A DNA stretch of 64,000 nucleotides from an uncultured Candidatus Saccharibacteria bacterium. Lineage in GTDB: Bacteria; Patescibacteriota; Minisyncoccia; Phycocordibacterales; JACOZG01. This document shows, piece by piece, positions 1 to 64,000 of this stretch. The notes below the pieces were generated by a model. The model worked only from the letters and a program-made list of their open reading frames with translations, was not told the origin of the DNA and searched no databases. The translations under genes were made by a program, and so were the position numbers. The first letter of the stretch is position 1; each line of letters opens with the position of its first letter. Where the stretch lies: positions 357,797 through 421,796 of the forward strand of contig CAZYLF010000001.1 of NCBI GenBank assembly GCA_964648765.1. The letters run 5' to 3'.

Positions 1-690
1 AACGAAACCTGACCGATCGCCGTACCAGCTTTTCCAAGTTGTTGGCAGAGCTTTATAATTTCGGTGTTCTTTCCTTTAACGACAAGGTCCAAACGCGCGA
101 TCTCACTATTACCCATTGCTACCCTCTGCTCGGTTTCCGCCAGAAGTTGGCGGGTGAGTTGGAGCTCCTCTTCAAGTTGCTCGAGGGACTTGACCGCCGC
201 AGCTTTCCAAATAAGCTCATGTGCGCTGGCGTCGAGATCCGCGAGGCTAGTCTTGCCTTCAATGTACTTCAGAATTGCCTGGATCTCAACCACTTTGTAG
301 TTGCGATCCAAAGTCTTCGGAGTCTCGGTGACGTAGTGGTTTACCTTTCCGTTGAACTGAGCAACGACCATGAGCCCCAGGCCAATCACCTGGGAAAATG
401 AATTTTTCGGTGATAGTATATTGTGTCCTACCACCACCCTGCCTCCATCCCAATGGTACTGGCAGAACTCAAAAAAGTGGTCCTTTCCGTTTGGCATTGT
501 TCCGCGAAACGCGACGATCCCCCCAACGCCAATTTGTGGGCGGAACCCGAATGTCTCATACTCAACATTCGTTGGGGGGAATTGTCCAGCACCGCTTGTG
601 CCTACAAAAGTTTTGGCACCAATCATTCCGGTGATGGTCACCGACGCATCTCGGGCACGTAAATCTCCAGACATGACTTCTCCTTTTTAA
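1..690 (-). CDS. hypothetical protein, C-terminal part cut by the window edge. Gly-rich N-terminal region followed by a probable coiled coil.
   Basis: Reverse-strand translation from ATG 690..688 reads MSGDLRARDASVTITGMIGAKTFVGTSGAG...QLEEELQLTRQLLAETEQRV... with no stop down to position 1. SD AAAGGAGAAG lies 6 nt upstream. The ORF track misses it because the stop is outside the window. The + ORFs 39..401 and 370..690 are overlapping shadow frames. Confidence 0.5.
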
Positions 691-852
691 AGAGCCGGGA
701 GTGGCCGCATCGCAGCTTCCCTTGAGAGTTTGCCCCCTCTCCGATTGGGGTAGGAACATCGTTCCATCTGCCACTAAGCTAGCATATTACATGATGTTTG
801 TCAAGTCTAAATAGGGCTTTAATTGATGAGGATTTTCTGCTATTATAGGTAG

Positions 853-1476
853 GTGATAATTACTTACCACGGTTTTGGGTTTGTTAAAATTCAGGTAGGC
901 GAGAAGATCGTCGCCATTAATCCTGTAGGCAAAGATGCCGACTTTAAGACAGCGCGTTTTGGGGCACATTTGGCGTTAGTTTCAGTTAACGATTCTTATT
1001 ATAATGGAGTAGAAAATGTGACGCTGGCCGGTAAAGAACCATTTGTGGTCAATGGCCCGGGCGAGTATGAGGTTGATGACGTGTTTATTCGGGGTTTGGA
1101 GACTAAAGGTCCCGCCGGCGAGATCAACACGGTGTACAGTTTAATGATCGACCAAACTCGCATTTTACATTTAGGGGCGATTATTGACGATGAAATTTCT
1201 GCCGGAGCCCGAGAGGAAATTGGCGAGGTTGATATTTTATTTGTGCCAGTTGATGAACGAATTATTGATCCTAAACTCGCTTCTAAACTCGCTTTCTCTT
1301 TTAATCCTAAAATTGTGATCCCGGTAAATCACGGTGTAGGCGAACCTAAAAATTCCCTTTCTGCTTTTCTTAAAGAATCCGGTGAGGAGGGGGTTAAGGA
1401 GATTGATAAACTGGTGGTGAAGAAGAAAGATATTTTAGAAAAAGAAGGAGATGTGATTGTGGTTAAATCATTTTAA
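853..1476 (+). CDS. MBL-fold (beta-lactamase-like) hydrolase-family protein; canonical HxHxDH metal motif not evident
   Basis: GTG start. N-terminus MIITYHGFGFVKIQ...AINP resembles the UPF0173 / metallo-beta-lactamase-fold start. Size is about 207 aa. No clear HxHxDH motif, so it may be catalytically degenerate. Confidence 0.45.
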   Translation: MIITYHGFGFVKIQVGEKIVAINPVGKDADFKTARFGAHLALVSVNDSYYNGVENVTLAGKEPFVVNGPGEYEVDDVFIRGLETKGPAGEINTVYSLMIDQTRILHLGAIIDDEISAGAREEIGEVDILFVPVDERIIDPKLASKLAFSFNPKIVIPVNHGVGEPKNSLSAFLKESGEEGVKEIDKLVVKKKDILEKEGDVIVVKSF

Positions 1477-1478
1477 TT

Positions 1479-1739
1479 ATGTCGCTCACTGCGTATTACC
1501 AAAATTTAAGACAAGCGCCGGAGATAAAGCGCCGGAGAGTGGCGTTTGTTTCAAGTTTGGCTCTCACAGCATTGATCGCTGTTGGTTGGCTTATTAATAT
1601 GGGTGTATTATTTCCCCCACAAGTCGGGAGTGTGCAAGTGGCGGCCGTGAGCGCGGTAGAGGAGTCGGGCGCGAGTATTTTAAGTGACGTTGCTGGCAGA
1701 ATAAGTAAGGGTTGGAAAACTTTAACTGATTTATTTTAA
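1479..1739 (+). CDS. small hypothetical membrane protein
   Basis: 86 aa ORF with one hydrophobic helix (ALTALIAVGWLINMGVLF). Tightly packed between the hydrolase-like gene and gyrA. Confidence 0.4.
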   Translation: MSLTAYYQNLRQAPEIKRRRVAFVSSLALTALIAVGWLINMGVLFPPQVGSVQVAAVSAVEESGASILSDVAGRISKGWKTLTDLF

Positions 1740-1748
1740 ATATTAAAC

Positions 1749-4187
1749 ATGCCGGAAGAAGAGAAAAAAGATTTCGATAAAATTATCCCCATCGACATTG
1801 TGAAGGAGATGAAGGATTCCTACCTTGACTATTCAATGTCGGTAATTGTCTCGCGCGCTTTGCCTGACGTGCGTGATGGTCTTAAGCCCGTGCATCGCCG
1901 CATTCTTTACTCCATGCATGAGCTTGGACTTTCAAGTCAGGCTAAGTTCCGCAAATCTGCGCTCGTAGTTGGAGATGTGTTAGGTAAATATCATCCGCAC
2001 GGCGACGTGGCCTGTTATGACGCACTTGCACGTATGGCCCAAGATTTCTCGATGCGTTATCCGCTCGCGCTTGGTCAAGGTAACTTCGGTTCAGTAGACG
2101 GCGATCCACCAGCCGCGATGCGTTACACTGAAATTAAGATGGCGCCACTGGCCGCGGAAGTACTCCGCGATATGGAGAAGGAGACAGTCGACTTCGGCCC
2201 GAACTACGACTCAAGTCGTGAGGAGCCACGCCTCTTACCTTCGGTTGTGCCCAATCTTTTACTCAACGGCACTATGGGTATTGCCGTGGGTATGGCTACT
2301 AAAATCCCACCGCACAATTTAGGCGAGGTGATGGAAGCGTTGGTAACGCTAATTGATGAACCAGAATCTTCAGGCGATGATTTAGCTAAAATTGTGAAGG
2401 GTCCGGACTTCCCCACTGGCGGGATTGTGTTTAATGAAGCCGACATTCGTCACGCGTCAGGCACGGGGCGTGGCGGAGTGTTGGTGCGAGGGCAAGCGGA
2501 TGTGGTAGATGACGATCAAATTGTGATCACTTCGCTGCCTTACCAAGTAAATAAAGCAGACTTAATTGTGCGCATCGCGGACTTGGTGCGTGAGAAAAAG
2601 TTAGAAGGAATTAAAGACATTAGAGATGAATCCACCACGCTCGCCGACACGCGCGTGGTGATAGAACTTAAAAACAATGCCTATCCAGAAAAGGTTTTAA
2701 ACAGTATTTATAAAAATACGGAGTTAGAAACGGTTTTCCATTACAACATGCTGGCGCTCGTGGACGGTGTGCCTAAACTCCTTTCGCTTAAAGGAATTTT
2801 AGAAGAATTTTTGAAACATCGTCGCGAGGTAATTACGCGTCGGGCTAAATTTGATCTCAAGCAAGCTGAAGCTCGTGAACACATTTTACTCGGTCTTAAG
2901 AAGGCGCTTGATCATATTGATGAGATTATTAAATTGATCCGAAAGTCTAAAGACGTAAATACTGCGGAAGCAAATTTGATTAAAGAATTTAAGTTTTCAG
3001 AACTGCAGGCCAGGGCGATTCTTGAAATGCGTTTACAGAAGCTTGCTGGTTTGGAACGCCAAAAAGTGGAGGATGAACTTAAAGAGAAGCAGGCGTTGAT
3101 TAAATATTTAAAGGAGTTGCTCGGCAGTCAGGCTAAAATTACGGCCGTGGTGCGCGAGGAATTTGTGGAAATTAAAACTAAGTACTCCGACGACCGTCGT
3201 ACACGAGTGATCAAAACTAGTCCGGGTGAAATTAAAACTGAAGACTTGATTCCGAACACTGAGGCCGTGCTCGTGGTGACTCAAGGCGGTTATGTGAAGC
3301 GCACTGACCCGAGTGAATATCGCGCGCAGCGGCGCGGCGGTGTGGGTGTGATTGATTTAAATACTAAAGAAGAAGATTTTGTGAATCTGTTTATTACGGC
3401 TTCCACTCACGATGATCTCTTATTCTTCACCGATCTTGGCAAAGTTTACCAAATTAAGATGTACGACGTGCCAGAAGGTAAACGCGCCACGCGCGGTAAA
3501 TCTGTGATGAACTTTTTGCCACTGGCAGAAGGGGAGAAGGTCACGTCAGTGTTGCCACTTAAAAAGGACGCCAAAACGGCCGAATCAATTATGCTTGCCA
3601 CGAGCGCTGGTGTAGCGAAGAAGGTGTCGCTCGAGAGCTTAAAGGATGTGCGTCGGAGCGGTATTATTGCCATCACGCTTGAAGATGGCGATCAATTACT
3701 TTCGGCTTTCCTCGTTGGTCCGGGTGATGAGGCAATTGTGGCCACGCGCGAGGGTATGGCGATCAGATTTAAAGAAAGTGATGTGCGCCAAATGGGCCGC
3801 AGCGCCATGGGTGTGCGAGTAATTAAACTTAAGAAAGGCGACAATGTGGTGGGCGCAAACGGAATTGGTAAAGAGATTAAAACTACTTCCAACTTCCTTG
3901 TGGTGGCCGGCAATGGCTATGGTAAAAAGACGGCGCTTAAAGAATATAAAGTTCAGAAGCGTGGCGGTTCGGGAATTAAAACAGCTAAACTCACAACTAA
4001 AACAGGAAAATTAATTAGCGGGCGCGTGGTGACTCTTGAAGATTCAGAAATTATTACCATTTCTAAACACGGACAAGTTATCCGCACTGGTCTTGATGAA
4101 ATTCCCGCCCTCGGCCGACAAACTCAAGGCGTCCGCGTAATGAAACTCCGCGACGACGATTCCTTGGCCTCACTCACTTGTTTGTAA
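1749..4187 (+). CDS. gyrA: DNA gyrase subunit A
   Basis: 812 aa with a classic GyrA N-terminus ([44 protein letters not shown]) and active-site tyrosine region. C-terminal beta-pinwheel repeats present. Confidence 0.95.
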
Positions 4188-4191
4188 AAAT

Positions 4192-4818
4192 ATGCCCCCA
4201 GAAATTAATCAATTTCTCGATAGCGGTGAAAGAGTGGAATTTGCGGTGTACTCAAAACGAGTAACGCCCCTGAGTTACACTTTGGCCGGTTTGTTTTTCA
4301 CTTTTATTTGGTTGTCTATCACTGGGACTGTCGGGTTTGGATTTTTGAGCCCGTGGTTTTTGAATGAATCTGCCAACTTTACCAAAAATGGTGCTCCTGT
4401 GACGGTTGGGCCAGGTAATTGGAGCGGTTTATTACTCCCTGCTTTAATTGTGGGAGTGTTTGCGGTTATAGGAGTAAGCGCTCTTTGTTTGATCGTTTAC
4501 TCTTTCTTCTCTAAAGGTGGTTGGTTTGTGGGTACTTCAAAACGTTTGATGCAATATAGGAAAGGGAAGGTAACCTCGACAAATTGGGATCAATTTACCG
4601 GAAACTTTGAGATGAAGGGGAGCCCAGAAAAAGGTAACCTTATGTTGGAGTTAAAGACAGGGATTACCACTACTCAGAATTCTCAAACTTTTAATGGAGT
4701 AAGCAGGCAAAAATATACGCCAAACCGGATTATGATTATTGGTATTCCAAATGTGTTTGAGATTGGGAAAATGTGCAAGGCGAGAATGGAGGAATCTAAG
4801 TCCGCAACAACTGCGTAG
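4192..4818 (+). CDS. hypothetical membrane protein
   Basis: 208 aa with two or three hydrophobic helices. Follows gyrA by 5 nt. No recognisable catalytic motif. Confidence 0.45.
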   Translation: MPPEINQFLDSGERVEFAVYSKRVTPLSYTLAGLFFTFIWLSITGTVGFGFLSPWFLNESANFTKNGAPVTVGPGNWSGLLLPALIVGVFAVIGVSALCLIVYSFFSKGGWFVGTSKRLMQYRKGKVTSTNWDQFTGNFEMKGSPEKGNLMLELKTGITTTQNSQTFNGVSRQKYTPNRIMIIGIPNVFEIGKMCKARMEESKSATTA

Positions 4819-4844
4819 TTTGTTTGTAAAAATTTAAAACAAAA

Positions 4845-4872
4845 AGCCCGCCTCTTAGTTTTGAGGCGGGCT
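4845..4872 (-). terminator. rho-independent terminator hairpin (agcccgcctc/gaggcgggct) for the minus-strand Sm-like gene; may act bidirectionally
   Basis: Perfect 10-bp GC-rich stem with an 8-nt loop. On the minus strand it is followed by TTTTTGTTTT. Confidence 0.6.
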
Positions 4873-4892
4873 GTAACTCTGGAAAAGTGGGT

Positions 4893-5114
4893 TTAGGCGA
4901 GTCTGATCGACAAGAACCAAGACGACGATGAATTGAACCATTGATCGGGAACTTTTTGAGACTGGCCAAGACTACTATCCCGAATGCCGTCGGTGATATA
5001 TATCAATACTCCATCAACCGCAGACACCTTCCCATTAAATTTGAGATGACCACTACTCCCTTCAATCACATTACAAATGACCTTTTTCCCAAGTAGATCT
5101 TTCAAACTATTCAT
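4893..5114 (-). CDS. Sm-like (LSm fold) small protein, paralog 1
   Basis: The start is ATG 5114, not the GTG at 5117, with SD AAAGGAGAA upstream. LKDLLGKKVICNVIEG...GKVSAVDGVLIYITDG matches the Sm1 pattern L..l.Gk.V.V....G....G.l...D..mNlvL.D. No Hfq-type Sm2 motif. Confidence 0.5.
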   Translation of the reverse strand: MNSLKDLLGKKVICNVIEGSSGHLKFNGKVSAVDGVLIYITDGIRDSSLGQSQKVPDQWFNSSSSWFLSIRLA

Positions 5115-5230
5115 CACTATTCTCCTTTTGATTAACTCCCTATTTCACGAGTACGGGTAAATTTCACTACCCAGAAACTAGCATAAGTTACATTTTTGTA
5201 AATACTACTGAGTTTAGTAAAAACAAAAAA

Positions 5231-5259
5231 ATGACCCAGGCACCGAAGTGCTGGGTCAT
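5231..5259 (-). terminator. rho-independent terminator (atgacccag...ctgggtcat) downstream of Sm-like paralog 2
   Basis: 9-bp stem with an 11-nt loop. On the minus strand it is followed by a T-run (TTTTTTTGTTT). Confidence 0.6.
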
Positions 5260-5279
5260 TTGCTTTTGAAGCTGTGCTG

Positions 5280-5509
5280 CTAAATTTCGCTCATGCCTAC
5301 GAAACTGAGTGAGGCGGTGTTTAGCCACAGCTCATTAGAGCCATCAGATTTTTCAGAAACAGGATCATCGATAACTTCAGTAAAAAGTACTAGTGTGCCT
5401 TCAATGGCAGAAACTACTCCTGTAAAACCCCCTTTGATGTAGCCGTCTTCATTTGGTACAATAACACCAACATCCATTTTCTTCCCAATCAAATCTTCCA
5501 GTTTTTTCA
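5280..5509 (-). CDS. Sm-like (LSm fold) small protein, paralog 2
   Basis: The internal ATG at 5509 (MKKLEDLIGKKMDVGVIV...) is preceded by SD AAAGGAGCC. GGFTGVVSAIEGTLVLFTEV matches Sm1, and ELWLNTASLSFV is a possible Sm2. The upstream 30 codons of the track ORF lack an RBS. Confidence 0.5.
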
Positions 5510-5572
5510 TTACTTGGCTCCTTTTGTATTCTACCACCCATTCCACGCGGAATAGGGATTCCCACTTCTTAC

Positions 5573-5600
5573 ATACTAGCATCATATGCTTTTTTGTCAA
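5573..5600 (-). promoter_or_regulatory. sigma70-like promoter for Sm-like paralog 2 (-35 TTGACA, 16-nt spacer, -10 TAGTAT)
   Basis: On the minus strand the sequence reads TTGACAaaaaagcatatgatgcTAGTATg, about 60 nt upstream of ATG 5509. It is divergent from the methyltransferase promoter region. Confidence 0.4.
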
Positions 5601-5654
5601 TGTTTACCAACTTATTCTATCGTCATAGGAATTTTGTTGTAGTATAATATTTCC

Positions 5655-6179
5655 GTGTTTACAAGGCCGGAAAATAATCTGGAAAATTTTAAAATTGATC
5701 ACGGGCAAATTGTGGCCGACTTTGGCGCTGGTATCGGAGCTTATTCTCTCGCCATGGCACGCCAAGTGGGCGACTCCGGCAAAGTGTATGCCATTGATGT
5801 GCAAAAGGATTTGCTCGGCCGACTCTCTAAGGAGGCCTCACGGTTAAAAATTTCTAATATTGAAGTTATTTGGGGCGATGTGGAGAAGGTGGGTGGGAGC
5901 AAATTGCCTGATCGCAGTGTGGACCTGGTACTTATCTCCAACATCCTATTTCAATCTCACGCTAAATATTCTATTCTTAAAGAGGCTAAGCGAATTTTAA
6001 AACCCGGCGGGCGTTTGGTGATTATTGATTGGGAGGATTCATTTAATAATCTCGGTCCAGAGCAAGGGGCAATAATAAAGCCCGAAGAGCTTGAGAAAAT
6101 TTTAATCGATCTTGGCCTAAAAATTTTAAAAAAGTTTAAAGCCGGCGACCACCATTATGGCCTGGTAACTACTTTATGA
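5655..6179 (+). CDS. class I SAM-dependent methyltransferase
   Basis: Motif I VADFGAGIGAYS (GxGxG). The later segment LKPGGRLVIIDWE is motif-IV-like. GTG start immediately after TATAAT. The stop overlaps the next gene start (ATGA). Confidence 0.7.
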   Translation: MFTRPENNLENFKIDHGQIVADFGAGIGAYSLAMARQVGDSGKVYAIDVQKDLLGRLSKEASRLKISNIEVIWGDVEKVGGSKLPDRSVDLVLISNILFQSHAKYSILKEAKRILKPGGRLVIIDWEDSFNNLGPEQGAIIKPEELEKILIDLGLKILKKFKAGDHHYGLVTTL

Positions 6180-7495
6180 AAAATTTAAATACATTCCAAC
6201 TAGTACTTATTGGCGGGCTTATTTTCTTAGGAATTGTGGGTGTGCTTGTTTTTTCTGGTATTTTGCCTGGTTTTCGCGACGGCATAAACAACAATAAAGC
6301 CTTGGTAAATTTAACTTTGTGGGGGACTTTTCCGGCAGATAAATTACGAATACCAATTGATAATTTTAATGAACTATACGATAAATCATTTCGTCTTACC
6401 TATGTGGCTAAACGAGATCAGAAAACACTTGAGAATGATTTTGTAAATGAGCTAGCAAGTGGCAGAGGACCAGATTTAATCATCATGGCACCAGAGATGA
6501 TTTGGAATCAGCGCGAGCGTCTCCACATGATCCCTTACAAGGTTTTTCCTCAAAGAGATTTTATTGATGCGTTTATTGATGCCGGAAAGATCTACTTAAA
6601 TCAGGAGGCGATCATAGCTTTGCCTTTAGTGGTTGATCCTTTGGTGATGTATTTCAATCGGGACTTAGTGCGAGGTCAGGGGATTGCCGAGCCGCCCAAA
6701 AATTGGACTAAGATTATTGAGACTATTCCAAGTTTTTTCTCTCGTGACGTAAATCAAAATATTTTACGTACTTCCATCGCACTGGGAGAATTTGGGAACA
6801 TCGATCACGCTAAGGAGATATTTGCGATGCTCCTACTTCAAGCTGAAAATCCAATTATGAACTGGGGAGCAGATAGTAAGCCGCAGGTGTTTATTAACGA
6901 TGTTAAGTTTGGTGGCCCAGAGTCTGCGTCATTAGTCCTCAATTTTTTCAACCAGTTTTCTGATCCAGCCAAAACTTCTTATACGTGGAATAGTGCCATG
7001 CCTCGCTCCCGCGATTATTTTAGCCAAGGGCTAAGCGCCTTCTACTTGGGTTTAGCTAGTGAAAATCCAATAATTAAAGCAAAAAATCCTCATCTTAATT
7101 TTGACGTAGCGATTGTCCCACAAAAGAATGAAATCAGAAGAAGCACCTACGGAAAATTGTTTGGTGTGGCTGTTTCGCGCTCGGCTAAAAGTCCAAACGA
7201 TGCTTTAGCTGTAGCGCGCGCTGTTACTTTGGGTAATTTTGCAAAAGATCTAGCCACATCGCTCGCGATTGCCCCTGTGCGACTTGATTTACTTGGTGCT
7301 CCTCCCACAAACAACACAGCCACCCCAATTTTTTATAAATCAGCTGTGATCTCTAGTACTTGGTTAGATATTAATCCACCCGCAACTTTAAATATATTTA
7401 GCCAAAATTTGATTAAACTTAAAACTGGTCAAGTTAATTTACGAGACACGGTGGCAAAAATTGGCACGGAGCTAAACGCTTTGATCCAAAATTGA
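6176..7495 (+). CDS. membrane-anchored extracellular solute-binding-protein-like protein (ABC SBP family 1 fold), orphan
   Basis: N-terminal TM anchor followed by a roughly 400 aa periplasmic-type domain (GPDLIIMAPEMIWNQRERL..., LPLVVDPLVMYFNRDL). No permease or ATPase genes are adjacent. Confidence 0.5.
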   Translation: MKNLNTFQLVLIGGLIFLGIVGVLVFSGILPGFRDGINNNKALVNLTLWGTFPADKLRIPIDNFNELYDKSFRLTYVAKRDQKTLENDFVNELASGRGPDLIIMAPEMIWNQRERLHMIPYKVFPQRDFIDAFIDAGKIYLNQEAIIALPLVVDPLVMYFNRDLVRGQGIAEPPKNWTKIIETIPSFFSRDVNQNILRTSIALGEFGNIDHAKEIFAMLLLQAENPIMNWGADSKPQVFINDVKFGGPESASLVLNFFNQFSDPAKTSYTWNSAMPRSRDYFSQGLSAFYLGLASENPIIKAKNPHLNFDVAIVPQKNEIRRSTYGKLFGVAVSRSAKSPNDALAVARAVTLGNFAKDLATSLAIAPVRLDLLGAPPTNNTATPIFYKSAVISSTWLDINPPATLNIFSQNLIKLKTGQVNLRDTVAKIGTELNALIQN

Positions 7496-7498
7496 TTT

Positions 7499-7936
7499 AT
7501 GCTTAATAAATTTAGTTTAACTTTTTTACTTATCCTCACTGTTATGATTGCGGTCGTTGCAATACCGGTTGTTACCAGTGCGCAAGGCATAGTTAATTGC
7601 GGTAAAACAGATATGAATGATTCTAATGGCAACCCCACAGTGAGTAATCCTTGTGATTTTGATGATTTTATAAATATTGTTGTTAAGTTATACAATTATT
7701 TATTAGTAATAATTATTCCTATTGCCACAATCTCAATTGCCTATGCCGGCGTATTATATATGGTGTATTCCACCAACGACGGGAAGCGTAAAGAGGCACA
7801 TGATATAATTACTTCAGCCGTGTGGGGTTTGGCGGTGGCCCTGGCTGGTTACGTTATAGTCACAAGTGTTTTCAAACTTTTAGCGAATCCTGAAACTGAA
7901 ACAAGAGTGTTAGATAGTATACCAATCGAGAATTAA
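7499..7936 (+). CDS. pilin-like small membrane protein (VirB2/TrbC-like two-helix architecture), array member 1
   Basis: Signal/TM segment, then a Cys-containing extracellular segment (CGKTDMNDSNGNPTVSNPCDFDDF), then two hydrophobic helices separated by a charged loop (TNDGKRKEAHDIITSAVWGLAVALAGYVIV). Confidence 0.5.
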   Translation: MLNKFSLTFLLILTVMIAVVAIPVVTSAQGIVNCGKTDMNDSNGNPTVSNPCDFDDFINIVVKLYNYLLVIIIPIATISIAYAGVLYMVYSTNDGKRKEAHDIITSAVWGLAVALAGYVIVTSVFKLLANPETETRVLDSIPIEN

Positions 7937-7945
7937 TTTATTTTT

Positions 7946-8311
7946 ATGAAAGAATTTTTTATTAAAAAAGTTTTTGCGCAAGCGGGGATCACAATTGATA
8001 ATCCAAACCCCAATCCAGGTTCTGGAATCACCGTCGAGAATACGGACAAAATCACAAACCCACTCGGGATCAACGACATTTCTGGCCTTCTTGACCTTAT
8101 TTTAAGTATTATCATTACTTTGGGCACACCTTTAATTGCGATTATGATTGTTTATGCTGGCTTCCTTTATCTTACCGCCCAGGGTAATACTGATAAAATT
8201 TCCAAGGCCCACACGGCGTTGCTTTACACAGTCATTGGTGCGGCGATTATCCTTGGTTCATTTGTGATTAAGGAGGCAATCCAGGGCACAATCACCAATC
8301 TTAATCCATAA
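7946..8311 (+). CDS. pilin-like small membrane protein, array member 2
   Basis: 121 aa. N-terminal hydrophobic segment, then ITLGTPLIAIMIVYAGFLYLTAQGNTDKISKAHTALLYTVIGAAIILGSFVI. Same two-helix plus charged-loop layout as its neighbours. Confidence 0.5.
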   Translation: MKEFFIKKVFAQAGITIDNPNPNPGSGITVENTDKITNPLGINDISGLLDLILSIIITLGTPLIAIMIVYAGFLYLTAQGNTDKISKAHTALLYTVIGAAIILGSFVIKEAIQGTITNLNP

Positions 8312-8318
8312 TTTATTC

Positions 8319-8618
8319 ATGTCACCTGATTTATCATCATTTAAAGCTGTCGTGAAGTTTGCAATTGATACTTTTATTAGTCCGTTTACAATTATTTTAA
8401 TTACTCTCTCGATCTTATATTTTCTTTACGGTTTGAGTCGCTATATTCGTACTGATATTAGCGAGGGCGATAAAGAGGAAGCCAAGCAAGTGATGATCTG
8501 GGGAGTGGTTGGGCTATTTGCCATTGTGGCGATGTGGGGCTTGGTGACAATTGTTCAGAAAACCTTTTCTCTTGATAGCAACACAATTGGCTTGCCGTCA
8601 GGAGTAACACCTCTATGA
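8319..8618 (+). CDS. pilin-like small membrane protein, array member 3
   Basis: 99 aa. ILYFLYGLSRYIRTDISEGDKEEAKQVMIWGVVGLFAIVAMWGLVTIV carries the conserved LYF..G....I......G..EEAK..M.WGV..LFA.V.MWGLV motif. Its stop overlaps the start of member 4. Confidence 0.55.
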   Translation: MSPDLSSFKAVVKFAIDTFISPFTIILITLSILYFLYGLSRYIRTDISEGDKEEAKQVMIWGVVGLFAIVAMWGLVTIVQKTFSLDSNTIGLPSGVTPL

Positions 8619-8920
8619 ACGCTTTTACTGAAAAAATTATAATACCAATAAACGGACTGCTTAAGATGGTGGCACCTATCATTATCGCTTTGGCTGTTCT
8701 TTATTTTGTATGGGGAATAGCCAAATATATTAAGGATTCAGCCAGTGAGGGTGCCCAAGAGGAGGCAAAGAACATAATGTTGTGGGGAGTGATTGTGATA
8801 TTTGTGATGGTCTCAATGTGGGGCTTGGTGGCGATCTTAACCAGAACGTTCGGTATCACTCCAGGTGGAGGACCACCAATAAATGGCATTGAAGAATTAA
8901 TTCCCGTGCCGACAAGTTAA
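8615..8920 (+). CDS. pilin-like small membrane protein, array member 4
   Basis: 101 aa. VLYFVWGIAKYIKDSASEGAQEEAKNIMLWGVIVIFVMVSMWGLVAIL is the same motif. The C-terminal tail is Gly/Pro-rich. Confidence 0.55.
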   Translation: MNAFTEKIIIPINGLLKMVAPIIIALAVLYFVWGIAKYIKDSASEGAQEEAKNIMLWGVIVIFVMVSMWGLVAILTRTFGITPGGGPPINGIEELIPVPTS

Positions 8921-8945
8921 ATTATTAATTTATAATAAATATATT

Positions 8946-9248
8946 ATGGCAGCATTTAATTGTTCGGGTGTAGGTTTAGAGAAGATAGTTTGTGTGGCTG
9001 GTAGTCTTATTGCGTCATTAGTGCCAATCGTAATGGTGCTTGCACTTCTTTACTTCTTCTGGGGTCTAGCTAAATTTATTTTGGCTGCAGGTAATGAGGG
9101 AGCTAAAGCAGAAGGTAAAAATATTATGATCTGGGGAGTGGTGGCACTTTTTGTGATGGTTAGTGTGTGGGGATTAGTGGCTTTCCTTCAAGATACCTTT
9201 GGGGTTAACGAATTTGTTGTACCCACAGTTGAGTTGCCAACGCTCTAA
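8946..9248 (+). CDS. pilin-like small membrane protein, array member 5
   Basis: 100 aa. LLYFFWGLAKFILAAGNEGAKAEGKNIMIWGVVALFVMVSVWGLVAFL. Confidence 0.55.
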   Translation: MAAFNCSGVGLEKIVCVAGSLIASLVPIVMVLALLYFFWGLAKFILAAGNEGAKAEGKNIMIWGVVALFVMVSVWGLVAFLQDTFGVNEFVVPTVELPTL

Positions 9249-9291
9249 GTAATTATTATAATTAATCATTATTAGTATTTAAGTTAAATAA

Positions 9292-9663
9292 ATGAAATTA
9301 AAAATTAAGTTATTAAGCACAGTTTCTTCTTTGGCTCTTTTGGCACCAGCTCTTGTGTTTGCTCAGAACGCCTCAAAGGTCACCGGTATTCTTAACATTC
9401 TCCAAACTATCGTAAACACTTTAGTACCAATCGTAATGGTGCTCGCTGTACTCTACTTCTTCTGGGGTTTGGCTCAATACATTTTGGCCGCTGGTAGTGA
9501 GGATGCTAAAGATAAAGGCAAGAGGATCATGATTGGAGGTGTTATTGCTCTTTTTGTGATGGTTTCAATCTGGGGATTAATTACCTGGTTAGGTGATGTG
9601 ATAGGCGTAGACACTGGTGGTGATATTGATCTACCCAACGTTAACGTCCCTGACGTAAGATAG
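9292..9663 (+). CDS. pilin-like small membrane protein, array member 6 (with a cleavable signal peptide)
   Basis: 123 aa. Signal peptide ...ALVFAQNAS, then VLYFFWGLAQYILAAGSEDAKDKGKRIMIGGVIALFVMVSIWGLITWL. Confidence 0.55.
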   Translation: MKLKIKLLSTVSSLALLAPALVFAQNASKVTGILNILQTIVNTLVPIVMVLAVLYFFWGLAQYILAAGSEDAKDKGKRIMIGGVIALFVMVSIWGLITWLGDVIGVDTGGDIDLPNVNVPDVR

Positions 9664-9670
9664 TTTATTT

Positions 9671-9919
9671 GTGGGAGCTACTGAGTTTATTGGTAAAATA
9701 AAAAGTGAGATCTTGGTGCCTGCCGTCACTTTGATGATGGCACTAGGAGTACTCTACTTTCTCTATGGGGTGTTTGTGTTTATCAAAGGCGCCAATAGTG
9801 AAGAGGCGCGGAGCACTGGCAGGAGACATATGATGTGGGGAGTTTTCGGACTCTTCCTTATGGTCTCAGTGCTTGGTATCATGAATCTTATTTGTGACAC
9901 ACTCGGAGCTGGTTGCTAG
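9671..9919 (+). CDS. pilin-like small membrane protein, array member 7 (GTG start)
   Basis: 82 aa. VLYFLYGVFVFIKGANSEEARSTGRRHMMWGVFGLFLMVSVLGIM. It is the shortest member and ends in a Cys pair. Confidence 0.5.
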   Translation: MGATEFIGKIKSEILVPAVTLMMALGVLYFLYGVFVFIKGANSEEARSTGRRHMMWGVFGLFLMVSVLGIMNLICDTLGAGC

Positions 9920-9938
9920 TTGATTCAAAGAATAAAAA

Positions 9939-9970
9939 GAGGGCCCGATCGATAAATCGACCGGGCCCTT
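9939..9970. terminator. bidirectional terminator hairpin between the pilin array (+) and a convergent minus-strand operon
   Basis: agggcccg atcgataaatcga cgggccct. The minus orientation is followed by TCTTTTTATT. Confidence 0.6.
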
Positions 9971-9974
9971 TGCC

Positions 9975-10688
9975 TTACTTCTTCTTTTTTGGTGCGTATG
10001 TCACAAGAGCCGGAAATCTTCCGCCACTTGTGCTTATGAGTCGGACGCGTGCGTCCTTCATAGGCGTATCTGCACCAATCCAGCAGTCGCTATTTTTGTT
10101 ATCCTTACAACTGCTGTTGTAGTTTGAACCAGCGGCGATTATCTTCACCTGCTTTCGCGGATCACCGTCTACTGGCCTAACACTAACATCCACGATACCT
10201 GGTATCGTGTTGATCTCGGTCAGAATCCGTGATGGTTCTGGCCCTACCTCGATCACAAACGATTTTGCATTTGGATCGTTCTCGGGTTTAGGGAGTTCAA
10301 TGTAACCTTGGGTTACTGGCTTTTGTGCACTGGCGCCCGCTGCATTCACCTGACGAATCAGGTCAATGTAACGGAGCACATCTGCTTGCCAGTAGTAACC
10401 AGCACCCACAATCAGCATTAGGAACACAAACCACGCCAACTTGTTCCCACCTTTCTTTTTTTCTGGCTTGGTTTCCTTAGTTTTTACCTCAGGCTTCTTG
10501 ATTTCAGGAACCTTTGCCTTGTCGGCATTTGCTACAGTGGAGTCGTCTTGCTTCTTTGCTCCCATCTCATCCTTCTTTCTACTTTTACTTCTGCTTCTTA
10601 GGATGATGGGTAGAGCAATGAAAGTGAGAGCCCCTCCAACTATGAGTAAGATTGGTACTGCCGCCCAAAAAAATTGGGTTGTAGTCAT
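9975..10688 (-). CDS. two-TM membrane protein with a Lys-rich linker and a C-terminal soluble domain. May be an NfeD-like partner of the upstream SPFH protein.
   Basis: 237 aa with two hydrophobic helices and a KKPEVKTKETKPEKKK linker. The start is translationally coupled to the SPFH stop (TAATG). SPFH genes commonly pair with NfeD-type membrane proteins, but no motif was confirmed. Confidence 0.4.
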   Translation of the reverse strand: MTTTQFFWAAVPILLIVGGALTFIALPIILRSRSKSRKKDEMGAKKQDDSTVANADKAKVPEIKKPEVKTKETKPEKKKGGNKLAWFVFLMLIVGAGYYWQADVLRYIDLIRQVNAAGASAQKPVTQGYIELPKPENDPNAKSFVIEVGPEPSRILTEINTIPGIVDVSVRPVDGDPRKQVKIIAAGSNYNSSCKDNKNSDCWIGADTPMKDARVRLISTSGGRFPALVTYAPKKKK

Positions 10689-11773
10689 TAGGGTGTTCCT
10701 TTCGTTTTGATTGGATTAACGGGCGGAAGATTAACTATGGTTGGGGAACCTGTCCCTCCAATGTTTAATACTTGCCCCTTAAATTCAGCCAACTTTGCTG
10801 TTGCTCTAGACTGCAGATAGTGGGGCATATTCTCACTACCTACTGCTGTTTTTTGTTTGTCCAAAACTTCGGCTTCCGCCCCACCAACTTCTCTGATTCC
10901 CTTTGCTTGGTACTTAGAGGTTTCGAACAGAGCCTCACCGTTCAAGGTAGCCAATTCCTTGGCCTTTTGAGCCTTAACGCTTTCGGCGTCGGAGCCAGCT
11001 GGGGTAGAGGAGACATAGTTATATGCGGCAACCCTGACTCCCGCTACTCTGATGAGTACATTTTCATACTCCTTAGTTACGGGGTCACGTGTGACGCTTT
11101 GGAATCTTCTGAGATACTCGGAGATTAACACTTGCTTGTCTTCACTGTTGAATGAAGTGTAATCTGGTATCTTTGGATTCTTGCAGCAGTTATCGATTGC
11201 ACCGTTTACTACGTTCACTGCTTTCAGGAACCACTTACCTTTTAGGGCAAAAACTGCCAACTCAGGATCAATGGCTTCAAAGGTGATCTCTCCCACTATG
11301 TCGACGGTGAAGCCACTTAGGAGTTCTACACCTTTAGTTTCAATTGGGTAGGTGAAAAGATGATACATTGAGTCTACCACTTCTGGTTCTCTCATTCGGA
11401 TTTTGTATTCTCCGGTATCAGTTTTTTTCTTTTCCCACTCTGCCCACTCAAATTTGTATTCGTGGATGGTATAAATTGGCCAAAAAAACGGACCATAAAT
11501 ACCAAACCAACCATACTTCCAGGGGTTGAGAATTTTCCTGAATCCAGAAGTATTGTCGTCAACAATACTCCTGTCCCCATCGATCGTTTTGTTTTTGACG
11601 TTGATTAGGATGTAGCGTAAGTCACCACCTGCGGTGACGAACTTGATCTCCCGCTCATCTACCAATGTGAAGATAATGTCATAATGTGCCAATGCGTATG
11701 CAGTCAAAGTAAGCCCAAGCACAAACACACCAACTGCCGATATCCCCGCGCTCACTGCCACCAAAATTTCCAT
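10688..11773 (-). CDS. SPFH / band-7 (stomatin-prohibitin-flotillin-HflK/C) domain membrane protein
   Basis: The start is at the internal ATG 11773 (MEILVAVSAG...) with SD AAAGGAGACTCAAA. N-terminal TM, then an SPFH-like core (VDIVGEITFEAIDPELAVF..., coiled-coil tail SVKAQKAKELATLNGEALFETSKYQAKG). Confidence 0.6.
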   Translation of the reverse strand: MEILVAVSAGISAVGVFVLGLTLTAYALAHYDIIFTLVDEREIKFVTAGGDLRYILINVKNKTIDGDRSIVDDNTSGFRKILNPWKYGWFGIYGPFFWPIYTIHEYKFEWAEWEKKKTDTGEYKIRMREPEVVDSMYHLFTYPIETKGVELLSGFTVDIVGEITFEAIDPELAVFALKGKWFLKAVNVVNGAIDNCCKNPKIPDYTSFNSEDKQVLISEYLRRFQSVTRDPVTKEYENVLIRVAGVRVAAYNYVSSTPAGSDAESVKAQKAKELATLNGEALFETSKYQAKGIREVGGAEAEVLDKQKTAVGSENMPHYLQSRATAKLAEFKGQVLNIGGTGSPTIVNLPPVNPIKTKGTP

Positions 11774-11843
11774 TTTGAGTCTCCTTTCCGCCCAAGGCGG
11801 AGGTAAATTCACTTATTAGGTTGTCAAACAACCACTGCTCGCG

Positions 11844-11871
11844 ATTATATCATACATTCGTAAAAAAGCAA
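11844..11871 (-). promoter_or_regulatory. sigma70-like promoter (-35 TTGCTT, 16-nt spacer, -10 TATAAT) carrying the shared ACTTGCTTTTTT element; drives the SPFH operon
   Basis: On the minus strand: cacaaaacTTGCTTttttacgaatgtatgaTATAATcgc. The same -35 block recurs at 13070..13098 and 13820..13847. Confidence 0.5.
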
Positions 11872-11902
11872 GTTTTGTGAGGGGTTAAAATATATAAGAA
11901 AA

Positions 11903-11931
11903 GACCCGCAAACGCTACGCGTTTGCGGGTC
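11903..11931 (-). terminator. rho-independent terminator (gacccgcaaacg/cgtttgcgggtc) after the 11959..12987 gene
   Basis: 12-bp stem. The minus orientation is followed by TTTTCTTATATATT. Confidence 0.65.
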
Positions 11932-11958
11932 CATATTTCTCCTTTTTCAAAAGAACAA

Positions 11959-12987
11959 TTACCGAAGTGGGCCAAACATCCGGACCTTGTCGGTGTCGCC
12001 AACCCCAGGCAGTGGGGCTCTAAGGTACGTGGTTCGCACAACCCCAGCATTGTCTGGATCAGTGTATTTACCTCCCCGGATTTGAATCACGTAGCACCCG
12101 TCAGGCGCTTTGACGCAATCCACATATCTTAGGAGGTTGAGGCCACCATACTCTCTCTCCACCAAAACATACGGCCACTTACCAACCGGACCTTCTGGGC
12201 TCTCGCGGTGGATGGATTCCGGTTCAACATCAATTGGTGGAGGTGAGTAGGATCTGTTATCACCACAGTTACCACTAGGGCAACGGTCGCGATGAAAGTT
12301 GTCGTACTCTTCCACACCTTTGTACATCATGTTGTTTTGTACGGGCGGTAACTCCTTGGTTACCACCACAGACTCAATCTGCTGGTTTGGAACGTTGGCG
12401 GCTGGTGTCGGAGCAGCAAGCTTGGCTGCTTCTAGCTCAGCTTCCAATTTTTTCCGATAATCCGCACCAGCATTTGAAGCTTCGTTGAACTTGGTCTGTT
12501 TCCACGCCTCGGTCTCATTGGTTTTGATGATTGCCCAGGTCACAGCAGCAGCTCCAATCACAAGCACAACAATCAGAACTGAATTACGGCTGAACCAAGA
12601 TAGGCCACTCTTCGGCTTCGTTTTTGCTGCTTTTTCAGCCTTCGCGATTTCGCTCAGCCGTTCCGCTTCCTTTTCAATGTAAGCTTGAACTTCCGTTTCT
12701 GTTATATTGGATCCTTCTGCGGGCTGAGCTTGCGCGGGTGGGGGATTGGCTGGCATTCGACACCCACCTTGGGTTGCAAGCTTTTCCAACGCTTTTTCCA
12801 TCCGATTGAATCCTGCAATCATTGCAGTTGATTCAGTTCGGTGTAAGGCTGCGTTGTCTTGCAGTTGGTTGAAGATCCTTTCGTACGGCGTTACCGTTCT
12901 TGCTGGTGCTGCAGCAGGCGCTGGTGTTTGAACAGGAACGGGCGCGCCCGTTCCATCTCCCGGGTCTCCATTTTGTCCGTCTGGCAT
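11959..12987 (-). CDS. hypothetical bitopic membrane protein (Pro/Ala-rich cytoplasmic N-terminus, one TM, C-terminal extracytoplasmic domain)
   Basis: 342 aa from a GC3-rich gene. The TM helix is VLIVVLVIGAAAVTWAII near residue 150. The C-terminal domain is ...WPYVLVEREYGGLNLLRYVDCVKAPDGCYVIQIRGGKYTDPDN.... No known motif recognised. Confidence 0.45.
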   Translation of the reverse strand: MPDGQNGDPGDGTGAPVPVQTPAPAAAPARTVTPYERIFNQLQDNAALHRTESTAMIAGFNRMEKALEKLATQGGCRMPANPPPAQAQPAEGSNITETEVQAYIEKEAERLSEIAKAEKAAKTKPKSGLSWFSRNSVLIVVLVIGAAAVTWAIIKTNETEAWKQTKFNEASNAGADYRKKLEAELEAAKLAAPTPAANVPNQQIESVVVTKELPPVQNNMMYKGVEEYDNFHRDRCPSGNCGDNRSYSPPPIDVEPESIHRESPEGPVGKWPYVLVEREYGGLNLLRYVDCVKAPDGCYVIQIRGGKYTDPDNAGVVRTTYLRAPLPGVGDTDKVRMFGPLR

Positions 12988-13069
12988 GATGTCTTCTCCT
13001 TATCTTTAGCTTTTGCCTCAATCTGAAACGATCAGAAGGGGCTCCACTAATTTTCAATGTCCTGGTCAT

Positions 13070-13098
13070 TTACTACCATATGATTATAAAAAAAGCAA
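13070..13098 (-). promoter_or_regulatory. promoter with shared -35 block (TTGCTT, 17-nt spacer, weak -10 TAGTAA) for the 11959..12987 gene
   Basis: On the minus strand: tccacatggacTTGCTTtttttataatcatatggTAGTAAatg. The CACA-N3-ACTTGCTTTTTT block is conserved with the promoters at 11844 and 13820. Confidence 0.4.
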
Positions 13099-13117
13099 GT
13101 CCATGTGGACGTAATAA

Positions 13118-13146
13118 AGGGGCCTCATAAATGAGACCCCTTTTTT
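13118..13146. terminator. terminator hairpin (aggggcctcat/atgagacccct plus T6) downstream of the lipoprotein gene
   Basis: 11-bp stem with one mismatch, followed by TTTTTT on the + strand. Lies between two minus-strand genes. Confidence 0.5.
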
Positions 13147-13155
13147 GGACGCTTA

Positions 13156-13752
13156 CTATCGTCCTCGTCCGCCTTTCCGACCTCCTCGGTCGTTGTTGGC
13201 TTGGCGATTAGATTCACCTCGCGCACGCCCACCCCCGCGCCCTGCATTTTCACTACGCTCAGGACGTGAGCCGTTGGCACTTTGCCTCGTGGGTGAGCTA
13301 CTCCTCACCGTGCGCCGTTCACCATGTTGCTCGATAGAAGAGCGACTGGCACGGACACTGCGAGGACCAGAGCCACGACTGTTGTTGTGCACATCAACGT
13401 CGACGTGAACCACGCGACCGCGACTTCCGTGACCGTGCACGTAGCCATGATCACGATACCACTCCCGGCGACCACACACATCGCGATAGTACCCCCACGC
13501 CACCACTGTGCCTGGGCACCAGGCGTCGTAGTATACATGCGTGACCGGATGGTACCAGCGGGACACGTAAGCGGGTCCACTAACTACCACTGACCCACTG
13601 ACCGCCACCGGCACACTGGGGGCAAAGCCCTCAGTGGTCTCGGTGACCACTTGCTGCCCTTGAGCATCGTACGACACTGTCCGCGTGTGTGTGGAGCAAC
13701 CGCTAGCCGCAAACAACAAACCAACCAAACCGATAATCGTGAAATTACGCAT
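13156..13752 (-). CDS. lipoprotein with an Arg/Gly-rich (RGG-like) disordered C-terminal tail
   Basis: The signal plus lipobox LFAASGC is followed by a Trp/Tyr/His-rich domain (WYHPVTHVYYDAWCPGTVVAWGYYRD). The last roughly 70 aa are RG/RS/GRG repeats (GRGGGRARGESNRQANNDRGGRKGGRGR). Confidence 0.45.
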   Translation of the reverse strand: MRNFTIIGLVGLLFAASGCSTHTRTVSYDAQGQQVVTETTEGFAPSVPVAVSGSVVVSGPAYVSRWYHPVTHVYYDAWCPGTVVAWGYYRDVCGRREWYRDHGYVHGHGSRGRVVHVDVDVHNNSRGSGPRSVRASRSSIEQHGERRTVRSSSPTRQSANGSRPERSENAGRGGGRARGESNRQANNDRGGRKGGRGR

Positions 13753-13819
13753 AGTAATTTCCTTTCATTTAAAGAACAAACATTCTTCTGATGAACCACT
13801 AGGCCCACCTTCTCTTACT

Positions 13820-13847
13820 ATTATATCATATATATATAAAAAAGCAA
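13820..13847 (-). promoter_or_regulatory. sigma70-like promoter (-35 TTGCTT, 16-nt spacer, -10 TATAAT) with shared ACTTGCTTTTTT block for the lipoprotein gene
   Basis: On the minus strand: atccacaggcacTTGCTTttttatatatatatgaTATAATagt. Confidence 0.5.
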
Positions 13848-13872
13848 GTGCCTGTGGATAACCCTAAATTTG

Positions 13873-13956
13873 TGCCGGGGAGAGGACTTGAACCTCCATG
13901 CCCTTGCGGGCGCCAGCTCCTAAGGCTGGTGCGTCTGCCAATTTCGCCACCCCGGC
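13873..13956 (-). tRNA. tRNA-Leu (anticodon UAG), long variable arm
   Basis: The reverse complement folds as a cloverleaf: acceptor GCCGGGG/CCCCGGC, anticodon loop CU-UAG-GA, 14-nt variable arm, T-loop TTCAAGT. No encoded CCA. Confidence 0.85.
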
Positions 13957-13964
13957 TTCCGTGA

Positions 13965-14037
13965 TCCGCCCGGTAGGAATCGAACCTACGACCGTACGCT
14001 TAAGAGGCGTCTGCTCTACCAACTGAGCTACGGGCGG
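13965..14037 (-). tRNA. tRNA-Lys (anticodon CUU)
   Basis: Acceptor CCGCCCG/CGGGCGG, D-arm GCTCAGTTGGTAGAGC, anticodon loop CT-CTT-AA, T-arm GTAGG-TTCGATT-CCTAC. Confidence 0.85.
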
Positions 14038-14060
14038 AAAAAAATTCTGCTTTCGCAGTG

Positions 14061-14142
14061 TGCCCGGGGTGGGAGTCGAACCCACATCCCTTTCGAGACA
14101 CGATTTTAAGTCGTGCGCGTATACCAATTCCGCCACCCGGGC
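14061..14142 (-). tRNA. tRNA-Leu (anticodon UAA), long variable arm
   Basis: Acceptor GCCCGGG/CCCGGGC, anticodon stem-loop CACGA-CTTAAAA-TCGTG, long variable arm, T-loop TTCGACT. Confidence 0.85.
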
Positions 14143-14146
14143 AATA

Positions 14147-14218
14147 AGGCCTAGGCCGGAATTGAACCGGCGCGTCGCGGTTTTGCAGACCGCTGCGTTA
14201 CCACTTCGCCACTAGGCC
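14147..14218 (-). tRNA. tRNA-Cys (anticodon GCA)
   Basis: Acceptor GGCCTAG/CTAGGCC, anticodon stem-loop GCGGT-CTGCAAA-ACCGC, T-arm GCCGG-TTCAATT-CCGGC. Sits 4 nt from tRNA-Leu(UAA). Confidence 0.85.
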
Positions 14219-14231
14219 AACTATTTAATTA

Positions 14232-14588
14232 TCAATTCTGCTTTTCAGCAGAAGCATCCTCTTTTCTCTCCATTATCAACTTCTCCGAAATATCGTTAAA
14301 GTTTTTCATTCCTTTATCAATCGCGAAGGCAAGTTGAGGAACGTAACGAATCTTCACTTTTTTACTAATGTACTCGCGGAGTTCGTGAAGTTTACGATTC
14401 ACAAATTTAAGCGCCCCCACCTCAGCCTCCTCGGGCAGGACACTGATATAGATTAGCCCATGCTCACCTCGCTTGTCTAGCGCAATGTCGGTGACAGTGA
14501 TCATGGAGGTGCGGTTTGACTCACGAGCTAAAAACTCAGCAGTGAGTTGTTTAATGGCGGTTTGAGTGCGTTCGTGATGATTATTCAT
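14232..14588 (-). CDS. rbfA: ribosome-binding factor A
   Basis: 118 aa. The KH-like RbfA signature region (...RTSMITVTDIALDKRGEHGLIYISVLP...KLHELREYISKKVKIRYVPQLAF) sits immediately downstream of infB, the canonical order. Confidence 0.85.
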   Translation of the reverse strand: MNNHHERTQTAIKQLTAEFLARESNRTSMITVTDIALDKRGEHGLIYISVLPEEAEVGALKFVNRKLHELREYISKKVKIRYVPQLAFAIDKGMKNFNDISEKLIMERKEDASAEKQN

Positions 14589-14595
14589 AGTAAAA

Positions 14596-16116
14596 TTATT
14601 TTTCTACTAGATCAAAAACTTCTAGCACATCGCCTGGCGCAATAGCGATTTTAGAATCCACTAAAGAACCAAACATTTTATCTTTCTCCACTTCTTTTAC
14701 TTTAATTTTTTGCGTCTCAAGTTCCAAAACTTTTCCGCGACTCAGCACACTGTCGCGACGGATAACGCGGAATTGTTTACCCAAAATCATTGATCCAGAG
14801 AGCACAGTGCCACCGAGCACTTGTTTGTCTTTATTAACACTAAAGATTTTCAACACTTTAATTTTACCTAAGATTTCTTCAGTAATAATTTTAGGAGTGC
14901 GTTTTACAATTTCTTCAGTAAGCCATTCGCTGAGTTTGTAAATAATATCAAAGGTTTGAATATTGATTCCAAATTTCTCAGCTAATTCTTTGGCTGACGA
15001 GTCGGCGGTAACGTTAAAGCCAATCATAATGGCATCGCGTCCGCTCGACACGAGCTTCACGTCGTTTTCCGTAATTTTGCCCACGCCTTTAACTATGACT
15101 TCTAAATGCACAAGGGGGGTACCTAATTTTTTCACTTCACGCTCAATGGCGGAGAGTGTGCCGAGCACATCAGTTTTAATACCAATCGGAATTATAACTT
15201 GTTTAATTTCACCTTCAGCTTGGGGGATGGTGTTGGCAATGTGCGCCACGCGGATTAATTTGGGAGTAATTTTTTGATCCTTCAAAAAGTTTTCAGCCTC
15301 TTTTTTATCACCAAAGGCAAAAAAGTTAGCGCCAACTTCAGGCAATTTTTCTAATCCAAAAATTTCTACCGGAGCTGAAACAGTGGCCTCTTTAATTTGT
15401 TCACCGAGGAAATTGTTCATCCGCTTAATTCTGAAAGCTTGGTCGCCAATTACTAAGTAATCGCCGTTTGCGATAGTGCCGTTTTTAATTATTAAGGTGG
15501 CGATGTTTCCGATTTTAGGATTCATATGCGCTTCAAGCACCAAACCTGTGGCTTGGGCGTTTGAGTCCGCTTTTAAATCCTCAAGTTCGGCCACGAGTAA
15601 AACTAAATCAAGAAGTTCCGAGATACCCTTACCACTTTTTGCTGAGATTTCAGCTACCGGGATATTACCACCATAATCTTCGACTAACACATTTTTTTCA
15701 GCTAAGTCTTGGCGGGTTCTCTGAGCGTTAGCATTCTCTTTATCAATTTTATTAATTGCCACAACGTAGGGGATTTTCTTTTCTGTAATCACTCTTATTG
15801 CTTCTTCAGTTTGAGCTTTAACACCGTCTTCTGCGGAAACTACTAAAATAGCTACGTCGGCAATCTTAGAACTTGTTTCGCGCATGGCGCTAAAAGCCTC
15901 ATGACCGGGTGTGTCGATGAAGGTGATTTTTTTGTTTGCCCCAGCTTTAGTTTTGTGCGTAATTTCGTAAGCGCTCACGTGTTGGGTAATACCACCCGCC
16001 TCGCCAGCCACCACGTTTGATTTACGAATAAAGTCGAGCAAAGTCGACTTACCATGGTCAATATGACCCACCACTACTACCACTGGTGGGCGTTCGATAG
16101 TTTTAAGATTTTTCAT
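14596..16116 (-). CDS. infB: translation initiation factor IF-2 (short form lacking the N-terminal extension)
   Basis: The G-domain starts at residue 10 ([19 protein letters not shown]), followed by [12 protein letters not shown] and the C-terminal beta-barrel domains. Only 506 aa. Confidence 0.9.
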
Positions 16117-16574
16117 TGTATAGGTTCTAAAACGGCGCGTTCTTCGTCTGAGAGTTCATGTTCTGAAGCGCGACTTTTTACTGGTTTGGCGTAAGCATTA
16201 AATTGTCCGCGAGTGTAAAGTCCAGAGAGTACTACACCATGACCCTCATCATTTAAAAATGCGGTGGCAAAACTTTGGTTGCCTCCGGCGCTGTTGAATG
16301 GATCAAAACGGATGGTGCGCACATGACGCACACTTTGGCGGAGGCTTGCTTTAAGCCAATCGATTTTTTCTTTATTTTCAAGATGTTGATTGGCGAGCTG
16401 ATCAAGTGCTTGCGCCATATCAATGATCACTTCCTCGAGATCTGTCGCATTTTTGCCTTTTAATAATTTTTTCAGACGAATTTCTTGTCTAATTACCAAA
16501 AAGCCAAGGATCACCACCAGTACTGCTAAAATCAGACTAATAAAAGCACTATTGGTTGCGAGGAACTGAGGCAT
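16113..16574 (-). CDS. DUF4446-like membrane-anchored protein upstream of infB
   Basis: 153 aa. N-terminal TM, coiled coil, then FDPFNSAGGNQSFATAFLNDEGHGVVLSGLYTRGQFNAYAKPV, which resembles the DUF4446 core. ATGA overlap with the infB start. Confidence 0.5.
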   Translation of the reverse strand: MPQFLATNSAFISLILAVLVVILGFLVIRQEIRLKKLLKGKNATDLEEVIIDMAQALDQLANQHLENKEKIDWLKASLRQSVRHVRTIRFDPFNSAGGNQSFATAFLNDEGHGVVLSGLYTRGQFNAYAKPVKSRASEHELSDEERAVLEPIQ

Positions 16575-16611
16575 GGCAAAATTCTACCTTACTTGCTAGG
16601 ATTTTACAAAT

Positions 16612-17724
16612 ATGAAAAAACGGATCTATTTAGACACAGCGGCCGGCCTGGCGAACCCCTCAAGTATTCATCAAGAGGGGGTGAAGGCGCGGGCAAAGCT
16701 TGAGGGAGCGCGCAGTGACGTGGCGCGCTTTTTGGGCGCACATGCGGATGAAATTGTCTTCACCTCTGGTGGCACGGAGAGTAATAATTTAGCAGTTTTT
16801 GGCATTGGCGGACCGATCATCACTTCGGTGATTGAGCATCCGTCAATTTTAAACGCGTGTATCAGATTGGAAGGTGCGGGAGAAAAAATTTCTTACTTGC
16901 CAGTGAATTCTGACGGCTTAATTGATCCGAGAATTTTAGCGGATAAATTAAAACCCGACACGCGCCTGGTGACACTACATTACGCCAACAGCGAGATCGG
17001 CGTGGTGCAACCAATCGCGGAAATTGCCAAAGTGATTCGTAAACATCGAAAATTTAATTCCACAAATTTTCCTTACCTTCATCTCGACGCTTGTCAGGCC
17101 ACAAGATTTTATGATCTCAACGTCGCCAAACTTGGTGTGGATCTTTTAACTTTGAATGGTGGGAAAATTTACCCCGCCCCTGGCGGGGTTTACGGACCCG
17201 AAGGCTCAGGCGTGCTCTTTGTGAAGCGGGGGATTAAACTGAAATCAATGTTTGTGGGTGGTGGGCAGGAGAATGGTCGCAGGTCAGGCACAGAAAATTT
17301 GCCGGCGATTGAAGGTTTAGCTAAAGCGCTTAAACTATGTGAGAAATTGCGAGACAAAGAAACTTTAAACCTCACCAAGCTCCGCGATTATTTTATTGAA
17401 AAATTATTAAAAATTCCTGACACCGTTTTAAACGGTAGTGCTAACTTTCGCGCGCCACATAACGTTAACGTTTCCTTTTTAAATACTGATAGTGAGTACG
17501 TGGTGCTCTCTCTTGATGCTAAAGGCGTGGCTTGTTCATCAGGCAGTGCTTGCTCCGCGCGCAGTGAGAGTGCGTCATATGTTCTTAAATCTCTTGGTGT
17601 CGATAACTCCCGCGCGCAATCCGCTGTGCGCTTCACCCTCGGCCGCGACACCACCAAATCCGACTTGAACTACGTCCTCAAAGTTCTACCGCAAATTATC
17701 GCTCGAGGCTGTCAGAAGTTTTAA
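16612..17724 (+). CDS. cysteine desulfurase (class V aminotransferase, NifS/IscS/SufS-type)
   Basis: 370 aa. IYLDTAAG..., FTSGGTESNN, and a PLP-lysine region (LHLDACQATRF...). C-terminal Cys loop SSGSACSA. Confidence 0.85.
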   Translation: MKKRIYLDTAAGLANPSSIHQEGVKARAKLEGARSDVARFLGAHADEIVFTSGGTESNNLAVFGIGGPIITSVIEHPSILNACIRLEGAGEKISYLPVNSDGLIDPRILADKLKPDTRLVTLHYANSEIGVVQPIAEIAKVIRKHRKFNSTNFPYLHLDACQATRFYDLNVAKLGVDLLTLNGGKIYPAPGGVYGPEGSGVLFVKRGIKLKSMFVGGGQENGRRSGTENLPAIEGLAKALKLCEKLRDKETLNLTKLRDYFIEKLLKIPDTVLNGSANFRAPHNVNVSFLNTDSEYVVLSLDAKGVACSSGSACSARSESASYVLKSLGVDNSRAQSAVRFTLGRDTTKSDLNYVLKVLPQIIARGCQKF

Positions 17725-17726
17725 AC

Positions 17727-17760
17727 TTGACACCGGCATTATAGTATGCTAGTTTGATAA
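17727..17760 (+). promoter_or_regulatory. promoter/operator element TTGACA-N5-ATTATAGTATGCTA (member of a recurrent module)
   Basis: TTGACAccggcATTATAGTATGCTAgtttgat. The same 14-mer (14/14) recurs at 58774..58787, and 12/14 at 57866..57879, each 4-5 nt after a TTGACA. Confidence 0.4.
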
Positions 17761-17827
17761 AAGTAAACAAGGAGCAACGTGCTCAGAATTTAAGGAATAG
17801 GATCTTTTAAAAGAGAGAGGAAAACCC

Positions 17828-18211
17828 ATGAACGGGATAAAGAGTCGGGAGGCATTTCCTAAGGTCACTGAGGCAACAAAGGATGGCTGGAAGATGACAG
17901 TTAGCTGCGTGGGGGTATACACCGAATTTGTTCAATATGTGGCGCAAGCCGGAGATCCGAAGGGCACAATAACCCTAGAAGGCCCAAATGGTATCAAAAT
18001 CTCAATTGGAAAGGGTCGGGGAAGTTGCCCATGTTGCGGTGGCTTTGGCAGACAAGTCCCAGTTAATCTAAACAAAGGAAGGGAGTTGGTTGACACCCGA
18101 ATACGAAATGAAATTCGGGACCGTTACAACGTCGAACCAGATCGTGATTTCCTCTTAAGTTTGGGTAAGGAGGCTTTTGCTCCGTATAATCTATACGGCC
18201 ACGAGTTCTAG
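17828..18211 (+). CDS. hypothetical small protein with a CPCCGG Cys-knuckle motif (GC3-rich codon usage)
   Basis: 127 aa with its own promoter module and a strong terminator. Motif GRGSCPCCGGFGRQVPVNL. No TM. Confidence 0.45.
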   Translation: MNGIKSREAFPKVTEATKDGWKMTVSCVGVYTEFVQYVAQAGDPKGTITLEGPNGIKISIGKGRGSCPCCGGFGRQVPVNLNKGRELVDTRIRNEIRDRYNVEPDRDFLLSLGKEAFAPYNLYGHEF

Positions 18212-18222
18212 AATTGAAAATG

Positions 18223-18259
18223 TCGCCCGTGACTGAAAAGTCACGGGCGATTTTTGTTT
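18223..18259 (+). terminator. strong rho-independent terminator (tcgcccgtgact GAAA agtcacgggcga plus TTTTTGTTT)
   Basis: Perfect 12-bp stem, GAAA tetraloop, U-tract. Confidence 0.8.
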
Positions 18260-18362
18260 GAAGTTATCTTTGTTTCTGTTTGACAGTAATATTTAGAACT
18301 GTTAATCTTGAAATCGCTTTTCTTTTTTTTGCTCTTTCTTTTTTTTTGACAGGAGGTCAGGC

Positions 18363-18596
18363 GTGAGTGCAATCAGTTTTGTTGGCTATGTGAAGCTTCC
18401 TATCGGCAGTGACGAAACCGTAGTGGCCATCTTTGACGGCCCAGAGGGACGCTTTCAGCGTACCTCAGCTGGCGTGGCAAAGTTAGCCAGAAGCAATCCC
18501 AAGATTGCGGGGTTGATTGCTGATGTGGTGAAAAGGTGGCCAGATCAATTCGAGAGAAGGGTTCTCGCTAGCTCTCTTCCACGTCACGTGCGTTAG
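18363..18596 (+). CDS. hypothetical small protein (GTG start, SD ACAGGAGG)
   Basis: 77 aa. SD GACAGGAGGTCAGGC lies before GTG 18363. Preceded by a T-rich tract and followed by its own terminator. Confidence 0.4.
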   Translation: MSAISFVGYVKLPIGSDETVVAIFDGPEGRFQRTSAGVAKLARSNPKIAGLIADVVKRWPDQFERRVLASSLPRHVR

Positions 18597-18624
18597 TGTT
18601 TCCTATTTGTCGTAGTTAAATTTT

Positions 18625-18660
18625 CCCCGCGGTCGTTCCACGACCGCGGGGTTTTCATTT
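18625..18660 (+). terminator. strong rho-independent terminator (ccccgcggtcg TTCCA cgaccgcgggg plus TTTTCATTTT)
   Basis: Perfect 11-bp GC stem with a U-tract. Confidence 0.8.
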
Positions 18661-18683
18661 TAAATTTATGCTAAAATAAATTC

Positions 18684-19274
18684 ATGCAAACATTACCTAA
18701 ATTGAAGTTTGAATATAATGCCCTGGAGCCGTACTTTGATGAGGCCACAATGAAGCTTCATCACACCAAGCATCATCAAACATATGTGGATAAGTTGAAT
18801 GAAGCGCTCGCTAAACATCCAGAATTGGCGGAGAAAAATTTAGAAGAACTTCTTGCCGATTTAAATAAAGTGCCGGAAGATATTCGTGGTGCAGTCAGGA
18901 ATCATGGTGGTGGTCATTTTAACCACACTTTTTTCTGGGACATTCTTAAACCAAATTCTGACGGGAAAGTCTCAATGCCGGAAGGGGAGATGTTAGAGAA
19001 AATCAACGCCAGTTTTGAAAGCTTTGAGAATTTCCAAAAGTTGTTTAAGGAAGCAGCACTCGCGCGCTTCGGCAGTGGCTGGGTGTGGCTCGTGGCTGAT
19101 GCAAATGATGAATTTAAAATTATCACCACGGCTAATCAAGACACGCCGCTTGAACTTAAGATGATCCCAATTATTGGTCTCGATGTGTGGGAGCATGCTT
19201 ATTATTTAAAATACCAAAATCGCCGCGCGGAATTTATTGACGCCTTCTTTTATTTGATTGACTGGAGCGTGTGA
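18684..19274 (+). CDS. sodA: Fe/Mn superoxide dismutase
   Basis: 196 aa with metal ligands and signatures: [32 protein letters not shown]. Confidence 0.9.
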
Positions 19275-19293
19275 GAGTGGTAAATTCAAGTTA

Positions 19294-20088
19294 ATGAATA
19301 TTGACGACTTAAATAAAAATCAAATCGTACTCTTGGTTCTTTTAGTTAGCTTTGTTACCTCAATTGCTACTGGCATTGTGACGGTGACGCTTATGGATCA
19401 AGCTCCCGCTGGTGTAACTCAAACTATTAATCGTGTGGTGGAGCGCACTGTGGAACGCGTGGTGCCAGGACCCACTCAAACCGCCACGGTGATTAAGGAG
19501 GTGCCGGTAATAATTACTGAAGAAGATCAGATCATCAGTGCAATTAAAAATTCTGAACCAGCAATTTTAAAGGTTGTTGCGGCAAATGATCCAGAAAAAA
19601 TGATTAGCTCTGGTTTCATTTTTTCTGATGATGGTTTGGTGGCCACCATTATGGACGCCTCCACTTCAAGCTCTAAAAAAATTAAATACCAAGCAATTTT
19701 AGCAAATGGAGACAAAAAGGATCTTGAATTTGTGCGAGAGGTTTCCGGAATTATGGTGATGCGTTTGCCACATACTGAAGTTGCCACAGATAAATTTACG
19801 TTTCTTGAACTAGCCGATGGTGAGCTTTCAGTGGGGCAAACTGTGCTTGCGATTGGCGCGCCACTTTCGTCATCTGAACCAAATATTTCAATTTCTAAAA
19901 TTGGCGCCATTTTAATGGGCAACGCTAGTTCAACACCTGAAATTAAAACTATCGCCGCCAGTCGCGAGAATTTTGGTGGCCCAGTTTTAAATATTAAGGG
20001 CAAAGTGGTGGGCATCAGCAAGGGCGCTGGACTTGCCACCAATTCCCAAGTCATTATGGCCCCACTTGCGAGCGCTGACACCATTTAG
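19294..20088 (+). CDS. membrane-anchored trypsin-fold (HtrA/DegP-like S1C) protein whose catalytic triad appears lost (pseudoprotease)
   Basis: Start is the internal ATG at 19294, read as MNIDDLNKNQIV. TM anchor, then a chymotrypsin-like fold, but the GNSGGP box reads ENFGGPVLN (Ser to Phe). The His (TNxHV to TIMDAS) and Asp positions are also substituted. Confidence 0.5.
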   Translation: MNIDDLNKNQIVLLVLLVSFVTSIATGIVTVTLMDQAPAGVTQTINRVVERTVERVVPGPTQTATVIKEVPVIITEEDQIISAIKNSEPAILKVVAANDPEKMISSGFIFSDDGLVATIMDASTSSSKKIKYQAILANGDKKDLEFVREVSGIMVMRLPHTEVATDKFTFLELADGELSVGQTVLAIGAPLSSSEPNISISKIGAILMGNASSTPEIKTIAASRENFGGPVLNIKGKVVGISKGAGLATNSQVIMAPLASADTI

Positions 20089-20112
20089 CCCTTAGAACGT
20101 TATAATACATAT

Positions 20113-22815
20113 ATGCCACCATTTGGTAATTTTACGTCTAAAGCAAAGGAGGTAATCCGCAAGAGCCAGGAGTTGGCTGTGGAGCGCGGGCAAAATCAAG
20201 TTAGTCCTGTGCATCTTTTGGCGTCTCTATTAATCCAAGATGAGAGTGTGATGGTGTCAATTTTAGATAAGATAGAAGTGGATACTGTGATGCTCACAGA
20301 TTTTGTAATTGAGAGTTTGGATGGCAATGAGTCTGGTGCGGTGATTTCTCCTTCATATCAACTTTATCTCACGCCAGAGCTCGTAAGAATTTTCGACACT
20401 TCAGGCAAAATTGCTTCCAACATGCAGGATGAGTTTGTCTCAACTGAGCATTTAATTTTGGCAATTTTAGAAAGCCCAAATCCAGCTCACGAGATTTTGG
20501 CCCGCTTCCGCGTAAGTAAAGATAAGGTGTGGCGGATTATTCAAGAAATTCGTTCAGGAAAAATTCGTGACGTAGGTGAGAATAAACGCTTACGTTCGAT
20601 TGAAAAGTTTACCAAAAATCTCACCGACCTCGCCCGGCAAGACAAACTTGACCCGGTAATTGGCAGAGAGGAGGAGACTCAAAGAGTGATGGAGATTCTC
20701 TCGCGCCGTACTAAAAATAATCCAATTTTAATTGGTGAAGCCGGCACGGGTAAAACGGCAATCGCTGAAGGCTTGGCAATTAAAATTGCAAAAGGTGATG
20801 TGCCAGAATCTTTACGGGACAAAGATCTAGTTTCTCTGGACCTCGGACTTTTGGTGGCCGGTACTAAATATCGCGGTGAGTTTGAGGAGCGTTTAAAAAA
20901 TGTGTTGAAGGAGGTGGAGAAAGCCCAAAACAAAATTATTTTATTTATCGACGAGATCCATACTATTGTGGGCGCTGGTGCCGCTGAAGGAGCGATTGAT
21001 GCTTCCAACATGCTCAAGCCAGCCTTGGCGCGCGGTGAGCTCCGAGCGATTGGTGCCACCACGCTTAAGGAATATCAAAAGCATATTGAACGTGATCAAG
21101 CACTCACACGCCGTTTTCAACCGGTGCTTGTGGAGGAACCAGCCGTGGATGATGCGGTGGCAATTTTGCGTGGTTTAAAAGATAAGTATGAATCGCATCA
21201 CGGTGTGCATATTACTGATGAGGCGCTTGTGTCTGCGGTTAATCTCTCAAGTCGCTATATTACTGACCGCTTTTTGCCAGACAAGGCTATTGATTTAGTA
21301 GATGAAGCTTGCTCGGCACTGAGATTACAACTTGAAAATAAACCCGCCTCACTTGATGTGGCGCAGACTAAAATTATGCGCTTGGAGGTGGAGCGCGAAG
21401 CACTTAAAAAAGAAATTTTAAGTAAGGATGATAAAAAGTTAAAAAATCGCATCCAGGTGGTGGAGCGAGCCATTGAGGAACTTAAAGAGTCTACTCGTGA
21501 GCTTGAACTGAAGTGGAAAAATGAAAAGCAAGTGATCAATGAAATTAAAACTCTAAAGCTCGAGCTTGAAACTTTGCGCCTCGAGGCCGATCAGGCCGAG
21601 ATGAAGTCCGACCTTACTCGCGCCGCCGAAATTCGCTATGGAAGAATCCCGGCGATAGATAAAGAATTAAAGTTAAAAAAGACCCGTCTTAAAAAACTCC
21701 AAAGCTCGCGCAAAATCTTAAAGGAGGAAATTACTGGTGAAGACATCGCGCGCGTGGTGGCGCGTTGGACCCACATCCCCGTGATGCGCATGCTTGAAGA
21801 AGAGTCAGAAAAATTAGGAAGAATTGAGGATTCGCTCAAATCGCGCGTGCGCGGACAAAATGATGCCGTGCGGAAAATCGCTGAAGCTATTAAACGTTCA
21901 CGCGCCGGCATTTCTGACCCTGATCGCCCAATTGGCTCATTTATTTTGCTCGGACCAACCGGCGTGGGTAAAACTGAATTGGCTAAAACTATCGCCAACT
22001 TTATGTTTGATGATGATAAGTCATTGATCCGTATTGATATGTCGGAATACATGGAGAAGTATTCTGTTTCAAAATTAATTGGTTCACCGCCGGGTTACGT
22101 GGGTCACGATGAGGGTGGTGCGCTCACGGAGGTGGTGCGTCACCGACCTTATTCGGTGTTACTTTTTGACGAAATTGAAAAGGCTCACCCAGAAGTTTTC
22201 AACATTTTACTTCAAGTACTCGATAACGGCCGACTTACCGACTCTAAAGGCCGCGTGGTTAACTTTAAAAACACCATCATTATCCTCACTTCAAACATTG
22301 GGAGCGAGTTTATGAACAAGATGAATAAAATCGGCTTCGTCTCTGATGGCGAGTCGCGGACTCAATATGTGGATGTGAAAACTAAAATTATGGAAAGTTT
22401 AAAAAATCATTTCCGACCAGAATTCTTAAACCGCTTGGATGATGTGATTATTTTTGATCCGCTCTCACAAGACACAATTAAAGAAATTGTGGAACTCCAA
22501 GTTAATTTGGTGCGCAAGCGTTTAGCTGATAAAAATCTGGAGTTAGAAATTACGCCCGAGATGCATGAGTACTTGGCTCGAGAGGGTTACTCGCATGAGT
22601 ATGGGGTGCGACCACTTAAACGCTTGATTCAAAATAAAATTTTAAATCCCGTGGCTGAGTTTATTATTGCTCGCAAAGTTGAGGGTGGGGGATTAATCTC
22701 TGTGGGAGTTAAGGAAGGCCAACCTAATGTTGAAATCAAAAAAGTTTTCACCATTGAGCGCTCTCCGCGTCCTAAAACCAAAAAAGAATCAAATCTCGCT
22801 GGAGTTACGGCTTAA
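20113..22815 (+). CDS. clpB: ClpB disaggregase (AAA+ chaperone with two NBDs and an M-domain)
   Basis: 900 aa. Clp-N repeats. D1 Walker A GEAGTGKT and Walker [10 protein letters not shown]. Long coiled-coil M-domain. D2 Walker A GPTGVGKT and Walker [12 protein letters not shown]. No ClpP-binding IGF loop. Confidence 0.9.
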
Positions 22816-22830
22816 AAAATACAAAATAAA

Positions 22831-22866
22831 AGGGGCACGCAAGAAATTTTCTGCGTACCCCTTTTG
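22831..22866. terminator. bidirectional terminator hairpin between clpB (+) and a convergent lipoprotein gene (-)
   Basis: aggggcacgca...tgcgtacccct stem with one mismatch. Flanked by A-run and T-run. Confidence 0.55.
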
Positions 22867-22884
22867 ACATGAATCAGCCGGTAA

Positions 22885-23187
22885 TTACTTACGACGTGAC
22901 TTGCGCGTAGTACTTGTGCTCCCTTCAAACAAAATGCCCGCACCGATCACGAAGCCAAAATCATACCAGCCACCATTGTTGTGAACTTCATAGATGCTCA
23001 CGTTGTCCGTGAAGAGCGAGATGATAAAGGTAAACCCTGAGATCATCCCATGCCACAGACCCATCCAGAAGCCGACCACTCCACCCACTGCAGGTGCTGT
23101 ATTAGTCAGAGTATTGGGTCCTGCGGCGCAACCCGTCAAGAGCAAAAGGCATGAAAATAGGACACAAATTACCAGTGCTTTCTTCAT
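22885..23187 (-). CDS. small lipoprotein with two hydrophobic helices
   Basis: Start is the internal ATG at 23187, read as MKKALVICVLFSCLLLLTGC with lipobox LTGC, and has SD GGAGATTGAAG. About 100 aa. Confidence 0.5.
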   Translation of the reverse strand: MKKALVICVLFSCLLLLTGCAAGPNTLTNTAPAVGGVVGFWMGLWHGMISGFTFIISLFTDNVSIYEVHNNGGWYDFGFVIGAGILFEGSTSTTRKSRRK

Positions 23188-23374
23188 CTTCAATCTCCAT
23201 TTGTATTTAGAACAAGGTCGCAGGTCCATCCTGCTACTGCCCTACATTATAGCAAGTTTAATTAATATGTCAAGTATTAAATTTATCCTTTGTTTGTATG
23301 GTTAAAATGGCTTATAATATTTCTAAATATAAAAGGGAGGCTTATTAATAAGGCGGAGTATTTAGAATATATAA

Positions 23375-26300
23375 ATGAATAAAATGAGCATGAAGGTTTT
23401 GGTCACATTAGTGATAGTTTTGGTGGTGGGTTTTGGGGTTTATTTTGCTTTGCCTTATCTCAATATTTCTCCCTCAGGCGCGTCGGCGCAAGTGGTGCAA
23501 TCTCGACTTGTACCAGAGAAGGTTTCAACCTCCGCGCCAATTTCTGTGGCTATACCAAATTCACTTGAAGCAAATGTAGTAGAGCAAGTAGTTTTTGAAC
23601 CTCAAATTTCTGGTAGATGGCAAGCTGATGAAGCGGGTAAGTTGGTGACGGTAAGCGATTCAAAATCCAAAACCAAAATTTATTATTTCCAACCAAGTAG
23701 AGAACTTGAACTTGGTAAATATTATGCGGCCAAAGTTAATATTTCCGCAGACCAAATCCTCTCAGAGGATTTTTTAGTTGCGCCTGATCCAGAGATTTTG
23801 GCAATTTTACCTGCTGATGAAGAGGTGTTGCCAGAGACTAAAATTACTATTTCATTTAGTCGTCCGATGGTGCCGCTTAGTCGCTTAGATGAATTTGTAA
23901 ATGAATCACTCCCCGTAACCGTTACTCCAATAACTGAAGGGCGCTTTAAATGGATCAACACCAGCACTTTGCAATTTATCCCAAGTGAAAAGTTAATTTC
24001 TTCAGCGCGATATCAAGTTTCAGTGGGTGAGGGGTTGCGGTCAATTGAGGGTTTAGCGGTTAAGCCCAAAAGTGCCACATTTACTACCTACCAATTAGGT
24101 TACCTAAAAACAAATGAAGAATATTTTGGTTCCGGTATTGTGCGCGGGTACAATCAGCCATTTATAATTCGTTTTAATCAGGGTGTGGATTTAGAAAAAA
24201 CTAAACCCAACATTTCAATTGTAAGTAATGGCAAGAGCATACCTTTTTCTGTTTCTTATGCGGAAAAGTTAGTTGATGATAAAAAAATTACTGATTTTAA
24301 TACTCTGGAACTTCATCCTGAGGGTGAGGGTGGCCGTTGGCAAACCAAACAAAGTTATGCGGTTAGGGTAAATAAGGCTTACCCCAAATCTGGTGGGGAT
24401 ATCATTATTGATCAACCTTCAGTTGTAAATTATCAGGTGGGGAGCGTGATCAGCAGCTCAAACGTGGTGTCACCACGCGGCCAAGTGGAGATGGATAGCT
24501 TTGATCCGATGGGTACACTTGAGGTGAGTTTTTATGAAGATATTGATTTGGACAGAAGCAGGATTGCGAGTGCAAAAATTTCAAAGATTGTGTATGGCGA
24601 AAAGTGTGACGAAACTTCACCTCGTAAATGTGTAAAAGTACCAAACAAAAAGCAAATTATTATTTCTTTTAAATCTAATCTTAAACCATCAGAAAAGTTC
24701 GCGGTGACATTTGAAAAAGTCATTTCAGCAAATGGCGATAATTTAGGTGATGAAGCCGAGATAATAAATTTAAAGGTTTATGATCCGTTAGTTATTTATA
24801 GTATTAGTAGCGGTGATCATCTTGGGCACTTTACTGTTTGTTCAAATAATCCACTTAAGGGCCCCGCCGACGACGGCACGGGCAGTGAATTTAATATCGT
24901 ACCTTCATTTGAGACAAGTAACTTTAATGGATCTTATTTGGTGAGGAGTCAGCAGAATCAGATATGTAAGGTTGGCCAATATTCTAGTACAGTTTCTGGT
25001 TATCTCGTTGGCAGTCAAAAGTATGATGTGAGCGCAAAAATTAAAGACGTATTTGGCGGTGAGGTAAGTGGCACTTACACCTTTACTTCTCGAGCCGTAA
25101 GAGAGAGTGATTATGTAATTTTGAGTCATCAACAAAGTGGGGTGGTCACCGTGCCTAGCCGCACTAAACTCACTTTTTCTGCTAAATATTTACCGTCAGT
25201 GTCGGTTAGTGTTTGCCGTTTAAGCCCAAGCAATTTTAATCAAGCCCGAGATAGTTATGATGAATCAATCAATCTCCCTTGTGATGAAAAAATTAATAAA
25301 GTAATCCCACTTGTGGTTAATAATCCCGAGAGTCGATTTTTCACTGTTGATCTTAAAGATTATTTCCCAAATGTAATTGGTAATTATTTGGTCACCGTGG
25401 ATAGCTCAATTCCTATTAGTGTCAAAAATTGGCAAAGAAGCGCTCGCACTTTGGTGTCGGTAACCAATTTAATTGTAACTGAAAAGCGGATTAACCCGAG
25501 CGAAAAGGGTGAGTACGATTCTTCAATTCTTAGTGGCGCCCAATTGGGTGAGCTTAAAAATCTTTATTGGGTAATTGATGCAAACACTCGTGAGCCGGTG
25601 GTGGGGGCGATTGTGGGACTTTACCGTAAGGGAGCTTTAGTAAGTAGTTCAGTCACCGATCTTAAAGGTTTGGCATTTATCTCTCCAGTGGCGGGTGCCG
25701 ACATGACGGTGATAACTAGCGGCCAAGACAAAGTTGTTCTCTCAAGCAATTCCTCGTCGCTAAGTTGGGCTTCAAAAGCGGTAAACAATAAACATTATTA
25801 TCTTTACACTGATAAGCCAATTTATCGCCCTGGGCAAGAAGTAAATATAAAAGGATTTTACCGACTTGGTTACGATGGTAATTATCAGGTGCCAGCAGGT
25901 CAAACTGTGCCGCTAAAAATTTCTGATTCTAGCGGAAAAATTATCAAAGAAGAGAATCTTCAAACAAATAGTTACGGGGCGATTGCCACCAATCTTAAGA
26001 TTGAGAGTTCTGCATCGCTTGGGAGTTATCGAGCTTGCGTGGGGTATCAATGTGCCACGTTTGAAGTTCTAAATTACGCTCCAGCCGCGTTTAGGGTAGC
26101 GCTTAGCACAGACGGTGATGAATTTACATTTAGTAATCCACCAAAAGTAAATCTTAAGGCGGACTATTACTTTGGTGTGCCAGTATCGGGAGCTACAGTG
26201 GATTATCATTTAAGTAGTCAGTATTACTACTTTGATAAATTTACTGGTGAGTATTTTAGTTTCAACAATATTTTTGAACAGGATGAAAATGGTTATGGCG

Positions 26301-29300
26301 AGTATTATTACTACGGTGATAGTTATATCGGAAACGGCAAAGCAGTGCTGGGTGAAAACGGTGAAGTAATAATTGAACCTAAAATAAAAGTAGGGGAACT
26401 TAATAATCCAAGCCAAAGCAAAATTATTATTCTTGACGCGACAGTTAAAAATCAAACAGGTCGCTCTATTAGCTCTCAGAAATCATACATTCTCCACGCT
26501 GCACCAATTTATTTGGGTAGTAAAGTTGAGGAAAATTTTGCTCCAGCCGGGTCACCAATTTCACTGAAAGTGAAAAGCGTAAATACTTCTGGTGAGCCAG
26601 TAGCGCTTGGAGGTATTGAGGCAGAAGTTTACAAAATAAATTGGGTGGAGGAGAAGCGTCCAGCCGGCAACGGTCAAGATTATTCTATTTGGAAGCGGAC
26701 AAGAGAGCTGGTAAAAACAGAAAACTTCAGAACCAACAACGCCGGTGACGCTAGCGTCAGTTTAGTGGTGAGCGGTGAAGGGGAGTATGAAGTGGATGTA
26801 AAGACGGGTGGCAATCAGGCGGTGGGTAGTCGCACGTGGTTTTATCTTTACGGCAATCAAAGCGTGAACGTGCGTGGTGGCGATGATACCTCGCTTAAAA
26901 TTAAAGCTGAAAAGCGCGATTTAAATCTAGGGGAAAAGGGTAAGGTGGTGATGGAGATTCCTGAAGGTAAAGCCAAAGCCTTGGTTACGATTGAGCGTGG
27001 CAGAGTGTTTACTTATGAAGTTTTGGATATTAAAGGCAACCTTGCTAACTACGAGTTCCCTGTGGTGGCTGATTATTATCCAAACGTGCGCTTGAGTGTG
27101 GTTTTGTACGCGCCTGATCGCGAGGTGCGATATGGGGCTTATGACTTTAAAGTGGCCAGCAAACAAAAAAATCTTAAAATTAGTCTCACTACAGATAAAA
27201 AAGTTTATAAACCGGGTGATGATGTGGTGCTAGTGGTAAATACCAGTGATGAGTTTGGTCGCCCACAAGCCGCCGAGCTCTCACTGGCCGTGGTAGATAT
27301 GAGCGTGCTTGCACTCCGTGGTAATCCTAAAAAAACTCCTGTAGATCAATTATATGGCAATTTACCACTTACTGTTGCCACTTACTCTAACTTTAAAAAT
27401 TTACTAAAGTACATTGATCCAAGTGGTGGAGAGGGCAAGGGTGGTAGCGGTAATGATCCTAATTCTGGCAAGAGGCGCGGGGTGTTTAAGGAGGTGGCAC
27501 TTTGGAAGCCTAGTTTAATCACCGATAGTGCCGGCCGAGCCAGTGTGACCTTTAAACTTCCAGACAATTTAACCACTTGGCAAGTGGAGGCAGTGGGCAT
27601 GACTCTCGACACTAAAGTTGGTGCTAGTTATCAAGAGTTTAGTACTAAAAAGCTTTTGATGGTCACGCCACTTAAACCACGCTTTGTGCTCCCTGGTGAT
27701 GAATTTGCAATTGGTGCTCAGGTGTTTAACCAAAGTGAGAACTCACTTAATCTTGATGTCACACTGGCAATCCCAGGGTTAGAGATTACTGATAAAGCCA
27801 ACAAGAGTGTTTCAGTAAAAAAAGGTGAGACCAAAACAATTTATTGGAATACTAAAGTCCCCACAACTATTAAACCCGGGAATCTAACTTACTCACTTAG
27901 TGCGATTGGCGGAGGGTTAAGTGATATTGTGGACGATGAGTTAAAGGTTAATGCCAATACTTTGTACGAGGTCACGGCTACGGCTGGCAAAACCACTTCT
28001 CGTACTACTGAATTAGTCTACGTGCCCGATACAATTTTGCGCGATCAAGGAGAATTGGTGATTGAAAGTTCTGCCACGTTAGCTGTGTATCTTGCGCCAG
28101 CACTTGAATACTTCAACAATTATCCATATCGAAATGCCGAGAATTTAGGTAGTCGCCTAAATACTTTGGCCTTAATTTCTGAAGTGGCTTCTGTGCCTAA
28201 TCTTAAAACTTGGAGTACTGGTGACGTTAAATTGCAAATCGCTGAAGATCTTAAATCCCTTTATAACTTACAAAATTATGATGGAGGTTTTCGTTTCTGG
28301 GCGGAGAGTCGGTATTCTGACACTTGGGCAACGTTTGAGGCAGTTTCAACATTTGCCCAATTAAGTCGTGCTGGTTACCCAGTTGATAATGGTGTATGGA
28401 CCAGAGCAAACAATTATCTTCTTGAGCAGTATCTTAGAACCGATGTAACTTACACCGATCCTGATTTACTCGAATTTGTTAAGGCCTTGTTTACGCAAGA
28501 AACCCACCGCGGTAATAACAGACTTACGAAAGATTTAACCAGAATCTCGAGAGCGTTAATTGATGATAAAAAGTCTTCAACCGCTCACTTGCTTACAGTG
28601 TCGGAAATCTTAAATCGCTACGGCATTTTAGGCAGTGAAGCTAGAAAAGTGGACTCAATGCTAAAGAATAGGATGGTAATCGACTCGCGCGGAACCTTCT
28701 TAGATCTTGGGCCTAGGGGATTATATTCTGGATCGGCTATTGCCAATACCGCTCGATACATTTCGCTTTTAGTAATGAAAAAAGAAAGTGAGAATGAGTT
28801 AATAAATCTCTTACGTTGGTTAACCGCGTCTCGCGATAAAGAGGGCGCCTGGGGTGGGACAAAAAATTCTCAATTAGCCGTGAAGGCGATTGTGGAATAT
28901 CTCAAATGGCAACCAGAGACCAACGCTCGCTTTACGTTAGAAAATCGGCTTAACGATCAGGCGGTGATGAACTTCAACTTTGAGCCAAACACTATTCTCT
29001 CGCAAATTAAAAAAGTTTTCCCACTTTCGGAGCTTAAGTTTGGCGATCTTAATACGGTAAGTATTGGCAAAAAGACCCCAGCGGAAATTGGTAACACTTA
29101 TTACAGCATGGTGTTTAAGTATTTCCTACCCGCAGATCAAGCTCTAGCTCGCGACGAGGGCATGTCGATTAGCCGGAACTTCTTTGCTTTAGACGATGAA
29201 GAAAACACTACGCCTCTCACCGAGGCCAAGGTGGGTGAGGTGATGAGAGCACAACTTGAGATCGTGGTGCCAGTAACCAGACGTCTTGTGGCCATTGAGG

Positions 29301-29596
29301 ACTTCATTCCGGCTGGACTAGAAATTATTGATACGAGTTTGAGCACTGAGGATCAAACACTTAACGATGAGCTTAGCCAGTTTAGACGTGATCAGTTTTC
29401 CCCATCGCACCGCGAGTGGCGAGACGATCGAGCCTTCCTCTTTAAAGAAAGATTGAGACCTGGAACTTATAAGTTTGAGTATTTGGTCAGAGCGTTAGTG
29501 CCAGGTAATTACTTACATTTGCCTGCGCAAATTTGGGAAATGGATAATCCAGAAAACTTTGGTCGCTCAAATGCTTCACGCTTCAGCGTAAAATAA
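23375..29596 (+). CDS. bacterial alpha-2-macroglobulin family protein (MG-domain-rich, apparently thioester-less)
   Basis: 2073 aa. Signal/anchor, many Ig-like MG domains, bait-like region, and LPDNLTTWQVEAVGMT (A2M signature). The thioester site aligns as YPYRNAENLG where YPYGCxEQ is expected (about 28131..28160), so Cys and Gln are absent. Confidence 0.8.
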   Translation: MNKMSMKVLVTLVIVLVVGFGVYFALPYLNISPSGASAQVVQSRLVPEKVSTSAPISVAIPNSLEANVVEQVVFEPQISGRWQADEAGKLVTVSDSKSKTKIYYFQPSRELELGKYYAAKVNISADQILSEDFLVAPDPEILAILPADEEVLPETKITISFSRPMVPLSRLDEFVNESLPVTVTPITEGRFKWINTSTLQFIPSEKLISSARYQVSVGEGLRSIEGLAVKPKSATFTTYQLGYLKTNEEYFGSGIVRGYNQPFIIRFNQGVDLEKTKPNISIVSNGKSIPFSVSYAEKLVDDKKITDFNTLELHPEGEGGRWQTKQSYAVRVNKAYPKSGGDIIIDQPSVVNYQVGSVISSSNVVSPRGQVEMDSFDPMGTLEVSFYEDIDLDRSRIASAKISKIVYGEKCDETSPRKCVKVPNKKQIIISFKSNLKPSEKFAVTFEKVISANGDNLGDEAEIINLKVYDPLVIYSISSGDHLGHFTVCSNNPLKGPADDGTGSEFNIVPSFETSNFNGSYLVRSQQNQICKVGQYSSTVSGYLVGSQKYDVSAKIKDVFGGEVSGTYTFTSRAVRESDYVILSHQQSGVVTVPSRTKLTFSAKYLPSVSVSVCRLSPSNFNQARDSYDESINLPCDEKINKVIPLVVNNPESRFFTVDLKDYFPNVIGNYLVTVDSSIPISVKNWQRSARTLVSVTNLIVTEKRINPSEKGEYDSSILSGAQLGELKNLYWVIDANTREPVVGAIVGLYRKGALVSSSVTDLKGLAFISPVAGADMTVITSGQDKVVLSSNSSSLSWASKAVNNKHYYLYTDKPIYRPGQEVNIKGFYRLGYDGNYQVPAGQTVPLKISDSSGKIIKEENLQTNSYGAIATNLKIESSASLGSYRACVGYQCATFEVLNYAPAAFRVALSTDGDEFTFSNPPKVNLKADYYFGVPVSGATVDYHLSSQYYYFDKFTGEYFSFNNIFEQDENGYGEYYYYGDSYIGNGKAVLGENGEVIIEPKIKVGELNNPSQSKIIILDATVKNQTGRSISSQKSYILHAAPIYLGSKVEENFAPAGSPISLKVKSVNTSGEPVALGGIEAEVYKINWVEEKRPAGNGQDYSIWKRTRELVKTENFRTNNAGDASVSLVVSGEGEYEVDVKTGGNQAVGSRTWFYLYGNQSVNVRGGDDTSLKIKAEKRDLNLGEKGKVVMEIPEGKAKALVTIERGRVFTYEVLDIKGNLANYEFPVVADYYPNVRLSVVLYAPDREVRYGAYDFKVASKQKNLKISLTTDKKVYKPGDDVVLVVNTSDEFGRPQAAELSLAVVDMSVLALRGNPKKTPVDQLYGNLPLTVATYSNFKNLLKYIDPSGGEGKGGSGNDPNSGKRRGVFKEVALWKPSLITDSAGRASVTFKLPDNLTTWQVEAVGMTLDTKVGASYQEFSTKKLLMVTPLKPRFVLPGDEFAIGAQVFNQSENSLNLDVTLAIPGLEITDKANKSVSVKKGETKTIYWNTKVPTTIKPGNLTYSLSAIGGGLSDIVDDELKVNANTLYEVTATAGKTTSRTTELVYVPDTILRDQGELVIESSATLAVYLAPALEYFNNYPYRNAENLGSRLNTLALISEVASVPNLKTWSTGDVKLQIAEDLKSLYNLQNYDGGFRFWAESRYSDTWATFEAVSTFAQLSRAGYPVDNGVWTRANNYLLEQYLRTDVTYTDPDLLEFVKALFTQETHRGNNRLTKDLTRISRALIDDKKSSTAHLLTVSEILNRYGILGSEARKVDSMLKNRMVIDSRGTFLDLGPRGLYSGSAIANTARYISLLVMKKESENELINLLRWLTASRDKEGAWGGTKNSQLAVKAIVEYLKWQPETNARFTLENRLNDQAVMNFNFEPNTILSQIKKVFPLSELKFGDLNTVSIGKKTPAEIGNTYYSMVFKYFLPADQALARDEGMSISRNFFALDDEENTTPLTEAKVGEVMRAQLEIVVPVTRRLVAIEDFIPAGLEIIDTSLSTEDQTLNDELSQFRRDQFSPSHREWRDDRAFLFKERLRPGTYKFEYLVRALVPGNYLHLPAQIWEMDNPENFGRSNASRFSVK

Positions 29597-29597
29597 A

Positions 29598-31316
29598 TTA
29601 TTCCCTCGAAGCCATTAGCTCCATCACACGACTCCAGATTTCACCAGCGCCAGTTTGGCCAGATAACTTTTTGGTGGGTTCATTAGTGGCATTGCCTACC
29701 CAAGTGCCCACAATAAAGTCGGGCGTGTAGCCAATTACCCACGAATCGCGATAGTCATCCGAAGTACCTGTTTTGAGGGCGTAATTGGCAATAGGCAAAC
29801 TTAAGTTACTCACATAGCCAAATTGGTCTGTGGCAATACGACGGTCGCTCAAAATCTCGGTAATTAATTCCACATATTCTTTATTAATGACCTGGCGATC
29901 GACGTTTGGGAAAACTTGATCGTTAGTGGCTTGATCTTGAAACAATTTAAGTGAACGGTAATTACCACCGCGTGGGAAAATAGAATAATCGTGGGTGAGC
30001 TCAAGCAAGCTAAATGGCAAGGTGCCGAGCGCCACACCTAGCTGATGTTCATCGACTTTATCTAAAGCTGAGTAATTTATTTTAGCCAAAAATTCCTTAA
30101 AGTTACTTAAACCAATTTGTTCCAAAGTTTTAACAGATGGCACATTAATGCTGTTGCCGAGCGCGTAGGCGGCCGTGATCATGCCATGATATTTATTGTC
30201 GTAATTTCTTAAGTTGAGCAATCGGCCGTCAGCAGTACGGAACTCGTACTCGCTATCATCAATTAATGTATCTCCACGCATCCCGCCCTCAAAAGCTTTA
30301 AGATAAATAAATGGTTTAACAGTTGAGGCAATTTGTCGTGGTGAGAGTGCCATATTAATCTGTTGGCCGTATAACTCACTTTTAGGATCTGGCGTGCCCA
30401 CAATCGCGAGTATCTCGTTAGTTTTGGCGTTTAACACCACCACGGCCGCATTGTGAGCATCACGATCATAAAATGATGGCATTGTGCTTTTTATAATCTC
30501 TCTGATCTCTTTTGTGAGCTTGAGGTCGATCGTGAGTTTGTGATTACCCAATTCAGTGCTTTCTAAAAACCCACTTAACTCAAAGGCATCGTTCCAGGTT
30601 ATAAATTTCTTTAAATTTTCTTTAGCAGTTTCTGGTTTAACAAAATTATTTATATTAACTTCCGCTTTAAGTTGCTTGGCTAAATTTTGAGCCAAAGAAA
30701 TATTAGTTTCCGAGGTTGGGCTTTGGTAACTTGGGTTACTTAAAGTAGCGAGAAGTTGTAAGGTTTGCTCATCACTTAATTTGCTTGCCGATACTTTAAA
30801 GTAAGCTCGACTGGCTGTTTCAAGTCCTTGCAGGCGATTGCCAAAATATGAACTATTTAAATATTGAGTAAGGATTTGCTTTTTACTCCGGATTAAATCG
30901 TGTGCTAAAGCATAGATTAGTTCCGTAGTTTTGTTTTGAGTTGAGCGTTTAGTTTCGTTGTCTAATAAAATCTTCACTAATTGCTGGGTAATAGTGCTTG
31001 AACCACGTCTTTCAATTACCCCTAACTTATCAAGGCCAGCTTTAAATAAACTCACTGGGTTAACGCCCGGGTGAAAGTAAAAATACTTATCCTCCTTCTT
31101 TAATAACCAAGCTTTAATTTGTGGTGGAACGTCATTATTATAAATGGCGTAATAATCTTTATTGTTTGGTTTCAGTAAAATAAGTTCGTCGTGGCGATCA
31201 GTAATGCGCGTTGATTGACCCGCTTTGTAAGCGACATTTAGCTTAAGAACAATAACGCCAGAGAATAAAAGCGAAAGTAATGCAATTACCCCAGCTAATT
31301 TGAAATACTTTTTAAT
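29598..31316 (-). CDS. pbpC: penicillin-binding protein 1C-type bifunctional transglycosylase/transpeptidase; start codon uncertain
   Basis: GT51 motif RRGSSTITQQLVK. Transpeptidase motifs STVK, SIN and KTGTS. The track ORF extends over tRNA-Tyr, so the real start must be at or below 31316. No in-frame ATG exists; ATT 31316 abuts the tRNA. Confidence 0.75.
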   Translation of the reverse strand: MKKYFKLAGVIALLSLLFSGVIVLKLNVAYKAGQSTRITDRHDELILLKPNNKDYYAIYNNDVPPQIKAWLLKKEDKYFYFHPGVNPVSLFKAGLDKLGVIERRGSSTITQQLVKILLDNETKRSTQNKTTELIYALAHDLIRSKKQILTQYLNSSYFGNRLQGLETASRAYFKVSASKLSDEQTLQLLATLSNPSYQSPTSETNISLAQNLAKQLKAEVNINNFVKPETAKENLKKFITWNDAFELSGFLESTELGNHKLTIDLKLTKEIREIIKSTMPSFYDRDAHNAAVVVLNAKTNEILAIVGTPDPKSELYGQQINMALSPRQIASTVKPFIYLKAFEGGMRGDTLIDDSEYEFRTADGRLLNLRNYDNKYHGMITAAYALGNSINVPSVKTLEQIGLSNFKEFLAKINYSALDKVDEHQLGVALGTLPFSLLELTHDYSIFPRGGNYRSLKLFQDQATNDQVFPNVDRQVINKEYVELITEILSDRRIATDQFGYVSNLSLPIANYALKTGTSDDYRDSWVIGYTPDFIVGTWVGNATNEPTKKLSGQTGAGEIWSRVMELMASRE

Positions 31317-31317
31317 G

Positions 31318-31401
31318 TGCGCCGGGTAGGATTCGAACCTACGTAGCCCAGAGGGCGACAGATTTACAGTCTGTTGCGATTGACCACTCCGCCACCGACG
31401 C
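31318..31401 (-). tRNA. tRNA-Tyr (anticodon GUA), long variable arm
   Basis: Acceptor GCGTCGG/CCGGCGC. Anticodon stem-loop ACAGA-CTGTAAA-TCTGT. 13-nt variable arm. T-arm GTAGG-TTCGAAT-CCTAC. Confidence 0.85.
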
Positions 31402-31468
31402 TTATAACTCGCGATTTTAACTCTAACATTTTTTATAATTTTTGCCACGCTGTGCTATGATAGCCCCC

Positions 31469-31795
31469 ATGGTCACAATTGATGATTTCAAAAAAATTGA
31501 ATTAAGGGTGGGGGAGGTGGTGAGCGCCGAGCGTGTGGCGGGGGCCGATAAATTGCTTAAATTACAAGTAAATTTAGGTGGCGAAACCAGGCAAATTGTG
31601 TCGGGGATTGCGCTCTCGTATCCGGACCCAAGCGTGCTTGTGGGCAAACAAATTGTGGTGTTTGCTAATCTTGAGCCGAGGGAAATTAGAGGGGAGATGA
31701 GTAACGGCATGCTCTTGGCCGCCACAGGCGAGGAGGGTTTGCCGGTTATTTTAACCCTTGAGCGCCCGGTGACGCCTGGGAGCGAAGTTAGGTAA
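31469..31795 (+). CDS. tRNA-binding domain protein (CsaA / Myf-domain, EMAP-like OB fold); possibly leaderless
   Basis: MVTIDDFKKIELRVGEVVSAERVAGADKLLKLQVNLGGETRQIVSGI matches the CsaA / MetRS C-terminal tRNA-binding domain. The extended -10 TGTGCTATGAT (31451..31461) ends 7 nt before ATG 31469. The track start is TTG 31442. Confidence 0.65.
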   Translation: MVTIDDFKKIELRVGEVVSAERVAGADKLLKLQVNLGGETRQIVSGIALSYPDPSVLVGKQIVVFANLEPREIRGEMSNGMLLAATGEEGLPVILTLERPVTPGSEVR

Positions 31796-31846
31796 AGCAT
31801 TTGCCTTTTCTCTTACTTTAAGCTAGGATATCTCCACAATCTGATT

Positions 31847-32005
31847 ATGTCACAAGATCAACTATTTAAATTAAATTGTTCCAAGTGCAAGCGCACTAAT
31901 TATTGGAGCCGCAAAAACCGCAAGTTAGTGGAGCGTAAAATCGAACTCAAGAAGTTCTGCAAATGGTGCAAAAAGCGCACCGTTCATAAAGAAGCTAAGA
32001 AATAG
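31847..32005 (+). CDS. rpmG: 50S ribosomal protein L33 (missed by the ORF track, 52 aa)
   Basis: MSQDQLFKLNCSKCKRTNYWSRKNRKLVERKIELKKFCKWCKKRTVHKEAKK. Shows the four-Cys zinc-ribbon pattern and NxxWSRKNR signature of L33. Confidence 0.8.
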   Translation: MSQDQLFKLNCSKCKRTNYWSRKNRKLVERKIELKKFCKWCKKRTVHKEAKK

Positions 32006-32035
32006 CTTGCCCGACCTCGGGCGGCGCGGTAAACT

Positions 32036-33040
32036 CTAGCCCAAGGGCTCATAGTTCAATGGTAGAATGACGGTCTCCAAAACCGTTGATCGAGGTTCGA
32101 CTCCTCGTGGGCCCGCTTCGATCCACGTAATTCTCTTGTCGCGTTTGAACCAGGTCATCTGGCGTTTGGCGTATTGATAAATAGCGGTTTGGGATTTCTC
32201 GATCATTTCCTTTTTATCAATCTTGCCTTCAAGAAATTCCGCGACGTAAAAGTATTCTAAACCAAATTCTTTAATTCGTTTGAAGGAGATTTTCTGCTTC
32301 CGTAACTTTTTTACTTCTTCCACTAAACCTTGTTTAAACCATTGCGCCAGGCGCTTATTAATCTTCTTTCGTAAAATTTCATCCGGAACCTTAATGCCGA
32401 TTTGTAAAAAATGATACCGAGGACTCCCCTTAAGGATGCCCCAAGGGGAGTCCTCGGTTCCCATTAACTTCGGAACTTTTCCGAGCGCGGTCGCAATTTC
32501 TATCGCGCGCATAAGGCGTCGGGGATTTTGCGCATCTATATTTTTAGCCCGGACTGGATCGAGAACTTTTAACTTTTCAAATAATTGATTCACACCTAAC
32601 TTTTCTAATTCCTTGCGTAATTTTAAATTTGGTTTAACTTCTGGCAAAATAATCCCATCCACAATTGATTGAATGTAAAATCCCGTGCCACCGCAAATTA
32701 TCGGTAACTTGTCGCGCTTAATTATTTCTTCAATTTTTTTATTTGCCAGCTTTTGAAAGTCGGAAACCGAGAATGTTTTCTTCGGGCTCACCACATCAAT
32801 TAAGTGGTGGGGGATTCCTTTCATCTCTTTTTTACTCAACTTGCCGCTGCCAATATCTAGTCCTTTGTAAACTTGTCGCGAGTCGGCGGAGATTACCTCA
32901 CCATGAAACCGCTTGGCGAGCTTTATCGCCAAATCACTCTTCCCACTCGCCGTGGGTCCCACAATCACTAAAATTTTTTGTTTAGACACTGCTGTTTTCT
33001 GAAACAAGCCCTTCACACTGACTTCTAACTTGCTGGTCAT
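32036..33040 (-). CDS. miaA: tRNA dimethylallyltransferase; C-terminal 25 codons read antisense through tRNA-Trp; start possibly GTG near 32989
   Basis: P-loop ILVIVGPTASGKSDLAIKLAK and the DSRQVYKGLDIGSGK signature. The in-frame tail ...GVEPRSTVLETVILPLNYEPLG is antisense tRNA. Confidence 0.85.
   Translation of the reverse strand: MTSKLEVSVKGLFQKTAVSKQKILVIVGPTASGKSDLAIKLAKRFHGEVISADSRQVYKGLDIGSGKLSKKEMKGIPHHLIDVVSPKKTFSVSDFQKLANKKIEEIIKRDKLPIICGGTGFYIQSIVDGIILPEVKPNLKLRKELEKLGVNQLFEKLKVLDPVRAKNIDAQNPRRLMRAIEIATALGKVPKLMGTEDSPWGILKGSPRYHFLQIGIKVPDEILRKKINKRLAQWFKQGLVEEVKKLRKQKISFKRIKEFGLEYFYVAEFLEGKIDKKEMIEKSQTAIYQYAKRQMTWFKRDKRITWIEAGPRGVEPRSTVLETVILPLNYEPLG
32045..32115 (+). tRNA. tRNA-Trp (anticodon CCA), embedded antisense within the 3' end of miaA
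   Basis: Acceptor GGGCTCA/TGGGCCC, anticodon stem-loop ACGGT-CTCCAAA-ACCGT, T-arm CGAGG-TTCGACT-CCTCG. Confidence 0.85.
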
Positions 33041-33698
33041 TGATCTTTTTACAAATTTTACTGTTTTTCCACTTTCTACTCATATTTAGATAACAGTAAT
33101 CACTATGGTATTCATCAGTTTTCTCGCAATATTGAATATCTCCTGCTTTCACTGCTCTGTCTGCGACGCAATAATAATTCTCATAAAAATTACATGTTAA
33201 AAAGGATGATATTAGGAACATAGCTAGTAAAATAAAAATTACTACGAAAAAGCTATAAATGAAACGAAAAATCTTTTTATTATTTCTAAATTTGTATAGC
33301 AGAAGTGTTGGGATAGTAAAAAATAATAGAGCAATTATTAGCCCACAGCCTATAACTATAACTATAAGTGGGGTAAGAAACAGAAAAGCCCAGATTGGCG
33401 GATGGCCACCAGGGTAAATAGAAGAAAGAACTAATGAGTAAATAAAGACAAATATTGTCGTTAGCAACATAATAATAAGAGTGTTTTTGAGGATCGATGG
33501 TCGAGTGTGTAAATCTTCTTTATTTTTGTGAAGCGTGTAAAGAAAAATAGCAGTTAAATATATACTAGAAATTGTGGTCGTGATTACATAAAATTCCCAA
33601 CTTGGTTCCAAGAATGGGTCTATTATGGGATTGAAAAACATACCCAAAGACATAAGGAATAAAAAACAAACAATTCCAGCTTTCCAGTTGATTTTCAT
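32982..33698 (-). CDS. polytopic membrane protein with a Cys-rich C-terminal tail
   Basis: 238 aa with about six hydrophobic helices. The tail is CNFYENYYCVADRAVKAGDIQYCEKTDEYHSDYCYLNMSRKWKNSKICKKINDQQVRSQCEGL, with 7 Cys. Overlaps the annotated miaA start. Confidence 0.5.
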   Translation of the reverse strand: MKINWKAGIVCFLFLMSLGMFFNPIIDPFLEPSWEFYVITTTISSIYLTAIFLYTLHKNKEDLHTRPSILKNTLIIMLLTTIFVFIYSLVLSSIYPGGHPPIWAFLFLTPLIVIVIGCGLIIALLFFTIPTLLLYKFRNNKKIFRFIYSFFVVIFILLAMFLISSFLTCNFYENYYCVADRAVKAGDIQYCEKTDEYHSDYCYLNMSRKWKNSKICKKINDQQVRSQCEGLVSENSSV

Positions 33699-33735
33699 AA
33701 TTTAATTTTATATTAATAATTTTACATCAAAACTG

Positions 33736-33807
33736 TGCTCTCGGCAGGAATCGAACCTGCATCACCTCCTTCGGAGGGAGATATTCTATCCATTGAAATA
33801 CGAGAGC
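33736..33807 (-). tRNA. tRNA-Arg (anticodon CCG)
   Basis: Acceptor GCTCTCG/CGAGAGC, anticodon stem-loop TCTCC-CTCCGAA-GGAGG, T-arm GCAGG-TTCGATT-CCTGC. Confidence 0.85.
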
Positions 33808-33814
33808 TTACTTG

Positions 33815-33895
33815 TGCCGGAGGTGGGAGTCGAACCCACACCCCTTACGAGACACGATTTTGAGTCGTGCGCGTCTGCCATTCCGCCACTCCGGC
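33815..33895 (-). tRNA. tRNA-Leu (anticodon CAA), long variable arm
   Basis: Acceptor GCCGGAG/CTCCGGC, anticodon stem-loop CACGA-CTCAAAA-TCGTG, long variable arm, T-loop TTCGACT. Confidence 0.85.
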
Positions 33896-33937
33896 TTCGA
33901 GTCTATTCTACTTAAAGTTGTGTTATAATCAACTTAA

Positions 33938-34906
33938 ATGCCCGAGCGACCCAGTGAATCAATTTTTTGGATTGAGGTTGATAAAATAAAACCCAATCCC
34001 TTCCAACCTCGTCACGAGTTTAATGAAGATCGTTTGCGCGATTTGGCTGACTCCATCCGCCAATATGGCGTGCTGCAACCCCTGGTGGTAACGCGGAAGG
34101 AATTCTCACGCGAGGATGGCAGTATTTATTCTGAATATGAATTGATTGCGGGTGAACGCCGTTGGCGCGCCTCACAACTTGCCGGCATCTCGGCCGTGCC
34201 TGCGATCATTAAGAGCGGCGAGCAGACTGATAAAATGAAGCTCGAGCTCGCGATTATTGAGAACTTACAACGTGAGGATCTCAACCCCGTGGAGCGGGCG
34301 AGAGCCTTTGATAAATTAGCCAACGAGTTTGGTTTGCGGCATCAAGACATTGCCAAGCGCGTGGGCAAAAGTCGCGTGTATGTCACCAACACGATGCGGA
34401 TTTTAAACTTGCCTGAAGAGATGGTGAGCGCGCTCAACGCTGGTGAGATTAATGAGGGACACACCAGGCCAATTTTAATGTTGATTGATAGGCCGGAGGA
34501 ACAACAAACTTTATTTAAAGAAATTATTGCCAAGCGCATGAGTGTGCGCGAGGCGGAATCTATTGCGCGCAAAATTGCTTACGAGCGCATCCGTAATAAA
34601 TCCTATTTGCCTGATCCAGCTATTGCCGAGATGGAGACAAAGTTAACGGAAGAACTTGGCACGCGCGTGCAAATTGAGAAGAAGCAAGTGGGAGGTAAGG
34701 TTACGATTGACTTCATCACCACCGATGACCTGCATCAGATCTTAGACTTACTTTCAAAAAATAACCCCGTAAAGTCTCTCGACCACGGGGCGCCGACGGC
34801 GGAAGAAATGGTTGAGGTGGCCAATGATCTCCCCAAAGATGAAATTTTAACTCAAACCGATTTAGACGACCCTGATTTGTATTCGCTGAAGGATTTTAGC
34901 TTATAA
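33938..34906 (+). CDS. parB: ParB/Spo0J-family chromosome partitioning protein
   Basis: ParB N-domain: IEVDKIKPNPFQPRHEF..LADSIRQYGVLQPLVV and ELIAGERRWRASQLAGISAVPAII. HTH region DIAKRVGKSRVYVTNTMRILNLP. No parA in the window. Confidence 0.8.
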   Translation: MPERPSESIFWIEVDKIKPNPFQPRHEFNEDRLRDLADSIRQYGVLQPLVVTRKEFSREDGSIYSEYELIAGERRWRASQLAGISAVPAIIKSGEQTDKMKLELAIIENLQREDLNPVERARAFDKLANEFGLRHQDIAKRVGKSRVYVTNTMRILNLPEEMVSALNAGEINEGHTRPILMLIDRPEEQQTLFKEIIAKRMSVREAESIARKIAYERIRNKSYLPDPAIAEMETKLTEELGTRVQIEKKQVGGKVTIDFITTDDLHQILDLLSKNNPVKSLDHGAPTAEEMVEVANDLPKDEILTQTDLDDPDLYSLKDFSL

Positions 34907-34910
34907 AAAA

Positions 34911-34936
34911 CCACCCTGTCGTAATTTGACGGGTGG
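34911..34936 (-). terminator. terminator hairpin (ccaccctgtcg...gacgggtgg) for the minus-strand two-gene unit 35541 to 34963
   Basis: The minus orientation is followed by TTTTTTATAAGC. On the + strand an A-run precedes it. Confidence 0.55.
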
Positions 34937-34962
34937 CGCTGTTGCTGCTGAAGACAATTTCC

Positions 34963-35289
34963 TCAATTTTGTCCACTAATATGAATTGGTGTACCGTACT
35001 TTACCAAAGGTAGACGCAGGTCACCAAGAACATGCTTTGCCGATATTTCTTCGTTGACAAACACCACAGCATCTTCTGCGCTCTTAAACGTCCTAGGAAT
35101 TTTTAATTCTCCTCCGCAGCAAATGGTTGTATTTGCTACGTCCTGGAGCAAATAAGGATCAGACTCATTCCTAACGAAAATCTCGATGACAGCGGCTCCT
35201 TTGGAGTGTACTTTGCCACAATGCTTACAGCTGAATTGATATCCACGCGGATCAATTCCAATGTTTACTCTCTCAATTTCCATTTCCAC
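34963..35289 (-). CDS. hypothetical small protein with CxxC ... CCGG motifs (GC3-rich codon usage)
   Basis: 108 aa. Strong SD AAAGGAGAAGTGGAA before ATG 35289. Motifs FSCKHCGKVH and TICCGGELKIP. Confidence 0.45.
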   Translation of the reverse strand: MEMEIERVNIGIDPRGYQFSCKHCGKVHSKGAAVIEIFVRNESDPYLLQDVANTTICCGGELKIPRTFKSAEDAVVFVNEEISAKHVLGDLRLPLVKYGTPIHISGQN

Positions 35290-35304
35290 TTCTCCTTTTT
35301 CAGG

Positions 35305-35541
35305 TCACTGCCTAGACCACAACTTCTTGGTCTTCATCTCCATCTCAAGATCAAGTCGAAGTTCCTTTTGTGTACTCCAATGTTGTCCCTCGGCCATTAT
35401 CCGATTGAACTCCAACTTTATCCCCGGCCACCAGCAGATGGTCAAAAAGATTAAACCAAAAAGATGCATGCACAGTTGAGCTCCCAACACTTTCAATTTT
35501 TCTGACACGATGTTCTCCTTGAATATTCTTTCTAGTTCCAC
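35305..35541 (-). CDS. possible small membrane protein (GTG start), first gene of a two-gene unit
   Basis: 78 aa. Hydrophobic core LCMHLFGLIFLTICWWPGI. Promoter TTGACA-N17-TAGTTAT about 40 nt upstream (minus strand, -35 at 35596..35591). No clear SD. Confidence 0.3.
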   Translation of the reverse strand: MELERIFKENIVSEKLKVLGAQLCMHLFGLIFLTICWWPGIKLEFNRIMAEGQHWSTQKELRLDLEMEMKTKKLWSRQ

Positions 35542-35655
35542 ATCGGAACAGGTTCTTACTATTCAAATAACTATCAATTTTAAATTGTTATGTCAAATGT
35601 AGCAAATTCATACGATCGTGCCGTTTTGCTACAGTATAAATTTTAACAAACAAAA

Positions 35656-35701
35656 AGCCCGCCCTGAAACGAAGAGCGGACTCTTTGTTTTGAGGGCGGG
35701 G
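35656..35701 (-). terminator. long imperfect terminator hairpin (gcccgccct...agggcgggg) after the 35708..35995 gene
   Basis: The minus orientation is followed by CTTTTTGTTTGTT. Arms resemble the terminator at 4845..4872 (aaaaagcccgcc ... gttttgagg(c)gggc). Confidence 0.55.
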
Positions 35702-35707
35702 GACCAT

Positions 35708-35995
35708 CTATGATCGTGGAGAAGTAACCGCAATATACATGGCTGCTAATGTGATCGCCTGGATAACCAATGCGGTGATAGGAATGATGGTCACGGACAT
35801 CATTATTCCCTTGAGTGATTGTGGTTGGCCCAGCGGGTATCCGCTCATTGTCCAAGCCAAGCTTAGTGCAGAGTCTGCGGTAGCAAACAGAAAAAGAAAG
35901 GTTGGAAATGCTACCGCAACGATCATCAGGTCGACAGTGATCCATGCCCACAAGGGCAGATCTGTTGGAATCAACATTGCTGGATCCCAGTTCAT
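35708..35995 (-). CDS. small polytopic membrane protein (95 aa, GC3-rich codon usage)
   Basis: Three predicted helices (LWAWITVDLMIVAVAFPTFLFLF, IMMSVTIIPITALVIQAITLAAMYIAV). SD AGAGGAGG before ATG 35995. Leader contains ACTTGAG plus a small hairpin. Confidence 0.45.
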   Translation of the reverse strand: MNWDPAMLIPTDLPLWAWITVDLMIVAVAFPTFLFLFATADSALSLAWTMSGYPLGQPQSLKGIMMSVTIIPITALVIQAITLAAMYIAVTSPRS

Positions 35996-36078
35996 GATAT
36001 TACCTCCTCTGTGCTTTTCGCACTCAAGTTGACATTCAATAGACCAGATTTACTGCTGAGACACTAGCACACTCAACC

Positions 36079-38292
36079 TTACTTTGTCAACTTGTGCGGA
36101 TTATGATTTGGGCAAAGTTTATTGGAACAACGTTCAGGGATAGTTTTAGTGCCCTCCATCATTAGGGAATTACACATCGGGCAGATGTTGCCAGTGGGTT
36201 TGGTTTTAATAATATTTTTACACTTCGGGTAATTAGAACAACCATAAAATAGTCCATACTTCCCACGCTTCTCGATCATCGAACCAACGTTACACAGCGG
36301 GCACTTCACGCCCGTATCACTCGCGCCACCGACGCCGCCATTCTCATCTTTTTTAATATATTTACATTTTGGATAATTGCCGCAAGAAGTAAATTTGCCG
36401 TAGCGACCCATGCGCTCCACCAATTTACCGCCGCAATCTGGGCAGATTTCGCCCGTCTCTTTTGGCCCTTCCATTTTCTCACCACTATCCGTGCGAGCGC
36501 CCAAGCAATCGGGGAATTTAGTACAACTCATGAAGCGACCATTCTTACCCAGCTTCCAGATCATTGAGTCGCTGCAGATTGGGCAGGGGAATTCTTTCGG
36601 CGCATCACCAAGGTTAGAAATTTTGGGAATTTTCTTTTTTGAAAGTACGGCTTTATGGAACGGTCCGTAAAAGTTTTTTAAAGATTTAACATATTCCATT
36701 TTGCCGGCGGCAATCTCATCCAGCTCATCTTCCATCTGCGCGGTGAAGGTGTCGCTTATGTAATTGGCAAAGTGCTCGGAGAGGAAGTCCGAGACCACGA
36801 TGCCCGTGTCGGTGGCCTTTAAACTCCGTTGAATTTTCTCTACATATCCGCGGTCAATAATTGTTTTAATAATTGAGGCGTAAGTAGACGGGCGACCAAT
36901 GCCGCGCTTCTCGAGTTCCTTCACTAAACCGGCTTCGCTGTAGCGATTGGGTGGAGAGGTTTCTTTGCCTTCAGAATTTATGGTTACAAGTTTAAGTGGC
37001 TCACCCTCGGCAAGCTTAGCAGGCAACTCCACTTCCTCACCGCGCGCAGCAGGGTCGGCTTTAAGCCAACCGTCAAACGTGACGCGGTAGCCGTTGGAGG
37101 TGAAGCTTGCCCCGTGTTCCGCTTCAGCGGAATTTACGGGGTCGGCCCATTTTGTTGTAACTTTAGTTTTCAAAACCTTCGCATCCGCCATCTGACTCGC
37201 GAGCGTGCGGCGCCAGATTAATTGATACAACTTTTCTTCGCCAGTGCCATTGCCAGCGCGTCGGACGTTTGGATGTGTAGGGCGAATAGCCTCGTGCGCT
37301 TCTTGAGCGTTTTTACTCCGCGTGGCGTACACCTTCACGCTCTCAGCATAATTATCACCAAAATCTTTCTTGGCGATTGCCACCATCTCGCTTGCAGCCG
37401 CGTTATTTAAATTAGTACTATCAGTACGCATGTAGGTGATGTGACCAGCTTCATAAAGTTTCTGGGCCAGGCGCATGGTTTGTGACGGTGAGAGTCCGAG
37501 CCTGGTGGAAGCTACTTGTTGTAAAGTTGAAGTTGTAAACGGCGCGCGAGATTTGCGAGCCATTTCAGTCGCTTCAATTTTGCCCACTTGCCAATTAGCT
37601 TTTTCACCAGCTTCCACAATTTTTTTAGCTTCGTCTTCAGTTTTTGGTTCGACAGTAGAGGTGAAAATAATTTTTTCATTCCGCGGGGTTTCCAGTTCGG
37701 CGGTGATCACCCAGAATTGCTCGGGGACGAAGTTCTGAATTTCCTTTTCGCGTTCCACTAAGATGCGGAGCGCTGGCGACTGCACGCGCCCGGCCGAGAG
37801 ACCGTAGCGGAGTTTGGTCCAAATGAGACCCGAGAGATCGTAGCCGAAGAGGCGATCAAGCACGCGTCTAGCTTCTTGCGCGGTTTTCAAATTATCATCA
37901 ATGGCGCGCGGGTGAGTGAGGGCCTCAATAATTGCGTCCTTAGTAATCTCGTGGAAGACCACGCGCTGGGGTTTTTTAAGTCCCACGGCTTCAGCAATGT
38001 GCCAGGCAATTGCTTCACCTTCGCGGTCAGGGTCGGTGGCGAGTAGCACAGCTGAAGCGCCCTTGCTAGCCGTTTTTAAATCACTTACTACTTTCTCTTT
38101 ACCCTTCGAGATTTCATAATGCGGCACAAAGCCCGCCTCGATGTCGATGGCGTTTTTATTTGATTTAGGTAAATCGCGAATGTGACCCACGGAGGCCATC
38201 ACTTTATATTCACTACCTAAATATTTGCCGATCGTCTTAGCCTTGGCCGGCGACTCCACGATCAATAATTTTTTCCCTGTGCTTGTGCTCAT
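36079..38292 (-). CDS. topA: DNA topoisomerase I with C-terminal zinc-ribbon repeats
   Basis: 737 aa. TOPRIM start KKLLIVESPAKAKTIGKYLG. Active-site Tyr region. Four C-terminal Cx2C...Cx2C ribbons (CPICSDSM, CPDCGGKL, CPLCNVGS, CPMCNSLM). Confidence 0.9.
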   Translation of the reverse strand: MSTSTGKKLLIVESPAKAKTIGKYLGSEYKVMASVGHIRDLPKSNKNAIDIEAGFVPHYEISKGKEKVVSDLKTASKGASAVLLATDPDREGEAIAWHIAEAVGLKKPQRVVFHEITKDAIIEALTHPRAIDDNLKTAQEARRVLDRLFGYDLSGLIWTKLRYGLSAGRVQSPALRILVEREKEIQNFVPEQFWVITAELETPRNEKIIFTSTVEPKTEDEAKKIVEAGEKANWQVGKIEATEMARKSRAPFTTSTLQQVASTRLGLSPSQTMRLAQKLYEAGHITYMRTDSTNLNNAAASEMVAIAKKDFGDNYAESVKVYATRSKNAQEAHEAIRPTHPNVRRAGNGTGEEKLYQLIWRRTLASQMADAKVLKTKVTTKWADPVNSAEAEHGASFTSNGYRVTFDGWLKADPAARGEEVELPAKLAEGEPLKLVTINSEGKETSPPNRYSEAGLVKELEKRGIGRPSTYASIIKTIIDRGYVEKIQRSLKATDTGIVVSDFLSEHFANYISDTFTAQMEDELDEIAAGKMEYVKSLKNFYGPFHKAVLSKKKIPKISNLGDAPKEFPCPICSDSMIWKLGKNGRFMSCTKFPDCLGARTDSGEKMEGPKETGEICPDCGGKLVERMGRYGKFTSCGNYPKCKYIKKDENGGVGGASDTGVKCPLCNVGSMIEKRGKYGLFYGCSNYPKCKNIIKTKPTGNICPMCNSLMMEGTKTIPERCSNKLCPNHNPHKLTK

Positions 38293-38403
38293 GTCATAAC
38301 ATTAGTACTACAGTTGTAAGTCCTTGGCAAATTTCTGGGGATAAGTTAGGATAAGAATGGATCGAACAAAATGTTTTTTTGCCTGCGGGCAGAAGGAGTC
38401 AAG

Positions 38404-38616
38404 ATGATCGGAAAACCTGCACCAGTAGAATGTCCGCGTTGTGGAGGATTGATCGACCACATTATTGATCAGACGGTTGGTCAATCAGCGGCACCAGAAG
38501 GAAGCATCGTTTGCGCCCCTGAGTCATATATTCAAGAGGACCACAAATGTGATCCTGAAAAGGTCGCAGAGCGTTCGGAACTTCGATTCAAAATCATGAG
38601 TTCCATGTCTGTCTAA
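38404..38616 (+). CDS. hypothetical small zinc-ribbon-like protein (CPRCGG ... C ... C)
   Basis: Start is the internal ATG at 38404, read as MIGKPAPVECPRCGGLIDH, with SD GGAGTCAAG. About 70 aa, GC3-rich. It has its own TTGGCA-N17-TAGGAT promoter and terminator. Confidence 0.4.
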   Translation: MIGKPAPVECPRCGGLIDHIIDQTVGQSAAPEGSIVCAPESYIQEDHKCDPEKVAERSELRFKIMSSMSV

Positions 38617-38621
38617 CTTAA

Positions 38622-38670
38622 AATTACCAAACTCTCACGGTCGTGGAAGTTTGGTAATTTTTTTGTTTTT
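38622..38670 (+). terminator. rho-independent terminator (aaattaccaaact...agtttggtaattt plus TTTTTGTTTTT)
   Basis: 13-bp AT-rich stem with a U-tract. It overlaps the last codons of the convergent dprA. Confidence 0.7.
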
Positions 38671-39538
38671 ATATCAATCTAAACTCGCCCGCAGATTCTT
38701 TAATCACGCCTTTGAGTTCAAGCATCATGAGCAAGGTGTTGGCGGCGCTGGGGTCGAGCTCGAGCTCCATAATTAATTCATCGCGCGGGAGTGGCTCAAC
38801 GCATAAAATTTCGTAAACCTTTTTCTCATCGTGAGTAAGATCGGCTAAATTAATTTTACTTTTTACATTTTCCTCAACTTTAAATCCGAGAACTTCGAGC
38901 AAATCTTTCGCCGAAGTGATAGGCGCGGCGCCTTGTTTGATCAACCAATTGGTGCCGTAAGATGAAGGGGAGAAGATTGACCCAGGCACGGCGTACACAT
39001 CGCGATTATATTCGGTAGTTAAACGCGCCGTGATAAGCGTGCCGGAACGTTCTCCAGCTTCAATCACCAGCGTACCTTTACTCATGCCGGCCATGATGCG
39101 ATTACGTTTAGGGAAGGTGTGAATGCCCGCCGGTTGATCTGGTTCAAGTTCTGAGAGTAAAGCGCCGCCAGCTGCCACAATCTCGTCAGCCAGTTTACGA
39201 TTGCTTGAAGGATGGAGCACGAGTCGACTTAAACCCGAGCCGGGGATGCCAATAGTTTTTAAATTCGCTTTAAGTGCTGCTTTGTGCGCCACGGTGTCGA
39301 TGCCGAGTGCGAGACCAGAAATTATCACAATCGGGTAACCCGCGAGGCCGGCAATAATTTCTTCACACGCCTCGCGACCGTAACTTGAGAATTTGCGTGA
39401 GCCCACGACGGTGAGATATGTAAATTCTTCCGGATCCGGCAACTCGCCTTCAATATAAAGTTCATCCGGCGGTCCCGGGATCTCACTTAACCCCTCCGGC
39501 CACTCACTTTTCGGCAGTAATTTTATTTTACTTTCCAT
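38669..39538 (-). CDS. dprA: DNA processing protein DprA (Smf)
   Basis: 289 aa. Rossmann-like core VVGSRKFSSYGREACEEIIAGLAGYPIVIISGLALGIDTVAHKAAL. C-terminal winged-helix-like tail. Upstream of topA, a conserved pairing. Confidence 0.85.
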   Translation of the reverse strand: MESKIKLLPKSEWPEGLSEIPGPPDELYIEGELPDPEEFTYLTVVGSRKFSSYGREACEEIIAGLAGYPIVIISGLALGIDTVAHKAALKANLKTIGIPGSGLSRLVLHPSSNRKLADEIVAAGGALLSELEPDQPAGIHTFPKRNRIMAGMSKGTLVIEAGERSGTLITARLTTEYNRDVYAVPGSIFSPSSYGTNWLIKQGAAPITSAKDLLEVLGFKVEENVKSKINLADLTHDEKKVYEILCVEPLPRDELIMELELDPSAANTLLMMLELKGVIKESAGEFRLI

Positions 39539-39669
39539 TTAACTTATTGTAGCAAAGAAATTTGTGATGGGGATAAAAAATTAGTGAGTAGTTAGTTTAA
39601 GGTGTTATTCTGTAAGCAGTTTAGGACAGGGAGGTTTTATTATTTAAATTATTAATTAGTTTTAAATTC

Positions 39670-41796
39670 ATGTTTAAGAAATATTTCGCCGGACTTCTCA
39701 TGTTGGCGCTTTTTGTTGTGCCATTTAATAGCGTGCAAGCGCAGACCATTGAAGATTTAAACGCAATGATCGCGCAGTTGGTTTATCAATTATGTTTAGC
39801 TCAAGGTGGCACAAATTGCGTACCACCTACGCCAACCCCTCCGCCGACATTGCCGGCAGTTAACCCAGTTTGTTTCGGTTATTCACGGCCATTGTTCGTT
39901 GGTTCACAAGGTGAGGATGTTAAAATGCTGCAGCTTTTCTTGCAGCAGAGAGGATATTTCACTGGAGTTGCTAATGGACTCTTTGAGATTTCTACTAAAA
40001 CAGCTTTAACTCAATTTCAACAGAGTGCAGGTATTTTAGCTACTGGTTACTTCGGTCCAGTTACAATTGCCTACCTTAAAACTCTTTGCCAGAGTACAAA
40101 CGTCCCAACTTTAAGTATTCTGACGCCAAATGGCGGTGAGAGTTATATAACTGGTGAGTCAACAATTAATATTGATTATCAATATTCGCCATCATCAATC
40201 GGAAGTCAGCCTATAACTGCTTACCTTTGGAGTCAGAATTCTGGCATCGGAAGGAGCGTCCACTCTACTTTAGGTGCAGGTACGCTTGTTATGCAACTAG
40301 CTAAAGGTGATTTGGTAGAAACTCCAGGGCAATACAAAATTCTTCTATGTACCGATAATGCAATGTCAAGCAGTGGTGATCAACTTTGCGATTACAGTGA
40401 TAATTTCTTTTACCTTACTAATGGTTCAACTAATTCTAATCAACCCCCATCAATCTCTGGCGTGTCTGGTCCAACCGTGTTAAACACTAACCAAAGTGGC
40501 ACTTGGTCTCTCACAGCCAGTGATCCAGAAAATGGCACTCTCTCGTACTCTGTGGATTGGGGTGATAATAAAACTGGTAAGGGAGTAAAAGGTGCCACAT
40601 CTGGCGTGTCTCAAACCGCTACCTTTACTCACTCGTACTCTGCGCCCGGTAATTATACGGTAACTTTGAAGGTTTCCGACAACGCTGGCCAATCTGCTCA
40701 CTCGACTTTGAGTGTTGTGGTGGGTGGGAGTAGTAGTAATGCCGCGCCATCAATAACCTACTATGAGTTACCAGTTGGGGCCTCAGTTGGTGAAACAGTT
40801 AACTTCTACTTAGAAGCATCTGACCCAGATGGCGACAATCTTTCTTGGAGTGGTAGCATACAAGATGTGAATAGTGGTGCGGGGTTTGCCGGTTCTTGCC
40901 CGTCATCACAACCAAATACTAGTTTTAACACCAGTAAAAAGTGGAATACTCCCGGTACCTATACAGTGAATTTTAAGGTGTCTGACTGCAAAGGAGGAAC
41001 AGATTCAAAATCGGTTACGGTAAATGTGGGTGGGATCGTACCTCCAGTTGCGCCATTGATAATGCTTACACCTAATGGCGGTGAGGTTTGGACGACGGGT
41101 TCAACACAAGGGATAAAATGGAACGATCCAAATTATGTTACAGGTACTCAATATGTTGTCTCAGCTAGATACTACACACAAACAGAAGTAGTTTATTTAT
41201 TGGGGCAGGTAACAAATGGACAATCATTCAATTGGACCGTGGGCCAACATCAGTCAGGGACAATTCCAGTTTATGATAAAAATTATTATTACATTGGTGT
41301 TTGTCGGATCCCTCCAGGTTCTACAATTTATGCTGGTTGTGACGATAGTGATAATTATATTTCGATTACTACCAACACTCCACCAACACCCACTCTCACT
41401 CCATCACTTAAACTTACAAAACCATCAAATGGCGTTAATCAGTTGATTGGTTCGCAAAAGAGTATTGAGTGGACGAGTTCAAATGTACCAGCTAGCAACT
41501 TAATGTTCATAAGGTACTACAATCTCAGTGGTGTACCACTTATTACCTCTGTTCCAATAGCTCAGGGTCAAAATGACGGAGTTCAGGTGATTACGGTTCC
41601 AAATTTACCTGTTGGGCAATATTACCTTGAGCTATCAACACAGCCTGTGAGTGGAGTAAATCTGTCAGATAAAAAACTCATAAATATCACTTCTCCAACT
41701 TCCAGTATTGATTCAAATCTCCAATACGCAAGCACGATTTCAGCAATTCAGAATTTGATTGAGGCACTTAGGGCGAGAGTTGGTGCGAGTCAGTAA
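39670..41796 (+). CDS. secreted or cell-surface protein: peptidoglycan-binding domain plus repeated Ig-like (Kre9/KNH-type and PKD-like) modules
   Basis: Signal peptide. PG_binding_1-like region (GEDVKMLQLFLQQRGYFTGVANGLFEISTKTALTQFQQSAG). Repeated LTPNGGE.w.tG....I.W modules and a VSDNAGQSAHSTLSVVV PKD-like strand. Confidence 0.55.
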   Translation: MFKKYFAGLLMLALFVVPFNSVQAQTIEDLNAMIAQLVYQLCLAQGGTNCVPPTPTPPPTLPAVNPVCFGYSRPLFVGSQGEDVKMLQLFLQQRGYFTGVANGLFEISTKTALTQFQQSAGILATGYFGPVTIAYLKTLCQSTNVPTLSILTPNGGESYITGESTINIDYQYSPSSIGSQPITAYLWSQNSGIGRSVHSTLGAGTLVMQLAKGDLVETPGQYKILLCTDNAMSSSGDQLCDYSDNFFYLTNGSTNSNQPPSISGVSGPTVLNTNQSGTWSLTASDPENGTLSYSVDWGDNKTGKGVKGATSGVSQTATFTHSYSAPGNYTVTLKVSDNAGQSAHSTLSVVVGGSSSNAAPSITYYELPVGASVGETVNFYLEASDPDGDNLSWSGSIQDVNSGAGFAGSCPSSQPNTSFNTSKKWNTPGTYTVNFKVSDCKGGTDSKSVTVNVGGIVPPVAPLIMLTPNGGEVWTTGSTQGIKWNDPNYVTGTQYVVSARYYTQTEVVYLLGQVTNGQSFNWTVGQHQSGTIPVYDKNYYYIGVCRIPPGSTIYAGCDDSDNYISITTNTPPTPTLTPSLKLTKPSNGVNQLIGSQKSIEWTSSNVPASNLMFIRYYNLSGVPLITSVPIAQGQNDGVQVITVPNLPVGQYYLELSTQPVSGVNLSDKKLINITSPTSSIDSNLQYASTISAIQNLIEALRARVGASQ

Positions 41797-41878
41797 TTGG
41801 GTAGTTGATAAAGAGAAGATCCTCGCTTGCTGCGGGGATTTTTTCTTTTGACGCAAAATCTGTTATCCTATTAGGCAT

Positions 41879-43139
41879 AATGTTAGATATTAAATTTATA
41901 AGAGAGAATGCCGATTTGGTGAAGGAGGCCGCACGGAAGAAGCATCTTAAAGTCGACCTTGATCAACTACTTAAACTTGATGAGGCTCGGCTCAAATTAA
42001 TGAGGCAAATTGAGGAGGCGCGGGCCAAACAAAATGCCGCAAGCACTGATATCGCCAAAGCCGATCCCACCTCTCGCGCAAGTTTAATCGCCGGCATGAC
42101 GGAAATTAAAACTGGTTTGCAAAAACTTGAAGAAGAGTTAAAGGGCGTGATGATGGAATGGAAGAAGTTGATGCTTGAAGTGCCAAACGTGCCCGACATG
42201 AGCGTGCCGGAGGGCGAGAGTGACGTTGATAACGCAGAGCTCAAACAAGTGGGAGAAAAGCCAAACTTTGATTTTACTCCCAAAAGTCATACTGAACTTT
42301 TGCCAAATTCTGGTATGGCGGACTTTACTCGAGGGGCCAAAGTCTCTGGCTTCCGTGGCTACTTCCTCGCTGGTGGAGCGATGCGTTTAACTTTTGCACT
42401 TTGGCAATTTGCCATTGATGAAATGATTGCTCAAGGTTTTACTCCAATGTTGGTGCCATCACTAGTGCGGCCCGAACCATTTTTAGGTACAGGCTACTTA
42501 CCTCAAGGAGCAGAGGATTTATATAAAACTCAAGATGGTGATTATCTCTCTGGCACAGCAGAAGTGGCCACGATGGGTTACTTTATGGATGAAGTGATCG
42601 CTGAGGCAGATTTACCAAAAAAACTTGTCTCATTTTCACCATGTTTTCGTCGGGAGGCGGGCAGTCATGGCAAGGATACTAAAGGATTAATTCGTGTGCA
42701 TGAGTTTTTTAAAGTTGAGCAGGTGGTGATTTGCCAAGCAAGTCATGAGGAAAGCGTGAAGTGGCATGAGGAATTGCTCAAGAATGCGGAGAGTTTTATG
42801 CAAAAGTTAAAGTTACCATATCGAGTGGTTACTAATTGCGCGGGTGATCTTGGGCAAGGTCAGGTTAAAAAGTATGACATTGAGGTTTGGCTCCCAGGCG
42901 AAAAAAGATATCTAGAAACTCACTCCATTTCATACTTCCACGATTTTCAAACTCGGCGCTTAAATCTTAGATACAAAAATGAAGATCGCACAAACTTTGC
43001 CCATTCGCTTAATGGTACTTTGGCGGCTACGCCTCGACTTTTAGTTGGCGTGGTAGAGAATTACCAAAATGCTGATGGCACAATGCGTGTGCCTGAAGCT
43101 CTCAAGAAATATGTAAACGCCGACACGCTTACGGTTTAA
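41879..43139 (+). CDS. serS: seryl-tRNA synthetase
   Basis: Start MLDIKFIRENADLV. N-terminal coiled coil. Class II motifs GFRGYFLAG, CFRREAGSHGKDTKGLIRVHEF, and motif 3 near the C-terminus. The track N-terminal extension is unlikely. Confidence 0.9.
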
Positions 43140-43149
43140 AATATTTTAA

Positions 43150-44016
43150 ATGACGACGCTCCGGAGAGAAATAATTGAGCGCTCACAAGAAGCCAAAAAA
43201 CGTCAACGCAAAATTAATATAATTTTACTTTTGGTGATTATTGCGCTCACTGTAGTTTTGTTTGTACAGATTTTTAATCATCCTAAAATTGCATTCAGGG
43301 GAGTTCAAATAATTGACCCATCAACTAAACTCGACAGCAAGGCAATTCTTGCCTTAGTGGGCGAGGAACTTAGAGGTAAGTACGGATATTTTTTAAATAA
43401 AACAAATTACTTTTTTTATCCGGCTGAAAAGTTAAAGTCAATGATTTTAACTGAGTTCCCAAAAATTAAAGATCTAAATTTACGTCGGGACGGCAATAAT
43501 TTAATGGTGGATGTGGTGGCGCGAGAGCCGGAGTTTATGTGGTGTCATGGGGCAGAGGATTTTTGCCAGTATTTAGATAATGAGGGAATTGCCATAAGTT
43601 TGGCGCCTAAATTTTCTGGAGAAACTCTGTTGATCTTTTCACCACATTCATCCAGCACCCCAATTACAAAACTTGGAGATTCACCTTTTAATATAGAAGA
43701 TTTTACCAGATTAACGAGCTTGATTGGTGAACTTAAGGTTGCTCTCCAAAATTCGCCATTTCAAACTTATAGTCTCCAAGAGATTCTGGTTCTTGAAGGG
43801 GGTGATTATAAAATTAAGCTAGATGAGGTGGGGCGGAAGGCTTTCCCACTTTATATTAACTTTAGCCTAAAAAATTCAAACCAAACCACTTTAACTTACT
43901 TAAAATCAGTTCTTAACTCACCAGAATTCAAGGCTTCACTCAATGTAAGTTCAAAGCCACTCAAGACTTTGGATTTAAGATTCAATCAAAAGGTGTTTTA
44001 CGAGTTCTGGGAGTAG
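43150..44016 (+). CDS. bitopic membrane protein with a possible FtsQ-type POTRA domain
   Basis: 288 aa. Basic N-terminus, one TM, then FRGVQIIDPSTKLDSKAILALVGEELRGKYGYFL...LNLRRDGNNLMVDVVAREP, which resembles FtsQ/DivIB POTRA. Weak call. Confidence 0.35.
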   Translation: MTTLRREIIERSQEAKKRQRKINIILLLVIIALTVVLFVQIFNHPKIAFRGVQIIDPSTKLDSKAILALVGEELRGKYGYFLNKTNYFFYPAEKLKSMILTEFPKIKDLNLRRDGNNLMVDVVAREPEFMWCHGAEDFCQYLDNEGIAISLAPKFSGETLLIFSPHSSSTPITKLGDSPFNIEDFTRLTSLIGELKVALQNSPFQTYSLQEILVLEGGDYKIKLDEVGRKAFPLYINFSLKNSNQTTLTYLKSVLNSPEFKASLNVSSKPLKTLDLRFNQKVFYEFWE

Positions 44017-44046
44017 CCAACTGGCAGTTGATTTTATATAATTTAA

Positions 44047-44442
44047 GTGATGAAGCTTTTTACTTTTCCGTTTAGTTATTTAGTTTGGCATTACACTTTA
44101 GCTATTCGTGACTTTGCAATTATTATAGGCAACTTACTTTGGTTCTTATATCACTACTTTTCCATCCCGATACTTTTAAAAACCCTATTCTCACCTTGGC
44201 GTCGACTTTCTGAGGGCTACAGTCACAACATACTTAAACCGGGGGATTTTTTTTCGACACTTATTGTTAATAGCTTAATACGGATTTTTGGCTTTGTGGT
44301 CAGAAGCGTAATGATCTTGGTCGGTATTTTAATGTGGCTTTCAAGTTTGGTGCTTAGTATTTTAGCAATGGTTTTCTGGCTATTCCTCCCTATTATTATT
44401 CCTACACTAATCTTTTTTGGTGGTTATTTGATTCTGACTTAA
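44047..44442 (+). CDS. small polytopic membrane protein
   Basis: 131 aa with four hydrophobic helices. Immediately upstream of the membrane-anchored AAA+ gene. Confidence 0.4.
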   Translation: MMKLFTFPFSYLVWHYTLAIRDFAIIIGNLLWFLYHYFSIPILLKTLFSPWRRLSEGYSHNILKPGDFFSTLIVNSLIRIFGFVVRSVMILVGILMWLSSLVLSILAMVFWLFLPIIIPTLIFFGGYLILT

Positions 44443-44445
44443 AAT

Positions 44446-46899
44446 ATGTACTTCTTCAGAGAACAATTGCGTGATAGCCGGCTGTATCCAAGTTTGGTGC
44501 TTGAGGGTTTTTTTGCTCATCGCTTTCGTCATCTCATAATTAAGACTCTTAATATTATTTTATTAATAATTGTCGGCTCAATAATTTTCTTTTCCCTTGT
44601 TCCTTCTTTTGCGAGTTTAAATGAGTATGTGCCTTTGGTTAAGGAGTTAATGCCACGACTGGTAGGATTGCTTAGTGTGTTGGTTGCTTTTTGGTTATTG
44701 GTATTTATTTTTGAAGTATTTTTTCGGCATTATTATTTATCAGGCACAGTAAATGAGAAAAAAGATCTGGTCGACTTTACTCTTGGACGATTACTTTACA
44801 GTACTAAACATCACGATCCAGTAATGATTTTTGCAGACAGTCGTTTGGGTAAGCGGATACTTGCCCGAGCGGGTTTTGATATTAGTTTTTTGCCCGACTT
44901 AGCAAAAGTTCGAGAGAGTAACAAAACAAGTATCACCGGCACCGTTCTTCGGGTGGGGCAGTATCTCACATTTGATCAATGGCTCGAGACGGTAATTACG
45001 GATAAAATCTTTTCCCAATTTTTACTCGAGCATGGCGTAAGAGTTGAGGATTTGAAGGGTGCAAGTAGGTGGGTGGAGGATGAGGCATCGCTTAAACGAG
45101 AGAGTGAGCGGTGGTGGAGTTTGGAGAGGTTAAGTGAGGTGCCGGGCCTCGCCAAAGATTGGTCATATGGCGGTTCATATTTACTTAGTCATTATGCTCG
45201 AGATTTAAATCGAGAGGTCGTTAGTGCAGTGAGGCAGGCTGTGAGCACTGTGCGCGATGAGGAGGTTCATACACTTGAAACGGTGCTTGGGCGGACAAGT
45301 GAGGCCAACGCTATTTTGATCGGGCAGACAAATGAAGACAGGTTAAGTGTATTGCTTGATTTTGCTTCCAAGATTAAGGCTGGTCGAGTGGTGCCCGCAC
45401 TTGAACACAAACATCTTTTTCTTTTTGATCCTGAAGCGATTCTTTCCACTAAGGCGGGTAAGGAGCTTGAGAGTGAACTTATAAAAATTTTGAACGAGGC
45501 GGTGAGGGCGGGCAATGTGATTTTGGCTATTGATAATTTTGCGAGTTTTGTGGCCGGAGCAAAAAAAGAAAACGTAAACATTGTTACGCTCTTTGATCCA
45601 TATTTATCATCAAGTAAATTACAGGTTATCGCTTTGTGTACGCCAGCTGAGTTCCATAAAAATATCGAGACTGATCAAGCGCTTTTAAATAGATTTGAAA
45701 AGGTTGAAGTTAACTCACCCGATCGTACTCATTTAAATCAAATTGCCATGCTTACCGCCTCACGACTCGAGCACCGTAGTTACGTTTTCTTTACTTACCC
45801 TGGATTAATGGAGCTTTCGGCGGCGAGTGAGCAATATTTTGCTAATGAACCGGCACTTGATAAGACCATCGATCTCTTAGTTGAGATTGTGTCGTGGGCG
45901 GGGGCAAACAATATTCAAGGCATTACTCGTGATGTGGCACTTAAATTTATTAGCCAAAAAACTAAAATTCCTCTGGGTGAAGCTACAAGTGATGAACGCG
46001 AGAGATTACTAAATGTTGAAAATATTTTGCATGAGCGCGTGGTAGGACAAAATCTAGCTATTGATGCCCTTGGTAAAGCTTTGCGCAGAGCGCGCACTGG
46101 CTTGCGTGATCCTAAGCGACCGATTGGTTCTTTCATTTTCCTCGGACCTACCGGTGTTGGAAAAACTGAAACAGCCAAAGCCCTCGGAAACTTTTTCTTT
46201 AAAGACGATTCCTCAATTCTTCGTTTAGACATGTCGGAGTATCAGGGTGCTGATGCGCTGGCTAAACTTACCGGTTCGTTTAATGATAAGAAACCAGGAA
46301 TTTTAGCCACAATGCTTCGCGAGCGACCTTACGGCGTGCTTTTGCTAGATGAGTTTGAGAAAACAACCTCAGAAGTTCTTAACCTGTTCTTGCAAATTTT
46401 AGATGAAGGATTCTTTTCTGATATGAACGGCGAAAGAGTAAATGCGCGCAATCTATTAATTGTGGCCACCTCAAACGCTGGTTCGGAAATGATTTGGCAA
46501 TTGGTTAAAACTGGTTCGCCGCTTAATAATGCTGAAATAGAGCTGGTAAATCACCTTGTAGAAAAGCAAATCTTTAAACCTGAACTTTTAAATCGCTTTG
46601 ACGGTATCATTATTTTCCATCCGCTTGTAGATGGCGATCTGGTTAAGGTGGCTAAACTCCAACTTGAGCGTTTAGTAAAACGGCTTAAGGATCAAGGCGT
46701 TACTCTCAAAATAGATGATAAGCTTATTGCTAAAGTAGCTGCCTCGGGCGCCAATCAAAATTTCGGTGCAAGGCCTATGGCGCGTTTTATTCAAGATCAT
46801 TTGGAGGAAGCAATTTCAAAAAAACTATTGACTAAAGAAATTGCCAGTGGTTCCACCATAGTTTTTGATGACCAATTAGGGGTAAGTAGTGTAAAATGA
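44446..46899 (+). CDS. membrane-anchored Clp/Hsp100-family AAA+ ATPase with a degenerate D1 and an intact D2 module
   Basis: 817 aa with two N-terminal TM helices. D1-like region lacks Walker A/B (ILIGQTNEDRL, VILAIDNFASFVAG). D2 is intact: [28 protein letters not shown], and sensor RPMARFIQ. No ClpP IGF loop. Confidence 0.7.
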   Translation: MYFFREQLRDSRLYPSLVLEGFFAHRFRHLIIKTLNIILLIIVGSIIFFSLVPSFASLNEYVPLVKELMPRLVGLLSVLVAFWLLVFIFEVFFRHYYLSGTVNEKKDLVDFTLGRLLYSTKHHDPVMIFADSRLGKRILARAGFDISFLPDLAKVRESNKTSITGTVLRVGQYLTFDQWLETVITDKIFSQFLLEHGVRVEDLKGASRWVEDEASLKRESERWWSLERLSEVPGLAKDWSYGGSYLLSHYARDLNREVVSAVRQAVSTVRDEEVHTLETVLGRTSEANAILIGQTNEDRLSVLLDFASKIKAGRVVPALEHKHLFLFDPEAILSTKAGKELESELIKILNEAVRAGNVILAIDNFASFVAGAKKENVNIVTLFDPYLSSSKLQVIALCTPAEFHKNIETDQALLNRFEKVEVNSPDRTHLNQIAMLTASRLEHRSYVFFTYPGLMELSAASEQYFANEPALDKTIDLLVEIVSWAGANNIQGITRDVALKFISQKTKIPLGEATSDERERLLNVENILHERVVGQNLAIDALGKALRRARTGLRDPKRPIGSFIFLGPTGVGKTETAKALGNFFFKDDSSILRLDMSEYQGADALAKLTGSFNDKKPGILATMLRERPYGVLLLDEFEKTTSEVLNLFLQILDEGFFSDMNGERVNARNLLIVATSNAGSEMIWQLVKTGSPLNNAEIELVNHLVEKQIFKPELLNRFDGIIIFHPLVDGDLVKVAKLQLERLVKRLKDQGVTLKIDDKLIAKVAASGANQNFGARPMARFIQDHLEEAISKKLLTKEIASGSTIVFDDQLGVSSVK

Positions 46900-46905
46900 C
46901 GATTC

Positions 46906-49185
46906 ATGTCTTTTAATTTCCGAAAAACTTTTAATTATACTGTCCACGTTTTATTAGCTGGCGCTTTCGGAGCCGCCTTTTTGTTTTTGGTAGGTAATGG
47001 TTTTGAGTCGGCGTATCATTTTGTGACCAACACCCCAAACGAGGTTGAAAAGTTCACCGAGCTTGCCGCCGCGGTAACCCAACCACCAAAAGTAATCGCC
47101 AAAAAAATTGAAGAAGAAGTCGCGCCAGTTTCAACTGAAAAATCAATCAGAGTTGATCTCAAAACAATGACTCTAGGACTTTACGTAGGTGAGAAAGTTA
47201 TAGATACAATGCCTGTGCTCTCAAAAGGTCGTCCGGGTTCAGCTTGGGAAACGCCAACCGGTAGTTATGAGGTTGAAACAATGGAGTTAAATCACTTTTC
47301 TTCAATCGGGCGGGTGTGGATGCCATATAGCATGCAATTTTTTGGGAATTTTTTCATCCATGGTTGGCCGTACTATGAAGGAGGCGAGCCGGTAAGTGAG
47401 GGTTATTCTGGTGGTTGTATTCGGCTATCAACTTTAGACGCTAAAAGAGTTTTTGAGTTTAGTAAGAAAAGTACACCAGTAATTGTAATTAACGGAGAAG
47501 AAGTATTAAGTAGTCAGACCTCAAAACTTGCCTACTTAACAAAGCCAAACAGTGCTTTGCCACCTTTAAGTGCCTCAGCTTATCTTGTGGCCGATATTGA
47601 AACAGGAAAGGTAATTCTTGAGAAAGAAAAAAATACCGAGCTCCCTATTGCTTCAATCACAAAACTCATGACCGCGCTCGTGTCGCTTGAAACAATAAAC
47701 CAAGAGCGGCAGGTGACGGTTTCTGCTAACGCTTTGGCAACTTATGGTGAGGCTGGCGGTCTAAGTTTGGGAGAAAAAATCAGAATGCAGGATTTGATCT
47801 TCCCACTTTTGCTCGAGTCAAGCAATGATGCATCAGAAGTAATTGCTGAAGCAGCCGGGCGACACAACTTTATTAATCACATGAATGAGCGCGCCAAAGC
47901 AATTGGTTTGTCTAAAACAAAATTTGCTGATCCAAGTGGAATCTCACCAGGGAACGTTTCCACCCCTACAGACATTTTAAAGCTCACATCGTATTTATTT
48001 AAAGACAAGAGTTATCTTTTTCAAATTTTAAGAAAGAAGACGGCCACTGCACCAGGACATTCGTGGGTAAACTTTTTAACTTTTGTGAATGATGAGCGTT
48101 ATTTGGGAGGTAAAAGTGGGCACACCACTGCCGCTCGCGATACTTTGGTGACCGTGTTTTCATTACCGCTCGCAGAATTTGAGAGCCGGCCAATTGCCAT
48201 AATTATACTTGGTAGTGAGAATCGTGAAGCCGACACTGCTAAGATCCTTAACTATTTAACCGGAAATATTTATTATGGTGAGGCTTTACCCAAACCACTT
48301 AGTACTCGTGTGGGGGATGCAGAAGGGGAGGAATCAATTACTTTAAGTTTTGTGGGTGACATTATGCTTGATCGAGGCGTGGCAAGTGTTTTAACCAAAA
48401 AGCATGAAGGGGATTTTAAGAAGATTTTTGAGGGCGTACCTATACTCCGCAGCGCTGATATCTTGTTTGGTAATTTAGAAGGCCCACTCTCCGATCAGGG
48501 TAAAGAGATTGGCAATCTTTACTCATTTAGAATGTCTCCAAATGCACTCCCCGCACTAACTCAGGCGGGGTTTGATGTTTTATCTGTGGCAAATAACCAC
48601 GCCGGTGATTGGGGCAAAGAGGCCATGGTGGACACTTTAAAAAAGTTAGAGGATTACCAAATTACTCCGGTGGGTGGTGGTGATAATATTGCTGAAGCTA
48701 GCGCACTTAAAATTATTGAAAGAGATGGAATTAAGGTCGGTTATTTGGCGGCAAGTGATGTGGGTCCAAATTGGCTAAAAGCCACGGAGGTTAGTGCTGG
48801 CATAATGATTGCTGATGAAGTCTTTTTTGAGTCTATCGCTAAAGCTAAAGGTAAGGTGGATGTGATCGTTGCGTCGTTTCATTTTGGTGATGAATATCAA
48901 ACAAAATCAAACACTCGCCAACAAACTTTAGCTAGGCGGGCCGTTGATGCTGGTGCAAATTTAGTAATTGGTCATCATCCGCACGTGAGGCAAGAAATTG
49001 AAAAGTATCGGAATGGTTTAATTGCCTACAGCTTAGGGAATTTTGTGTTTGATCAATATTTTTCAGAAGAAACAATGACGGGCATGGCGCTTGAAGTGGC
49101 AGTAAACAAGCAAGGTAAAATTTTGGATTTTAAGGAACATGTGGTAAAAATTGATAGTGATTATCATCCAAGTATCTCAAGCTAG
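46906..49185 (+). CDS. three-domain cell-wall enzyme: L,D-transpeptidase (YkuD) + D-Ala-D-Ala carboxypeptidase (S11) + CapA/PgsA-like metallophosphatase
   Basis: TM anchor. YkuD catalytic HGW...SGGCIRLS. S11 SxxK (ASITKLMT) and SNDAS. CapA-like SFVGDIMLDRG, GNLEGP, VANNHAGDWG, HHPHV. Confidence 0.65.
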   Translation: MSFNFRKTFNYTVHVLLAGAFGAAFLFLVGNGFESAYHFVTNTPNEVEKFTELAAAVTQPPKVIAKKIEEEVAPVSTEKSIRVDLKTMTLGLYVGEKVIDTMPVLSKGRPGSAWETPTGSYEVETMELNHFSSIGRVWMPYSMQFFGNFFIHGWPYYEGGEPVSEGYSGGCIRLSTLDAKRVFEFSKKSTPVIVINGEEVLSSQTSKLAYLTKPNSALPPLSASAYLVADIETGKVILEKEKNTELPIASITKLMTALVSLETINQERQVTVSANALATYGEAGGLSLGEKIRMQDLIFPLLLESSNDASEVIAEAAGRHNFINHMNERAKAIGLSKTKFADPSGISPGNVSTPTDILKLTSYLFKDKSYLFQILRKKTATAPGHSWVNFLTFVNDERYLGGKSGHTTAARDTLVTVFSLPLAEFESRPIAIIILGSENREADTAKILNYLTGNIYYGEALPKPLSTRVGDAEGEESITLSFVGDIMLDRGVASVLTKKHEGDFKKIFEGVPILRSADILFGNLEGPLSDQGKEIGNLYSFRMSPNALPALTQAGFDVLSVANNHAGDWGKEAMVDTLKKLEDYQITPVGGGDNIAEASALKIIERDGIKVGYLAASDVGPNWLKATEVSAGIMIADEVFFESIAKAKGKVDVIVASFHFGDEYQTKSNTRQQTLARRAVDAGANLVIGHHPHVRQEIEKYRNGLIAYSLGNFVFDQYFSEETMTGMALEVAVNKQGKILDFKEHVVKIDSDYHPSISS

Positions 49186-49191
49186 ATTATA

Positions 49192-50388
49192 ATGAAGAAG
49201 TTTTTTTATATTGCATTGGTGGGGATGACGGCGTTTATTTTTTGGCTTTGGCCAGATGGACAAGGTAACTACCCTGTTCCTTTTATAACTTACTTGGGCC
49301 AAGTGTTTGAGGAAACGATTACGCCTGAAGATCTTAAGGATGCCTACAACGAAAATAAGCTTAAAATCCTTTTGGTCCCTGGCCACGATAATGAGTATTC
49401 AGGTACTGAGTTTCAGGGTTTGAAGGAGGCTGATGTAAACTTGGAATTGACCGAGTGGCTTTATAATTATCTAAACAATGATCCTCGGTTTGAGGTGATG
49501 GTGACACGGGATTTTGAAACAGGTAATTACTTGCCGGAATTTTTGAATTATTTTACTGATAACCGAGAAGACATTATTTCATTTAGATTAAAAACTAGAG
49601 AAAGATTTTTGAACCTTGTGAAGTCAGGGGATATTAAAGAACATATTGGGGTAACCCATAATTTTGCCAAAAATGAAGTCTCGATTAGGCTTTATGGAAT
49701 TAATAAATGGGCGAATGAAAATGATATTGATTTAGCTTTTCATATTCATGTTAATGACTATCCGGGGAGAGGTTACAATCGCGCTGGCAAACACACAGGT
49801 TTTTCAATTTATATTCCTGAATCACAATACCCTAATGCTCGGGCGAGTAAGCAGTTGGCTGAAAGTTTAGCGCTTGAAATAAAAAATTTACAATCACCTA
49901 GCACACTTGCGATTGAAAGTGACGTGGTAATTGAGGATCAAGAATTAATTGCACTTGGCTCACAAGGCTCGCGTGATGGGGCGGCAGTTTTAGTTGAGTA
50001 TGGGTATATTTATGAGCCACAATTTATTAACCCACAAATCAGGACGAAAATGTTGCCTGAACTTGCCTGGCAAACTTATCTCGGAATGAAGAATTATTTT
50101 GCGGATCGAGGTGATTTGCCAGCTACCGTTCTTTTGCCCCACGTTTTCCGTGCACCACTATATGAAGGTTTGAAGGGGAGTGCTGATGCTTTAGCTTTAC
50201 AGAGATTTTTGCAACTCAAAGGATTTTACCCGCCAACGGGTCAAACGTTAGATGATTGCCCTGTAAACGGAAACTTTGGACCGTGTGTTAAAAGGGCAGT
50301 GACTAATTTCCAAACAGCCAATGGTTTACCTGCAACTGGGTCAGTGGGTGAACTCACCTTGACTAAAATAAATAACACGGCAATCTAG
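49192..50388 (+). CDS. N-acetylmuramoyl-L-alanine amidase (Amidase_3 type) with a C-terminal peptidoglycan-binding domain
   Basis: KILLVPGHDNEYSGTEFQGLKEADVNLELT is the Amidase_3 zinc site. C-terminal LALQRFLQLKGFYPPTGQTLDDCPVNGNFGPCVKRAVTNFQTANGLPATG is PG_binding_1-like. Confidence 0.7.
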   Translation: MKKFFYIALVGMTAFIFWLWPDGQGNYPVPFITYLGQVFEETITPEDLKDAYNENKLKILLVPGHDNEYSGTEFQGLKEADVNLELTEWLYNYLNNDPRFEVMVTRDFETGNYLPEFLNYFTDNREDIISFRLKTRERFLNLVKSGDIKEHIGVTHNFAKNEVSIRLYGINKWANENDIDLAFHIHVNDYPGRGYNRAGKHTGFSIYIPESQYPNARASKQLAESLALEIKNLQSPSTLAIESDVVIEDQELIALGSQGSRDGAAVLVEYGYIYEPQFINPQIRTKMLPELAWQTYLGMKNYFADRGDLPATVLLPHVFRAPLYEGLKGSADALALQRFLQLKGFYPPTGQTLDDCPVNGNFGPCVKRAVTNFQTANGLPATGSVGELTLTKINNTAI

Positions 50389-50392
50389 GGAG

Positions 50393-51379
50393 ATGAGTGG
50401 AAACTTTTGGGAAAAATTACCTAAGCCAATAATGGCGCTGGCACCGATGGCGAATGTCACCGACGTGGCCTTTCGACGTATCATCGCGAAGTATGGTAAG
50501 CCTCAAATAATGTGGACGGAGTTTGTCGCGGCTGATGGTTTGATGAGTAGGGGACGGGAAATTTTACTACACGATTTAAAATATTCTGAAAGTGAGCGGC
50601 CAATTGTGGCGCAACTTTTTGGTTCAAATTTAGAAAAGATGGAAGGTGCTGCCAAACTGGTGGCTGAGCTCGGCTTCGACGGCTTAGATATTAATATGGG
50701 TTGTCCGGATAAAACAATTGAGAAGCAATTGGCTGGCGCGGCCATGATTAAGAATCCGCAATTGGCGAGAGAGATTATTAGAGCAGCCAAAAGGGGAGTG
50801 AAAGCCGCGGGGCGCGAGATTCCGATCTCGGTGAAAACCAGATTGGGTTATAATAAAGATGAATTGGAAACTTGGTTGCCGGAACTTTTAGCTGAAGGTT
50901 TGGCCGCTCTCACCATCCACGCGCGGACACGTAAAGAGATGAGTAAAGTGCCGGCACGCTGGGAGCGAGTAAAGCGCGCGGTGGAAATTAGAGATGAATT
51001 AAAATCTAAAACTTTAATATTGGGTAATGGCGATGTAATAGATCTCACTGATGCAAGAAAAAAAGTAGCAGAAACCGGCTGCGACGGCGTGATGCTTGGC
51101 AGAGCGATATTTGGTAATCCATGGTTATTTTCAGCAGAAAATAATTCCGAGCGTAGTCGAGGAACTGAAGAAAAACTAAAAGTCATGCTTGAGCACACTA
51201 AACTCTTTGAAGAATTATTAGGTGGCGTAAAAAGCTTCGCGATTATGAAGAAGCATTACAAGGCGTATGTGAATGGCTTCCCCGGCGCTACCGAACTCCG
51301 CGCCAAATTGATGGAAACTAACAACTATAACGAAGTCACAGCCCTAGTTGACAGATTTCTGAAAGGTGATATAATCTGA
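50393..51379 (+). CDS. dus: tRNA-dihydrouridine synthase
   Basis: 328 aa TIM-barrel flavoenzyme: ALAPMANVTDVAFRRI, LDINMGCPDK (catalytic Cys), HARTRKEMS. Confidence 0.85.
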   Translation: MSGNFWEKLPKPIMALAPMANVTDVAFRRIIAKYGKPQIMWTEFVAADGLMSRGREILLHDLKYSESERPIVAQLFGSNLEKMEGAAKLVAELGFDGLDINMGCPDKTIEKQLAGAAMIKNPQLAREIIRAAKRGVKAAGREIPISVKTRLGYNKDELETWLPELLAEGLAALTIHARTRKEMSKVPARWERVKRAVEIRDELKSKTLILGNGDVIDLTDARKKVAETGCDGVMLGRAIFGNPWLFSAENNSERSRGTEEKLKVMLEHTKLFEELLGGVKSFAIMKKHYKAYVNGFPGATELRAKLMETNNYNEVTALVDRFLKGDII

Positions 51380-51424
51380 AAAGTTATACGGAAACAGAAA
51401 GACCTTTAATTGAAAGGAAAATGA

Positions 51425-52393
51425 ATGTCTAACATCCGACGGTATGGACCATTTTCGGTGATTGCGTTACCAAGATTAAGTATGGATTGGGACGCATTTC
51501 TAAAGTCTGCGCCCAATCGCTCAATTGCACTCGATGGTGTGGTTAAGGGAGGGCCAAACTTTAACGAGCAGACCGCTCACATCAACTTCGATCACCACGA
51601 CAACGTGGTGAGGGAAGCGACTATGAGCACGGCAATGCAGGTTTTCTATGCCATCAAGGGTGGACTTATGCACTCGATGATTGGCTCTGATGGAAAAGTG
51701 TCAGCCATGATTCACATCAACGACACTGACCAAGACACTACTCTCGCTGTCTGGTATCTCCTCAACCACAAAAAGTTTGAGGGTACCCAGAGCATCCCAA
51801 CGATGAGTCGTCTTTTGGCGCTTACCGATCGTTTGGATATCACGGGTGGAGCATTCCCGATGAATCTTGAGGATTCACTGATCCGTAAACACTCTTGGGT
51901 CTTCAGGCCTTACACTGACTTGCGTAAGTCTGGTGAGTTGGCTCGAGCCTCAGCGGAGATGTTGCTCGACAATCTCGAGGCAATGCTCCATCGACTTGAT
52001 CAATTTGTAATGAATCAGGCCGAAGAAGTGGAGCTCGATATCCGCCATGAGGTGTACTATGACTCACCGGTCTACATGATTTACAACGAGATCGGTGGAA
52101 ACGAGGCGCGTTACCATCTCTTAAGTAAGGGAATGGATGCGTACATCTGCGAGGTGGCTACGCGACCAGATGGACGCAAGGTTTACACGGTTGGTCGTCG
52201 CTCGCGCTACATTCGTTTCCCCGTGCCAAAGCTTTACGCCGCGTTCAACGCTGTTGAGGGTTTTGCGCCAGGAGAAGGTTGGAATGGATCTGACATCATC
52301 GGCGGTGCTCCGCGGGCGAAGGGTAGCGGATTGTCTTGGGAGCAGATCCGCGACATTACGAACGAAGTTCTGAAAGGAGAAGGTGTACTATGA
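51425..52393 (+). CDS. hypothetical soluble protein (GC3-rich), first gene of an inserted two-gene cassette
   Basis: 322 aa with an Asp/His-rich N-terminal half (ALDGVVKGGPN, HINFDHHDNV, MIHINDTDQD), suggestive of a metal-binding phosphoesterase-like site but not assignable. SD GAAAGGAAAATGAATG. Confidence 0.45.
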   Translation: MSNIRRYGPFSVIALPRLSMDWDAFLKSAPNRSIALDGVVKGGPNFNEQTAHINFDHHDNVVREATMSTAMQVFYAIKGGLMHSMIGSDGKVSAMIHINDTDQDTTLAVWYLLNHKKFEGTQSIPTMSRLLALTDRLDITGGAFPMNLEDSLIRKHSWVFRPYTDLRKSGELARASAEMLLDNLEAMLHRLDQFVMNQAEEVELDIRHEVYYDSPVYMIYNEIGGNEARYHLLSKGMDAYICEVATRPDGRKVYTVGRRSRYIRFPVPKLYAAFNAVEGFAPGEGWNGSDIIGGAPRAKGSGLSWEQIRDITNEVLKGEGVL

Positions 52394-52650
52394 GAAGTAT
52401 TCCTGTATCGTTCCAACACAAAGGTGACGGGGCAGTCCATGTTTCGGTTCTTGGGAAAAGTGCCAGACCACTTGTGTCTGAGCACACTTGCGGACATGTG
52501 AGTTTTACTGGATACTCACTCCAGTTATCATGCCCCGGGTGCATGAGCACCAGGGGGCAGTCGTTCCGTCGTCTGGCAACGGATGCCGAGCTTGTGAGTG
52601 CTGGGCATGAAGTCGCCAAGTTCTTTCCAGTATTGCCAGTTAGTCCGTGA
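52390..52650 (+). CDS. hypothetical small Cys-containing protein, translationally coupled (ATGA) to the upstream gene
   Basis: Start is the internal ATG at 52390, read as MRSIPVSFQHKGDG, with SD GGAGAAGGTG. 86 aa. Contains HTCGH and CPGC. Confidence 0.4.
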   Translation: MRSIPVSFQHKGDGAVHVSVLGKSARPLVSEHTCGHVSFTGYSLQLSCPGCMSTRGQSFRRLATDAELVSAGHEVAKFFPVLPVSP

Positions 52651-52668
52651 ACCCCACAGACGTTGGCC

Positions 52669-52704
52669 GGGTCGTCGCAACGTGCGACGACCCGCTTTTT
52701 TTTA
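52669..52704 (+). terminator. strong rho-independent terminator (gggtcgtcgca ACG tgcgacgaccc plus T9) ending the cassette
   Basis: 11-bp GC stem followed by nine T. The -10 TATATAAT of dnaX follows directly. Confidence 0.8.
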
Positions 52705-52716
52705 TATAATCAAGTA

Positions 52717-53760
52717 ATGGGAGAAACTATTGCTTTATATCGTAAATACCGTCCGCGGAAGTTTAGCGAGGTAATCGGTCAAGATCATATCGTGGAGGCG
52801 TTAAGTCAGGCCACTAAAGGTGCTGGCTTAGCCCATGCTTATTTATTTATCGGTTCGCGCGGTACGGGTAAAACAAGTCTCGCCCGGATTTTATCTCGTG
52901 AGCTCGGCACCAATCCTGAAGATCTTTATGAAATTGATGGCGCTTCAAATCGTGGCATCGACGAGATCCGCGAACTCCGTGACGCGGCGCAAACTTTACC
53001 ATTTACTTCAGAAAAAAAAGTTTACATTATTGATGAGGTGCACATGCTTACCAAGGAGGCCTTCAACGCGCTTCTTAAAACTCTTGAGGAACCACCATCA
53101 CATGTGATTTTTATTCTTGCTACTACTGAGGGTCATAAAGTTCCGGAGACAATTATTTCGCGTTGCCAAACTTTTAATTTTAAAAAGCCAAGTATCAATG
53201 ATTTAGTAAAAGCAATTTTACGGATTGCTAAAGCGGAGAGTTGGAAGGTGGAGGCCGATGCGGCAGAGCTTTTAGCTATGCTTGGTGACGGCTCGTATCG
53301 TGACGCGGTGGGTATGCTCCAAAAAGTTACCACCGCACTCGTAGATAAAAAGCTAACAGCTGAAGAGGTAGCGCGACTCACTGGCGCACCAGGACTCCAC
53401 TTAGCTCGAGGTTTGGTGAGCGCTTTGGCCGACAATAGTCTGGAGTCAGCGCTTAAGATAATTAGTGAAGTAGCAGATAATAATTATGATGCTAAAGTAT
53501 TTTTAAAAATGGTTTTACGCTTAGTGCGTTTAATAATGATTATTAACTTAGCACCAAAGCTCGCCCCAAACTTTTTGAAGGGATTAAGTGATGATGAGGT
53601 TAAATTTTTAAAGGAGACGGCACTCAAACCCGCTTCTGCTGCCTTCTCTAAAACTCTGCGGGAACTTTTGGTAGCTTATGATGATCTGGGTCGCTCATAT
53701 TTACCCACCGCACCACTCGAGCTTGCAATCATCAAACTTTTAGGCGAGTCTAAGGCATAA
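52717..53760 (+). CDS. dnaX: DNA polymerase III subunit gamma/tau (short form)
   Basis: Start at the internal ATG 52717 (MGETIALYRKYRPRKFSEVIGQDHI). P-loop GSRGTGKTS. DEVHMLT box. Sensor SRCQTF. Only about 347 aa. Confidence 0.85.
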   Translation: MGETIALYRKYRPRKFSEVIGQDHIVEALSQATKGAGLAHAYLFIGSRGTGKTSLARILSRELGTNPEDLYEIDGASNRGIDEIRELRDAAQTLPFTSEKKVYIIDEVHMLTKEAFNALLKTLEEPPSHVIFILATTEGHKVPETIISRCQTFNFKKPSINDLVKAILRIAKAESWKVEADAAELLAMLGDGSYRDAVGMLQKVTTALVDKKLTAEEVARLTGAPGLHLARGLVSALADNSLESALKIISEVADNNYDAKVFLKMVLRLVRLIMIINLAPKLAPNFLKGLSDDEVKFLKETALKPASAAFSKTLRELLVAYDDLGRSYLPTAPLELAIIKLLGESKA

Positions 53761-53761
53761 G

Positions 53762-54970
53762 ATGCCGATAAGTTTAAAAAGTTTAAAAAAATTGCCAGAA
53801 GGGCCAGGGGTCTACTTTTTCAAAAAAGGAAAGGAGATTCTCTATATTGGCAAAGCCACCTCACTCCGCGACCGCGTGCGGAGTTATTTGGCCCGCGATG
53901 TGGCGGCCACGCGCGGGGTAAGAGTGGCAGGGTTACCACTAGTTTCTACGCGCGTAGATCACCTTACCACCGGCTCAGTGCTTGAGGCGCTGCTGCTTGA
54001 AGCTGAGTTAATAAAAAAACATCTCCCGCCGTTTAATACTAGAGAGAAGGATGATAAGAGTTTTTTGCATATTGTGATCACTGATGAATCTTGGCCTCGC
54101 GTTTTACTCGTGCGCGGAAAGGATTTAAAAGGTGAAAAAATTGTTTACGGCCCTTTCCCAAACGGTGGGGAATTAAAAAAAGCGATGGTGTTAATTAGAA
54201 AGATTTTTCCGTATCGCGATAAATGTCAGCCCTTCGACTCCGCTCAGGGCAAGCCTTGTTTTAACGCGCAAATTGGACTTTGCCCCGGGGTTTGTTCTGG
54301 TGCAATTGACCAGAAAACATACCGCAAACAAATTTCTCAACTGAAACTTTTCCTCTCTGGCAAACAAAAAAGTTTATATCGTGAACTTGCGCGCGAAATG
54401 AAGTTGTTAGTAGAAGGGCAAAAATTTGAAGAAGCCCAAATTGTTCGTGATCGCATCTTCTCGCTCAAACATATTCGTGATGTGGCGTTAATTGCAAGAG
54501 ATAAAGAGAATGAGCCATTAGAGCGCATTGAGGCTTACGACATTGCCCACATGAGTGGGCAAAATACGGTGGGAGTAATGACTGTGGTGGAGGGGGGTGA
54601 GTTAATGAAAAATGAATATCGAAAGTTTAAACTAAAAGGCGATAATAAGGATAAAACAAATGACACAGCAAATTTGCGTGAGATATTAACGCGCCGATTT
54701 GCTCATAATGAATGGCCAAGAGCTAAAATAATTGTGGTAGATGGCGGGGTGGCGCAAGTGAATGTGGCAAAAAAAGTAGTCAAAGAAAACAAAACAAACA
54801 TTTCAATTATTGGCGTAGTAAAAAATGATAAACATAAACCCACTCGATTAATTGGGGGTATTAAAATCTTAAATGATGAATTATCTAGGGCAATTTTGCT
54901 AGCCAACAGTGAGGCTCACCGTTTTTCCATTGCCTATCATAGGCAAATTCGTGGTAAAATAATTGGGTGA
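53762..54970 (+). CDS. UvrC-homologous excinuclease lacking the C-terminal RNaseH/HhH half (Cho-like)
   Basis: GIY-YIG (PEGPGVYFFKKGKEILYIGKATSLRDRVRSY). Cys cluster CPGVCSG. UvrBC-interaction region. Ends at 402 aa, whereas UvrC is about 600 aa. No uvrA or uvrB in the window. Confidence 0.65.
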   Translation: MPISLKSLKKLPEGPGVYFFKKGKEILYIGKATSLRDRVRSYLARDVAATRGVRVAGLPLVSTRVDHLTTGSVLEALLLEAELIKKHLPPFNTREKDDKSFLHIVITDESWPRVLLVRGKDLKGEKIVYGPFPNGGELKKAMVLIRKIFPYRDKCQPFDSAQGKPCFNAQIGLCPGVCSGAIDQKTYRKQISQLKLFLSGKQKSLYRELAREMKLLVEGQKFEEAQIVRDRIFSLKHIRDVALIARDKENEPLERIEAYDIAHMSGQNTVGVMTVVEGGELMKNEYRKFKLKGDNKDKTNDTANLREILTRRFAHNEWPRAKIIVVDGGVAQVNVAKKVVKENKTNISIIGVVKNDKHKPTRLIGGIKILNDELSRAILLANSEAHRFSIAYHRQIRGKIIG

Positions 54971-56043
54971 ATCCGAGTGACGATTCTCGTTTGAGAGATA
55001 AGGAAGTGAACCCATTAATTTTTTGGGGTGTAATCACGGTCGCTTTGGCAGGTTCATTACTTTTAATTTTAAACGCCACGGGGGTGAGCGGTGGAGTTTA
55101 TGCTTTGCTTTTGGTGCCCATTGTTGCCTACTTGGTGATTATGGGATTTTTCCTCATGTATTTGTCGCGTTTAAATCGTGAGCGCAACAAACTACTTTCT
55201 GAACGGATTGGGGTTGAGCAAAATCGCGCTGAAGAATTTGCCAAACTTAATAAAGAACTCTCCGATTATGCCAAACAACTTTTTGATAAAGACTTCGAGT
55301 TAACCTTAGCAAACAAGCGTTTGCAAAGTTTGGAGCAAGCCAAATCCAAATTTATTTCTGTTACTACCCACCAACTCCGCACCCCGCTCTCGGCCATCAA
55401 GTGGACATTCCACATGTTGCTAAAAGAGAATTTGGGTAAAGTTACAAGTGAACAAAAAGATTTTCTTCAAAAAGGTTATGACAGCACCCAGCGCATAATC
55501 TCAATCGTAAATGATTTATTAAATGTGGATTATATTGAGGCGGATAAATCTGACTACAATTACATCCCAACTAAAATTAGCGAACTTATTGAGGGTGTGA
55601 TTTTTGAATTTACCACTCCAGCCGAGTCTAAAAAAATTGACCTAAAGTTAATTAAACCTCAAAACGTGTTGCCTGAAGTTACGTTGGATCCAGTAAAGAT
55701 CTCGATGGTGTTAGAAAATCTAATTGACAATGCGATAAAATATTGCCCAGATAAGGGTAAGGTTACTGTTTATCTTAAAGATGATAGAATTAATACCGCC
55801 CAGGGTAGTGTGGAGGTGGTAGTGGCCGACACGGGCATTGGCATACCCTCGTCGGATCGTGATAAAATCTTTCATCGGTTCTTTAGAGCGCCAAATGCTA
55901 TTAAAGTAAAAACCGATGGTTCGGGTCTTGGGCTATTTATTGCCAAAGATATTATTGAAAAGCATGGTGGTCAGATATGGTTTGAGAGTAAAGAGGGTGA
56001 GGGTTCATCATTTCACTTTACCTTACCGCTTAATAGGCACTAA
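54967..56043 (+). CDS. sensor histidine kinase (two TM helices, HisKA + HATPase_c)
   Basis: H-box TTHQLRTPLSAIKW, N-box ENLIDNAIKYCP, G-boxes DTGIGIP and GSGLGLFIAKDIIEKHGG. Confidence 0.8.
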   Translation: MNPSDDSRLRDKEVNPLIFWGVITVALAGSLLLILNATGVSGGVYALLLVPIVAYLVIMGFFLMYLSRLNRERNKLLSERIGVEQNRAEEFAKLNKELSDYAKQLFDKDFELTLANKRLQSLEQAKSKFISVTTHQLRTPLSAIKWTFHMLLKENLGKVTSEQKDFLQKGYDSTQRIISIVNDLLNVDYIEADKSDYNYIPTKISELIEGVIFEFTTPAESKKIDLKLIKPQNVLPEVTLDPVKISMVLENLIDNAIKYCPDKGKVTVYLKDDRINTAQGSVEVVVADTGIGIPSSDRDKIFHRFFRAPNAIKVKTDGSGLGLFIAKDIIEKHGGQIWFESKEGEGSSFHFTLPLNRH

Positions 56044-56073
56044 TTTTATATTAAAAATTTAAAAAATAATTTT

Positions 56074-56457
56074 ATGGATGCAGAAGCAAAAAAATACAAA
56101 GTTTTAATTATTGAGGATGATGAATTTTTACGTTCGCTTACCGCTAAACGCTTAGAGAAGGAGGGTTATGCAGTGGAGGTGGGTGTGGATGGCGAGAGCG
56201 GTGTGGCTCAAGCTGAAAGCAAAAAGCCAGATTTAATTTTACTCGACCTCTTACTCCCAGGACTTGATGGTTTTGAGGTTCTTAAGCGTGTGCGCGCCAA
56301 CGATGCTCTTAAGGAGACCCCGGTAATCATCTTTTCAAACCTTGGACAAAAAGAGGACATTGAACGAGCTAAGGGTTTGGGAGCTAACGACTTTTTAATT
56401 AAAGCCAACTTTACTCTTGATGATGTGGTCGGAAAGATCAAATCTTTTCTTAAGTAG
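56074..56457 (+). CDS. stand-alone response-regulator receiver domain (CheY-like, no output domain)
   Basis: 127 aa: KVLIIEDDEFLRSL, phospho-acceptor region LILLDLLLPGLDG, conserved T/K region IIFSNLGQ...K. Confidence 0.8.
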   Translation: MDAEAKKYKVLIIEDDEFLRSLTAKRLEKEGYAVEVGVDGESGVAQAESKKPDLILLDLLLPGLDGFEVLKRVRANDALKETPVIIFSNLGQKEDIERAKGLGANDFLIKANFTLDDVVGKIKSFLK

Positions 56458-56460
56458 TTT

Positions 56461-57429
56461 ATGGCATTGATTCGAGTTGGTGTGGTGCGAGGAGGACCAG
56501 GACACGAGTATGACGTGTCGCTTAAAACTGGACAAAGTGTGCTTAAGCATCTCAATTCGGAAAAGTATCAATCCAAAGATATTTTGATTACTCGCGATGG
56601 CACTTGGCATTTAAATGGCATGGAGACTACGCCGGATCGTTTGGTGCCGCAGGTGGATGTTTTTTTTAACGCTATGCATGGTGAGTATGGAGAGGATGGT
56701 CAGGTGCAAGCGTTGTTTGACGACCTTAGCGTGCCTTACACTGGGTCTGGGCGCTTGGCTTCAAGTTTGGCGATGAACAAACAACTCACCAAAGAGGCGC
56801 TTGAAGTGGCGGGGTTTAAAATGGCGCCAGGGCAAGTGGTGAGTAGGGAGGATGATATCCCGGTGAAGATTCAGCAAATCTTTTTTAAGATGGCACCGCC
56901 GTGGATTGTGAAGCCGCTAGATTCTGGTTCATCGGTCGGGCTCGGGTATGCACTCACCGTGAGTCAGTTGGCGGAGGCGATTATTGATTCATTAAATTAT
57001 TCGGGCCAAGTTTTAGTTGAGCGGTATATCAGAGGTAAAGAGGCCACTTGCGGCGTGGTAGATAACTTCAGAAATCATGAGGTGTATGCTTTGCCACCGA
57101 TTGAGATAAGAAAGCCGGCCGGGCACAAGGTGTGGAATTATGAGTTTAAATATAATGGCCAAACGGCAGAAATTTGCCCTGGCAATTTTACAGATGCGGA
57201 AAAGCGCGAACTTGCCGAAGCCGCAATTAAGATTCATCAAATTTTAGGTTTGAGGCATTACTCACGTTCGGACTTTATTGTGACGCCCAAAGGCATTTAT
57301 TTTTTGGAAGTTAACACCTTGCCGGGCATGACTTCAGAATCCCTTTTGCCAAAAGCCCTCGACGCTGTGGGTTGCTCATACCCGCAATTCCTTGATCACG
57401 TTATTTCTCTCGCGCTTAGTAAAAATTAA
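56461..57429 (+). CDS. ddl: D-alanine--D-alanine ligase
   Basis: 322 aa ATP-grasp enzyme: RVGVVRGGPGHEYDVSL, PVDVFFNAMHGEYGEDG, C-terminal EVNTLPGMTSESL. Confidence 0.85.
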   Translation: MALIRVGVVRGGPGHEYDVSLKTGQSVLKHLNSEKYQSKDILITRDGTWHLNGMETTPDRLVPQVDVFFNAMHGEYGEDGQVQALFDDLSVPYTGSGRLASSLAMNKQLTKEALEVAGFKMAPGQVVSREDDIPVKIQQIFFKMAPPWIVKPLDSGSSVGLGYALTVSQLAEAIIDSLNYSGQVLVERYIRGKEATCGVVDNFRNHEVYALPPIEIRKPAGHKVWNYEFKYNGQTAEICPGNFTDAEKRELAEAAIKIHQILGLRHYSRSDFIVTPKGIYFLEVNTLPGMTSESLLPKALDAVGCSYPQFLDHVISLALSKN

Positions 57430-57432
57430 GGA

Positions 57433-57759
57433 ATGTCGCTTATTAGCAAAAAATGTGTAGTGTGTGAGATGGGCGGGAGTCCACTTGCAAAAGGTGAGGT
57501 GGATAAATTTTTGAGTGAGGTAAAAAATTGGCAGGTGGCCGATGATTATATAAAGATTAAGAGAGAGTGGAAGTTTAAAAATTTTAAAGAGGCCCTAAAT
57601 TTCACCAATCAGGTAGGAAATTTGGCCGAAGATGAGGGACATCATCCAGATATCGCTCTTGGTTGGGGGTATGTCAAAATTGACCTGACTACTCATGCGG
57701 TTAAGGGTCTTTCAGAAAACGACTTTATTTTAGCCGCAAAAATTGATAGGCTTGAATAG
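57433..57759 (+). CDS. pterin-4a-carbinolamine dehydratase (PCD/DCoH)
   Basis: 108 aa with the signature EDEGHHPDIALGWGYVKIDLTTHAV. Confidence 0.8.
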   Translation: MSLISKKCVVCEMGGSPLAKGEVDKFLSEVKNWQVADDYIKIKREWKFKNFKEALNFTNQVGNLAEDEGHHPDIALGWGYVKIDLTTHAVKGLSENDFILAAKIDRLE

Positions 57760-57771
57760 TAGCCCATATAT

Positions 57772-57844
57772 GGGCCGTTAGCTCATTTGGTAGAGCACCA
57801 CATTTGCAATGTGGGGGTGATCGGTTCGAATCCGATACGGTCCA
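57772..57844 (+). tRNA. tRNA-Ala (anticodon UGC)
   Basis: GGGCCGT acceptor with the G3:U70 Ala identity pair. Anticodon stem-loop CCACA-TTTGCAA-TGTGG. T-arm ATCGG-TTCGAAT-CCGAT. Confidence 0.9.
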
Positions 57845-57856
57845 CTCGATTCACTC

Positions 57857-57957
57857 TTGACAAAATATGATAGTATGATACGTTAGCATAGGATTAACTT
57901 GAGCTTTGTGGCTCAAGGAAAGTACATTTCAAAACTAAACAAAGCAAGGAGAAAATT
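57857..57957 (+). promoter_or_regulatory. recurrent promoter/operator plus leader module, copy A (TTGACA-N4-ATGATAGTATGATA ... AGGATTAACTTGAGCTTTGTGGCTCAAG hairpin ... AAGGAG)
   Basis: Shares the TTGACA + ATnATAGTATGmTA core with 17727 and 58764. Shares a 25-nt leader block (57891..57915) with 58797..58822. Confidence 0.45.
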
Positions 57958-58692
57958 ATGGCAACAGATGGCCCCACTCCGACTCCATGTAACCCCGACA
58001 TTTTTAAGAAAGGCAGAGGTGTTTGTGTTGTCCGTGGTAGTTCCAACGCTGTAGAGCGTTGGGTACGGTCCGTCGCTAAGAAAGCTAATGCTCAAGTTGA
58101 TTGGCATTACAGTGGAGGAATGGCGAGTGTCCTTCATCTTGGTGACGATGAAAGTCGTCAGCGAGTTTTGAACGCTATCCACGAGCTCAAGGGCAAACTC
58201 GACGGACACATTATTAGCGTTGACGGCCCCGCTCTTTACAGGGATGGAGTCGAAGGTTCAAATGTTACCGCTGCGGTCGTTCGCAAAGACAATGGGGAAA
58301 TTGTCCTTGTTGATCCGGAAGTCATTGCAGTAATTGGTGCCGTTGGTAAGTACAACTGCAAAAATACTCTTGAGATTAACTCTGATCGCGTTGATCATTT
58401 CAAGCAACGATTGACGGAGCGCGGTATGACTGCCGACGAGGCGGTAATCGTACTTTTAAACGTTGACGATGTTCACGGTGGTCCACTTGCTGACGTACTG
58501 ATGCCCGGTCACGACTGGCAGGAAATACGTGACAGGGGTGAAGTTCCTTTCGCCAGAGGACTTGCCGTGCGGAATGGCATTCAGCAAGCACTTGGTATCT
58601 TCGATGAGGATGCTGCGATGAAGCTCAAGGGTATGACTGAGGTGGCTGTTGTGGTTGTAGACCATGGAGTCGCCGAGGTGTTTGCGGCCTAG
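57958..58692 (+). CDS. hypothetical acidic soluble protein (244 aa, GC3-rich)
   Basis: ATG with SD AAGGAG. No TM or recognisable catalytic motif. Residues ...VLLNVDDVHGGPLADVLMPGHDWQEIRD.... Has its own terminator. Confidence 0.45.
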   Translation: MATDGPTPTPCNPDIFKKGRGVCVVRGSSNAVERWVRSVAKKANAQVDWHYSGGMASVLHLGDDESRQRVLNAIHELKGKLDGHIISVDGPALYRDGVEGSNVTAAVVRKDNGEIVLVDPEVIAVIGAVGKYNCKNTLEINSDRVDHFKQRLTERGMTADEAVIVLLNVDDVHGGPLADVLMPGHDWQEIRDRGEVPFARGLAVRNGIQQALGIFDEDAAMKLKGMTEVAVVVVDHGVAEVFAA

Positions 58693-58722
58693 ATGTTAAG
58701 TCCTTACAATTTTGTACACACA

Positions 58723-58759
58723 AGCGCACGACCCTCGGGGACGTGCGCTTTTTTCTTTT
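58723..58759 (+). terminator. rho-independent terminator (agcgcacg ... cgtgcgct plus T6CT4)
   Basis: 8-bp outer stem with an inner ccc/ggg extension, followed by TTTTTTCTTTT. Confidence 0.75.
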
Positions 58760-58763
58760 ACTA

Positions 58764-58865
58764 TTGACAAAGTATTATAGTATGCTACGATAGGGCAGGA
58801 TTAACTTGAGCTTTGTGGCTCTAAAAAGTACATTTTCATTTGGAACTCGAAAAAAGGAGACTTGC
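58764..58865 (+). promoter_or_regulatory. recurrent promoter/operator plus leader module, copy B (TTGACA-N4-ATTATAGTATGCTA ... AGGATTAACTTGAGCTTTGTGGCTC ... AAAGGAGA)
   Basis: Its 14-mer is identical to 17738..17751. The leader block is identical to copy A over about 25 nt. Confidence 0.45.
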
Positions 58866-59249
58866 ATGAACATTTCTCAAAAGATTGCCGAACTACACAG
58901 GCGCTTGGGAAAACACGTTAAGGTGTGGCATCACAAGAAGCTACTTGGCTTTATCCCAATTTTTTGGCCAGGAGGCTGGTTGTCAATTGATGAAGAAGAG
59001 AATAGTTGGTCTGTGATGCTTACTTCAAATAAACACACGCATCACCCATTCCTAGGTTCGGCTCTCGGAGCTGATTTTCAGAAAAGTGACGGTGAGCGTA
59101 AGATTGGGCCAGGTAATCTAACGGGAGCGTGGTTCACAATTCTTTCTATGTGGCCAGCAAAAAATGAGGATGAGGCTGTAAGAATTTTTAATACAGTGGC
59201 GTCAAAAATTAATGCAGCCTACGGCCATCGCATTCAACGCAACACTTAG
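58866..59249 (+). CDS. hypothetical small protein (127 aa, His/Trp-rich, GC3-rich)
   Basis: Start is the internal ATG at 58866, read as MNISQKIAELHRRLGKH, with SD AAAGGAGA 5 nt upstream. The track N-terminal extension overlaps the leader module. Confidence 0.4.
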   Translation: MNISQKIAELHRRLGKHVKVWHHKKLLGFIPIFWPGGWLSIDEEENSWSVMLTSNKHTHHPFLGSALGADFQKSDGERKIGPGNLTGAWFTILSMWPAKNEDEAVRIFNTVASKINAAYGHRIQRNT

Positions 59250-59277
59250 GTCTGAGAAAAGTCACAAAAACCGCTAG

Positions 59278-59312
59278 AGGTGTTTACTCACTAGCGGTTT
59301 TTCTTTGCCTTA
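59278..59312 (+). terminator. rho-independent terminator (aaccgctag ... ctagcggtt plus TTTTCTTT)
   Basis: 9-10 bp stem with a 13-nt loop and a U-tract. Confidence 0.7.
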
Positions 59313-59341
59313 TAGACTGATATAACCCCCTCGACTTACTT

Positions 59342-60403
59342 ATGGTACAATCGACTCATATGGAAACAAATAATCAGAAGGTGATTAGGATTTCGAAAAA
59401 GAAGTTGATTATTACACTAATTGTGTTGGTGATTGGGGCTTATATAGTTTTAAATTCACTTGGCACAGCAAGGATGAAGAGTGGTGTTGATTACGCGGAG
59501 AATGCCATGATGCCGAGTGGGGGTGGATCGTATGGTGGTGCCAATATTCCGGTATCAAGTGGGGTGATGCCAGATTATTACCCCTATCCATACCCCGAGC
59601 AGGACGACGTTACCGACACCAGAGAATTTTTGAAAACCTCGTATTCCGGAAATTTGAAGACGCGCGATGTGTCTGAAACAGCTGATGATGTTAAAAATAT
59701 TGTTCGCGATGTGGAAGGTCGCCTTGATAACTTTAATACTTCGGAAAAGTATAGTTACATTACTTTTGTGGTACCCAAAAGTCGTTTTGATGAATTTAAA
59801 AATCGGGTAGGGGATTTGGTGGGGGCCAAACTTTATGTTGAGAGCATTTCATCCCAAAATCTTTTAAACCAAAAGCAATCAATTGAAGGTCGCACTGAGA
59901 CAGCCGAGGAGGCTCTGGTTACTCTTGAAAAGCGTAAAAAGGATCTCGCTACCGCTCACGTGGCCACGCTTAACAATATTAAGAGTGAATTAACTGCGAC
60001 ACAAAGCAAATTAAATATTACAGAATCACAAATTCTTTTAACTGATGATCCGGGAGAGTCTGCGGCGCTTAGGAGCCAACTGGCCGTTTTACTTCAAACT
60101 CAAGCTGATTTGCTAGGGCGTCAAAGTGTTGAAAATCAAAATTTTGCTAATCAAAACAAGTGGATTGATCAGAGCATCGCTCAAACCAAAGCTCAATTAA
60201 CTAATCTTGATAAAGAAGATACCAAGTTTGCCAATAATATTGAAACGGTAAATGGCACGGTGAATATCCAATGGATCAGTGTTTGGGATTTAATTAAATT
60301 ATATTCGCCAATTAATCCAATTCTAATCATTATCATTGTTCTCCTCCTCGCCCGCTGGATCCTGGTCCGCAAAGGCTATCTCTCCCGAATCGAGTTTGTG
60401 TAG
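59342..60403 (+). CDS. membrane-anchored coiled-coil protein (N-terminal TM, long Gln/Leu-rich coiled coil, C-terminal TM; DUF4349-like architecture)
   Basis: 353 aa (or start at ATG 59360, 8 nt after a TACAAT box). Helices LIITLIVLVIGAYIVL and ILIIIIVLLLARWILV flank a roughly 250 aa coiled coil. Confidence 0.45.
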   Translation: MVQSTHMETNNQKVIRISKKKLIITLIVLVIGAYIVLNSLGTARMKSGVDYAENAMMPSGGGSYGGANIPVSSGVMPDYYPYPYPEQDDVTDTREFLKTSYSGNLKTRDVSETADDVKNIVRDVEGRLDNFNTSEKYSYITFVVPKSRFDEFKNRVGDLVGAKLYVESISSQNLLNQKQSIEGRTETAEEALVTLEKRKKDLATAHVATLNNIKSELTATQSKLNITESQILLTDDPGESAALRSQLAVLLQTQADLLGRQSVENQNFANQNKWIDQSIAQTKAQLTNLDKEDTKFANNIETVNGTVNIQWISVWDLIKLYSPINPILIIIIVLLLARWILVRKGYLSRIEFV

Positions 60404-60531
60404 AAGTTTGTAAATACTTATCAGACAGTCACACATTCAATACCTTGACATTCAATCTTGTTTATGATAGGGTAATTTTGGAGTCCAGTGTGCACTGGGC
60501 AATTAAATTTTTCCATAACCAGGAGAATCAA

Positions 60532-60792
60532 ATGCCTAAGGTCAAGAAAAGTGTGGAACATGAGGCACAAGCAAAGCTTGATGCTGTGATCAAGCAGTAT
60601 GGCCCACAGATCAAAACCATCACCAAAGAGATTGGCCAGAACTTTCGATGTTTTGGAGGAGGTAGCGTCAACATGGACAACCCAATCTCAAGAGCACTTG
60701 TGAATGATCCACTCCAATTTGCAGCAGCTGTGGACGTTGAACAGGTGGTCACTTTTGTCATTTTTCGTTTATTCGAGAAGACGCACATTTAG
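60532..60792 (+). CDS. hypothetical small protein (86 aa)
   Basis: Start is the internal ATG at 60532, read as MPKVKKSVEHE, with SD AGGAGAA. Upstream promoter TTGACATTCAATcttgtttatgaTAGGGT and a leader hairpin ccagtgtgcactgg. Confidence 0.4.
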   Translation: MPKVKKSVEHEAQAKLDAVIKQYGPQIKTITKEIGQNFRCFGGGSVNMDNPISRALVNDPLQFAAAVDVEQVVTFVIFRLFEKTHI

Positions 60793-60811
60793 ATCTTAGC
60801 GCAGACAATCG

Positions 60812-60850
60812 AGGCGCCAGATAGATATACCTATCTGGCGCCTTTTCATT
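60812..60850 (+). terminator. rho-independent terminator (aggcgccagatag ATATA cctatctggcgcct plus TTTTCATTTTC)
   Basis: 13-14 bp stem with a U-tract, 30 nt before tRNA-Val. Confidence 0.75.
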
Positions 60851-60883
60851 TTCAATAAAATACGGTTTACTTAATGAGCTAAA

Positions 60884-60958
60884 GGCACCCTTAGCTCAGC
60901 TGGTTAGAGCGTACGATTCACATTCGTAAGGCCTCAGGTTCGATTCCTGAAGGGTGCA
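60884..60958 (+). tRNA. tRNA-Val (anticodon CAC); its 3' half is the likely integration target of the downstream element
   Basis: Acceptor GCACCCT/AGGGTGC. D-arm GCTCAGCTGGTTAGAGC. Anticodon stem-loop TACGA-TTCACAT-TCGTA. T-arm TCAGG-TTCGATT-CCTGA. Confidence 0.9.
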
Positions 60959-62428
60959 CCGTTGGGGAATTTCCACGTCCTGGTGGACCCGCTGAAACGG
61001 TTTCGCGGCTTCAATTAAGAGTTTTTTGTCCGTGAGCAAAAGGTTCGATCCGACTGTTTGAGCGATCAGCCGCTTGAGTTCCGTCGTGCCGTGCTGGAAC
61101 CAGAATACGGCCCTATCGTTGAATGATTTGAGATTTTGAAGGGGTTCGATCCTATCCCCCTGATCCTCCGGTGCCCTCGCCAAAAGTTGTTCCAACCGCA
61201 GCCGCTCCTGCTGCAGGCCCTGCCGCTTAGTTGCAAATTCAGCATCATCGATGAGATCCCGCAAGCGCAGGCTGGTGAGGTTGTCCAACTGACGCACCGT
61301 GTCCGCAAGAATCTGATGCCGGTTATCCATTTCACGCTTGGCCTGTTCAATCCGTTCGGATTCGGTCTGCTTCACCATGCGCAGGGCCCAGTCATGCAGA
61401 GAAGCGGGGAGGATGATCGACTCCAGGAAGGCGAGAAACTGCCGTTCCAATTCGCGGCCTTCAATCGAGGGCTGGCGGCAATAGCAGCGCGCATGGCGAT
61501 GGGTGCAATGATAGTAAACATAACGGTGCCCATGGCGATTGGTCTTATGTTCGGCTGTAATGGCCAGTCCGCAGGCTCCGCATCGTATAAGGCCCCTAAA
61601 TGGGAAATCCTGGTGCTTGGGGCGCGGAGGGGTGGGTCGTCCCAACAAGGCCTGCACGCGCTCAAACTCATCAATCGACACCATCGCCGGATGACGGCCC
61701 ACATGCGTCTGTCCTTCCCAACGGATCAATCCAGCATAAAAGGGATTGGAAATCAGTTTATAGATGGCGCTCAAGGCCATCGCATTGCCCCCAACTCGCT
61801 TCTTTTGAGCGGTGCGGAGCCCCCATTCGTCGCGTGCCTGCCGGTGGAGCTGGCTGGGGCTGGCTACACCGGTGAGCATCCCATCCCACAGCTTGCGAAC
61901 CACATCAAATCGATCGGGGTCGGCGACGATGGTTTTGGCTGTCGAGTCTATGCGATAGCCGATCGGCACATTTCCCGGTCGCCACCCCTTGAGCACCTTC
62001 GTGCGATTGCCACGTTTAACATTCTCGCTCAAGTTGTCCACATAATATTTGGAATAGCCGAAGATGATCGACAGCATGAACTTGCCTTGCGAATTGTTTT
62101 CAAAACTGAAATTGGAAAAGCGGAGGTCTTTGAGGACTTGCTGGTCGAGCATATAGATAATCTTGCCACCATCGATGGAATTGCGGGCCAGCCGGTCGGG
62201 GTGCCAAGCAATAATGCCATCGGCCTCACGACGTTCCAAGCGTTTGAGCATCGCATCAAAAACGACCCTGCCCGGCGTTTTGGCACTGTAGGCCTCCTCG
62301 AAGATTTCCACGATTTGATCGTTGTCGTTCCGCAGCGCGCGCTGTAGTTCCATGCGCTGCGATTCAATCGACAGCACCTGGCGATCCTCTGATTCTGTGG
62401 ACTTGCGACAGTAGGCGAAGTACCTCAT
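60896..62428 (-). CDS. large serine recombinase (integrase) of the integrated element
   Basis: 510 aa, GC-rich. Resolvase-type N-domain with catalytic Ser ([24 protein letters not shown]). Recombinase domain, Cys ribbon ([12 protein letters not shown]...[13 protein letters not shown]) and coiled coil. The last 21 codons are antisense tRNA-Val (...[17 protein letters not shown]). Confidence 0.85.
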
Positions 62429-63332
62429 TGAAAGGGATGATTAGGCTTCCATCGACGCCACCTGGCTATTTGCGTCTGTGGCAGTGCCTTTGACGCAATA
62501 GCACGCTGTTGATGAGCAGGAATTATTCGATGCGAGCGCGCCAGCATAGAGCGCCGTTGCCTTTGTGTCAAAGCGCGACGGTTGATAAATCGGATATCTC
62601 GATGCCGCTGTCTATACCGCCTGCGTTTGTTTGGTGACTTCCGCATGACGGTAGATTATGAGCCATGGACCGGTGGATCCCAGGATGCCAACTTTGTCTG
62701 CGCCGACAAGTTGCCTCGCCTTCATATGTTGCAAGTCCGAATTCAGAGGTCTGGTAGACGAGCATAACAAAAAGGGGGACCGCATCGCGGCCCCTCTGAA
62801 AGAGAACTCATCGGATTTAGCTACCGAGCTGTCAGCTCGCCGACGCGATTCCGAGCCAACCATGGAGGGAGCCGAATACCTCGAACTGGCAAATAACGTT
62901 CAACGGCTTTACGGTTTGGCGAATGACATGAAAAACGTGAATTAATGCAAATCACGACCTCGAACCGTGCGCTGATCGGAAAAAATGTTGTGGTTAAGCT
63001 CTCGAAACCGTTTGCGACCCTCGCCGAACACGCCGAATCAACAGAATGTGACCCTTATCGAGCCAGACCTCGAACTTTGGAAATAATCGCACGCTGGTTA
63101 CGCGACACACCCAAGGAGTCTCGGAAGCCTTTCGACCTCCTGCTCAATGCGAGCGCTGCGGAACGTGCATCAATTGCTGATTCGCAGCGTTCGTCCGCGC
63201 CGCCGGCATCGCTGGCTGCTTTCATGTGCCGCTTCGCACTGCCAGGAACCCGGCCTAGCCCAGATACTCACGCACCTCGCCGAATCTCTTTCGCCATACG
63301 GGCCGAAGTACCAATCGCTTGGCGCGGGGACA

Positions 63333-63677
63333 TCACGAGCGAAACGTGAGGTCAGATTTTGAAATGTCAACATCAAATATTCGGTGTGCTCCTCGTACCG
63401 GGATGGGAGCGATGGCTCCTATATGCGCCAGAACCAATGCGAAGGCCCCCTCATAAAACTTGCAGCGTGCTTCGGCCTCGTCAGCTTTGTTCATCGGCCG
63501 GCAATCAATTAGCTCTGCGACCGCAAGCGCAAATCCCGCTGGAGCAATCGGTGGGCTCTTTGAGGAAACGATGAGAAGCGGGCCGCGGTACGTTGTTGAC
63601 CACGTGCGGGTCTCAATCGTCTTCTGACCCGAGGCGACAAGATTTGCCCAAGGCTGCTTTAGTGAGATTGCCTTCAT
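63333..63677 (-). CDS. ASCH (PUA-like) domain protein, element cargo
   Basis: 114 aa. MKAISLKQPWANLVASGQKTIETRTW matches the ASCH N-terminal beta-barrel signature. ATGA overlap with an upstream partial ORF. Confidence 0.55.
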   Translation of the reverse strand: MKAISLKQPWANLVASGQKTIETRTWSTTYRGPLLIVSSKSPPIAPAGFALAVAELIDCRPMNKADEAEARCKFYEGAFALVLAHIGAIAPIPVRGAHRIFDVDISKSDLTFRS

Positions 63678-64000
63678 GTTGTCCGCTTAACCTGCCCAGT
63701 TGGCAATCCTAGGGTTTGCAGAGTTTGCCTCGTTGACTTGTCCTGAACAGTCTGAAGAAACGACCCAGCCCAATGTTTGATCATTCCAATCCAAGGAGCA
63801 TATGAATCAGTTTCATGGCCAAGTTGCCGCGCATCCGAGGGTGAAAAGTGGCCATGCGATAGCACGATCCCGGACATTTCGGCAACACCCGCCCCCTCGA
63901 CCCGGCGAGCAAATCGAACGAGCGCGCGAAAGTCGGCTTGCAGCGCGTTAGTAAGCGACGAAAGCGATCGAAAGGCGTCAAACGCATAATCGCGAGCTCG
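63674..64000 (-). CDS. hypothetical protein, N-terminal part outside the window (element cargo, coupled to the ASCH gene)
   Basis: An open reverse-strand frame runs from the window edge to the stop at 63674 (...GIVLSHGHFSPSDARQLGHETDSYAPWIGMIKHW...). Its stop overlaps the ASCH start. Confidence 0.3.
   Translation of the reverse strand, partial: RARDYAFDAFRSLSSLTNALQADFRALVRFARRVEGAGVAEMSGIVLSHGHFSPSDARQLGHETDSYAPWIGMIKHWAGSFLQTVQDKSTRQTLQTLGLPTGQVKRTT

What the first reader, a model, noticed from the sequence alone, without database searches (positions are those of the whole stretch)
43150..50388. Peptidoglycan-remodelling gene cluster containing a membrane-anchored Clp/Hsp100 ATPase with a dead D1 ring
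Five co-oriented genes run in series. They are a POTRA/FtsQ-like bitopic protein, a four-helix membrane protein, a two-TM-anchored ClpB-like ATPase, a tri-domain L,D-transpeptidase + S11 D,D-carboxypeptidase + CapA-like fusion, and an amidase with a PG-binding domain. Gaps are only 3-30 nt. In the ATPase, D1 has lost Walker A and B (GQTNEDRL, AIDNFA), D2 is intact, there is no ClpP docking loop, and the N-terminal domain is replaced by two TM helices. A membrane-tethered single-active-ring unfoldase embedded among cell-wall enzymes suggests an envelope-associated remodelling or quality-control machine not described for Hsp100 proteins.
Basis: partly seen in the sequence, partly recalled or inferred. 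Interest (0 to 1): 0.7.

Follow-up and report, generated by a model that had tools for sequence, protein, structure and literature searches.

The report
Membrane-anchored Hsp100 ATPase with small partner
A group of tiny uncultured bacteria carries an unusual ClpB-like protein-remodelling motor that is anchored in the membrane, has one dead ATPase ring, lacks the usual substrate-gripping tyrosines, and is always encoded next to a small unknown membrane protein; the neighbouring cell-wall enzyme genes are a feature of one lineage, not part of the conserved unit.

The parts
43150..44016 (+). g1: bitopic FtsQ/DivIB-like protein (N-terminal TM at about residues 21-43, then a POTRA-type domain). It is linked to g2-g3 in about half of the related genomes.
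   Evidence: ORF. The window copy has no Pfam hit, but POTRA_1 matches 18 of 41 orthologues (best E 5.9e-7) and FtsQ_DivIB_C matches 2 of 41 weakly. It is present in 41 of 80 loci, almost always between serS and g2. In L009 it has moved to just downstream of g3.
44047..44442 (+). g2: small polytopic membrane protein (130-131 aa; the true start is probably the ATG at 44050) and the obligate genomic partner of the ATPase. Conserved motifs are YLxWHY, FFSIxxLLxTLFxPWxRLxE, VNxxMRxVGxxxR and WLxLP.
   Evidence: ORF. A homologue lies immediately upstream of g3, on the same strand and within 125 nt, in 76 of 80 loci; the 4 misses have 303 nt or less of upstream sequence. The most distant g2 homologues (30-36% identity) are also followed by a g3-type gene. 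No Pfam family matches across 42 members, and all database relatives are 'hypothetical'. Hydrophobicity profile.
44014..44042 (+). Promoter-like site TAGCCA-17-TATAAT in the g1-g2 gap; a possible internal promoter for g2-g3.
   Evidence: 10 of 12 matches. This is weak evidence: the number of promoter-like sites in the region is not above the shuffled expectation.
44446..46899 (+). g3: membrane-anchored divergent Clp/Hsp100 ATPase, 817 aa.
   Evidence: AF2 model: pLDDT 85.7, pTM 0.73.
44542..44721 (+). g3 TM hairpin: TM1 at about residues 33-54, an extracytoplasmic loop of variable length (4-55 aa across the family), and TM2 at about residues 70-92. Topology is N-in/C-in.
   Evidence: Hydrophobicity scan. 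AF2 helices H25-54 and H56-98. Family mean K+R is 5.4 before TM1 against 1.0 in the loop.
44743..45153 (+). g3 retained, sequence-divergent Clp_N-fold domain (residues 100-236), ending in the family-specific ERWWS motif.
45247..45906 (+). g3 D1: pseudo-ATPase ring (residues ~268-487). The Walker A remnant GQTNEDRL is at 45322-45345 and the Walker B remnant AIDNFA is at 45526-45543. The pore loop reads KAGK in place of KYRG. No M-domain is inserted.
   Evidence: Alignment to ClpB D1, E 1e-18. Family-wide motif table. ClpA aligns in one stretch, and A1 shows a gap of about 115 columns relative to the window's canonical Clp.
45928..46896 (+). g3 D2: active AAA_2 ring plus D2-small. Walker A GPTGVGKT is at 46144-46167 and Walker B LLLDEFEK is at 46339-46362. 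The shortened pore loop GSFNDKKPG is at 46273-46299 (4-residue deletion, no GYVG). There is no IGF/IGL ClpP loop.
   Evidence: Pfam AAA_2 E 1.3e-36 and ClpB_D2-small E 3.8e-20. Invariant catalytic residues. The pore-loop deletion is present in all 25 aligned members, with F, M, P, Q, V or G in place of the Tyr.
46906..49185 (+). g4: membrane-anchored tri-domain fusion. L,D-transpeptidase (YkuD, 47140-47487), S11 D,D-carboxypeptidase (47560-48153) and PGA_cap/CapA-like (48340-49056). It is a clade-specific insert, not part of the conserved module.
   Evidence: Pfam E-values 1.9e-14, 5e-35 and 8.8e-72. The catalytic H...SGGC, SITK, SSN and KSG motifs can be read directly in the translation. The domains are fused, split, duplicated or absent in related loci. 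PG-linked loci lie in one clade.
49192..50388 (+). g5: signal-anchored N-acetylmuramoyl-L-alanine amidase (Amidase_3) with a C-terminal PG_binding_1 domain (50185-50367). It is a clade-specific insert.
   Evidence: Pfam E 3.3e-14 and 1.6e-11. A homologue occurs in only 8 of 80 loci.

Best explanation
The real conserved unit is the gene pair g2-g3, not the five-gene cluster.

g3 is a new subfamily of two-ring Clp/Hsp100 ATPases found in Patescibacteria (Paceibacteria/Parcubacteria lineages). A two-helix membrane hairpin has been added in front of a retained but divergent Clp_N domain. D1 is kept only as a non-catalytic ring, presumably for assembly. D2 is the sole ATP-hydrolysing ring. The M-domain (the DnaK-coupling element of ClpB) and the ClpP-docking loop are both absent.

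Topology places the N-terminus, the Clp_N domain and both rings in the cytoplasm, held against the membrane. The small polytopic membrane protein g2 is its dedicated partner, most likely assembling with the TM hairpins in the bilayer.

Inferred mechanism: a hexamer sitting on the inner face of the membrane uses D2 ATP hydrolysis, with Clp_N as the client- or adaptor-binding site, to remodel, extract or disassemble membrane-embedded or membrane-proximal proteins. It would not hand them to ClpP. The canonical pore-loop tyrosines are missing from both rings, and the D2 loop is shortened in every member. This suggests the action is short-range or non-processive, more Torsin-like than ClpB-like.

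Linkage with an FtsQ-like gene in about half of the genomes makes a divisome or envelope-assembly client the best guess.

Shown: the architecture, the motif losses, the topology statistics, and the g2-g3 pairing and its distribution. Inferred: hexamer formation, physical g2-g3 interaction, the identity of clients, and the mode of action.
For: Architecture and motifs.

Clp_N retained.

Topology.

g2 adjacency:
- g2 is adjacent in 76 of 76 informative loci.
- In about 20-25 loci the pair stands alone between opposite-strand, unrelated genes.
- It also sits next to SAM synthetase, S1, IF-2 and SurA-like genes elsewhere.
- Distant g2 homologues are still followed by g3.

Family size and exclusivity:
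- 333 species-representative genomes encode a relative.
- About 300 clusters at 50% identity carry the N-terminal module, always at the N-terminus of proteins of about 800 aa.

A canonical Clp_N/M-domain/IGF-bearing Hsp100 coexists in the same window at 20113-22815, and in L081. g3 is therefore an extra, specialised paralogue rather than the cell's general disaggregase.

g1 is FtsQ-like and linked in 41 of 80 loci, and stays adjacent even when the gene order is rearranged in L009.
Against: - There is no experimental or transcript data, and the function is inferred from anatomy and gene context only.
- The loss of pore-loop tyrosines in both rings argues against any classical threading or extraction activity.
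- A Phe occupies the shortened D2 loop in only 14 of 25 members.
- g2-g3 physical interaction is untested, since no multimer prediction was available.
- The FtsQ-like link is absent in half of the loci.
- Gene order in these small, densely packed genomes can be conserved for reasons other than function. serS and dus are as well conserved as neighbours as g1 is.
Confidence: 0.45

Rival explanations
1. One reading: the ATPase is the cytoplasmic engine of a peptidoglycan-remodelling or quality-control machine. It would be functionally coupled to the L,D-transpeptidase/D,D-carboxypeptidase/CapA-like fusion and the amidase. One way this could work is FtsEX-like, with ATP-driven conformational changes transmitted across the membrane to control extracytoplasmic wall enzymes.
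For: - PG-enzyme genes lie directly downstream of g3, with gaps of 3-10 nt, in the window and 17 related loci. They have been kept there through fusion, fission, duplication and partial loss.
- The FtsQ-like g1 lies upstream.
- In L081 the divergent upstream genes are MurT/GatD.
- There is no terminator-like site in any gap between serS and dus.
Against: - PG genes are absent next to g3 in about 75% of informative loci.
- All PG-linked loci that could be placed (15 of 17) fall in one clade of the ATPase tree, which means one insertion event.
- Elsewhere g2-g3 is flanked by unrelated genes.
- The only extracytoplasmic part of g3 is a loop of 4-55 aa that is poorly conserved. g2 has almost no extracytoplasmic mass. 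There is therefore no obvious surface for binding wall enzymes, unlike the large FtsX ectodomain.
Confidence: 0.15
2. A protein translocation or insertion motor. The twelve g3 TM helices plus g2 would form a membrane channel under the AAA+ ring, so that unfolded substrates are pushed across or into the membrane, as HSP101 feeds the EXP2 pore in the Plasmodium PTEX translocon.
For: - An Hsp100 ring is fused to TM helices and has an obligate polytopic membrane partner.
- There is no ClpP loop, so substrates are not degraded.
- HSP101 is among the structural relatives of both the rings and the N domain.
Against: - Processive translocation normally needs the pore-loop aromatic residues, which are missing in D1 and not conserved in the shortened D2 loop.
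- No conserved secreted-cargo gene lies next to the pair.
Confidence: 0.1
3. A Torsin-like, non-threading ATP-dependent switch. ATP binding and hydrolysis in D2 would control the assembly state or conformation of a membrane complex with g2, for example regulating a membrane or lipid process, rather than doing mechanical work on a polypeptide.
For: - The family lacks canonical pore-loop tyrosines in both rings, is membrane-associated, and has a dedicated membrane partner.
- Torsins are Clp/Hsp100-related, lack aromatic pore loops, are membrane-associated and depend on membrane cofactors (PMC5425593).
Against: - Unlike Torsins, g3 keeps its own Arg finger (R717) and sensor 2 (R776), and a full two-ring body with Clp_N.
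- g2 has no AAA-like domain that could complement an active site.
- A conserved 'EGFFSD' aromatic pair at the start of the pre-sensor-1 hairpin might still contact substrate.
Confidence: 0.2
4. Artefact: the TM segments result from a frameshift or mis-assembly joining two genes, or g3 is a decaying pseudogene copy of the canonical Clp.
For: None found. D1 degeneration could superficially suggest decay.
Against: - The same full-length architecture recurs in 72 independent assemblies, with the TM hairpin, Clp_N-like region and D1 all under conservation, including invariant non-catalytic residues.
- D2 catalytic residues are invariant.
- An identical protein is found on 3 contigs, one of 553 kb.
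Confidence: 0.01

Closest known systems
ClpA / ClpC (class I Clp/Hsp100 unfoldases that partner with ClpP)
   Same: The domain order is Clp_N - D1 - D2 - D2-small. Like ClpA, there is no long M-domain; ClpA aligns in a single stretch covering residues 241-805. D2 is the main motor.
   Different: - A TM hairpin is added at the N-terminus.
- D1 Walker A and B and the pore-loop Tyr are lost.
- The D2 GYVG loop is deleted.
- The IGL/IGF ClpP-docking loop is deleted.
- The NCBIfam ClpA score is 329 bits against a cut-off of 993.
ClpB / Hsp104 disaggregases
   Same: This is the best-scoring relative of D2 (E about 1e-97 to E. coli ClpB). There is no ClpP loop, and the Clp_N fold is closest to the ClpB/Hsp104 N domains.
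   Different: - There is no M-domain, so no DnaK/Hsp70 coupling element.
- D1 is dead.
- There are no pore-loop tyrosines.
- The protein is membrane-anchored.
- The NCBIfam ClpB score is 392 bits against a cut-off of 1232.
- A canonical Clp_N/M-domain Hsp100 is encoded separately in the same window at 20113-22815.
Torsin ATPases with LAP1/LULL1 cofactors (eukaryotic ER and nuclear envelope)
   Same: Both are Clp/Hsp100-D2-related AAA+ proteins that are membrane-associated through an N-terminal hydrophobic segment, lack aromatic pore loops, and work with a dedicated membrane protein (PMC5425593).
   Different: - Torsins are single-ring, lumenal and lack the Arg finger, which the cofactor supplies.
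- g3 is two-ring, cytoplasmic and keeps its Arg finger and sensor 2.
- g2 is a 130-aa polytopic protein with no AAA-like fold.
- This is an analogy, not shared ancestry of the arrangement.
FtsH and Msp1/ATAD1 (membrane-anchored AAA+ machines that extract membrane proteins)
   Same: An N-terminal TM anchor (two TMs in FtsH) holds a cytoplasmic AAA+ ring against the membrane. This is the conceptual model for acting on membrane clients.
   Different: They belong to a different AAA+ clade (the classical clade), have a single ring, and have conserved aromatic pore loops. FtsH has a protease domain. No homology exists beyond the AAA+ core, and this comparison rests on established knowledge rather than a test made here.
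Plasmodium HSP101 in the PTEX translocon
   Same: It is an Hsp100 that works at a membrane, docked on a pore rather than on ClpP. It appears among the sequence relatives and the N-domain fold relatives.
   Different: HSP101 is not itself membrane-integrated, has two active rings and pore-loop tyrosines, and docks on EXP2/PTEX150.
FtsQ / DivIB (for g1)
   Same: A bitopic protein with an FtsQ-type POTRA domain (18 of 41 orthologues hit POTRA_1), and a conserved C-terminal 'DLRF.NK.FY' motif.
   Different: The sequence is very divergent and the window copy is below Pfam detection. It sits next to serS and g2-g3 rather than in a dcw/ftsA-ftsZ cluster. I could not test whether it is the genome's only FtsQ.

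Membership tests
Clp/Hsp100 class I (two-ring) AAA+ superfamily | C-terminal AAA_2 (D2) module with ClpB_D2-small domain and intact Walker A, Walker B, sensor 1, Arg finger and sensor 2 | tested here: met
   Pfam AAA_2 E 1.3e-36 and ClpB_D2-small E 3.8e-20. G567-T574, D635/E636, T675-N677, R717 and R776 are invariant in 34 family members.
Clp/Hsp100 class I (two-ring) AAA+ superfamily | D1 AAA+ module homologous to ClpA/B/C D1 | tested here: met
   Residues 268-483 align to ClpB 181-399 at E 1e-18. AF2 gives an alpha/beta fold with pLDDT mostly 85-94.
Clp/Hsp100 class I (two-ring) AAA+ superfamily | Catalytically competent D1 (Walker A GxxxxGK[ST], Walker B hhhhDE) | tested here: not met
   The window copy reads GQTNEDRL and AIDNFA. 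None of 25 aligned members has K followed by S or T, and none has DE in Walker B.
Clp/Hsp100 class I (two-ring) AAA+ superfamily | Clp_N double-repeat N-terminal domain | tested here: met
Clp/Hsp100 class I (two-ring) AAA+ superfamily | Aromatic pore-loop residues (D1 KYR, D2 GYVG) | tested here: not met
   D1 reads KAGK with no Tyr in any member. D2 has a 4-residue deletion in every member, and the position holds F, M, P, Q, V or G.
ClpB / Hsp104 | Coiled-coil M-domain inserted in the D1 small subdomain | tested here: not met
   There is a gap of about 115 columns relative to the window's canonical Clp in A1. phmmer splits the ClpB match around the M-domain, while ClpA aligns in one piece. 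NCBIfam ClpB scores 392 bits against a cut-off of 1232.
ClpA / ClpC / ClpE (ClpP partners) | IGF/IGL ClpP-docking loop in D2 | tested here: not met
   There is an 8-residue gap in all family members where the window's canonical Clp has '[10 protein letters not shown]' (columns 913-920). NCBIfam ClpA scores 329 bits against a cut-off of 993.
ClpV / TssH (type VI secretion) | Equivalog-level similarity and T6SS gene context | tested here: not met
   NCBIfam TssH scores 306 bits against a cut-off of 885. No T6SS genes are present in the window or in related loci.
FtsQ / DivIB (g1) | Bitopic topology plus an FtsQ-type POTRA domain and an FtsQ_DivIB_C domain | tested here: inconclusive
   A TM segment is present in the sequence. 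POTRA_1 matches 18 of 41 orthologues but not the window copy. FtsQ_DivIB_C matches only 2 of 41, weakly.
FtsEX-type transmembrane regulators of wall hydrolases (functional analogy only) | Large extracytoplasmic domain that binds a hydrolase or its activator | tested here: not met
   The g3 TM1-TM2 loop is 4-55 aa and poorly conserved. g2 has no sizeable extracytoplasmic segment.
Known anti-phage defence systems | Match to a PADLOC system protein beyond generic AAA similarity | tested here: not met
   g1 and g2 have no hits. g3 hits only through its D2 AAA core (DolB, PDC-M37B). The pair sits in conserved housekeeping synteny.

The most novel reading that the evidence does not exclude
g2-g3 is a previously unrecognised class of membrane-integrated Hsp100 machine. 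It would be a hexamer with a pseudo-ATPase D1 ring and a tyrosine-less, shortened D2 pore, built together with a new obligate small membrane subunit (g2). It would work by a non-threading or short-stroke mechanism on membrane or divisome components, and would be a lineage-defining envelope or division factor of Paceibacteria. In bacterial terms it would be a counterpart of the Torsin-cofactor idea.
Probability: 0.3. Interest if true: 0.75.

Novelty: new variant of a known kind. Interest (0 to 1): 0.55.

Why it matters
- Hsp100/Clp proteins are textbook soluble, tyrosine-driven threading machines. A conserved bacterial subfamily that is membrane-integrated, runs on one ring, lacks the gripping tyrosines and always comes with a dedicated small membrane protein would widen the known range of this family.
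- It would give a tractable bacterial system for asking how an Hsp100 body can work without canonical pore loops. That question is still open for Torsins.
- The family is widespread in Paceibacteria: at least 333 species-level genomes. These organisms have minimal genomes and poorly understood envelope and division biology, so a conserved, unexplained ATP-driven membrane module linked to an FtsQ-like gene is a concrete lead.
- The result also gives g2, an unannotated 130-aa protein family, a defined genomic partner.

Tried and rejected
1. PG cluster as the conserved unit. I rejected this on neighbourhood statistics and tree mapping.
3. Frameshift or assembly artefact. I rejected this on family-wide conservation.
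4. Defence system. PADLOC gives only generic AAA hits, and the pair sits in housekeeping synteny.
5. Pfam and NCBIfam annotation of g2. Nothing matched even at E 0.1 across 42 members.
6. A shared functional theme among non-PG neighbours. There is none: CAP, DNA alkylation repair, PAP2, HD, SAM synthetase, S1, IF-2, HMGL, SurA-like and S41.
7. Sequence-level proof of Clp_N. hhalign gives only 24% probability, so fold evidence was needed.
8. Literature. Three full-text searches found no description of a membrane-anchored bacterial Hsp100 or of this family.
9. Operon signals. The promoter scan is not above chance overall, so the g1-g2 gap site is only a hint.
10. Not possible with the tools. I could not run a multimer prediction of g2 with g3, take a whole-genome inventory (FtsH, FtsEX, a second FtsQ) of the source organism, or obtain any expression data.
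Full report
**1. The observation**

The window carries five + strand ORFs at 43150-44016 (g1, 288 aa), 44047-44442 (g2, 131 aa), 44446-46899 (g3, 817 aa), 46906-49185 (g4, 759 aa) and 49192-50388 (g5, 398 aa). The gaps between them are 30, 3, 6 and 6 nt.

Pfam confirms the following:
- g3: AAA_2 (E 1.3e-36) and ClpB_D2-small (3.8e-20).
- g4: YkuD (1.9e-14), Peptidase_S11 (5e-35) and PGA_cap (8.8e-72).
- g5: Amidase_3 (3.3e-14) and PG_binding_1 (1.6e-11).
- g1 and g2: no Pfam or NCBIfam match.

The five genes are not an isolated block. They lie in a 20-kb run of + strand genes. Seryl-tRNA synthetase ends 10 nt before g1, and a dihydrouridine synthase starts 4 nt after g5. No terminator-like site lies in any gap between serS and dus; three low-quality matches fall inside the g1 and g3 coding sequences. 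The only promoter-like site in a gap is TAGCCA-17-TATAAT at 44014-44042, just before g2. The regional count of such sites is not above chance.

**2. The ATPase**

Residue-level alignment to E. coli ClpB shows these changes in D1:
- Walker A GEPGVGKT is replaced by GQTNEDRL.
- Walker B FIDELH is replaced by AIDNFA.
- The pore loop KYRG is replaced by KAGK.

D2 keeps GPTGVGKT and LLLDEFEK.

NCBIfam scores fall far below every equivalog cut-off: ClpB 392 against 1232, ClpA 329 against 993, TssH 306 against 885.

ClpA aligns in one piece, whereas ClpB aligns in two pieces around its M-domain. An alignment with the window's own canonical Hsp100 at 20113-22815 shows two gaps in g3. That canonical protein has Clp_N, AAA, AAA_lid_9, AAA_2 and D2-small. 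One gap, of about 115 columns, is at the M-domain. The other, of 8 residues, is exactly where the canonical protein has '[10 protein letters not shown]', the ClpP-docking loop.

It removes the GYVG pore loop: canonical [13 protein letters not shown] becomes GS----FNDKKPG.

**3. A family, not a one-off**

A database search returned about 38 full-length relatives at 33-46% identity. The few named sources call them Patescibacteria (Vogel-, Yonath-, Lloydbacteria), and they are annotated only generically.

In 25 aligned members:
- None has K followed by S or T in D1 Walker A. Some retain GxxGxGK followed by M or L.
- None has DE in D1 Walker B. They read DD, DN, ED, GD, QD, PD, PN or DH.
- None has a D1 pore-loop Tyr.
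- All have the D2 pore-loop deletion. The remaining position holds F in 14 members, M in 6, and P, Q, V or G in the rest.

D2 Walker A and B, sensor 1 (TSN), the Arg finger (R717) and sensor 2 (R776) are invariant.

Two N-terminal hydrophobic helices are found in most members (both detected in 19 of 25 by a simple hydrophobicity scan).

Searching residues 1-260 against 1.84 billion representative proteins found 300 hits. The match is always at the N-terminus, and proteins that are complete are about 780-860 aa. The N-terminal module therefore exists only in this architecture.

A genome scan using the N-terminal half found relatives in 333 species-representative genomes, essentially all Patescibacteria of the Paceibacteria/Parcubacteria type.

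This rules out a frameshift or assembly artefact.

**4.

AlphaFold2 on a 34-sequence family alignment gave a confident model, with mean pLDDT 85.7 and pTM 0.73. In order, it shows:
- a long helical hairpin (H25-54 and H56-98);
- an all-helical domain at residues 111-221;
- D1 and D2.

So the Clp_N domain is retained in a sequence-divergent form. The TM hairpin was added in front of it and did not replace it.

Charge statistics over 72 family members give 5.4 K+R before TM1, 1.0 in the TM1-TM2 loop and 2.4 after TM2. By the positive-inside rule this is an N-in/C-in hairpin, with Clp_N and both rings in the cytoplasm. The extracytoplasmic loop is only 4-55 aa long and is poorly conserved.

**5. 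What is actually conserved around it**

I called ORFs in the 80 best related loci and searched them with the window's proteins, iterating profiles for the small genes.

*g2.* A g2 homologue lies immediately upstream of g3, on the same strand and within 125 nt, in 76 loci. The four loci without it have 303 nt or less of upstream sequence, so the result is 76 of 76 informative loci. Starting instead from the most distant g2 homologues (30-36% identity) again leads to an 810-857-aa Clp_N-less AAA_2/D2-small gene. That gene overlaps the g2 stop codon, in two further contexts.

*Other neighbours.* g1, serS, dus and dnaX each occur in 34-41 loci. This defines a backbone of dprA(-) | serS-g1-g2-g3-...-dus-...-dnaX.

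*Stand-alone pairs.* In about 20-25 other loci g2-g3 stands alone between opposite-strand genes that are functionally unrelated: CAP-domain protein, DNA alkylation repair enzyme, PAP2 and HD. Elsewhere the same-strand neighbours are SAM synthetase, ribosomal protein S1, IF-2, HMGL-like, SurA-like and S41 peptidase.

*PG-enzyme genes.* These follow g3 in 17 loci, in shifting forms:
- the tri-domain fusion;
- LDT+S11 duplicated;
- LDT+S11 with a separate PGA_cap;
- PGA_cap with an amidase;
- amidase alone.

On a neighbour-joining tree of 72 g3 proteins, the 15 PG-linked loci long enough to include fall, together with the window, in one contiguous clade of 18 leaves. L001 and L074 carry truncated genes and were left off the tree. 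The only non-PG members of that clade are L002, whose downstream flank is truncated, and L009, where g1 occupies the slot.

This pattern is best explained by one ancestral insertion of wall-enzyme genes between g3 and dus, followed by local reshuffling. The window also carries other lineage-specific envelope inserts. One is g0 (PG_binding_1 + PKD), found in 1 of 80 loci. Another is the 322-aa ORF after dus, found in 0 of 80 loci.

**6. g1 and g2**

Across 41 orthologues, g1 hits the FtsQ-type POTRA_1 model in 18 (best E 5.9e-7) and FtsQ_DivIB_C weakly in 2. The window copy itself is below detection. g1 stays next to the pair even where the order is rearranged, as in L009: serS-g2-g3-g1-dus.

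g2 has no Pfam match in any of 42 members, and all database relatives are 'hypothetical'. It has conserved aromatic- and basic-rich motifs. Its C-terminal half is strongly hydrophobic (about residues 70-131), and it has a weaker hydrophobic segment at about residues 22-48.

**7. Mechanism**

*Shown:*
- a membrane-integrated, cytoplasm-facing Hsp100 body with one catalytic ring;
- a retained Clp_N domain;
- no M-domain, no ClpP loop and no canonical pore tyrosines;
- an obligate genomic pairing with a small polytopic membrane protein;
- coexistence with a canonical Hsp100 in the same genome.

*Inferred:* g3 forms a hexamer on the inner face of the membrane, and g2 packs against its TM hairpins. 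D1 acts as an assembly scaffold, as non-hydrolysing rings do in other two-ring AAA+ proteins. D2 hydrolysis drives remodelling, extraction or disassembly of membrane-proximal clients that are recognised through Clp_N.

The missing pore-loop tyrosines argue for a short-range or non-processive action. A conserved EGFFSD aromatic pair at the start of the pre-sensor-1 hairpin might partly compensate, but I did not test this.

The FtsQ-like linkage makes a divisome or envelope-assembly client the best guess.

I put about 0.85 on the anatomical and genomic statements and about 0.3 on the functional reading, which gives roughly 0.45 overall.

**8. Rivals**

It is weakened by the clade restriction and by the lack of any sizeable extracytoplasmic surface on g3 or g2.
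- *A PTEX-like translocation motor (0.1).* The missing pore aromatics count against it.
- *A Torsin-like ATP switch (0.2).* It fits the pore-loop loss, the membrane association and the dedicated cofactor (PMC5425593). However, g3 keeps its own Arg finger, and g2 has no AAA-like fold.
- *An artefact or pseudogene (0.01).* This is excluded.

**9. Comparison and novelty**

g3 is a member of the Clp/Hsp100 superfamily by its D1 and D2 homology and its Clp_N fold. It fails the defining features of each named subfamily:
- ClpB/Hsp104: no M-domain.
- ClpA/C/E: no ClpP loop.
- ClpV: below the score cut-off, and no T6SS context.

It also lacks features common to all of them: an active D1 and the pore tyrosines.

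Three full-text literature searches found no description of a membrane-anchored bacterial Hsp100 or of this family. I rate it a new variant of a known kind.

It is interesting to AAA+ and CPR specialists as a conserved, unexplained module. The specific 'peptidoglycan-remodelling machine' claim is not supported beyond one lineage.

Interest: 0.55.

Noticed in passing
window 23375-29596 (+) and 29598-31448 (-): A 2073-aa bacterial alpha-2-macroglobulin (bMG10, A2M, MG2, A2M_BRD domains) is convergent with, and 2 nt away from, a class-A penicillin-binding protein (Transgly + Transpeptidase). This is the known A2M-PBP1c pairing, seen here in a Patescibacteria genome.
   Followed up: partly
window 20113-22815 (+): A canonical Hsp100 with Clp_N, D1, M-domain, D2 and a 'KIGF' ClpP-docking loop. 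It is the housekeeping paralogue of g3 in the same genome. In L081 a canonical ClpB also lies 1.3 kb downstream of the g2-g3 pair.
   Followed up: partly
window 51348-51375, 51425-52393, 52668-52694: A perfect TTGACA-16-TATAAT promoter-like site (with TG) lies inside the 3' end of dus, 50 nt before a 322-aa ORF. That ORF has no Pfam hit and no homologue in any of the 80 related loci. A strong terminator-like hairpin (12-bp stem, T-run) follows it and overlaps the mechanical TTG start of dnaX, so dnaX probably starts at a downstream ATG near 52717.
   Followed up: partly
window 39670-41796 (+): A 708-aa secreted or surface protein with PG_binding_1 plus PKD/Ig-like repeats is inserted between dprA(-) and serS. 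It is present in only 1 of 80 related loci, so it is another lineage-specific envelope insert flanking the conserved backbone.
   Followed up: partly
L009:12451-13332 (+): In this genome the FtsQ-like gene sits just downstream of the ATPase (serS-g2-g3-g1-dus) instead of upstream of g2. It stays linked to the pair despite the rearrangement.
   Followed up: partly
window 46408-46425 (g3 residues 655-660): The family conserves 'EGFFSD' where canonical D2 rings have 'DGRLTD', at the start of the pre-sensor-1 beta-hairpin. This aromatic pair might face the pore and partly replace the missing GYVG tyrosine.
   Followed up: no
L081:3968-5952 (-): In one distant genome the genes divergent from g2-g3 are MurT and GatD (peptidoglycan amidation). 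This is a second, independent wall-related neighbour, but a single case.
   Followed up: no
window 31317-31401 (-) and 32045-32116 (+): tRNA-Tyr and tRNA-Trp overlap the 5' ends of the mechanical ORFs 29598-31448 (-) and 32036-33040 (-). Those ORF starts are therefore over-extended.
   Followed up: no

What the first reader, a model, noticed from the sequence alone, without database searches (positions are those of the whole stretch)
57845..60883. tRNA-Ala to tRNA-Val interval is a 3-kb islet of independently expressed unknown genes
Directly after the tRNA-Ala 3' end come four GC3-rich ORFs. They are a 244-aa acidic protein, a 127-aa His/Trp-rich protein, a DUF4349-like coiled-coil membrane protein and an 86-aa protein. 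Each has its own promoter, and most have their own strong terminator. Two share the recurrent operator and leader module. No homolog is recognisable by eye. The interval is bounded by two tRNAs and followed by an integrase-bearing element. This is the layout of a tRNA-associated hypervariable accessory locus where defence or host-interaction genes accumulate.
Basis: partly seen in the sequence, partly recalled or inferred. Interest (0 to 1): 0.65.

Follow-up and report, generated by a model that had tools for sequence, protein, structure and literature searches.

The report
tRNA-flanked islet of stand-alone unknown genes
Between two tRNA genes of a tiny-genome (CPR/Patescibacteria-type) bacterium lie four separately transcribed genes of unknown function; the set differs in every relative examined, nothing marks it as a defence locus, and the first gene belongs to an unusually conserved, uncharacterised family also found on contigs classed as huge phages.

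Summary
tRNA-Ala (57772-57845) and tRNA-Val (60885-60960) bracket four + strand ORFs of 244, 127, 353 and 86 aa. ORF3 is DUF4349. Three ORFs have strong terminators. ORF1 and ORF2 share a duplicated promoter and leader.

Two details fail. The ORFs are not GC3-rich (0.39-0.48 against 0.42 +/- 0.07 for the host). The shared module occurs only twice in the window.

Four relatives keep the upstream block UvrC-HK-RR-Ddl-tRNA-Ala, in whole or in part, and each has different genes after the tRNA. One of them also keeps tRNA-Val. So this is a variable islet. However, three contigs from the same population are identical across it. There are no att remnants and no integrase inside, composition is host-like, and no defence family matches.

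ORF1 is not fast-evolving cargo. Its family has 565 homologues. Synonymous sites are saturated, omega is at most 0.1, and it is 71% identical where IF-2 is 48%. Its C-terminal domain is confidently modelled and matches nothing in PDB, BFVD or Pfam. The family also occurs on large contigs classed as huge phages. It forms a self-contained unit with conserved 5' and 3' UTR elements, often next to tRNAs.

ORF2 belongs to a small divergent family and ORF4 is an orphan. Function remains unknown. Interest is moderate.

The parts
57772..57845 (+). tRNA-Ala(tgc), left boundary. It ends the conserved block UvrC-HK-RR-Ddl-(PCD)-tRNA-Ala.
   Evidence: ARAGORN and Rfam at 66.8 bits. The block is conserved in L044, L046 and L049, and partly in L048.
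57850..57957 (+). ORF1 promoter and about 70 nt of 5' leader. -35 TTGACA at 57857-62; extended -10 TGATACGTT at 57876-84; hairpin at 57898-57917; family-specific box AGTACATTTCAAAAC at 57921-35; Shine-Dalgarno AAGGAG.
   Evidence: Sequence and repeat D1. The box GYACATTYCMAAAC is found only upstream of ORF1-family genes in the window and 63 loci. The leader hairpin alone is not significantly stable (z -1.5).
57958..58692 (+). ORF1, 244 aa, cytoplasmic, two domains. Residues 1-90 form a ferredoxin-like N-terminal domain. Residues about 104-244 form a C-terminal domain with the invariant motif LMPGHxWQ..RD.GE.PFARGLA.
   Evidence: 565 homologues at 54-81% identity. AF2 pLDDT is 85.6 for the full protein and 93.6 with pTM 0.83 for the C-domain. 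No significant match in PDB or BFVD and none in Pfam, NCBIfam, PHROGs or PADLOC. omega is at most 0.1.
58722..58758 (+). ORF1 terminator hairpin GCGCACGACCCTCGGGGACGTGCGC plus a T-run. Its sequence is conserved across the family together with about 30 nt of 3' UTR upstream of it.
   Evidence: -19.4 kcal/mol, z -5.3. The motif occurs only behind ORF1-family genes in 68 loci. RNAalifold predicts 10 pairs, 4 of them with compensatory changes.
58757..58865 (+). ORF2 promoter and leader, a local duplicate of the ORF1 module (86% over 65 nt, continuing through the AGTACATTT box).
   Evidence: ORF2-family genes elsewhere (L059-L061) lack this leader.
58866..59249 (+). ORF2, 127 aa, basic (pI 9.75), His/Trp-rich. 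It belongs to a small, fast-diverging family of proteins of about 125 aa.
   Evidence: The word-indexed search found no homologue. The exhaustive HMMER search found 85 relatives at 27-50% identity (alignment A3). The homologues are stand-alone genes, and the one in L060 starts 75 nt after a tRNA-Tyr.
59266..59300 (+). ORF2 intrinsic terminator.
   Evidence: -16.5 kcal/mol, z -4.3.
59342..60403 (+). ORF3, 353 aa, a DUF4349 protein with N-terminal and C-terminal hydrophobic anchors and a coiled-coil middle. It has no terminator of its own and no clear promoter or Shine-Dalgarno sequence.
   Evidence: Pfam PF14257 at 6.8e-9 and 35.8 bits, above the 27.7 cut-off. Hydrophobic segments at 14-45 and 316-348. 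No terminator. PMC10924467 tested one DUF4349 protein as a candidate exported tail-anchored protein.
60446..60531 (+). ORF4 promoter (TTGACA, 17 nt, TGATAGGGT) and leader with a small hairpin at 60483-60500 and Shine-Dalgarno AGGAG.
   Evidence: Sequence and hairpin.
60532..60792 (+). ORF4, 86 aa, an orphan.
   Evidence: Only itself among 5.8 billion protein clusters. No family match.
60811..60854 (+). ORF4 terminator, a 14-bp stem.
   Evidence: -26.5 kcal/mol, z -8.5.
60885..60960 (+). tRNA-Val(cac), right boundary and likely attachment site of the neighbouring element.
   Evidence: Logan contigs L001 and L002 both stop at 60920, inside the anticodon. The recombinase ORF overlaps 60896-60960.
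60896..62428 (-). Large serine recombinase at the start of a GC-richer element. It is adjacent to the islet, not part of it.
   Evidence: Pfam Resolvase, Recombinase and Zn_ribbon_recom. PHROG 95 integrase at 2e-73. GC 0.55 and GC3 0.65.

Best explanation
The tRNA-Ala to tRNA-Val interval is a small flexible islet in the chromosome of a CPR/Patescibacteria-type bacterium. It is made of autonomous transcription units, not an operon and not an integrase-delivered island.

Shown: three units (ORF1, ORF2, ORF4) each have a near-consensus extended -10 promoter, a Shine-Dalgarno sequence and a strong intrinsic terminator. ORF3 has no terminator of its own.

ORF1 is the anchor. It is an ancient, strongly constrained two-domain cytoplasmic protein. 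Its whole unit is conserved across lineages: promoter, 5' leader with the AGTACATT box, coding sequence, 3' UTR and terminator hairpin. The unit is found at different places in different genomes, preferentially beside tRNA genes.

Its promoter and leader have been copied in front of the next gene, ORF2. This most likely puts the two genes under the same control (inferred). The same copying onto an unrelated downstream gene is seen independently in L067.

ORF3 is a DUF4349 protein anchored in the envelope. ORF4 is a lineage-specific orphan.

Inferred and weak: the products are accessory cell-physiology or envelope proteins rather than a defence system. ORF1 probably binds a conserved cellular partner, possibly in RNA or translation, and its conserved UTR elements mediate its regulation.
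For: Anatomy.

Variable content behind a conserved frame.

ORF1 family:
- 565 homologues with length conserved at 244-247 aa. Short forms of about 148 aa are widespread in CPR.
- DNA homology to unrelated contigs runs from about 57873 to 58761 only.
- The 5' box and the 3' hairpin are specific to the family.
- dS is saturated, dN is 0.12-0.23 and omega is at most 0.1.
- ORF1 is 71% identical to its L067 homologue, where IF-2 is 48%, DUF4446 46% and the aminotransferase 43%. It is 76% identical in L003, where Ddl is 31%.
- L067 shares the block DUF4446-IF-2-RbfA-tRNA(Cys, Leu, Lys, Leu) with the window. There ORF1 follows that tRNA array, while the window has a different gene at that position.
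- tRNA proximity: 10 of 49 loci, P = 5e-4.
- Leader duplication onto the downstream neighbour in L067.

Host-like composition.
No defence or phage family for ORF1-4.
ORF2 family is real but divergent.
ORF3 is DUF4349.
Against: - Only four relatives with the conserved frame were found. They are distant (Ddl 54-70%), so the turnover could be ordinary decay of synteny rather than a hotspot.
- The three contigs from the same population are identical.
- L003/L072 (tRNA-Ala(ggc), tRNA-Ser, ORF1, Ddl) and L070 (a PCD gene 4 kb away) hint at an old, partly retained neighbourhood of Ddl, tRNA-Ala and ORF1. That argues for vertical residence with rearrangement rather than mobility.
- The leader hairpin is not significantly stable (z -1.5 and -0.5), and covariation was not tested on enough leader sequences.
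- No function is demonstrated for any of the four proteins.
- A few ORF1 homologues do sit beside defence genes: Shedu SduA in L069, a type I restriction-modification system in L007 and Cas3 in L055.
Confidence: 0.6

Rival explanations
1. This is a defence or host-interaction hotspot. The four genes are anti-phage or symbiosis cargo that accumulates beside tRNA integration sites.
For: - The content varies among relatives.
- An integrase element sits next door at tRNA-Val.
- The closest ORF1 homologue (81%) lies directly after an HTH gene and a Shedu SduA gene.
- L007 has type I restriction-modification genes right downstream and a serine recombinase nearby.
- The L055 homologue abuts Cas3.
- Among the 138 nearest neighbours, the defence families listed in the output have one or two matching members each.
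- ORF3 is an envelope protein, which could matter for an epibiont.
Against: - ORF1-4 have no PADLOC hit even at E up to 1.
- ORF1 has omega of at most 0.1 with saturated dS, and is more conserved than IF-2. That is unlike arms-race proteins.
- Most neighbours of the homologues are housekeeping genes and no partner recurs.
- Composition is host-like and there are no att repeats.
Confidence: 0.15
2. This is the decayed remnant of a mobile element that integrated at tRNA-Ala. The four genes would be surviving cargo (morons) of an old prophage or integrative element that has lost its integrase and att sites.
For: - Each gene is moron-like, with its own promoter and terminator.
- The ORF1 C-domain occurs in 9 IMG/VR contigs of 34-608 kb and in GenBank 'uncultured phage' LR756500.1, 462 kb.
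- In L067 a repeat of the tRNA-Leu 3' end, about 20 nt long, lies about 180 nt downstream of that tRNA and just before the ORF1 cassette.
- Serine recombinases lie within 5 kb of several homologues: L007, L026, L029 and L038.
Against: - No repeat of the tRNA-Ala 3' end longer than 10 nt occurs anywhere in 57846-64000.
- GC3 and codon scores are host-like, whereas the true element at tRNA-Val stands out clearly.
- ORF1 divergence is ancient.
- None of the four proteins hits a PHROG at a meaningful E-value.
Confidence: 0.15
3. ORF1 is a core-like RNA or translation-associated factor placed near tRNA genes for functional or expression reasons. On this view the 'islet' is only the usual clustering of unknown genes in CPR genomes.
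For: - Conservation exceeds that of IF-2.
- The promoter and Shine-Dalgarno sequence are strong, and both UTRs are conserved, as in autoregulated ribosomal-protein genes.
- ORF1-family genes are enriched near tRNAs.
- In L067 the gene lies among IF-2, RbfA, four tRNAs and ArgRS.
- The huge-phage copies sit between two class II aaRS-like genes (L053), and next to PNK-phosphatase and YqeY/GatB-like genes (L051).
Against: - The family was found in only 41 of 185,579 species genomes by the pattern scan. That is a lower bound, but it is far from universal in Patescibacteria.
- It is absent from the 20-kb contigs of the closest relatives.
- The other phage contexts are unrelated to translation.
- The fold resembles no known RNA-binding or translation protein.
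Confidence: 0.1

Closest known systems
Flexible genomic islets next to tRNA genes (tRNA-linked genomic islands)
   Same: It is bounded by tRNA genes, the content differs among relatives behind a conserved frame, the genes are of unknown function, and a real integrase element sits at the neighbouring tRNA-Val.
   Different: There is no integrase, no att direct repeats and no compositional deviation inside the interval. It is identical within the sampled population. Its main gene is ancient and strongly constrained rather than recently acquired.
Phage 'morons' (autonomous promoter-ORF-terminator units inserted between genes)
   Same: ORF1, ORF2 and ORF4 are each a complete monocistronic unit. 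The ORF1 unit is conserved as a block, with homology ending at the promoter and the terminator, and relatives occur on contigs classed as huge phages.
   Different: The interval is not inside a prophage. dS is saturated and omega is at most 0.1, so this is not recent cargo. The UTR sequences themselves are conserved, which is not a known property of morons.
Pfam DUF4349 (PF14257), for ORF3
   Same: The match is above the gathering threshold. ORF3 has an N-terminal anchor and a C-terminal transmembrane tail, the same layout as the one DUF4349 protein that PMC10924467 picked as a tail-anchored candidate.
   Different: Only profile positions 8-138 of 213 are matched. There is no twin-arginine motif and no lipobox. 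The function of the family is unknown.
Autoregulatory leaders of ribosomal-protein and other abundant-protein genes
   Same: A highly conserved protein is encoded with a conserved, family-specific 5' leader element, and here also a 3' element. A neighbouring gene carries the same leader.
   Different: No Rfam family matches. No binding has been shown. The structure of the leader hairpin is weakly supported.

Membership tests
Integrase-mediated tRNA-linked genomic island | Integrase or recombinase gene inside the island, next to the tRNA | tested here: not met
   None of ORF1-4 has a recombinase domain. The only recombinase (60896-62428) lies beyond tRNA-Val.
Integrase-mediated tRNA-linked genomic island | Direct repeat of the tRNA 3' end (attL/attR) at the far border | tested here: not met
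   blastn-short with the tRNA-Ala 3' end found no match longer than 10 nt in 57846-64000.
Integrase-mediated tRNA-linked genomic island | Composition or codon usage that deviates from the host | tested here: not met
   GC3 is 0.39-0.48 against 0.42 +/- 0.07 for the host. Codon scores are within the host range. The tRNA-Val element deviates clearly.
Integrase-mediated tRNA-linked genomic island | Presence or content that varies among relatives with conserved flanks | tested here: met
   L044, L046, L048 and L049 keep all or part of UvrC-HK-RR-Ddl-tRNA-Ala but have unrelated genes downstream. L044 also keeps tRNA-Val. The relatives are distant (Ddl 54-70%).
Defence island or known anti-phage system | Proteins that match known or candidate defence families | tested here: not met
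   PADLOC found no family for ORF1-4 at E up to 1.
Defence island or known anti-phage system | Homologues recurrently embedded among defence genes | tested here: inconclusive
   Among the 138 nearest neighbours of ORF1-family genes, each defence family listed in the output has one or two matching members (for example SduA 1, type I methyltransferase 1, type I specificity subunit 2, mad2 and mad5 2, PbeA 2). Most neighbours are housekeeping genes. No background rate was computed.
Pfam DUF4349 (ORF3) | Profile match above the curated gathering score | tested here: met
   35.8 bits against 27.7, E = 6.8e-9, residues 102-231.
Integron gene-cassette array | attC-type repeats between promoterless cassettes, plus an IntI integrase | tested here: not met
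   No repeat family flanks the ORFs apart from the ORF1/ORF2 promoter duplication. The cassettes carry their own promoters, and there is no tyrosine integrase.
Known cis-regulatory RNA (Rfam) for the shared leader | Covariance-model match | tested here: not met
   Only the tRNAs reach the gathering score. At E up to 5 there is nothing on the leader.
Large serine recombinase (adjacent element) | Resolvase catalytic domain, Recombinase domain and zinc ribbon | tested here: met
   PF00239 at 2.4e-21, PF07508 at 7e-6 and PF13408 at 3e-11. PHROG 95 at 2e-73.

The most novel reading that the evidence does not exclude
ORF1 would define an undescribed protein family that is ancient, shared by CPR bacteria and huge phages, and has a C-terminal fold with no detectable solved counterpart. 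It would always be encoded as a self-contained unit whose 5' box (AGTACATTYC.AAAC) and 3' hairpin (GCGCACGACC...GGTACG.CGC) are kept by selection. These elements would form a post-transcriptional or autoregulatory circuit that can be extended to neighbouring genes by copying the promoter and leader, as in window ORF2 and the 228-aa gene of L067. The protein would act on a conserved cellular machine, possibly one related to tRNA or translation.
Probability: 0.3. Interest if true: 0.6.

Novelty: new member of a known kind. Interest (0 to 1): 0.4.

Why it matters
The islet itself is an ordinary kind of feature: a small variable patch next to tRNA genes. Its value lies in what it exposes.

ORF1 belongs to a protein family with hundreds of members in Patescibacteria and on large contigs classed as huge phages. 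It is more conserved than translation factor IF-2. Its C-terminal domain is confidently modelled and matches nothing in Pfam, NCBIfam or PADLOC, and has no significant match in PDB or BFVD. It also carries conserved untranslated elements on both sides of the gene.

CPR bacteria have very small genomes, and much of their conserved gene content is unexplained. A gene kept this tightly is a good candidate for experimental study. The repeated copying of its promoter and leader onto neighbouring genes gives a concrete, testable case of how small regulons might form in these genomes.

Tried and rejected
- Pfam, PHROGs, PADLOC and NCBIfam on ORF1, ORF2 and ORF4 gave nothing.
- Pfam on 32 diverse C-domain members gave nothing.
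- PDB sequence-profile searches gave nothing significant.
- Foldseek of the full ORF1 model against PDB gave only generic ferredoxin-like and BMC-like matches to the N-domain, at E of 0.008 or worse. I treat this as fold class only.
- Foldseek of the C-domain gave a best E of 0.97 in PDB and 0.32 in BFVD.
- The search for att remnants of tRNA-Ala or tRNA-Val was negative.
- The search for further copies of the promoter and leader module in the window was negative.
- An ORF2-family scan of viral contigs was impossible because the alignment is too divergent.
- The idea that the conserved C-terminal '-AA' of ORF1 and of some ORF2 relatives is an SsrA-like degron was dropped. In ORF1 it is part of a confidently modelled terminal beta-strand.
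- A weak PRTase-like hint (XGPRT, E = 0.43) was rejected as not significant.
- A recent horizontal sweep as the cause of ORF1's high identity was rejected, because synonymous sites are saturated.
- Literature searches for sequence motifs of the family found nothing.
- The similarity of the 3' hairpin to the tRNA-Leu anticodon arm (GCGCACGACT) was judged to be chance.

Full report
**1. What is in the sequence**

ARAGORN and Rfam place tRNA-Ala(tgc) at 57772-57845 and tRNA-Val(cac) at 60885-60960.
- ORF1, 57958-58692, 244 aa
- ORF2, 58866-59249, 127 aa from the ATG
- ORF3, 59342-60403, 353 aa
- ORF4, 60532-60792, 86 aa

ORF1 is acidic (pI 5.5). ORF2 is basic and rich in His and Trp (6.3% and 4.7%). 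ORF3 has hydrophobic segments at both ends and matches Pfam DUF4349 above the gathering score.

ORF1, ORF2 and ORF4 are each preceded by TTGACA, 16-17 nt, then an extended -10 (TGnTAnnnT) and a Shine-Dalgarno sequence. Each is followed by a strong intrinsic terminator: -19.4, -16.5 and -26.5 kcal/mol, with z scores of -5.3, -4.3 and -8.5. ORF3 has no terminator and no obvious promoter or Shine-Dalgarno sequence.

ORF1 and ORF2 share a promoter and leader duplication, 86% identical over 65 nt with a 24-nt identical core.

Two details of the finding fail. The ORFs are not GC3-rich: 0.46, 0.41, 0.39 and 0.48, against 0.42 +/- 0.07 for 35 other genes of the window. The module is not recurrent: there are only two copies in 64 kb.

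**2. The neighbourhood**

Upstream are UvrC, a histidine kinase, a response regulator, Ddl and pterin-4a-carbinolamine dehydratase.

Downstream, a large serine recombinase (60896-62428, minus strand) overlaps the 3' half of tRNA-Val. From there GC jumps from about 0.42 to about 0.55 and codon usage deviates. Two independent Logan contigs are 100% identical to the window and both stop at 60920, inside the anticodon. This fits an element junction there. The four ORFs lie on the 5' side of tRNA-Val, so they are outside that element.

**3. Is the interval variable?**

A metagenome scan with Ddl recovered relatives that keep UvrC-HK-RR-Ddl-tRNA-Ala, in whole or in part (L044, L046, L048, L049; Ddl 54-70%). 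None has a homologue of ORF1-4, and each has something different after tRNA-Ala:
- L044 has a 245-aa membrane protein and a 186-aa protein, then tRNA-Val(cac) and tRNA-Pro. The two-tRNA frame is kept with different, shorter cargo.
- L048, the closest relative, has a 169-aa unknown gene followed by a long open frame that I read by eye as FemAB-like; this was not checked with a tool.
- L046 and L049 have other genes.

So content turnover behind a conserved frame is real. The relatives are distant, however, and within the sampled population the interval is invariant.

No repeat of the tRNA-Ala 3' end occurs downstream. There is no integrase inside, and composition is host-like. Integrase-mediated acquisition is therefore not supported.

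**4. ORF1**

ORF1 has 565 database homologues at 54-81% identity with length conserved at 244-247 aa. The named ones are Azambacteria, Wildermuthbacteria and Paceibacterota.

A genome scan found 41 loci. Many encode only the C-terminal domain, as proteins of about 148 aa.

The C-domain also occurs in nine IMG/VR contigs of 34-608 kb with GC of 0.24-0.64, and in GenBank 'uncultured phage' LR756500.1, 462 kb. I did not verify that these contigs are viral.

AF2 gives pLDDT 85.6 for the full protein, with a ferredoxin-like N-domain. For the C-domain it gives pLDDT 93.6 and pTM 0.83. Foldseek finds nothing significant for the C-domain in PDB or BFVD. Pfam, NCBIfam, PHROGs, PADLOC and PDB sequence profiles are all negative.

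The invariant core is ...NVDD..G...LMPGHxWQ..RD.GE.PFARGLA....

**5. ORF1 is ancient and constrained, and is conserved as a unit**

Against nine long-form homologues, dS is saturated (1.4 to infinity), dN is 0.12-0.23 and omega is at most 0.1.

In the same genome pairs ORF1 is far more conserved than housekeeping genes. It is 71% identical in L067, where IF-2 is 48%, DUF4446 46% and the aminotransferase 43%. It is 76% identical in L003, where Ddl is 31%.

Nucleotide homology to unrelated contigs begins in the promoter and leader (about 57873) and ends just after the terminator (about 58761).

The 5' box GYACATTYCMAAAC, the 3' UTR and the hairpin GCGCACGACC..GGTACG.CGC occur only at ORF1-family genes in about 650 kb of fetched loci. 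The hairpin shows a few compensatory changes. Because synonymous sites are saturated, I infer that these untranslated elements are kept by selection. Rfam has no match for them.

**6. Position and neighbours of ORF1-family genes**

No partner gene recurs among the 138 nearest neighbours. Each defence family listed by PADLOC has only one or two matching members, including Shedu SduA next to the closest homologue in L069 and type I restriction-modification genes in L007.

A tRNA lies within 700 nt in 10 of 49 loci, against 5.9% expected (P = 5e-4).

L067 shares with the window the block DUF4446-IF-2-RbfA-tRNA(Cys, Leu, Lys, Leu). In L067 the ORF1 cassette follows that array. The window has a GC-rich 198-aa lipoprotein-like gene at that position, and its ORF1 sits behind tRNA-Ala instead.

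In L067 the ORF1 promoter and leader is also duplicated in front of the next gene, an unrelated 228-aa ORF. This is the same architecture as ORF1/ORF2 in the window.

Against pure mobility, L003/L072 show tRNA-Ala(ggc), tRNA-Ser, ORF1 and Ddl in a row, which hints at an old shared neighbourhood.

**7. ORF2, ORF3 and ORF4**

ORF2 has no close homologue, but the exhaustive search found 85 relatives of about 125 aa at 27-50% identity. The homologues examined are stand-alone genes without the ORF1-type leader, and one starts 75 nt after a tRNA-Tyr.

ORF3 is a DUF4349 protein with two anchors. The one paper in the library that deals with this family picked a DUF4349 protein, with an N-terminal signal peptide and a C-terminal tail, as a candidate Tat-dependent tail-anchored protein and tested it (PMC10924467).

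ORF4 is an orphan but has a complete promoter, Shine-Dalgarno sequence and terminator.

**8. Conclusion**

This is a small flexible islet bounded by tRNAs and built of autonomous units, but nothing marks it as a defence locus or as an integrase-delivered island.

Its main gene is the reverse of hypervariable cargo. It belongs to an old, tightly constrained, uncharacterised family with conserved UTR elements, found in CPR bacteria and on contigs classed as huge phages.

Function is not established. My best inference, held weakly, is that ORF1 is an abundant cytoplasmic protein acting on a conserved cellular partner, with regulation through its UTR elements that is extended to ORF2 by the promoter and leader duplication.

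Interest is moderate at 0.4. The kind of feature is known, but the ORF1 family deserves follow-up.

Noticed in passing
window 60885-62428; L001 and L002 ends: The serine-recombinase ORF runs 65 nt into the 3' half of tRNA-Val. Both independent Logan contigs break at 60920, in the middle of the anticodon. This suggests an integration junction in the anticodon loop, with the 3' half of the tRNA supplied by the element. Compared with the tRNA-Val of relative L044, the only differences are in the T-arm (one compensatory pair) and at the 3' end.
   Followed up: partly
window 9975-14218 (minus strand): After the array tRNA-Cys, Leu, Lys, Leu comes another run of unknown genes without Pfam matches. 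The first is a 198-aa lipoprotein-like ORF (13156-13752) with GC 0.60. It and the following 342-aa ORF each have a promoter-like sequence, and a hairpin with a T-run follows the 198-aa ORF. ORFs of 374 and 237 aa follow. In L067 the syntenic position holds the ORF1-family cassette.
   Followed up: partly
window 32982-33698 (minus strand): A 238-aa ORF directly downstream of tRNA-Leu and tRNA-Arg has the lowest GC of the window (0.32, GC3 0.30) and no Pfam match. MiaA follows it. This is another atypical gene next to a tRNA.
   Followed up: no
L067 7673-7693 and 7849-7871: The last 20 nt or so of tRNA-Leu(tag) are repeated about 180 nt downstream, just before the ORF1-family cassette. This looks like an att-like scar of an earlier integration at that tRNA.
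   Followed up: no
L007 5006, 5388, 5883 and 6824; L014 732: A repeat of about 35 nt, ATGGTTCCAACATCGTACCACGCAGCCAGCAA, occurs four times between small genes around the ORF1 homologue of L007. It occurs once right after the ORF1-family terminator in the unrelated contig L014. It is absent from the window and its nature is unknown.
   Followed up: partly
L069 184-1685: The closest ORF1 homologue (81% identical) lies immediately downstream of an HTH gene and a Shedu-type SduA gene (PADLOC SduA at 7.9e-148).
   Followed up: partly
L051, L053, L055 (IMG/VR contigs of 392-608 kb): In contigs classed as huge phages, the C-domain homologue sits between two class II aaRS-like genes (L053). In L051 it lies beside PNK-phosphatase, NADAR, APS-kinase-like and YqeY-like genes. 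In L055 it lies between an FtsH-like protease and Cas3.
   Followed up: partly
alignment A3 (ORF2 family) and ORF1 family C-termini: Several ORF2-family members and most ORF1-family members end in '-AA' or '-xA'. In ORF1 this is part of the last beta-strand, so I did not read it as a degradation tag.
   Followed up: partly

What the first reader, a model, noticed from the sequence alone, without database searches (positions are those of the whole stretch)
60884..64000. Integrated GC-rich element at tRNA-Val with a large serine recombinase overlapping the tRNA
Base composition jumps to about 60 percent GC immediately after tRNA-Val. A 510-aa large serine recombinase (catalytic Ser in CRKSTESED, zinc ribbon, coiled coil) is transcribed toward the tRNA. 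Its last 21 codons are encoded antisense to the tRNA 3' half, as expected when the integration core lies inside the tRNA and the element restores its 3' end. Downstream cargo includes an ASCH-domain gene ATGA-coupled to a partial upstream ORF. The element extends beyond the window, so its nature (prophage, ICE or island) and full cargo are undetermined.
Basis: partly seen in the sequence, partly recalled or inferred. Interest (0 to 1): 0.65.

Follow-up and report, generated by a model that had tools for sequence, protein, structure and literature searches.

The report
Split serine-integrase island at tRNA-Val
The end of the window is the first 3 kb of a ~30.5-kb anti-phage defence island inserted at the very 3' tip of a tRNA-Val gene in a Patescibacteria genome by a large serine integrase whose own gene is cut by the integration, an arrangement that does not seem to have been described for this enzyme class.

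Summary
tRNA-Val(CAC) lies at 60885-60958. A 510-aa large serine recombinase (LSR) at 60896-62428(-) reads antisense through it. GC rises from 43.5% to 55%, not 60%. An ASCH gene overlaps a partial upstream ORF, which is QatC-like.

It is a real mobile island. A 95%-identical LSR copy elsewhere abuts tRNA-Gly in different low-GC DNA, and the homology ends at the last 3 nt of the tRNA. I followed a public contig and found the far end about 30.5 kb away. There is no tRNA repeat there. Instead there is an orphan fragment encoding the LSR's missing C-terminal extension.

So attP lies inside the LSR ORF, and integration replaces a two-helix C-terminal extension with chance tRNA-antisense codons. 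Clusters of ≥90%-identical LSRs contain both full-length and tRNA-fused forms, fused to several different tRNAs. Across 66 full-length relatives, a dyad is centred exactly at the switch point. TCGAACC, the antisense of the conserved T-arm GGTTCGA, lies 5 bp further out in attP than in the tRNA.

Cargo is defence genes; no complete phage or conjugation module was found. The host is a Patescibacterium.

Unresolved: the exact crossover nucleotide, the GC-rich DNA beyond the far end, and why most relatives are chromosomal yet unsplit.

The parts
60885..60958 (+). tRNA-Val(CAC), intact. It is host-derived at least through position 70-72 and serves as one half of the attachment site.
   Evidence: ARAGORN. 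Rfam 69.9 bits. 7/7 acceptor pairing. The host-side Logan contig L002 covers up to 60920 and the element-side contig L001 covers from 60902.
60937..60943 (+). T-arm segment GGTTCGA (antisense TCGAACC). Proposed zinc-ribbon-domain recognition motif of the tRNA half-site.
   Evidence: In the fused loci the tRNA T-loop segment sits at a fixed place, TCGAA at KPF+51 where it is canonical (10 of 13 junctions; the other three carry a variant or no T-loop). In full-length genes it is at +56 (34 of the 68 full-length genes listed). A 5-bp attP/attB shift of the ZD motif is described in PMC3783163. That this motif is actually recognised is inferred.
60956..60961 (.). attL crossover zone: the last two acceptor bp (GC, 60956-57), discriminator A (60958) and CCG (60959-61).
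   Evidence: The homology breakpoint with L083 is at 60956. The dyad centre in 66 full-length relatives maps to offsets 37-38, which are window 60957-60956. The exact nucleotide is not resolved.
60896..60955 (-). Chance read-through tail of the LSR ORF, encoded antisense by the tRNA, plus the stop codon 60896-98.
   Evidence: Tails differ in length and sequence between relatives: 1 aa in L083, 3 in L060, 36 in L098.
60959..62428 (-). Element-encoded body of the large serine recombinase (LSR1). It is the canonical enzyme: catalytic domain, recombinase domain, zinc ribbon and coiled coil. It lacks its C-terminal extension.
   Evidence: Pfam. Alignments A1 and A2. AF2 of homologue P0002. The start at 62428 agrees with homologues, whereas the NCBI call P0121 starts at Val18.
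60959..60985 (-). P' arm of the former attP, inside the ORF. It encodes the disordered linker '..DVEIPQR(C)'.
   Evidence: Conserved inner inverted-repeat positions T..TTCC / GG.A around the centre. The equivalent stretch of P0002 (residues 475-492) has low pLDDT.
62685..62945 (+). 86-aa ORF of unknown function, called as a gene on the Logan contigs.
   Evidence: No Pfam, PADLOC or PHROG hit.
62945..63349 (+). 134-aa ORF of unknown function.
   Evidence: No family hit.
63333..63677 (-). ASCH-domain gene. It is the last gene of a Qat-like operon and stands where QatD is expected.
   Evidence: Pfam ASCH 6e-10. Operon context.
63674..64000 (-). 3' part of a 469-aa QatC-like (QueC-family) gene that continues beyond the window.
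   Evidence: PADLOC QatC 1.6e-80 on the full protein from L094. 4-nt overlap with ASCH.
60959..64000 (.). First 3.0 kb of a ~30.5-kb island. The island is 52.6% GC overall and its far junction lies at window-equivalent ~91,443.
   Evidence: Contig reconstruction from L001, L094 and L107, and the position of the P arm.

Best explanation
SHOWN. The window ends inside a ~30.5-kb mobile island (52.6% GC) integrated at the extreme 3' end of tRNA-Val(CAC) in a Patescibacteria chromosome (43.5% GC). The integrase is a large serine recombinase whose attP lies inside its own coding sequence, 13 codons after a conserved KPF motif. That point falls in a linker between the last zinc-ribbon hairpin and a two-helix C-terminal extension.

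Integration therefore splits the gene:
- The complete canonical enzyme stays next to the tRNA and reads on, antisense, through the tRNA until a chance stop.
- The fragment encoding the C-terminal extension ends up at the other end of the island, on the same strand.

The island carries anti-phage defence genes: a Qat-like operon with ASCH in place of QatD, a PDC-S06 ATPase, two TIR proteins and a pAgo fragment. It also carries an IS66, a second truncated LSR and a few phage-like remnants.

INFERRED.
- The crossover is at tRNA positions 71-72 or the discriminator.
- The enzyme uses the universally conserved T-arm GGTTCGA (antisense TCGAACC) as the zinc-ribbon-domain motif of the tRNA half-site. 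The same heptamer lies 5 bp further out in the attP arm. There it also encodes the conserved 'VRT'.
- This would explain why near-identical integrases sit at different tRNAs that share only their last 2-3 nt.
- The swap of the C-terminus, which ends in -AA in many relatives, may change integrase stability or directionality.
- This particular copy may be decaying or locked.
For: 1. Mobility and junction.
- L083 carries the same LSR at 95% nt identity over 2141 nt. It is joined to tRNA-Gly(CCC) and 41%-GC DNA, and the homology ends at window 60956.
- In 11 of 80 GTDB loci of the family the ORF lacks the C-terminal extension. In 10 of them it reads antisense into the 3' end of a tRNA (Gln, Tyr, Ser, Leu, Gly, Pro). 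The eleventh (L069) ends in a short tail with no tRNA called. All 11 are in Patescibacteria, Bdellovibrionales or unnamed MAGs.
- The junction is always at KPF+13 codons.

2. Both states of one gene.
- In the 90%-identity cluster of P0074, sequences are identical up to '...STD(M/W)R'. Then they continue either as 'AFMKDVRTF...' (P0261, P0263) or as one of three different short tails. Two were confirmed at DNA level as tRNA-Trp (L098) and tRNA-Glu (L106). The third ('RG') was not examined.
- The cluster of P0014 behaves the same way.
- At DNA level: L096 is ...TGGCGG|GCCTTTATGAAGGACGTTCGAACC, L098 is ...ATGCGG|tRNA-Trp, L106 is ...ATGCGG|tRNA-Glu.

3. Far end of this element.
- L107 reads '...ATCGGGGG|CCTCAAGGGACGACGTTCGAATCTTTTTGGA...'. 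This is 31/31 identical to the attP arm of the full-length relative L084.
- It encodes 'SRDDVRIFLDYWLTP', against P0002 residues 493-507 'SRDDVRIFLEYFLTP' (13/15, E=6e-07).
- It is identical in two samples.

4. A DNA site inside the ORF.
- The dyad-symmetry scan over 66 full-length genes has a single main peak at offsets 37-38: 5.62 of 12 complementary positions against 3.0±0.5 elsewhere, z=5.1.
- Synonymous constraint at VRT: GTT in 47/50 Val codons against 17% background (p~1e-32), and CGA/AGA in 50/65 Arg codons against 19% (p~5e-24).
- Related sequences inflate these p values.

5. The 5-bp shift of the same heptamer between attP and attB matches the published LSR site model (PMC3783163).

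6. AF2 of P0002: the linker 475-492 has low pLDDT, and helices 493-503 and 507-533 are confident.

7. Cargo. Host.

8. Host and island proteins are all recorded on one 553,057-bp NCBI contig.
Against: - No Logan contig spans the tRNA-Val junction. The host-side contig ends at 60920 and the element-side contig starts at 60902.
- attL and attR of this element do not reconstruct an in-frame attP by a simple 2-bp exchange. In register, attR has GG where the core should be GC. Out of register, using the CGG shared by both junctions, the product is 1 nt short.
- Beyond the first ~15 codons the orphan fragment no longer resembles the relatives' extension.
- DNA beyond the far junction is 62% GC with a trypsin-like gene, not host-like.
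- No excised circle or empty site was found. Two JGI metagenome scans returned nothing.
- About 85% of family members sit unsplit in chromosomes, including isolates, amid conjugative-element genes. The model does not explain this.
- In the L110/L113/L117 set the LSR gene behaves as a cassette on an otherwise identical backbone. Not every fused copy therefore marks a simple whole-element integration.
- Recognition of the T-arm and any regulatory role of the C-terminal swap are untested.
Confidence: 0.8

Rival explanations
1. Assembly chimera: two organisms' contigs were joined in the MAG at a conserved tRNA-Val, so nothing is integrated here.
For: Both Logan contigs break inside the tRNA and none spans it. 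There is a sharp GC change. The DNA beyond the far end is also not host-like.
Against: - The 5' part of the tRNA (host contig only) and the 3' part (element contig only) form a perfect 7-bp acceptor stem, and the two contigs overlap by 19 identical nt.
- Independently assembled contigs span the equivalent junction for a 95% relative (L083), for another clade (L098, L100, L102, L104, L106) and in 10 GTDB MAGs. The junction is always at the same codon.
- Host and island proteins share one 553-kb NCBI contig.
Confidence: 0.04
2. Classical tRNA island: attP carries a copy of the tRNA 3' half, integration occurs inside the tRNA, and a 20-50 nt direct repeat marks the other end.
For: The tRNA is intact and the element starts right after it. 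This is the usual pattern for tyrosine-integrase islands (PMC7192596).
Against: - No tyrosine-integrase domain is recorded for any called gene of the island.
- No tRNA-derived repeat in the 12.8 kb of the element nearest the tRNA or in relatives, and no tRNA or tmRNA gene called on the rest of it out to the far junction.
- The homology between two copies at different tRNAs stops at the last 3 nt of the tRNA.
- The far end carries an LSR gene fragment, not a tRNA fragment.
Confidence: 0.03
3. Prophage or ICE: the element is a temperate phage or a conjugative element that uses the LSR as its integrase.
For: - A CHAP endolysin-like protein and one weak tail-protein hit.
- Distant LSR relatives lie at the ends of IMG/VR proviruses.
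- Closer relatives are flanked by a T4 coupling protein, ArdC and ParB-like genes.
Against: - Across the 30.5 kb no capsid, portal, terminase, relaxase or T4SS gene is recorded or found.
- The content is dominated by defence genes, an IS and truncated genes.
- Several large ORFs (774, 304, 288, 334 aa) have no hits at all, so a very divergent module cannot be excluded.
Confidence: 0.1
4. The overlap is functional in itself: either the tRNA-encoded C-terminal tail is a working part of the recombinase, or antisense transcription regulates tRNA-Val.
For: The ORF stays open for 20 codons across the tRNA.
Against: - Tails differ completely in length (1 to more than 100 aa) and in sequence among relatives, depending only on which tRNA is hit.
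- (61/64)^20 is about 0.38, so an open frame of this length is unremarkable.
Confidence: 0.03

Closest known systems
Phage-type large serine integrases (Listeria A118/LI, phiC31, Bxb1, SPbeta SprA)
   Same: - Same domain set: Resolvase, Recombinase, zinc ribbon and coiled coil.
- The gene lies at the edge of the integrated element.
- No long att repeat.
- The dyad attP has an outer motif that sits 5 bp closer to the centre in the host site.
   Different: - Those enzymes target one specific site, usually in a protein gene, and attP lies outside the integrase ORF.
- Here attP is inside the ORF and the target is the 3' tip of various tRNA genes.
- The enzyme has an extra ~40-aa two-helix C-terminal extension that integration removes.
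[quoted passage not shown] Durrant et al. 2022 (PMC10083194) does not mention tRNA in its text.
SSV1-type archaeal integrases (own knowledge, not checked in the library)
   Same: [quoted passage not shown]
   Different: Those are tyrosine recombinases. They use a long core shared with the tRNA, and the split leaves a truncated, incomplete enzyme. Here a serine recombinase keeps all canonical domains and loses only an accessory extension.
Integration-dependent immunity of mycobacteriophage BPs (PMC4557955, abstract seen)
   Same: attP lies within the 3' part of a coding sequence, so the integrated and free forms encode proteins with different C-termini. C-terminal ssrA-like tags are reported in that system (own knowledge).
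   Different: There the split gene is the repressor and the integrase is a tyrosine recombinase. Here it is the serine integrase itself. Any degron role of the frequent -AA terminus is only inferred.
phiRSM ORF14, a resolvase-like small serine recombinase (cited in PMC7192596 as ref. 22; details from own knowledge)
   Same: A serine recombinase that integrates at the 3' end of a tRNA gene.
   Different: It is a small serine recombinase of a filamentous phage with one tRNA-Ser target. There is no zinc ribbon or coiled coil and no split gene.
Qat anti-phage system (QatABCD)
   Same: QatA (KAP NTPase), QatB and QatC (QueC-like) are present in that order on one strand.
   Different: The fourth gene is an ASCH-domain protein, not the TatD-like QatD. 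QatB is supported only by a precomputed Pfam hit.

Membership tests
Large serine recombinase (serine integrase) | N-terminal resolvase catalytic domain with the nucleophilic Ser | tested here: met
   PF00239 at 2.4e-21 over residues 4-148. Y6, C7, R8 and S10 are invariant in 81 sequences.
Large serine recombinase (serine integrase) | Recombinase domain, zinc-ribbon domain and an inserted coiled coil | tested here: met
   PF07508 at 7e-06 and PF13408 at 3.3e-11. AF2 of the 64%-identical P0002 shows helices 342-385 and 395-421.
Large serine recombinase (serine integrase) | Short dyad att sites with a 2-bp crossover, and no long direct repeats at the element ends | tested here: inconclusive
   A dyad is centred at offsets 37-38 in 66 relatives, and there are no repeats. 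However, attL and attR of this element disagree by 1 nt at the presumed core.
Large serine recombinase (serine integrase) | Catalyses attP x attB integration; excision needs a directionality factor | not testable with these tools
   No biochemical data. No RDF candidate was identified.
Islander-type tRNA genomic island | Tyrosine integrase | tested here: not met
   No phage-integrase Pfam domain is recorded for any called gene of the island (precomputed hits). The two recombinases are serine enzymes.
Islander-type tRNA genomic island | A displaced tRNA 3' fragment as a direct repeat at the distal end | tested here: not met
   BLAST of the tRNA region against the first 12.8 kb of the island found nothing, ARAGORN calls no tRNA or tmRNA gene on the rest of it, and the far junction carries an LSR fragment instead. 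No repeats in relatives either.
Split-integrase elements (SSV1 type) | attP lies inside the integrase ORF, so integration separates the gene into two parts at the two element ends | tested here: met
   Full-length and fused forms occur within ≥90%-identity clusters. The orphan C-terminal fragment is at the far end.
Split-integrase elements (SSV1 type) | Tyrosine recombinase of the SSV family | tested here: not met
   The enzyme is a serine recombinase.
Qat defence system | QatA, QatB and QatC present and adjacent | tested here: met
   QatA 1.7e-71 and QatC 1.6e-80 in PADLOC. QatB rests on the precomputed PF28083 hit only; there was no PADLOC or local Pfam hit.
Qat defence system | QatD (TatD-like nuclease) as the fourth gene | tested here: not met
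   The fourth gene is ASCH. It has no PADLOC hit.
Prophage | Capsid, portal, terminase and tail module | tested here: not met
   Only a CHAP endolysin-like hit and one weak tail hit. Nothing else. Several ORFs have no hit.
Integrative conjugative element | Relaxase, coupling protein and T4SS | tested here: not met
   None is recorded in the 30.5 kb. Relatives of the LSR do have T4CP, ArdC and ParB neighbours.

The most novel reading that the evidence does not exclude
A widespread LSR family uses the universally conserved T-arm and the 3' tip of any tRNA gene as its landing pad. A 2-3 nt core selects among tRNAs. This would let conjugative-element-borne integrases from Acidobacteriota and Proteobacteria place DNA into very distant, small-genome bacteria (Patescibacteria, Bdellovibrionales). 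Because attP lies in the integrase ORF, integration itself removes a C-terminal two-helix, -AA-tagged domain. That removal would act as a built-in switch reporting 'integrated' versus 'free' and controlling integrase stability or directionality.
Probability: 0.25. Interest if true: 0.85.

Novelty: new variant of a known kind. Interest (0 to 1): 0.68.

Why it matters
- Serine integrases are major genome-engineering tools and are thought of as single-site enzymes that avoid tRNA genes. A clade that recognises a feature common to all tRNA genes would offer a landing pad present in every organism. It would also provide a natural example of how attB specificity can be reduced to a generic motif plus a 2-3 nt core.
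- An attP inside the integrase ORF gives the enzyme two forms that depend on integration state. This makes directionality and stability control directly testable with two defined proteins.
- It gives a concrete route by which defence islands enter Patescibacteria, whose mobile elements are poorly known.
- It offers a simple annotation rule: an LSR ORF that ends antisense in a tRNA marks an attL junction to within a few nucleotides.

Tried and rejected
- Exact look-up of the 510-aa LSR and of the NCBI 493-aa version: not on record.
- Search for a tRNA-Val repeat in L001 and the window, and for tRNA repeats in 10 fused loci: none.
- An HMM of C-terminal tails against six-frame translations of fused loci: no significant hit, because the tail is too poorly conserved. 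A motif scan of their upstream 10 kb found no convincing orphan fragment. Those elements are therefore longer than 10 kb, or are organised differently.
- Idea that full-length genes have their junction at the stop codon (L023, L028, L038 homology ends 4 nt after the stop). I now read this as a module or cargo boundary, because other pairs stay homologous downstream.
- Idea that LSR1 always works with an adjacent LSR2, like CcrAB: only 2 of 80 loci have one.
- Terminal-overlap test for circular contigs L084, L096 and L097: none.
- Two JGI metagenome scans, for the attP arm and for the predicted empty site: no hits.
- IMG/VR holds only relatives of 37% identity or less.
- A second complete element via DnaN (P0272) was not obtained. 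The look-up instead showed the LSR gene plus 150 nt upstream behaving as a cassette on an identical backbone.
- I tried every 2-nt core position to reconcile attL and attR. None gives an in-frame attP without one mismatch or a 1-nt loss.


Full report
**1. What is in the window**

ARAGORN and Rfam place an intact tRNA-Val(CAC) at 60885-60958. It scores 69.9 bits and has a perfect 7-bp acceptor stem.

A 510-aa ORF on the minus strand (60896-62428) matches Resolvase, Recombinase and Zn_ribbon_recom. Its start, '[10 protein letters not shown]', matches the homologues, and Ser10 is invariant. Its last 20 codons are the antisense of tRNA positions 15-74.

GC is 43.5% over 1-60884. Host 3-kb windows have SD 0.025 and maximum 0.506. 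GC is 54.9% over 60959-64000.

ASCH (63333-63677, minus strand) overlaps by ATGA the end of an ORF that runs off the window.

All named homologues of the host DnaX (52663-53757) are from Patescibacteria, the best at 87% identity.

**2. Is it really integrated and mobile?**

The exact ASCH protein led to a 47-kb Logan contig (L001) that is identical to window 64000-60902. A host protein led to another contig (L002) identical to 50395-60920. Neither spans the tRNA, so a chimeric join had to be considered. Four results argue against it:
- The two tRNA halves, each carried by one contig, pair perfectly.
- Host and island proteins are all recorded on one 553,057-bp NCBI contig.
- An ENA contig (L083) carries the same LSR at 95% nucleotide identity over 2141 nt. 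There it is joined to tRNA-Gly(CCC) and 41%-GC DNA with a DivIC gene.
- The two copies run ...CCCCAACGG|TGC|ACCCTT... (Val) and ...CCCCAACGA|TGC|GGGTAG... (Gly). The homology ends within the last three nucleotides of the tRNA.

The tRNA is therefore host DNA. The element does not bring a tRNA 3' half.

**3. A family-wide pattern**

The LSR has thousands of homologues at about 55% identity and about 530 aa. Most carry a conserved extension after a KPF motif: 18 residues, then (D)VRT, then about 30 more residues. 62 of 113 end in -AA, although alanine makes up only 6.8% of these proteins.

The window protein and some others end instead in ESNLRP, DSNPRS or ESNSRP. These are antisense translations of a T-arm.

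In 80 GTDB loci, 11 lack the extension. Ten of these run into the 3' end of a tRNA (Gln, Tyr, Ser, Leu, Gly, Pro). All 11 are in Saccharibacteria, Parcubacteria-type groups, Moraniibacteriota, Bdellovibrionales or unnamed MAGs. The other 69 are full-length, mostly in Acidobacteriota, Proteobacteria and Planctomycetota, with no tRNA nearby.

In every fused locus the tRNA starts at the same gene position, KPF+13 codons.

A distant LSR clade at the ends of IMG/VR proviruses shows the same read-through into tRNA-Gly or tRNA-Thr.

**4. The same gene in two states**

Clusters at 90% identity settle the relation between the two forms.

Members of the P0074 cluster are identical up to '...KPFRKWCETAGSTD(M/W)R'. 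After that they continue in one of two ways:
- 'AFMKDVRTFVEKSDPIIIQMVAAIRQLSSHKGV' (P0261, P0263).
- One of three different short tails: 'GYQDSNLES...', 'PQPDLNRC' or 'RG'. The first two were confirmed at DNA level as tRNA-Trp (L098) and tRNA-Glu (L106). The third was not examined.

The P0014 cluster does the same.

At DNA level the sequences are:
- L096: ...TGGCGG|GCCTTTATGAAGGACGTTCGAACC
- L098: ...ATGCGG|tRNA-Trp
- L106: ...ATGCGG|tRNA-Glu

The full-length gene is therefore the unrecombined (attP) configuration, and the fused genes are attL junctions. attP lies inside the ORF.

**5. The far end of this element**

Using protein ids from cluster look-ups, I walked the Logan contig to position 31,699.

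At contig position 30,542 (window-equivalent ~91,443), on the LSR strand, lies '...GAACCTATCGGGGG|CCTCAAGGGACGACGTTCGAATCTTTTTGGATTATTGG...'. The 31 nt after the bar are identical to the attP arm of L084. L084 is the full-length relative P0002, only 64% identical as protein.

The frame encodes 'SRDDVRIFLDYWLTP', against P0002 residues 493-507 'SRDDVRIFLEYFLTP' (E=6e-07). A contig from a second sample is identical across this junction.

The island is therefore about 30,485 bp at 52.6% GC. The missing C-terminal piece of the integrase gene is at its other end. No tRNA repeat marks that end.

**6. A DNA site embedded in the ORF**

Across 66 full-length genes, a dyad-symmetry scan has one dominant peak, at offsets 37-38 after KPF: 5.62 of 12 complementary positions against 3.0±0.5 elsewhere, z=5.1. 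A minor peak is the GTTCGAAC palindrome itself.
- G35 is invariant.
- Y36 pairs with R39 in 80% of genes.
- T26 pairs with A49 in 80% of genes.

In window coordinates the centre is 60957-60956, the last two acceptor base pairs.

The codons of V-R-T are under strong synonymous constraint:
- GTT in 47/50 Val codons, against 17% background.
- CGA or AGA in 50/65 Arg codons, against 19% background.
- ACG is never used for Thr, against 36% background.

Shared ancestry inflates these significance values.

The constrained heptamer TCGAACC is the antisense of GGTTCGA, the conserved end of the T-stem plus T-loop. It begins at offset 56 in attP and at offset 51 in the tRNA arm. That places the ZD-type motif at about positions 16-24 from the centre in attP, against 11-19 in attB. 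This is the geometry proposed for the zinc-ribbon-domain motif of LI integrase (PMC3783163).

The inference is that the enzyme reads the T-arm as the outer motif of its host half-site, and that the 2-3 nt at the tRNA tip are the only tRNA-specific element:
- TGC in the window element and L083 (tRNA-Val and tRNA-Gly).
- CGG in L096, L098 and L106 (tRNA-Trp and tRNA-Glu).

This would explain the multi-tRNA targeting.

**7. What integration removes**

An AF2 model of P0002 (mean pLDDT 86) shows the canonical LSR, ending in a β-hairpin at residues 460-474. A low-confidence linker follows at 475-492; this is where attP's inner arms and core are encoded. Two confident helices follow at 493-503 and 507-533.

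Integration therefore leaves a complete canonical enzyme and removes an accessory two-helix extension.

The frequent -AA terminus suggests a proteolysis tag. By analogy with integration-dependent immunity in phage BPs (PMC4557955), the swap could couple integrase stability or directionality to integration state. This is speculation.

**8. Cargo**

From the tRNA end, the island carries:
- LSR1, then two small ORFs.
- ASCH, QatC (1.6e-80), QatB (precomputed Pfam hit only) and QatA (1.7e-71).
- A PDC-S06 ATPase (4.5e-174).
- A second, C-terminally short LSR of another family (P0129).
- A ThsB/PDC-S66-like TIR protein.
- A CHAP endolysin-like protein and a weak tail-like hit.
- A PycTIR/CAP12-like TIR protein.
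- IS66 TnpB and transposase.
- Several ORFs with no hit.
- A 148-aa C-terminal fragment of a short pAgo, next to the far junction.

I found no capsid, terminase, relaxase or T4SS gene. It is best called a defence island with an LSR integration module, possibly mosaic. Relatives of the LSR are usually flanked by a divergent HTH gene, by two conserved genes of unknown function, and by T4 coupling protein, ArdC and ParB-like genes. They therefore sit in conjugative elements.

**9. What does not fit**

a) attL and attR of this element cannot be reconciled by a simple 2-bp exchange. In register, attR has GG where the core should be GC, and it implies a C discriminator in the native tRNA. Alternatively, a crossover in the CGG common to both junctions gives an attP that is 1 nt short. 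The orphan fragment also diverges from relatives after about 15 codons. The copy may be locked or decaying, or attL and attR may stem from different events.

b) DNA beyond the far junction is 62% GC and encodes a trypsin-like protease. The remaining 15.5 kb of the contig could not be read.

c) In the L110/L113/L117 set, the LSR gene plus 150 nt upstream behaves as a cassette on an identical 19-kb backbone. That backbone is seen with tRNA-Trp, with tRNA-Glu or without the LSR.

d) It is unexplained why most family members, including those in isolates, are chromosomal yet unsplit.

e) No circle or empty site was found.

**10. Comparison and novelty**

The enzyme is a member of the large serine recombinases. 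The element is not an Islander-type tRNA island: it has no tyrosine integrase and no displaced tRNA fragment.

The split-gene architecture works like that of SSV1-type archaeal integrases. The C-terminal switching resembles integration-dependent immunity in phage BPs. Both of those systems use tyrosine recombinases.

The literature I could search says that S-Ints are not known to target tRNA genes (PMC7192596). A small serine recombinase of phiRSM does. The large LSR survey (PMC10083194) does not mention tRNA. Searches for an intragenic attP in serine integrases found nothing relevant.

I rate it a new variant of a known kind. It is well supported as an architecture, and still inferential as a mechanism.

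Noticed in passing
window 62377-62428: The NCBI gene call for this LSR (P0121, 493 aa) starts at Val18. It therefore omits the first 17 residues, including the catalytic Ser10. Homologues support the ATG at 62428.
   Followed up: yes
window 63333-64000 and L094:1670-6030: A Qat-like operon in which an ASCH-domain gene, ATGA-coupled to QatC, stands where the TatD-like QatD is expected. This may be a variant effector. QatB is supported only by a precomputed Pfam hit.
   Followed up: partly
L094:10001-11302: A second large serine recombinase (P0129, 433 aa) lies 9 kb into the island. It belongs to another LSR family whose members are 490-565 aa, so it looks C-terminally truncated. The same family sits directly upstream of the LSR1-type gene in L096 and L005, but in only 2 of 80 loci overall.
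   Followed up: partly
L107:1272-1718 (-): A 148-aa ORF matches only the C-terminal third of short pAgo proteins (PADLOC 6.6e-51). It lies right beside the far junction. It appears to be a truncated Argonaute gene.
   Followed up: no
L107:1-1150 (contig >30.55 kb): DNA just outside the island's far end is 62-64% GC and encodes a trypsin-like protease. This is unlike the 43.5%-GC host. It may be a second foreign segment.
   Followed up: partly
L088-L093 (IMG/VR proviruses): A distant LSR clade (~30% identity) at the ends of 30-60 kb proviral contigs also reads antisense into tRNA-Gly or tRNA-Thr. The tRNA-tip habit is therefore broader than this family.
   Followed up: partly
L110, L113, L115, L117, L096: The LSR gene plus exactly 150 nt upstream (starting GTTGTGGAAGAAGG) is exchanged as a cassette. 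An otherwise 99.9%-identical backbone of at least 19 kb (DnaN, an ABC transporter, a 646-aa recombinase) is seen with LSR+tRNA-Trp, with LSR+tRNA-Glu, or with no LSR.
   Followed up: partly
P0002-P0120 (homologues): 62 of 113 full-length homologues end in Ala-Ala and 8 more in Val-Ala, although alanine is 6.8% of residues. This may be a C-terminal degradation tag.
   Followed up: partly
L003-L082: Conserved neighbours of the family: divergent HTH (about 119 aa), 174-aa and 444-aa genes upstream in 47-64 loci. T4 coupling protein is present in 38 loci, ArdC in 16 and a ParB-like gene in 12. Most relatives therefore sit in conjugative elements in the unsplit state.
   Followed up: partly
L069:11430-11560: In one Patescibacteria locus the LSR ORF ends at the usual switch point, but the adjoining DNA (GGGTTCAACAGGTAGAACC...) is not called as a tRNA. 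It may be a degenerate or unusual target.
   Followed up: no
window 60812-60843: A perfect GC-rich hairpin followed by a T run (GGCGCCAGATAG...CTATCTGGCGCC TTTT) lies just upstream of tRNA-Val. It looks like the terminator of the preceding host gene.
   Followed up: no
window 13872-14218, 31317-33895: The host carries tRNA clusters (Leu-Lys-Leu-Cys; Tyr, Trp, Arg-Leu). None has an adjacent recombinase in this window. The 12-14 kb GC bump (0.525) coincides with the first cluster.
   Followed up: no
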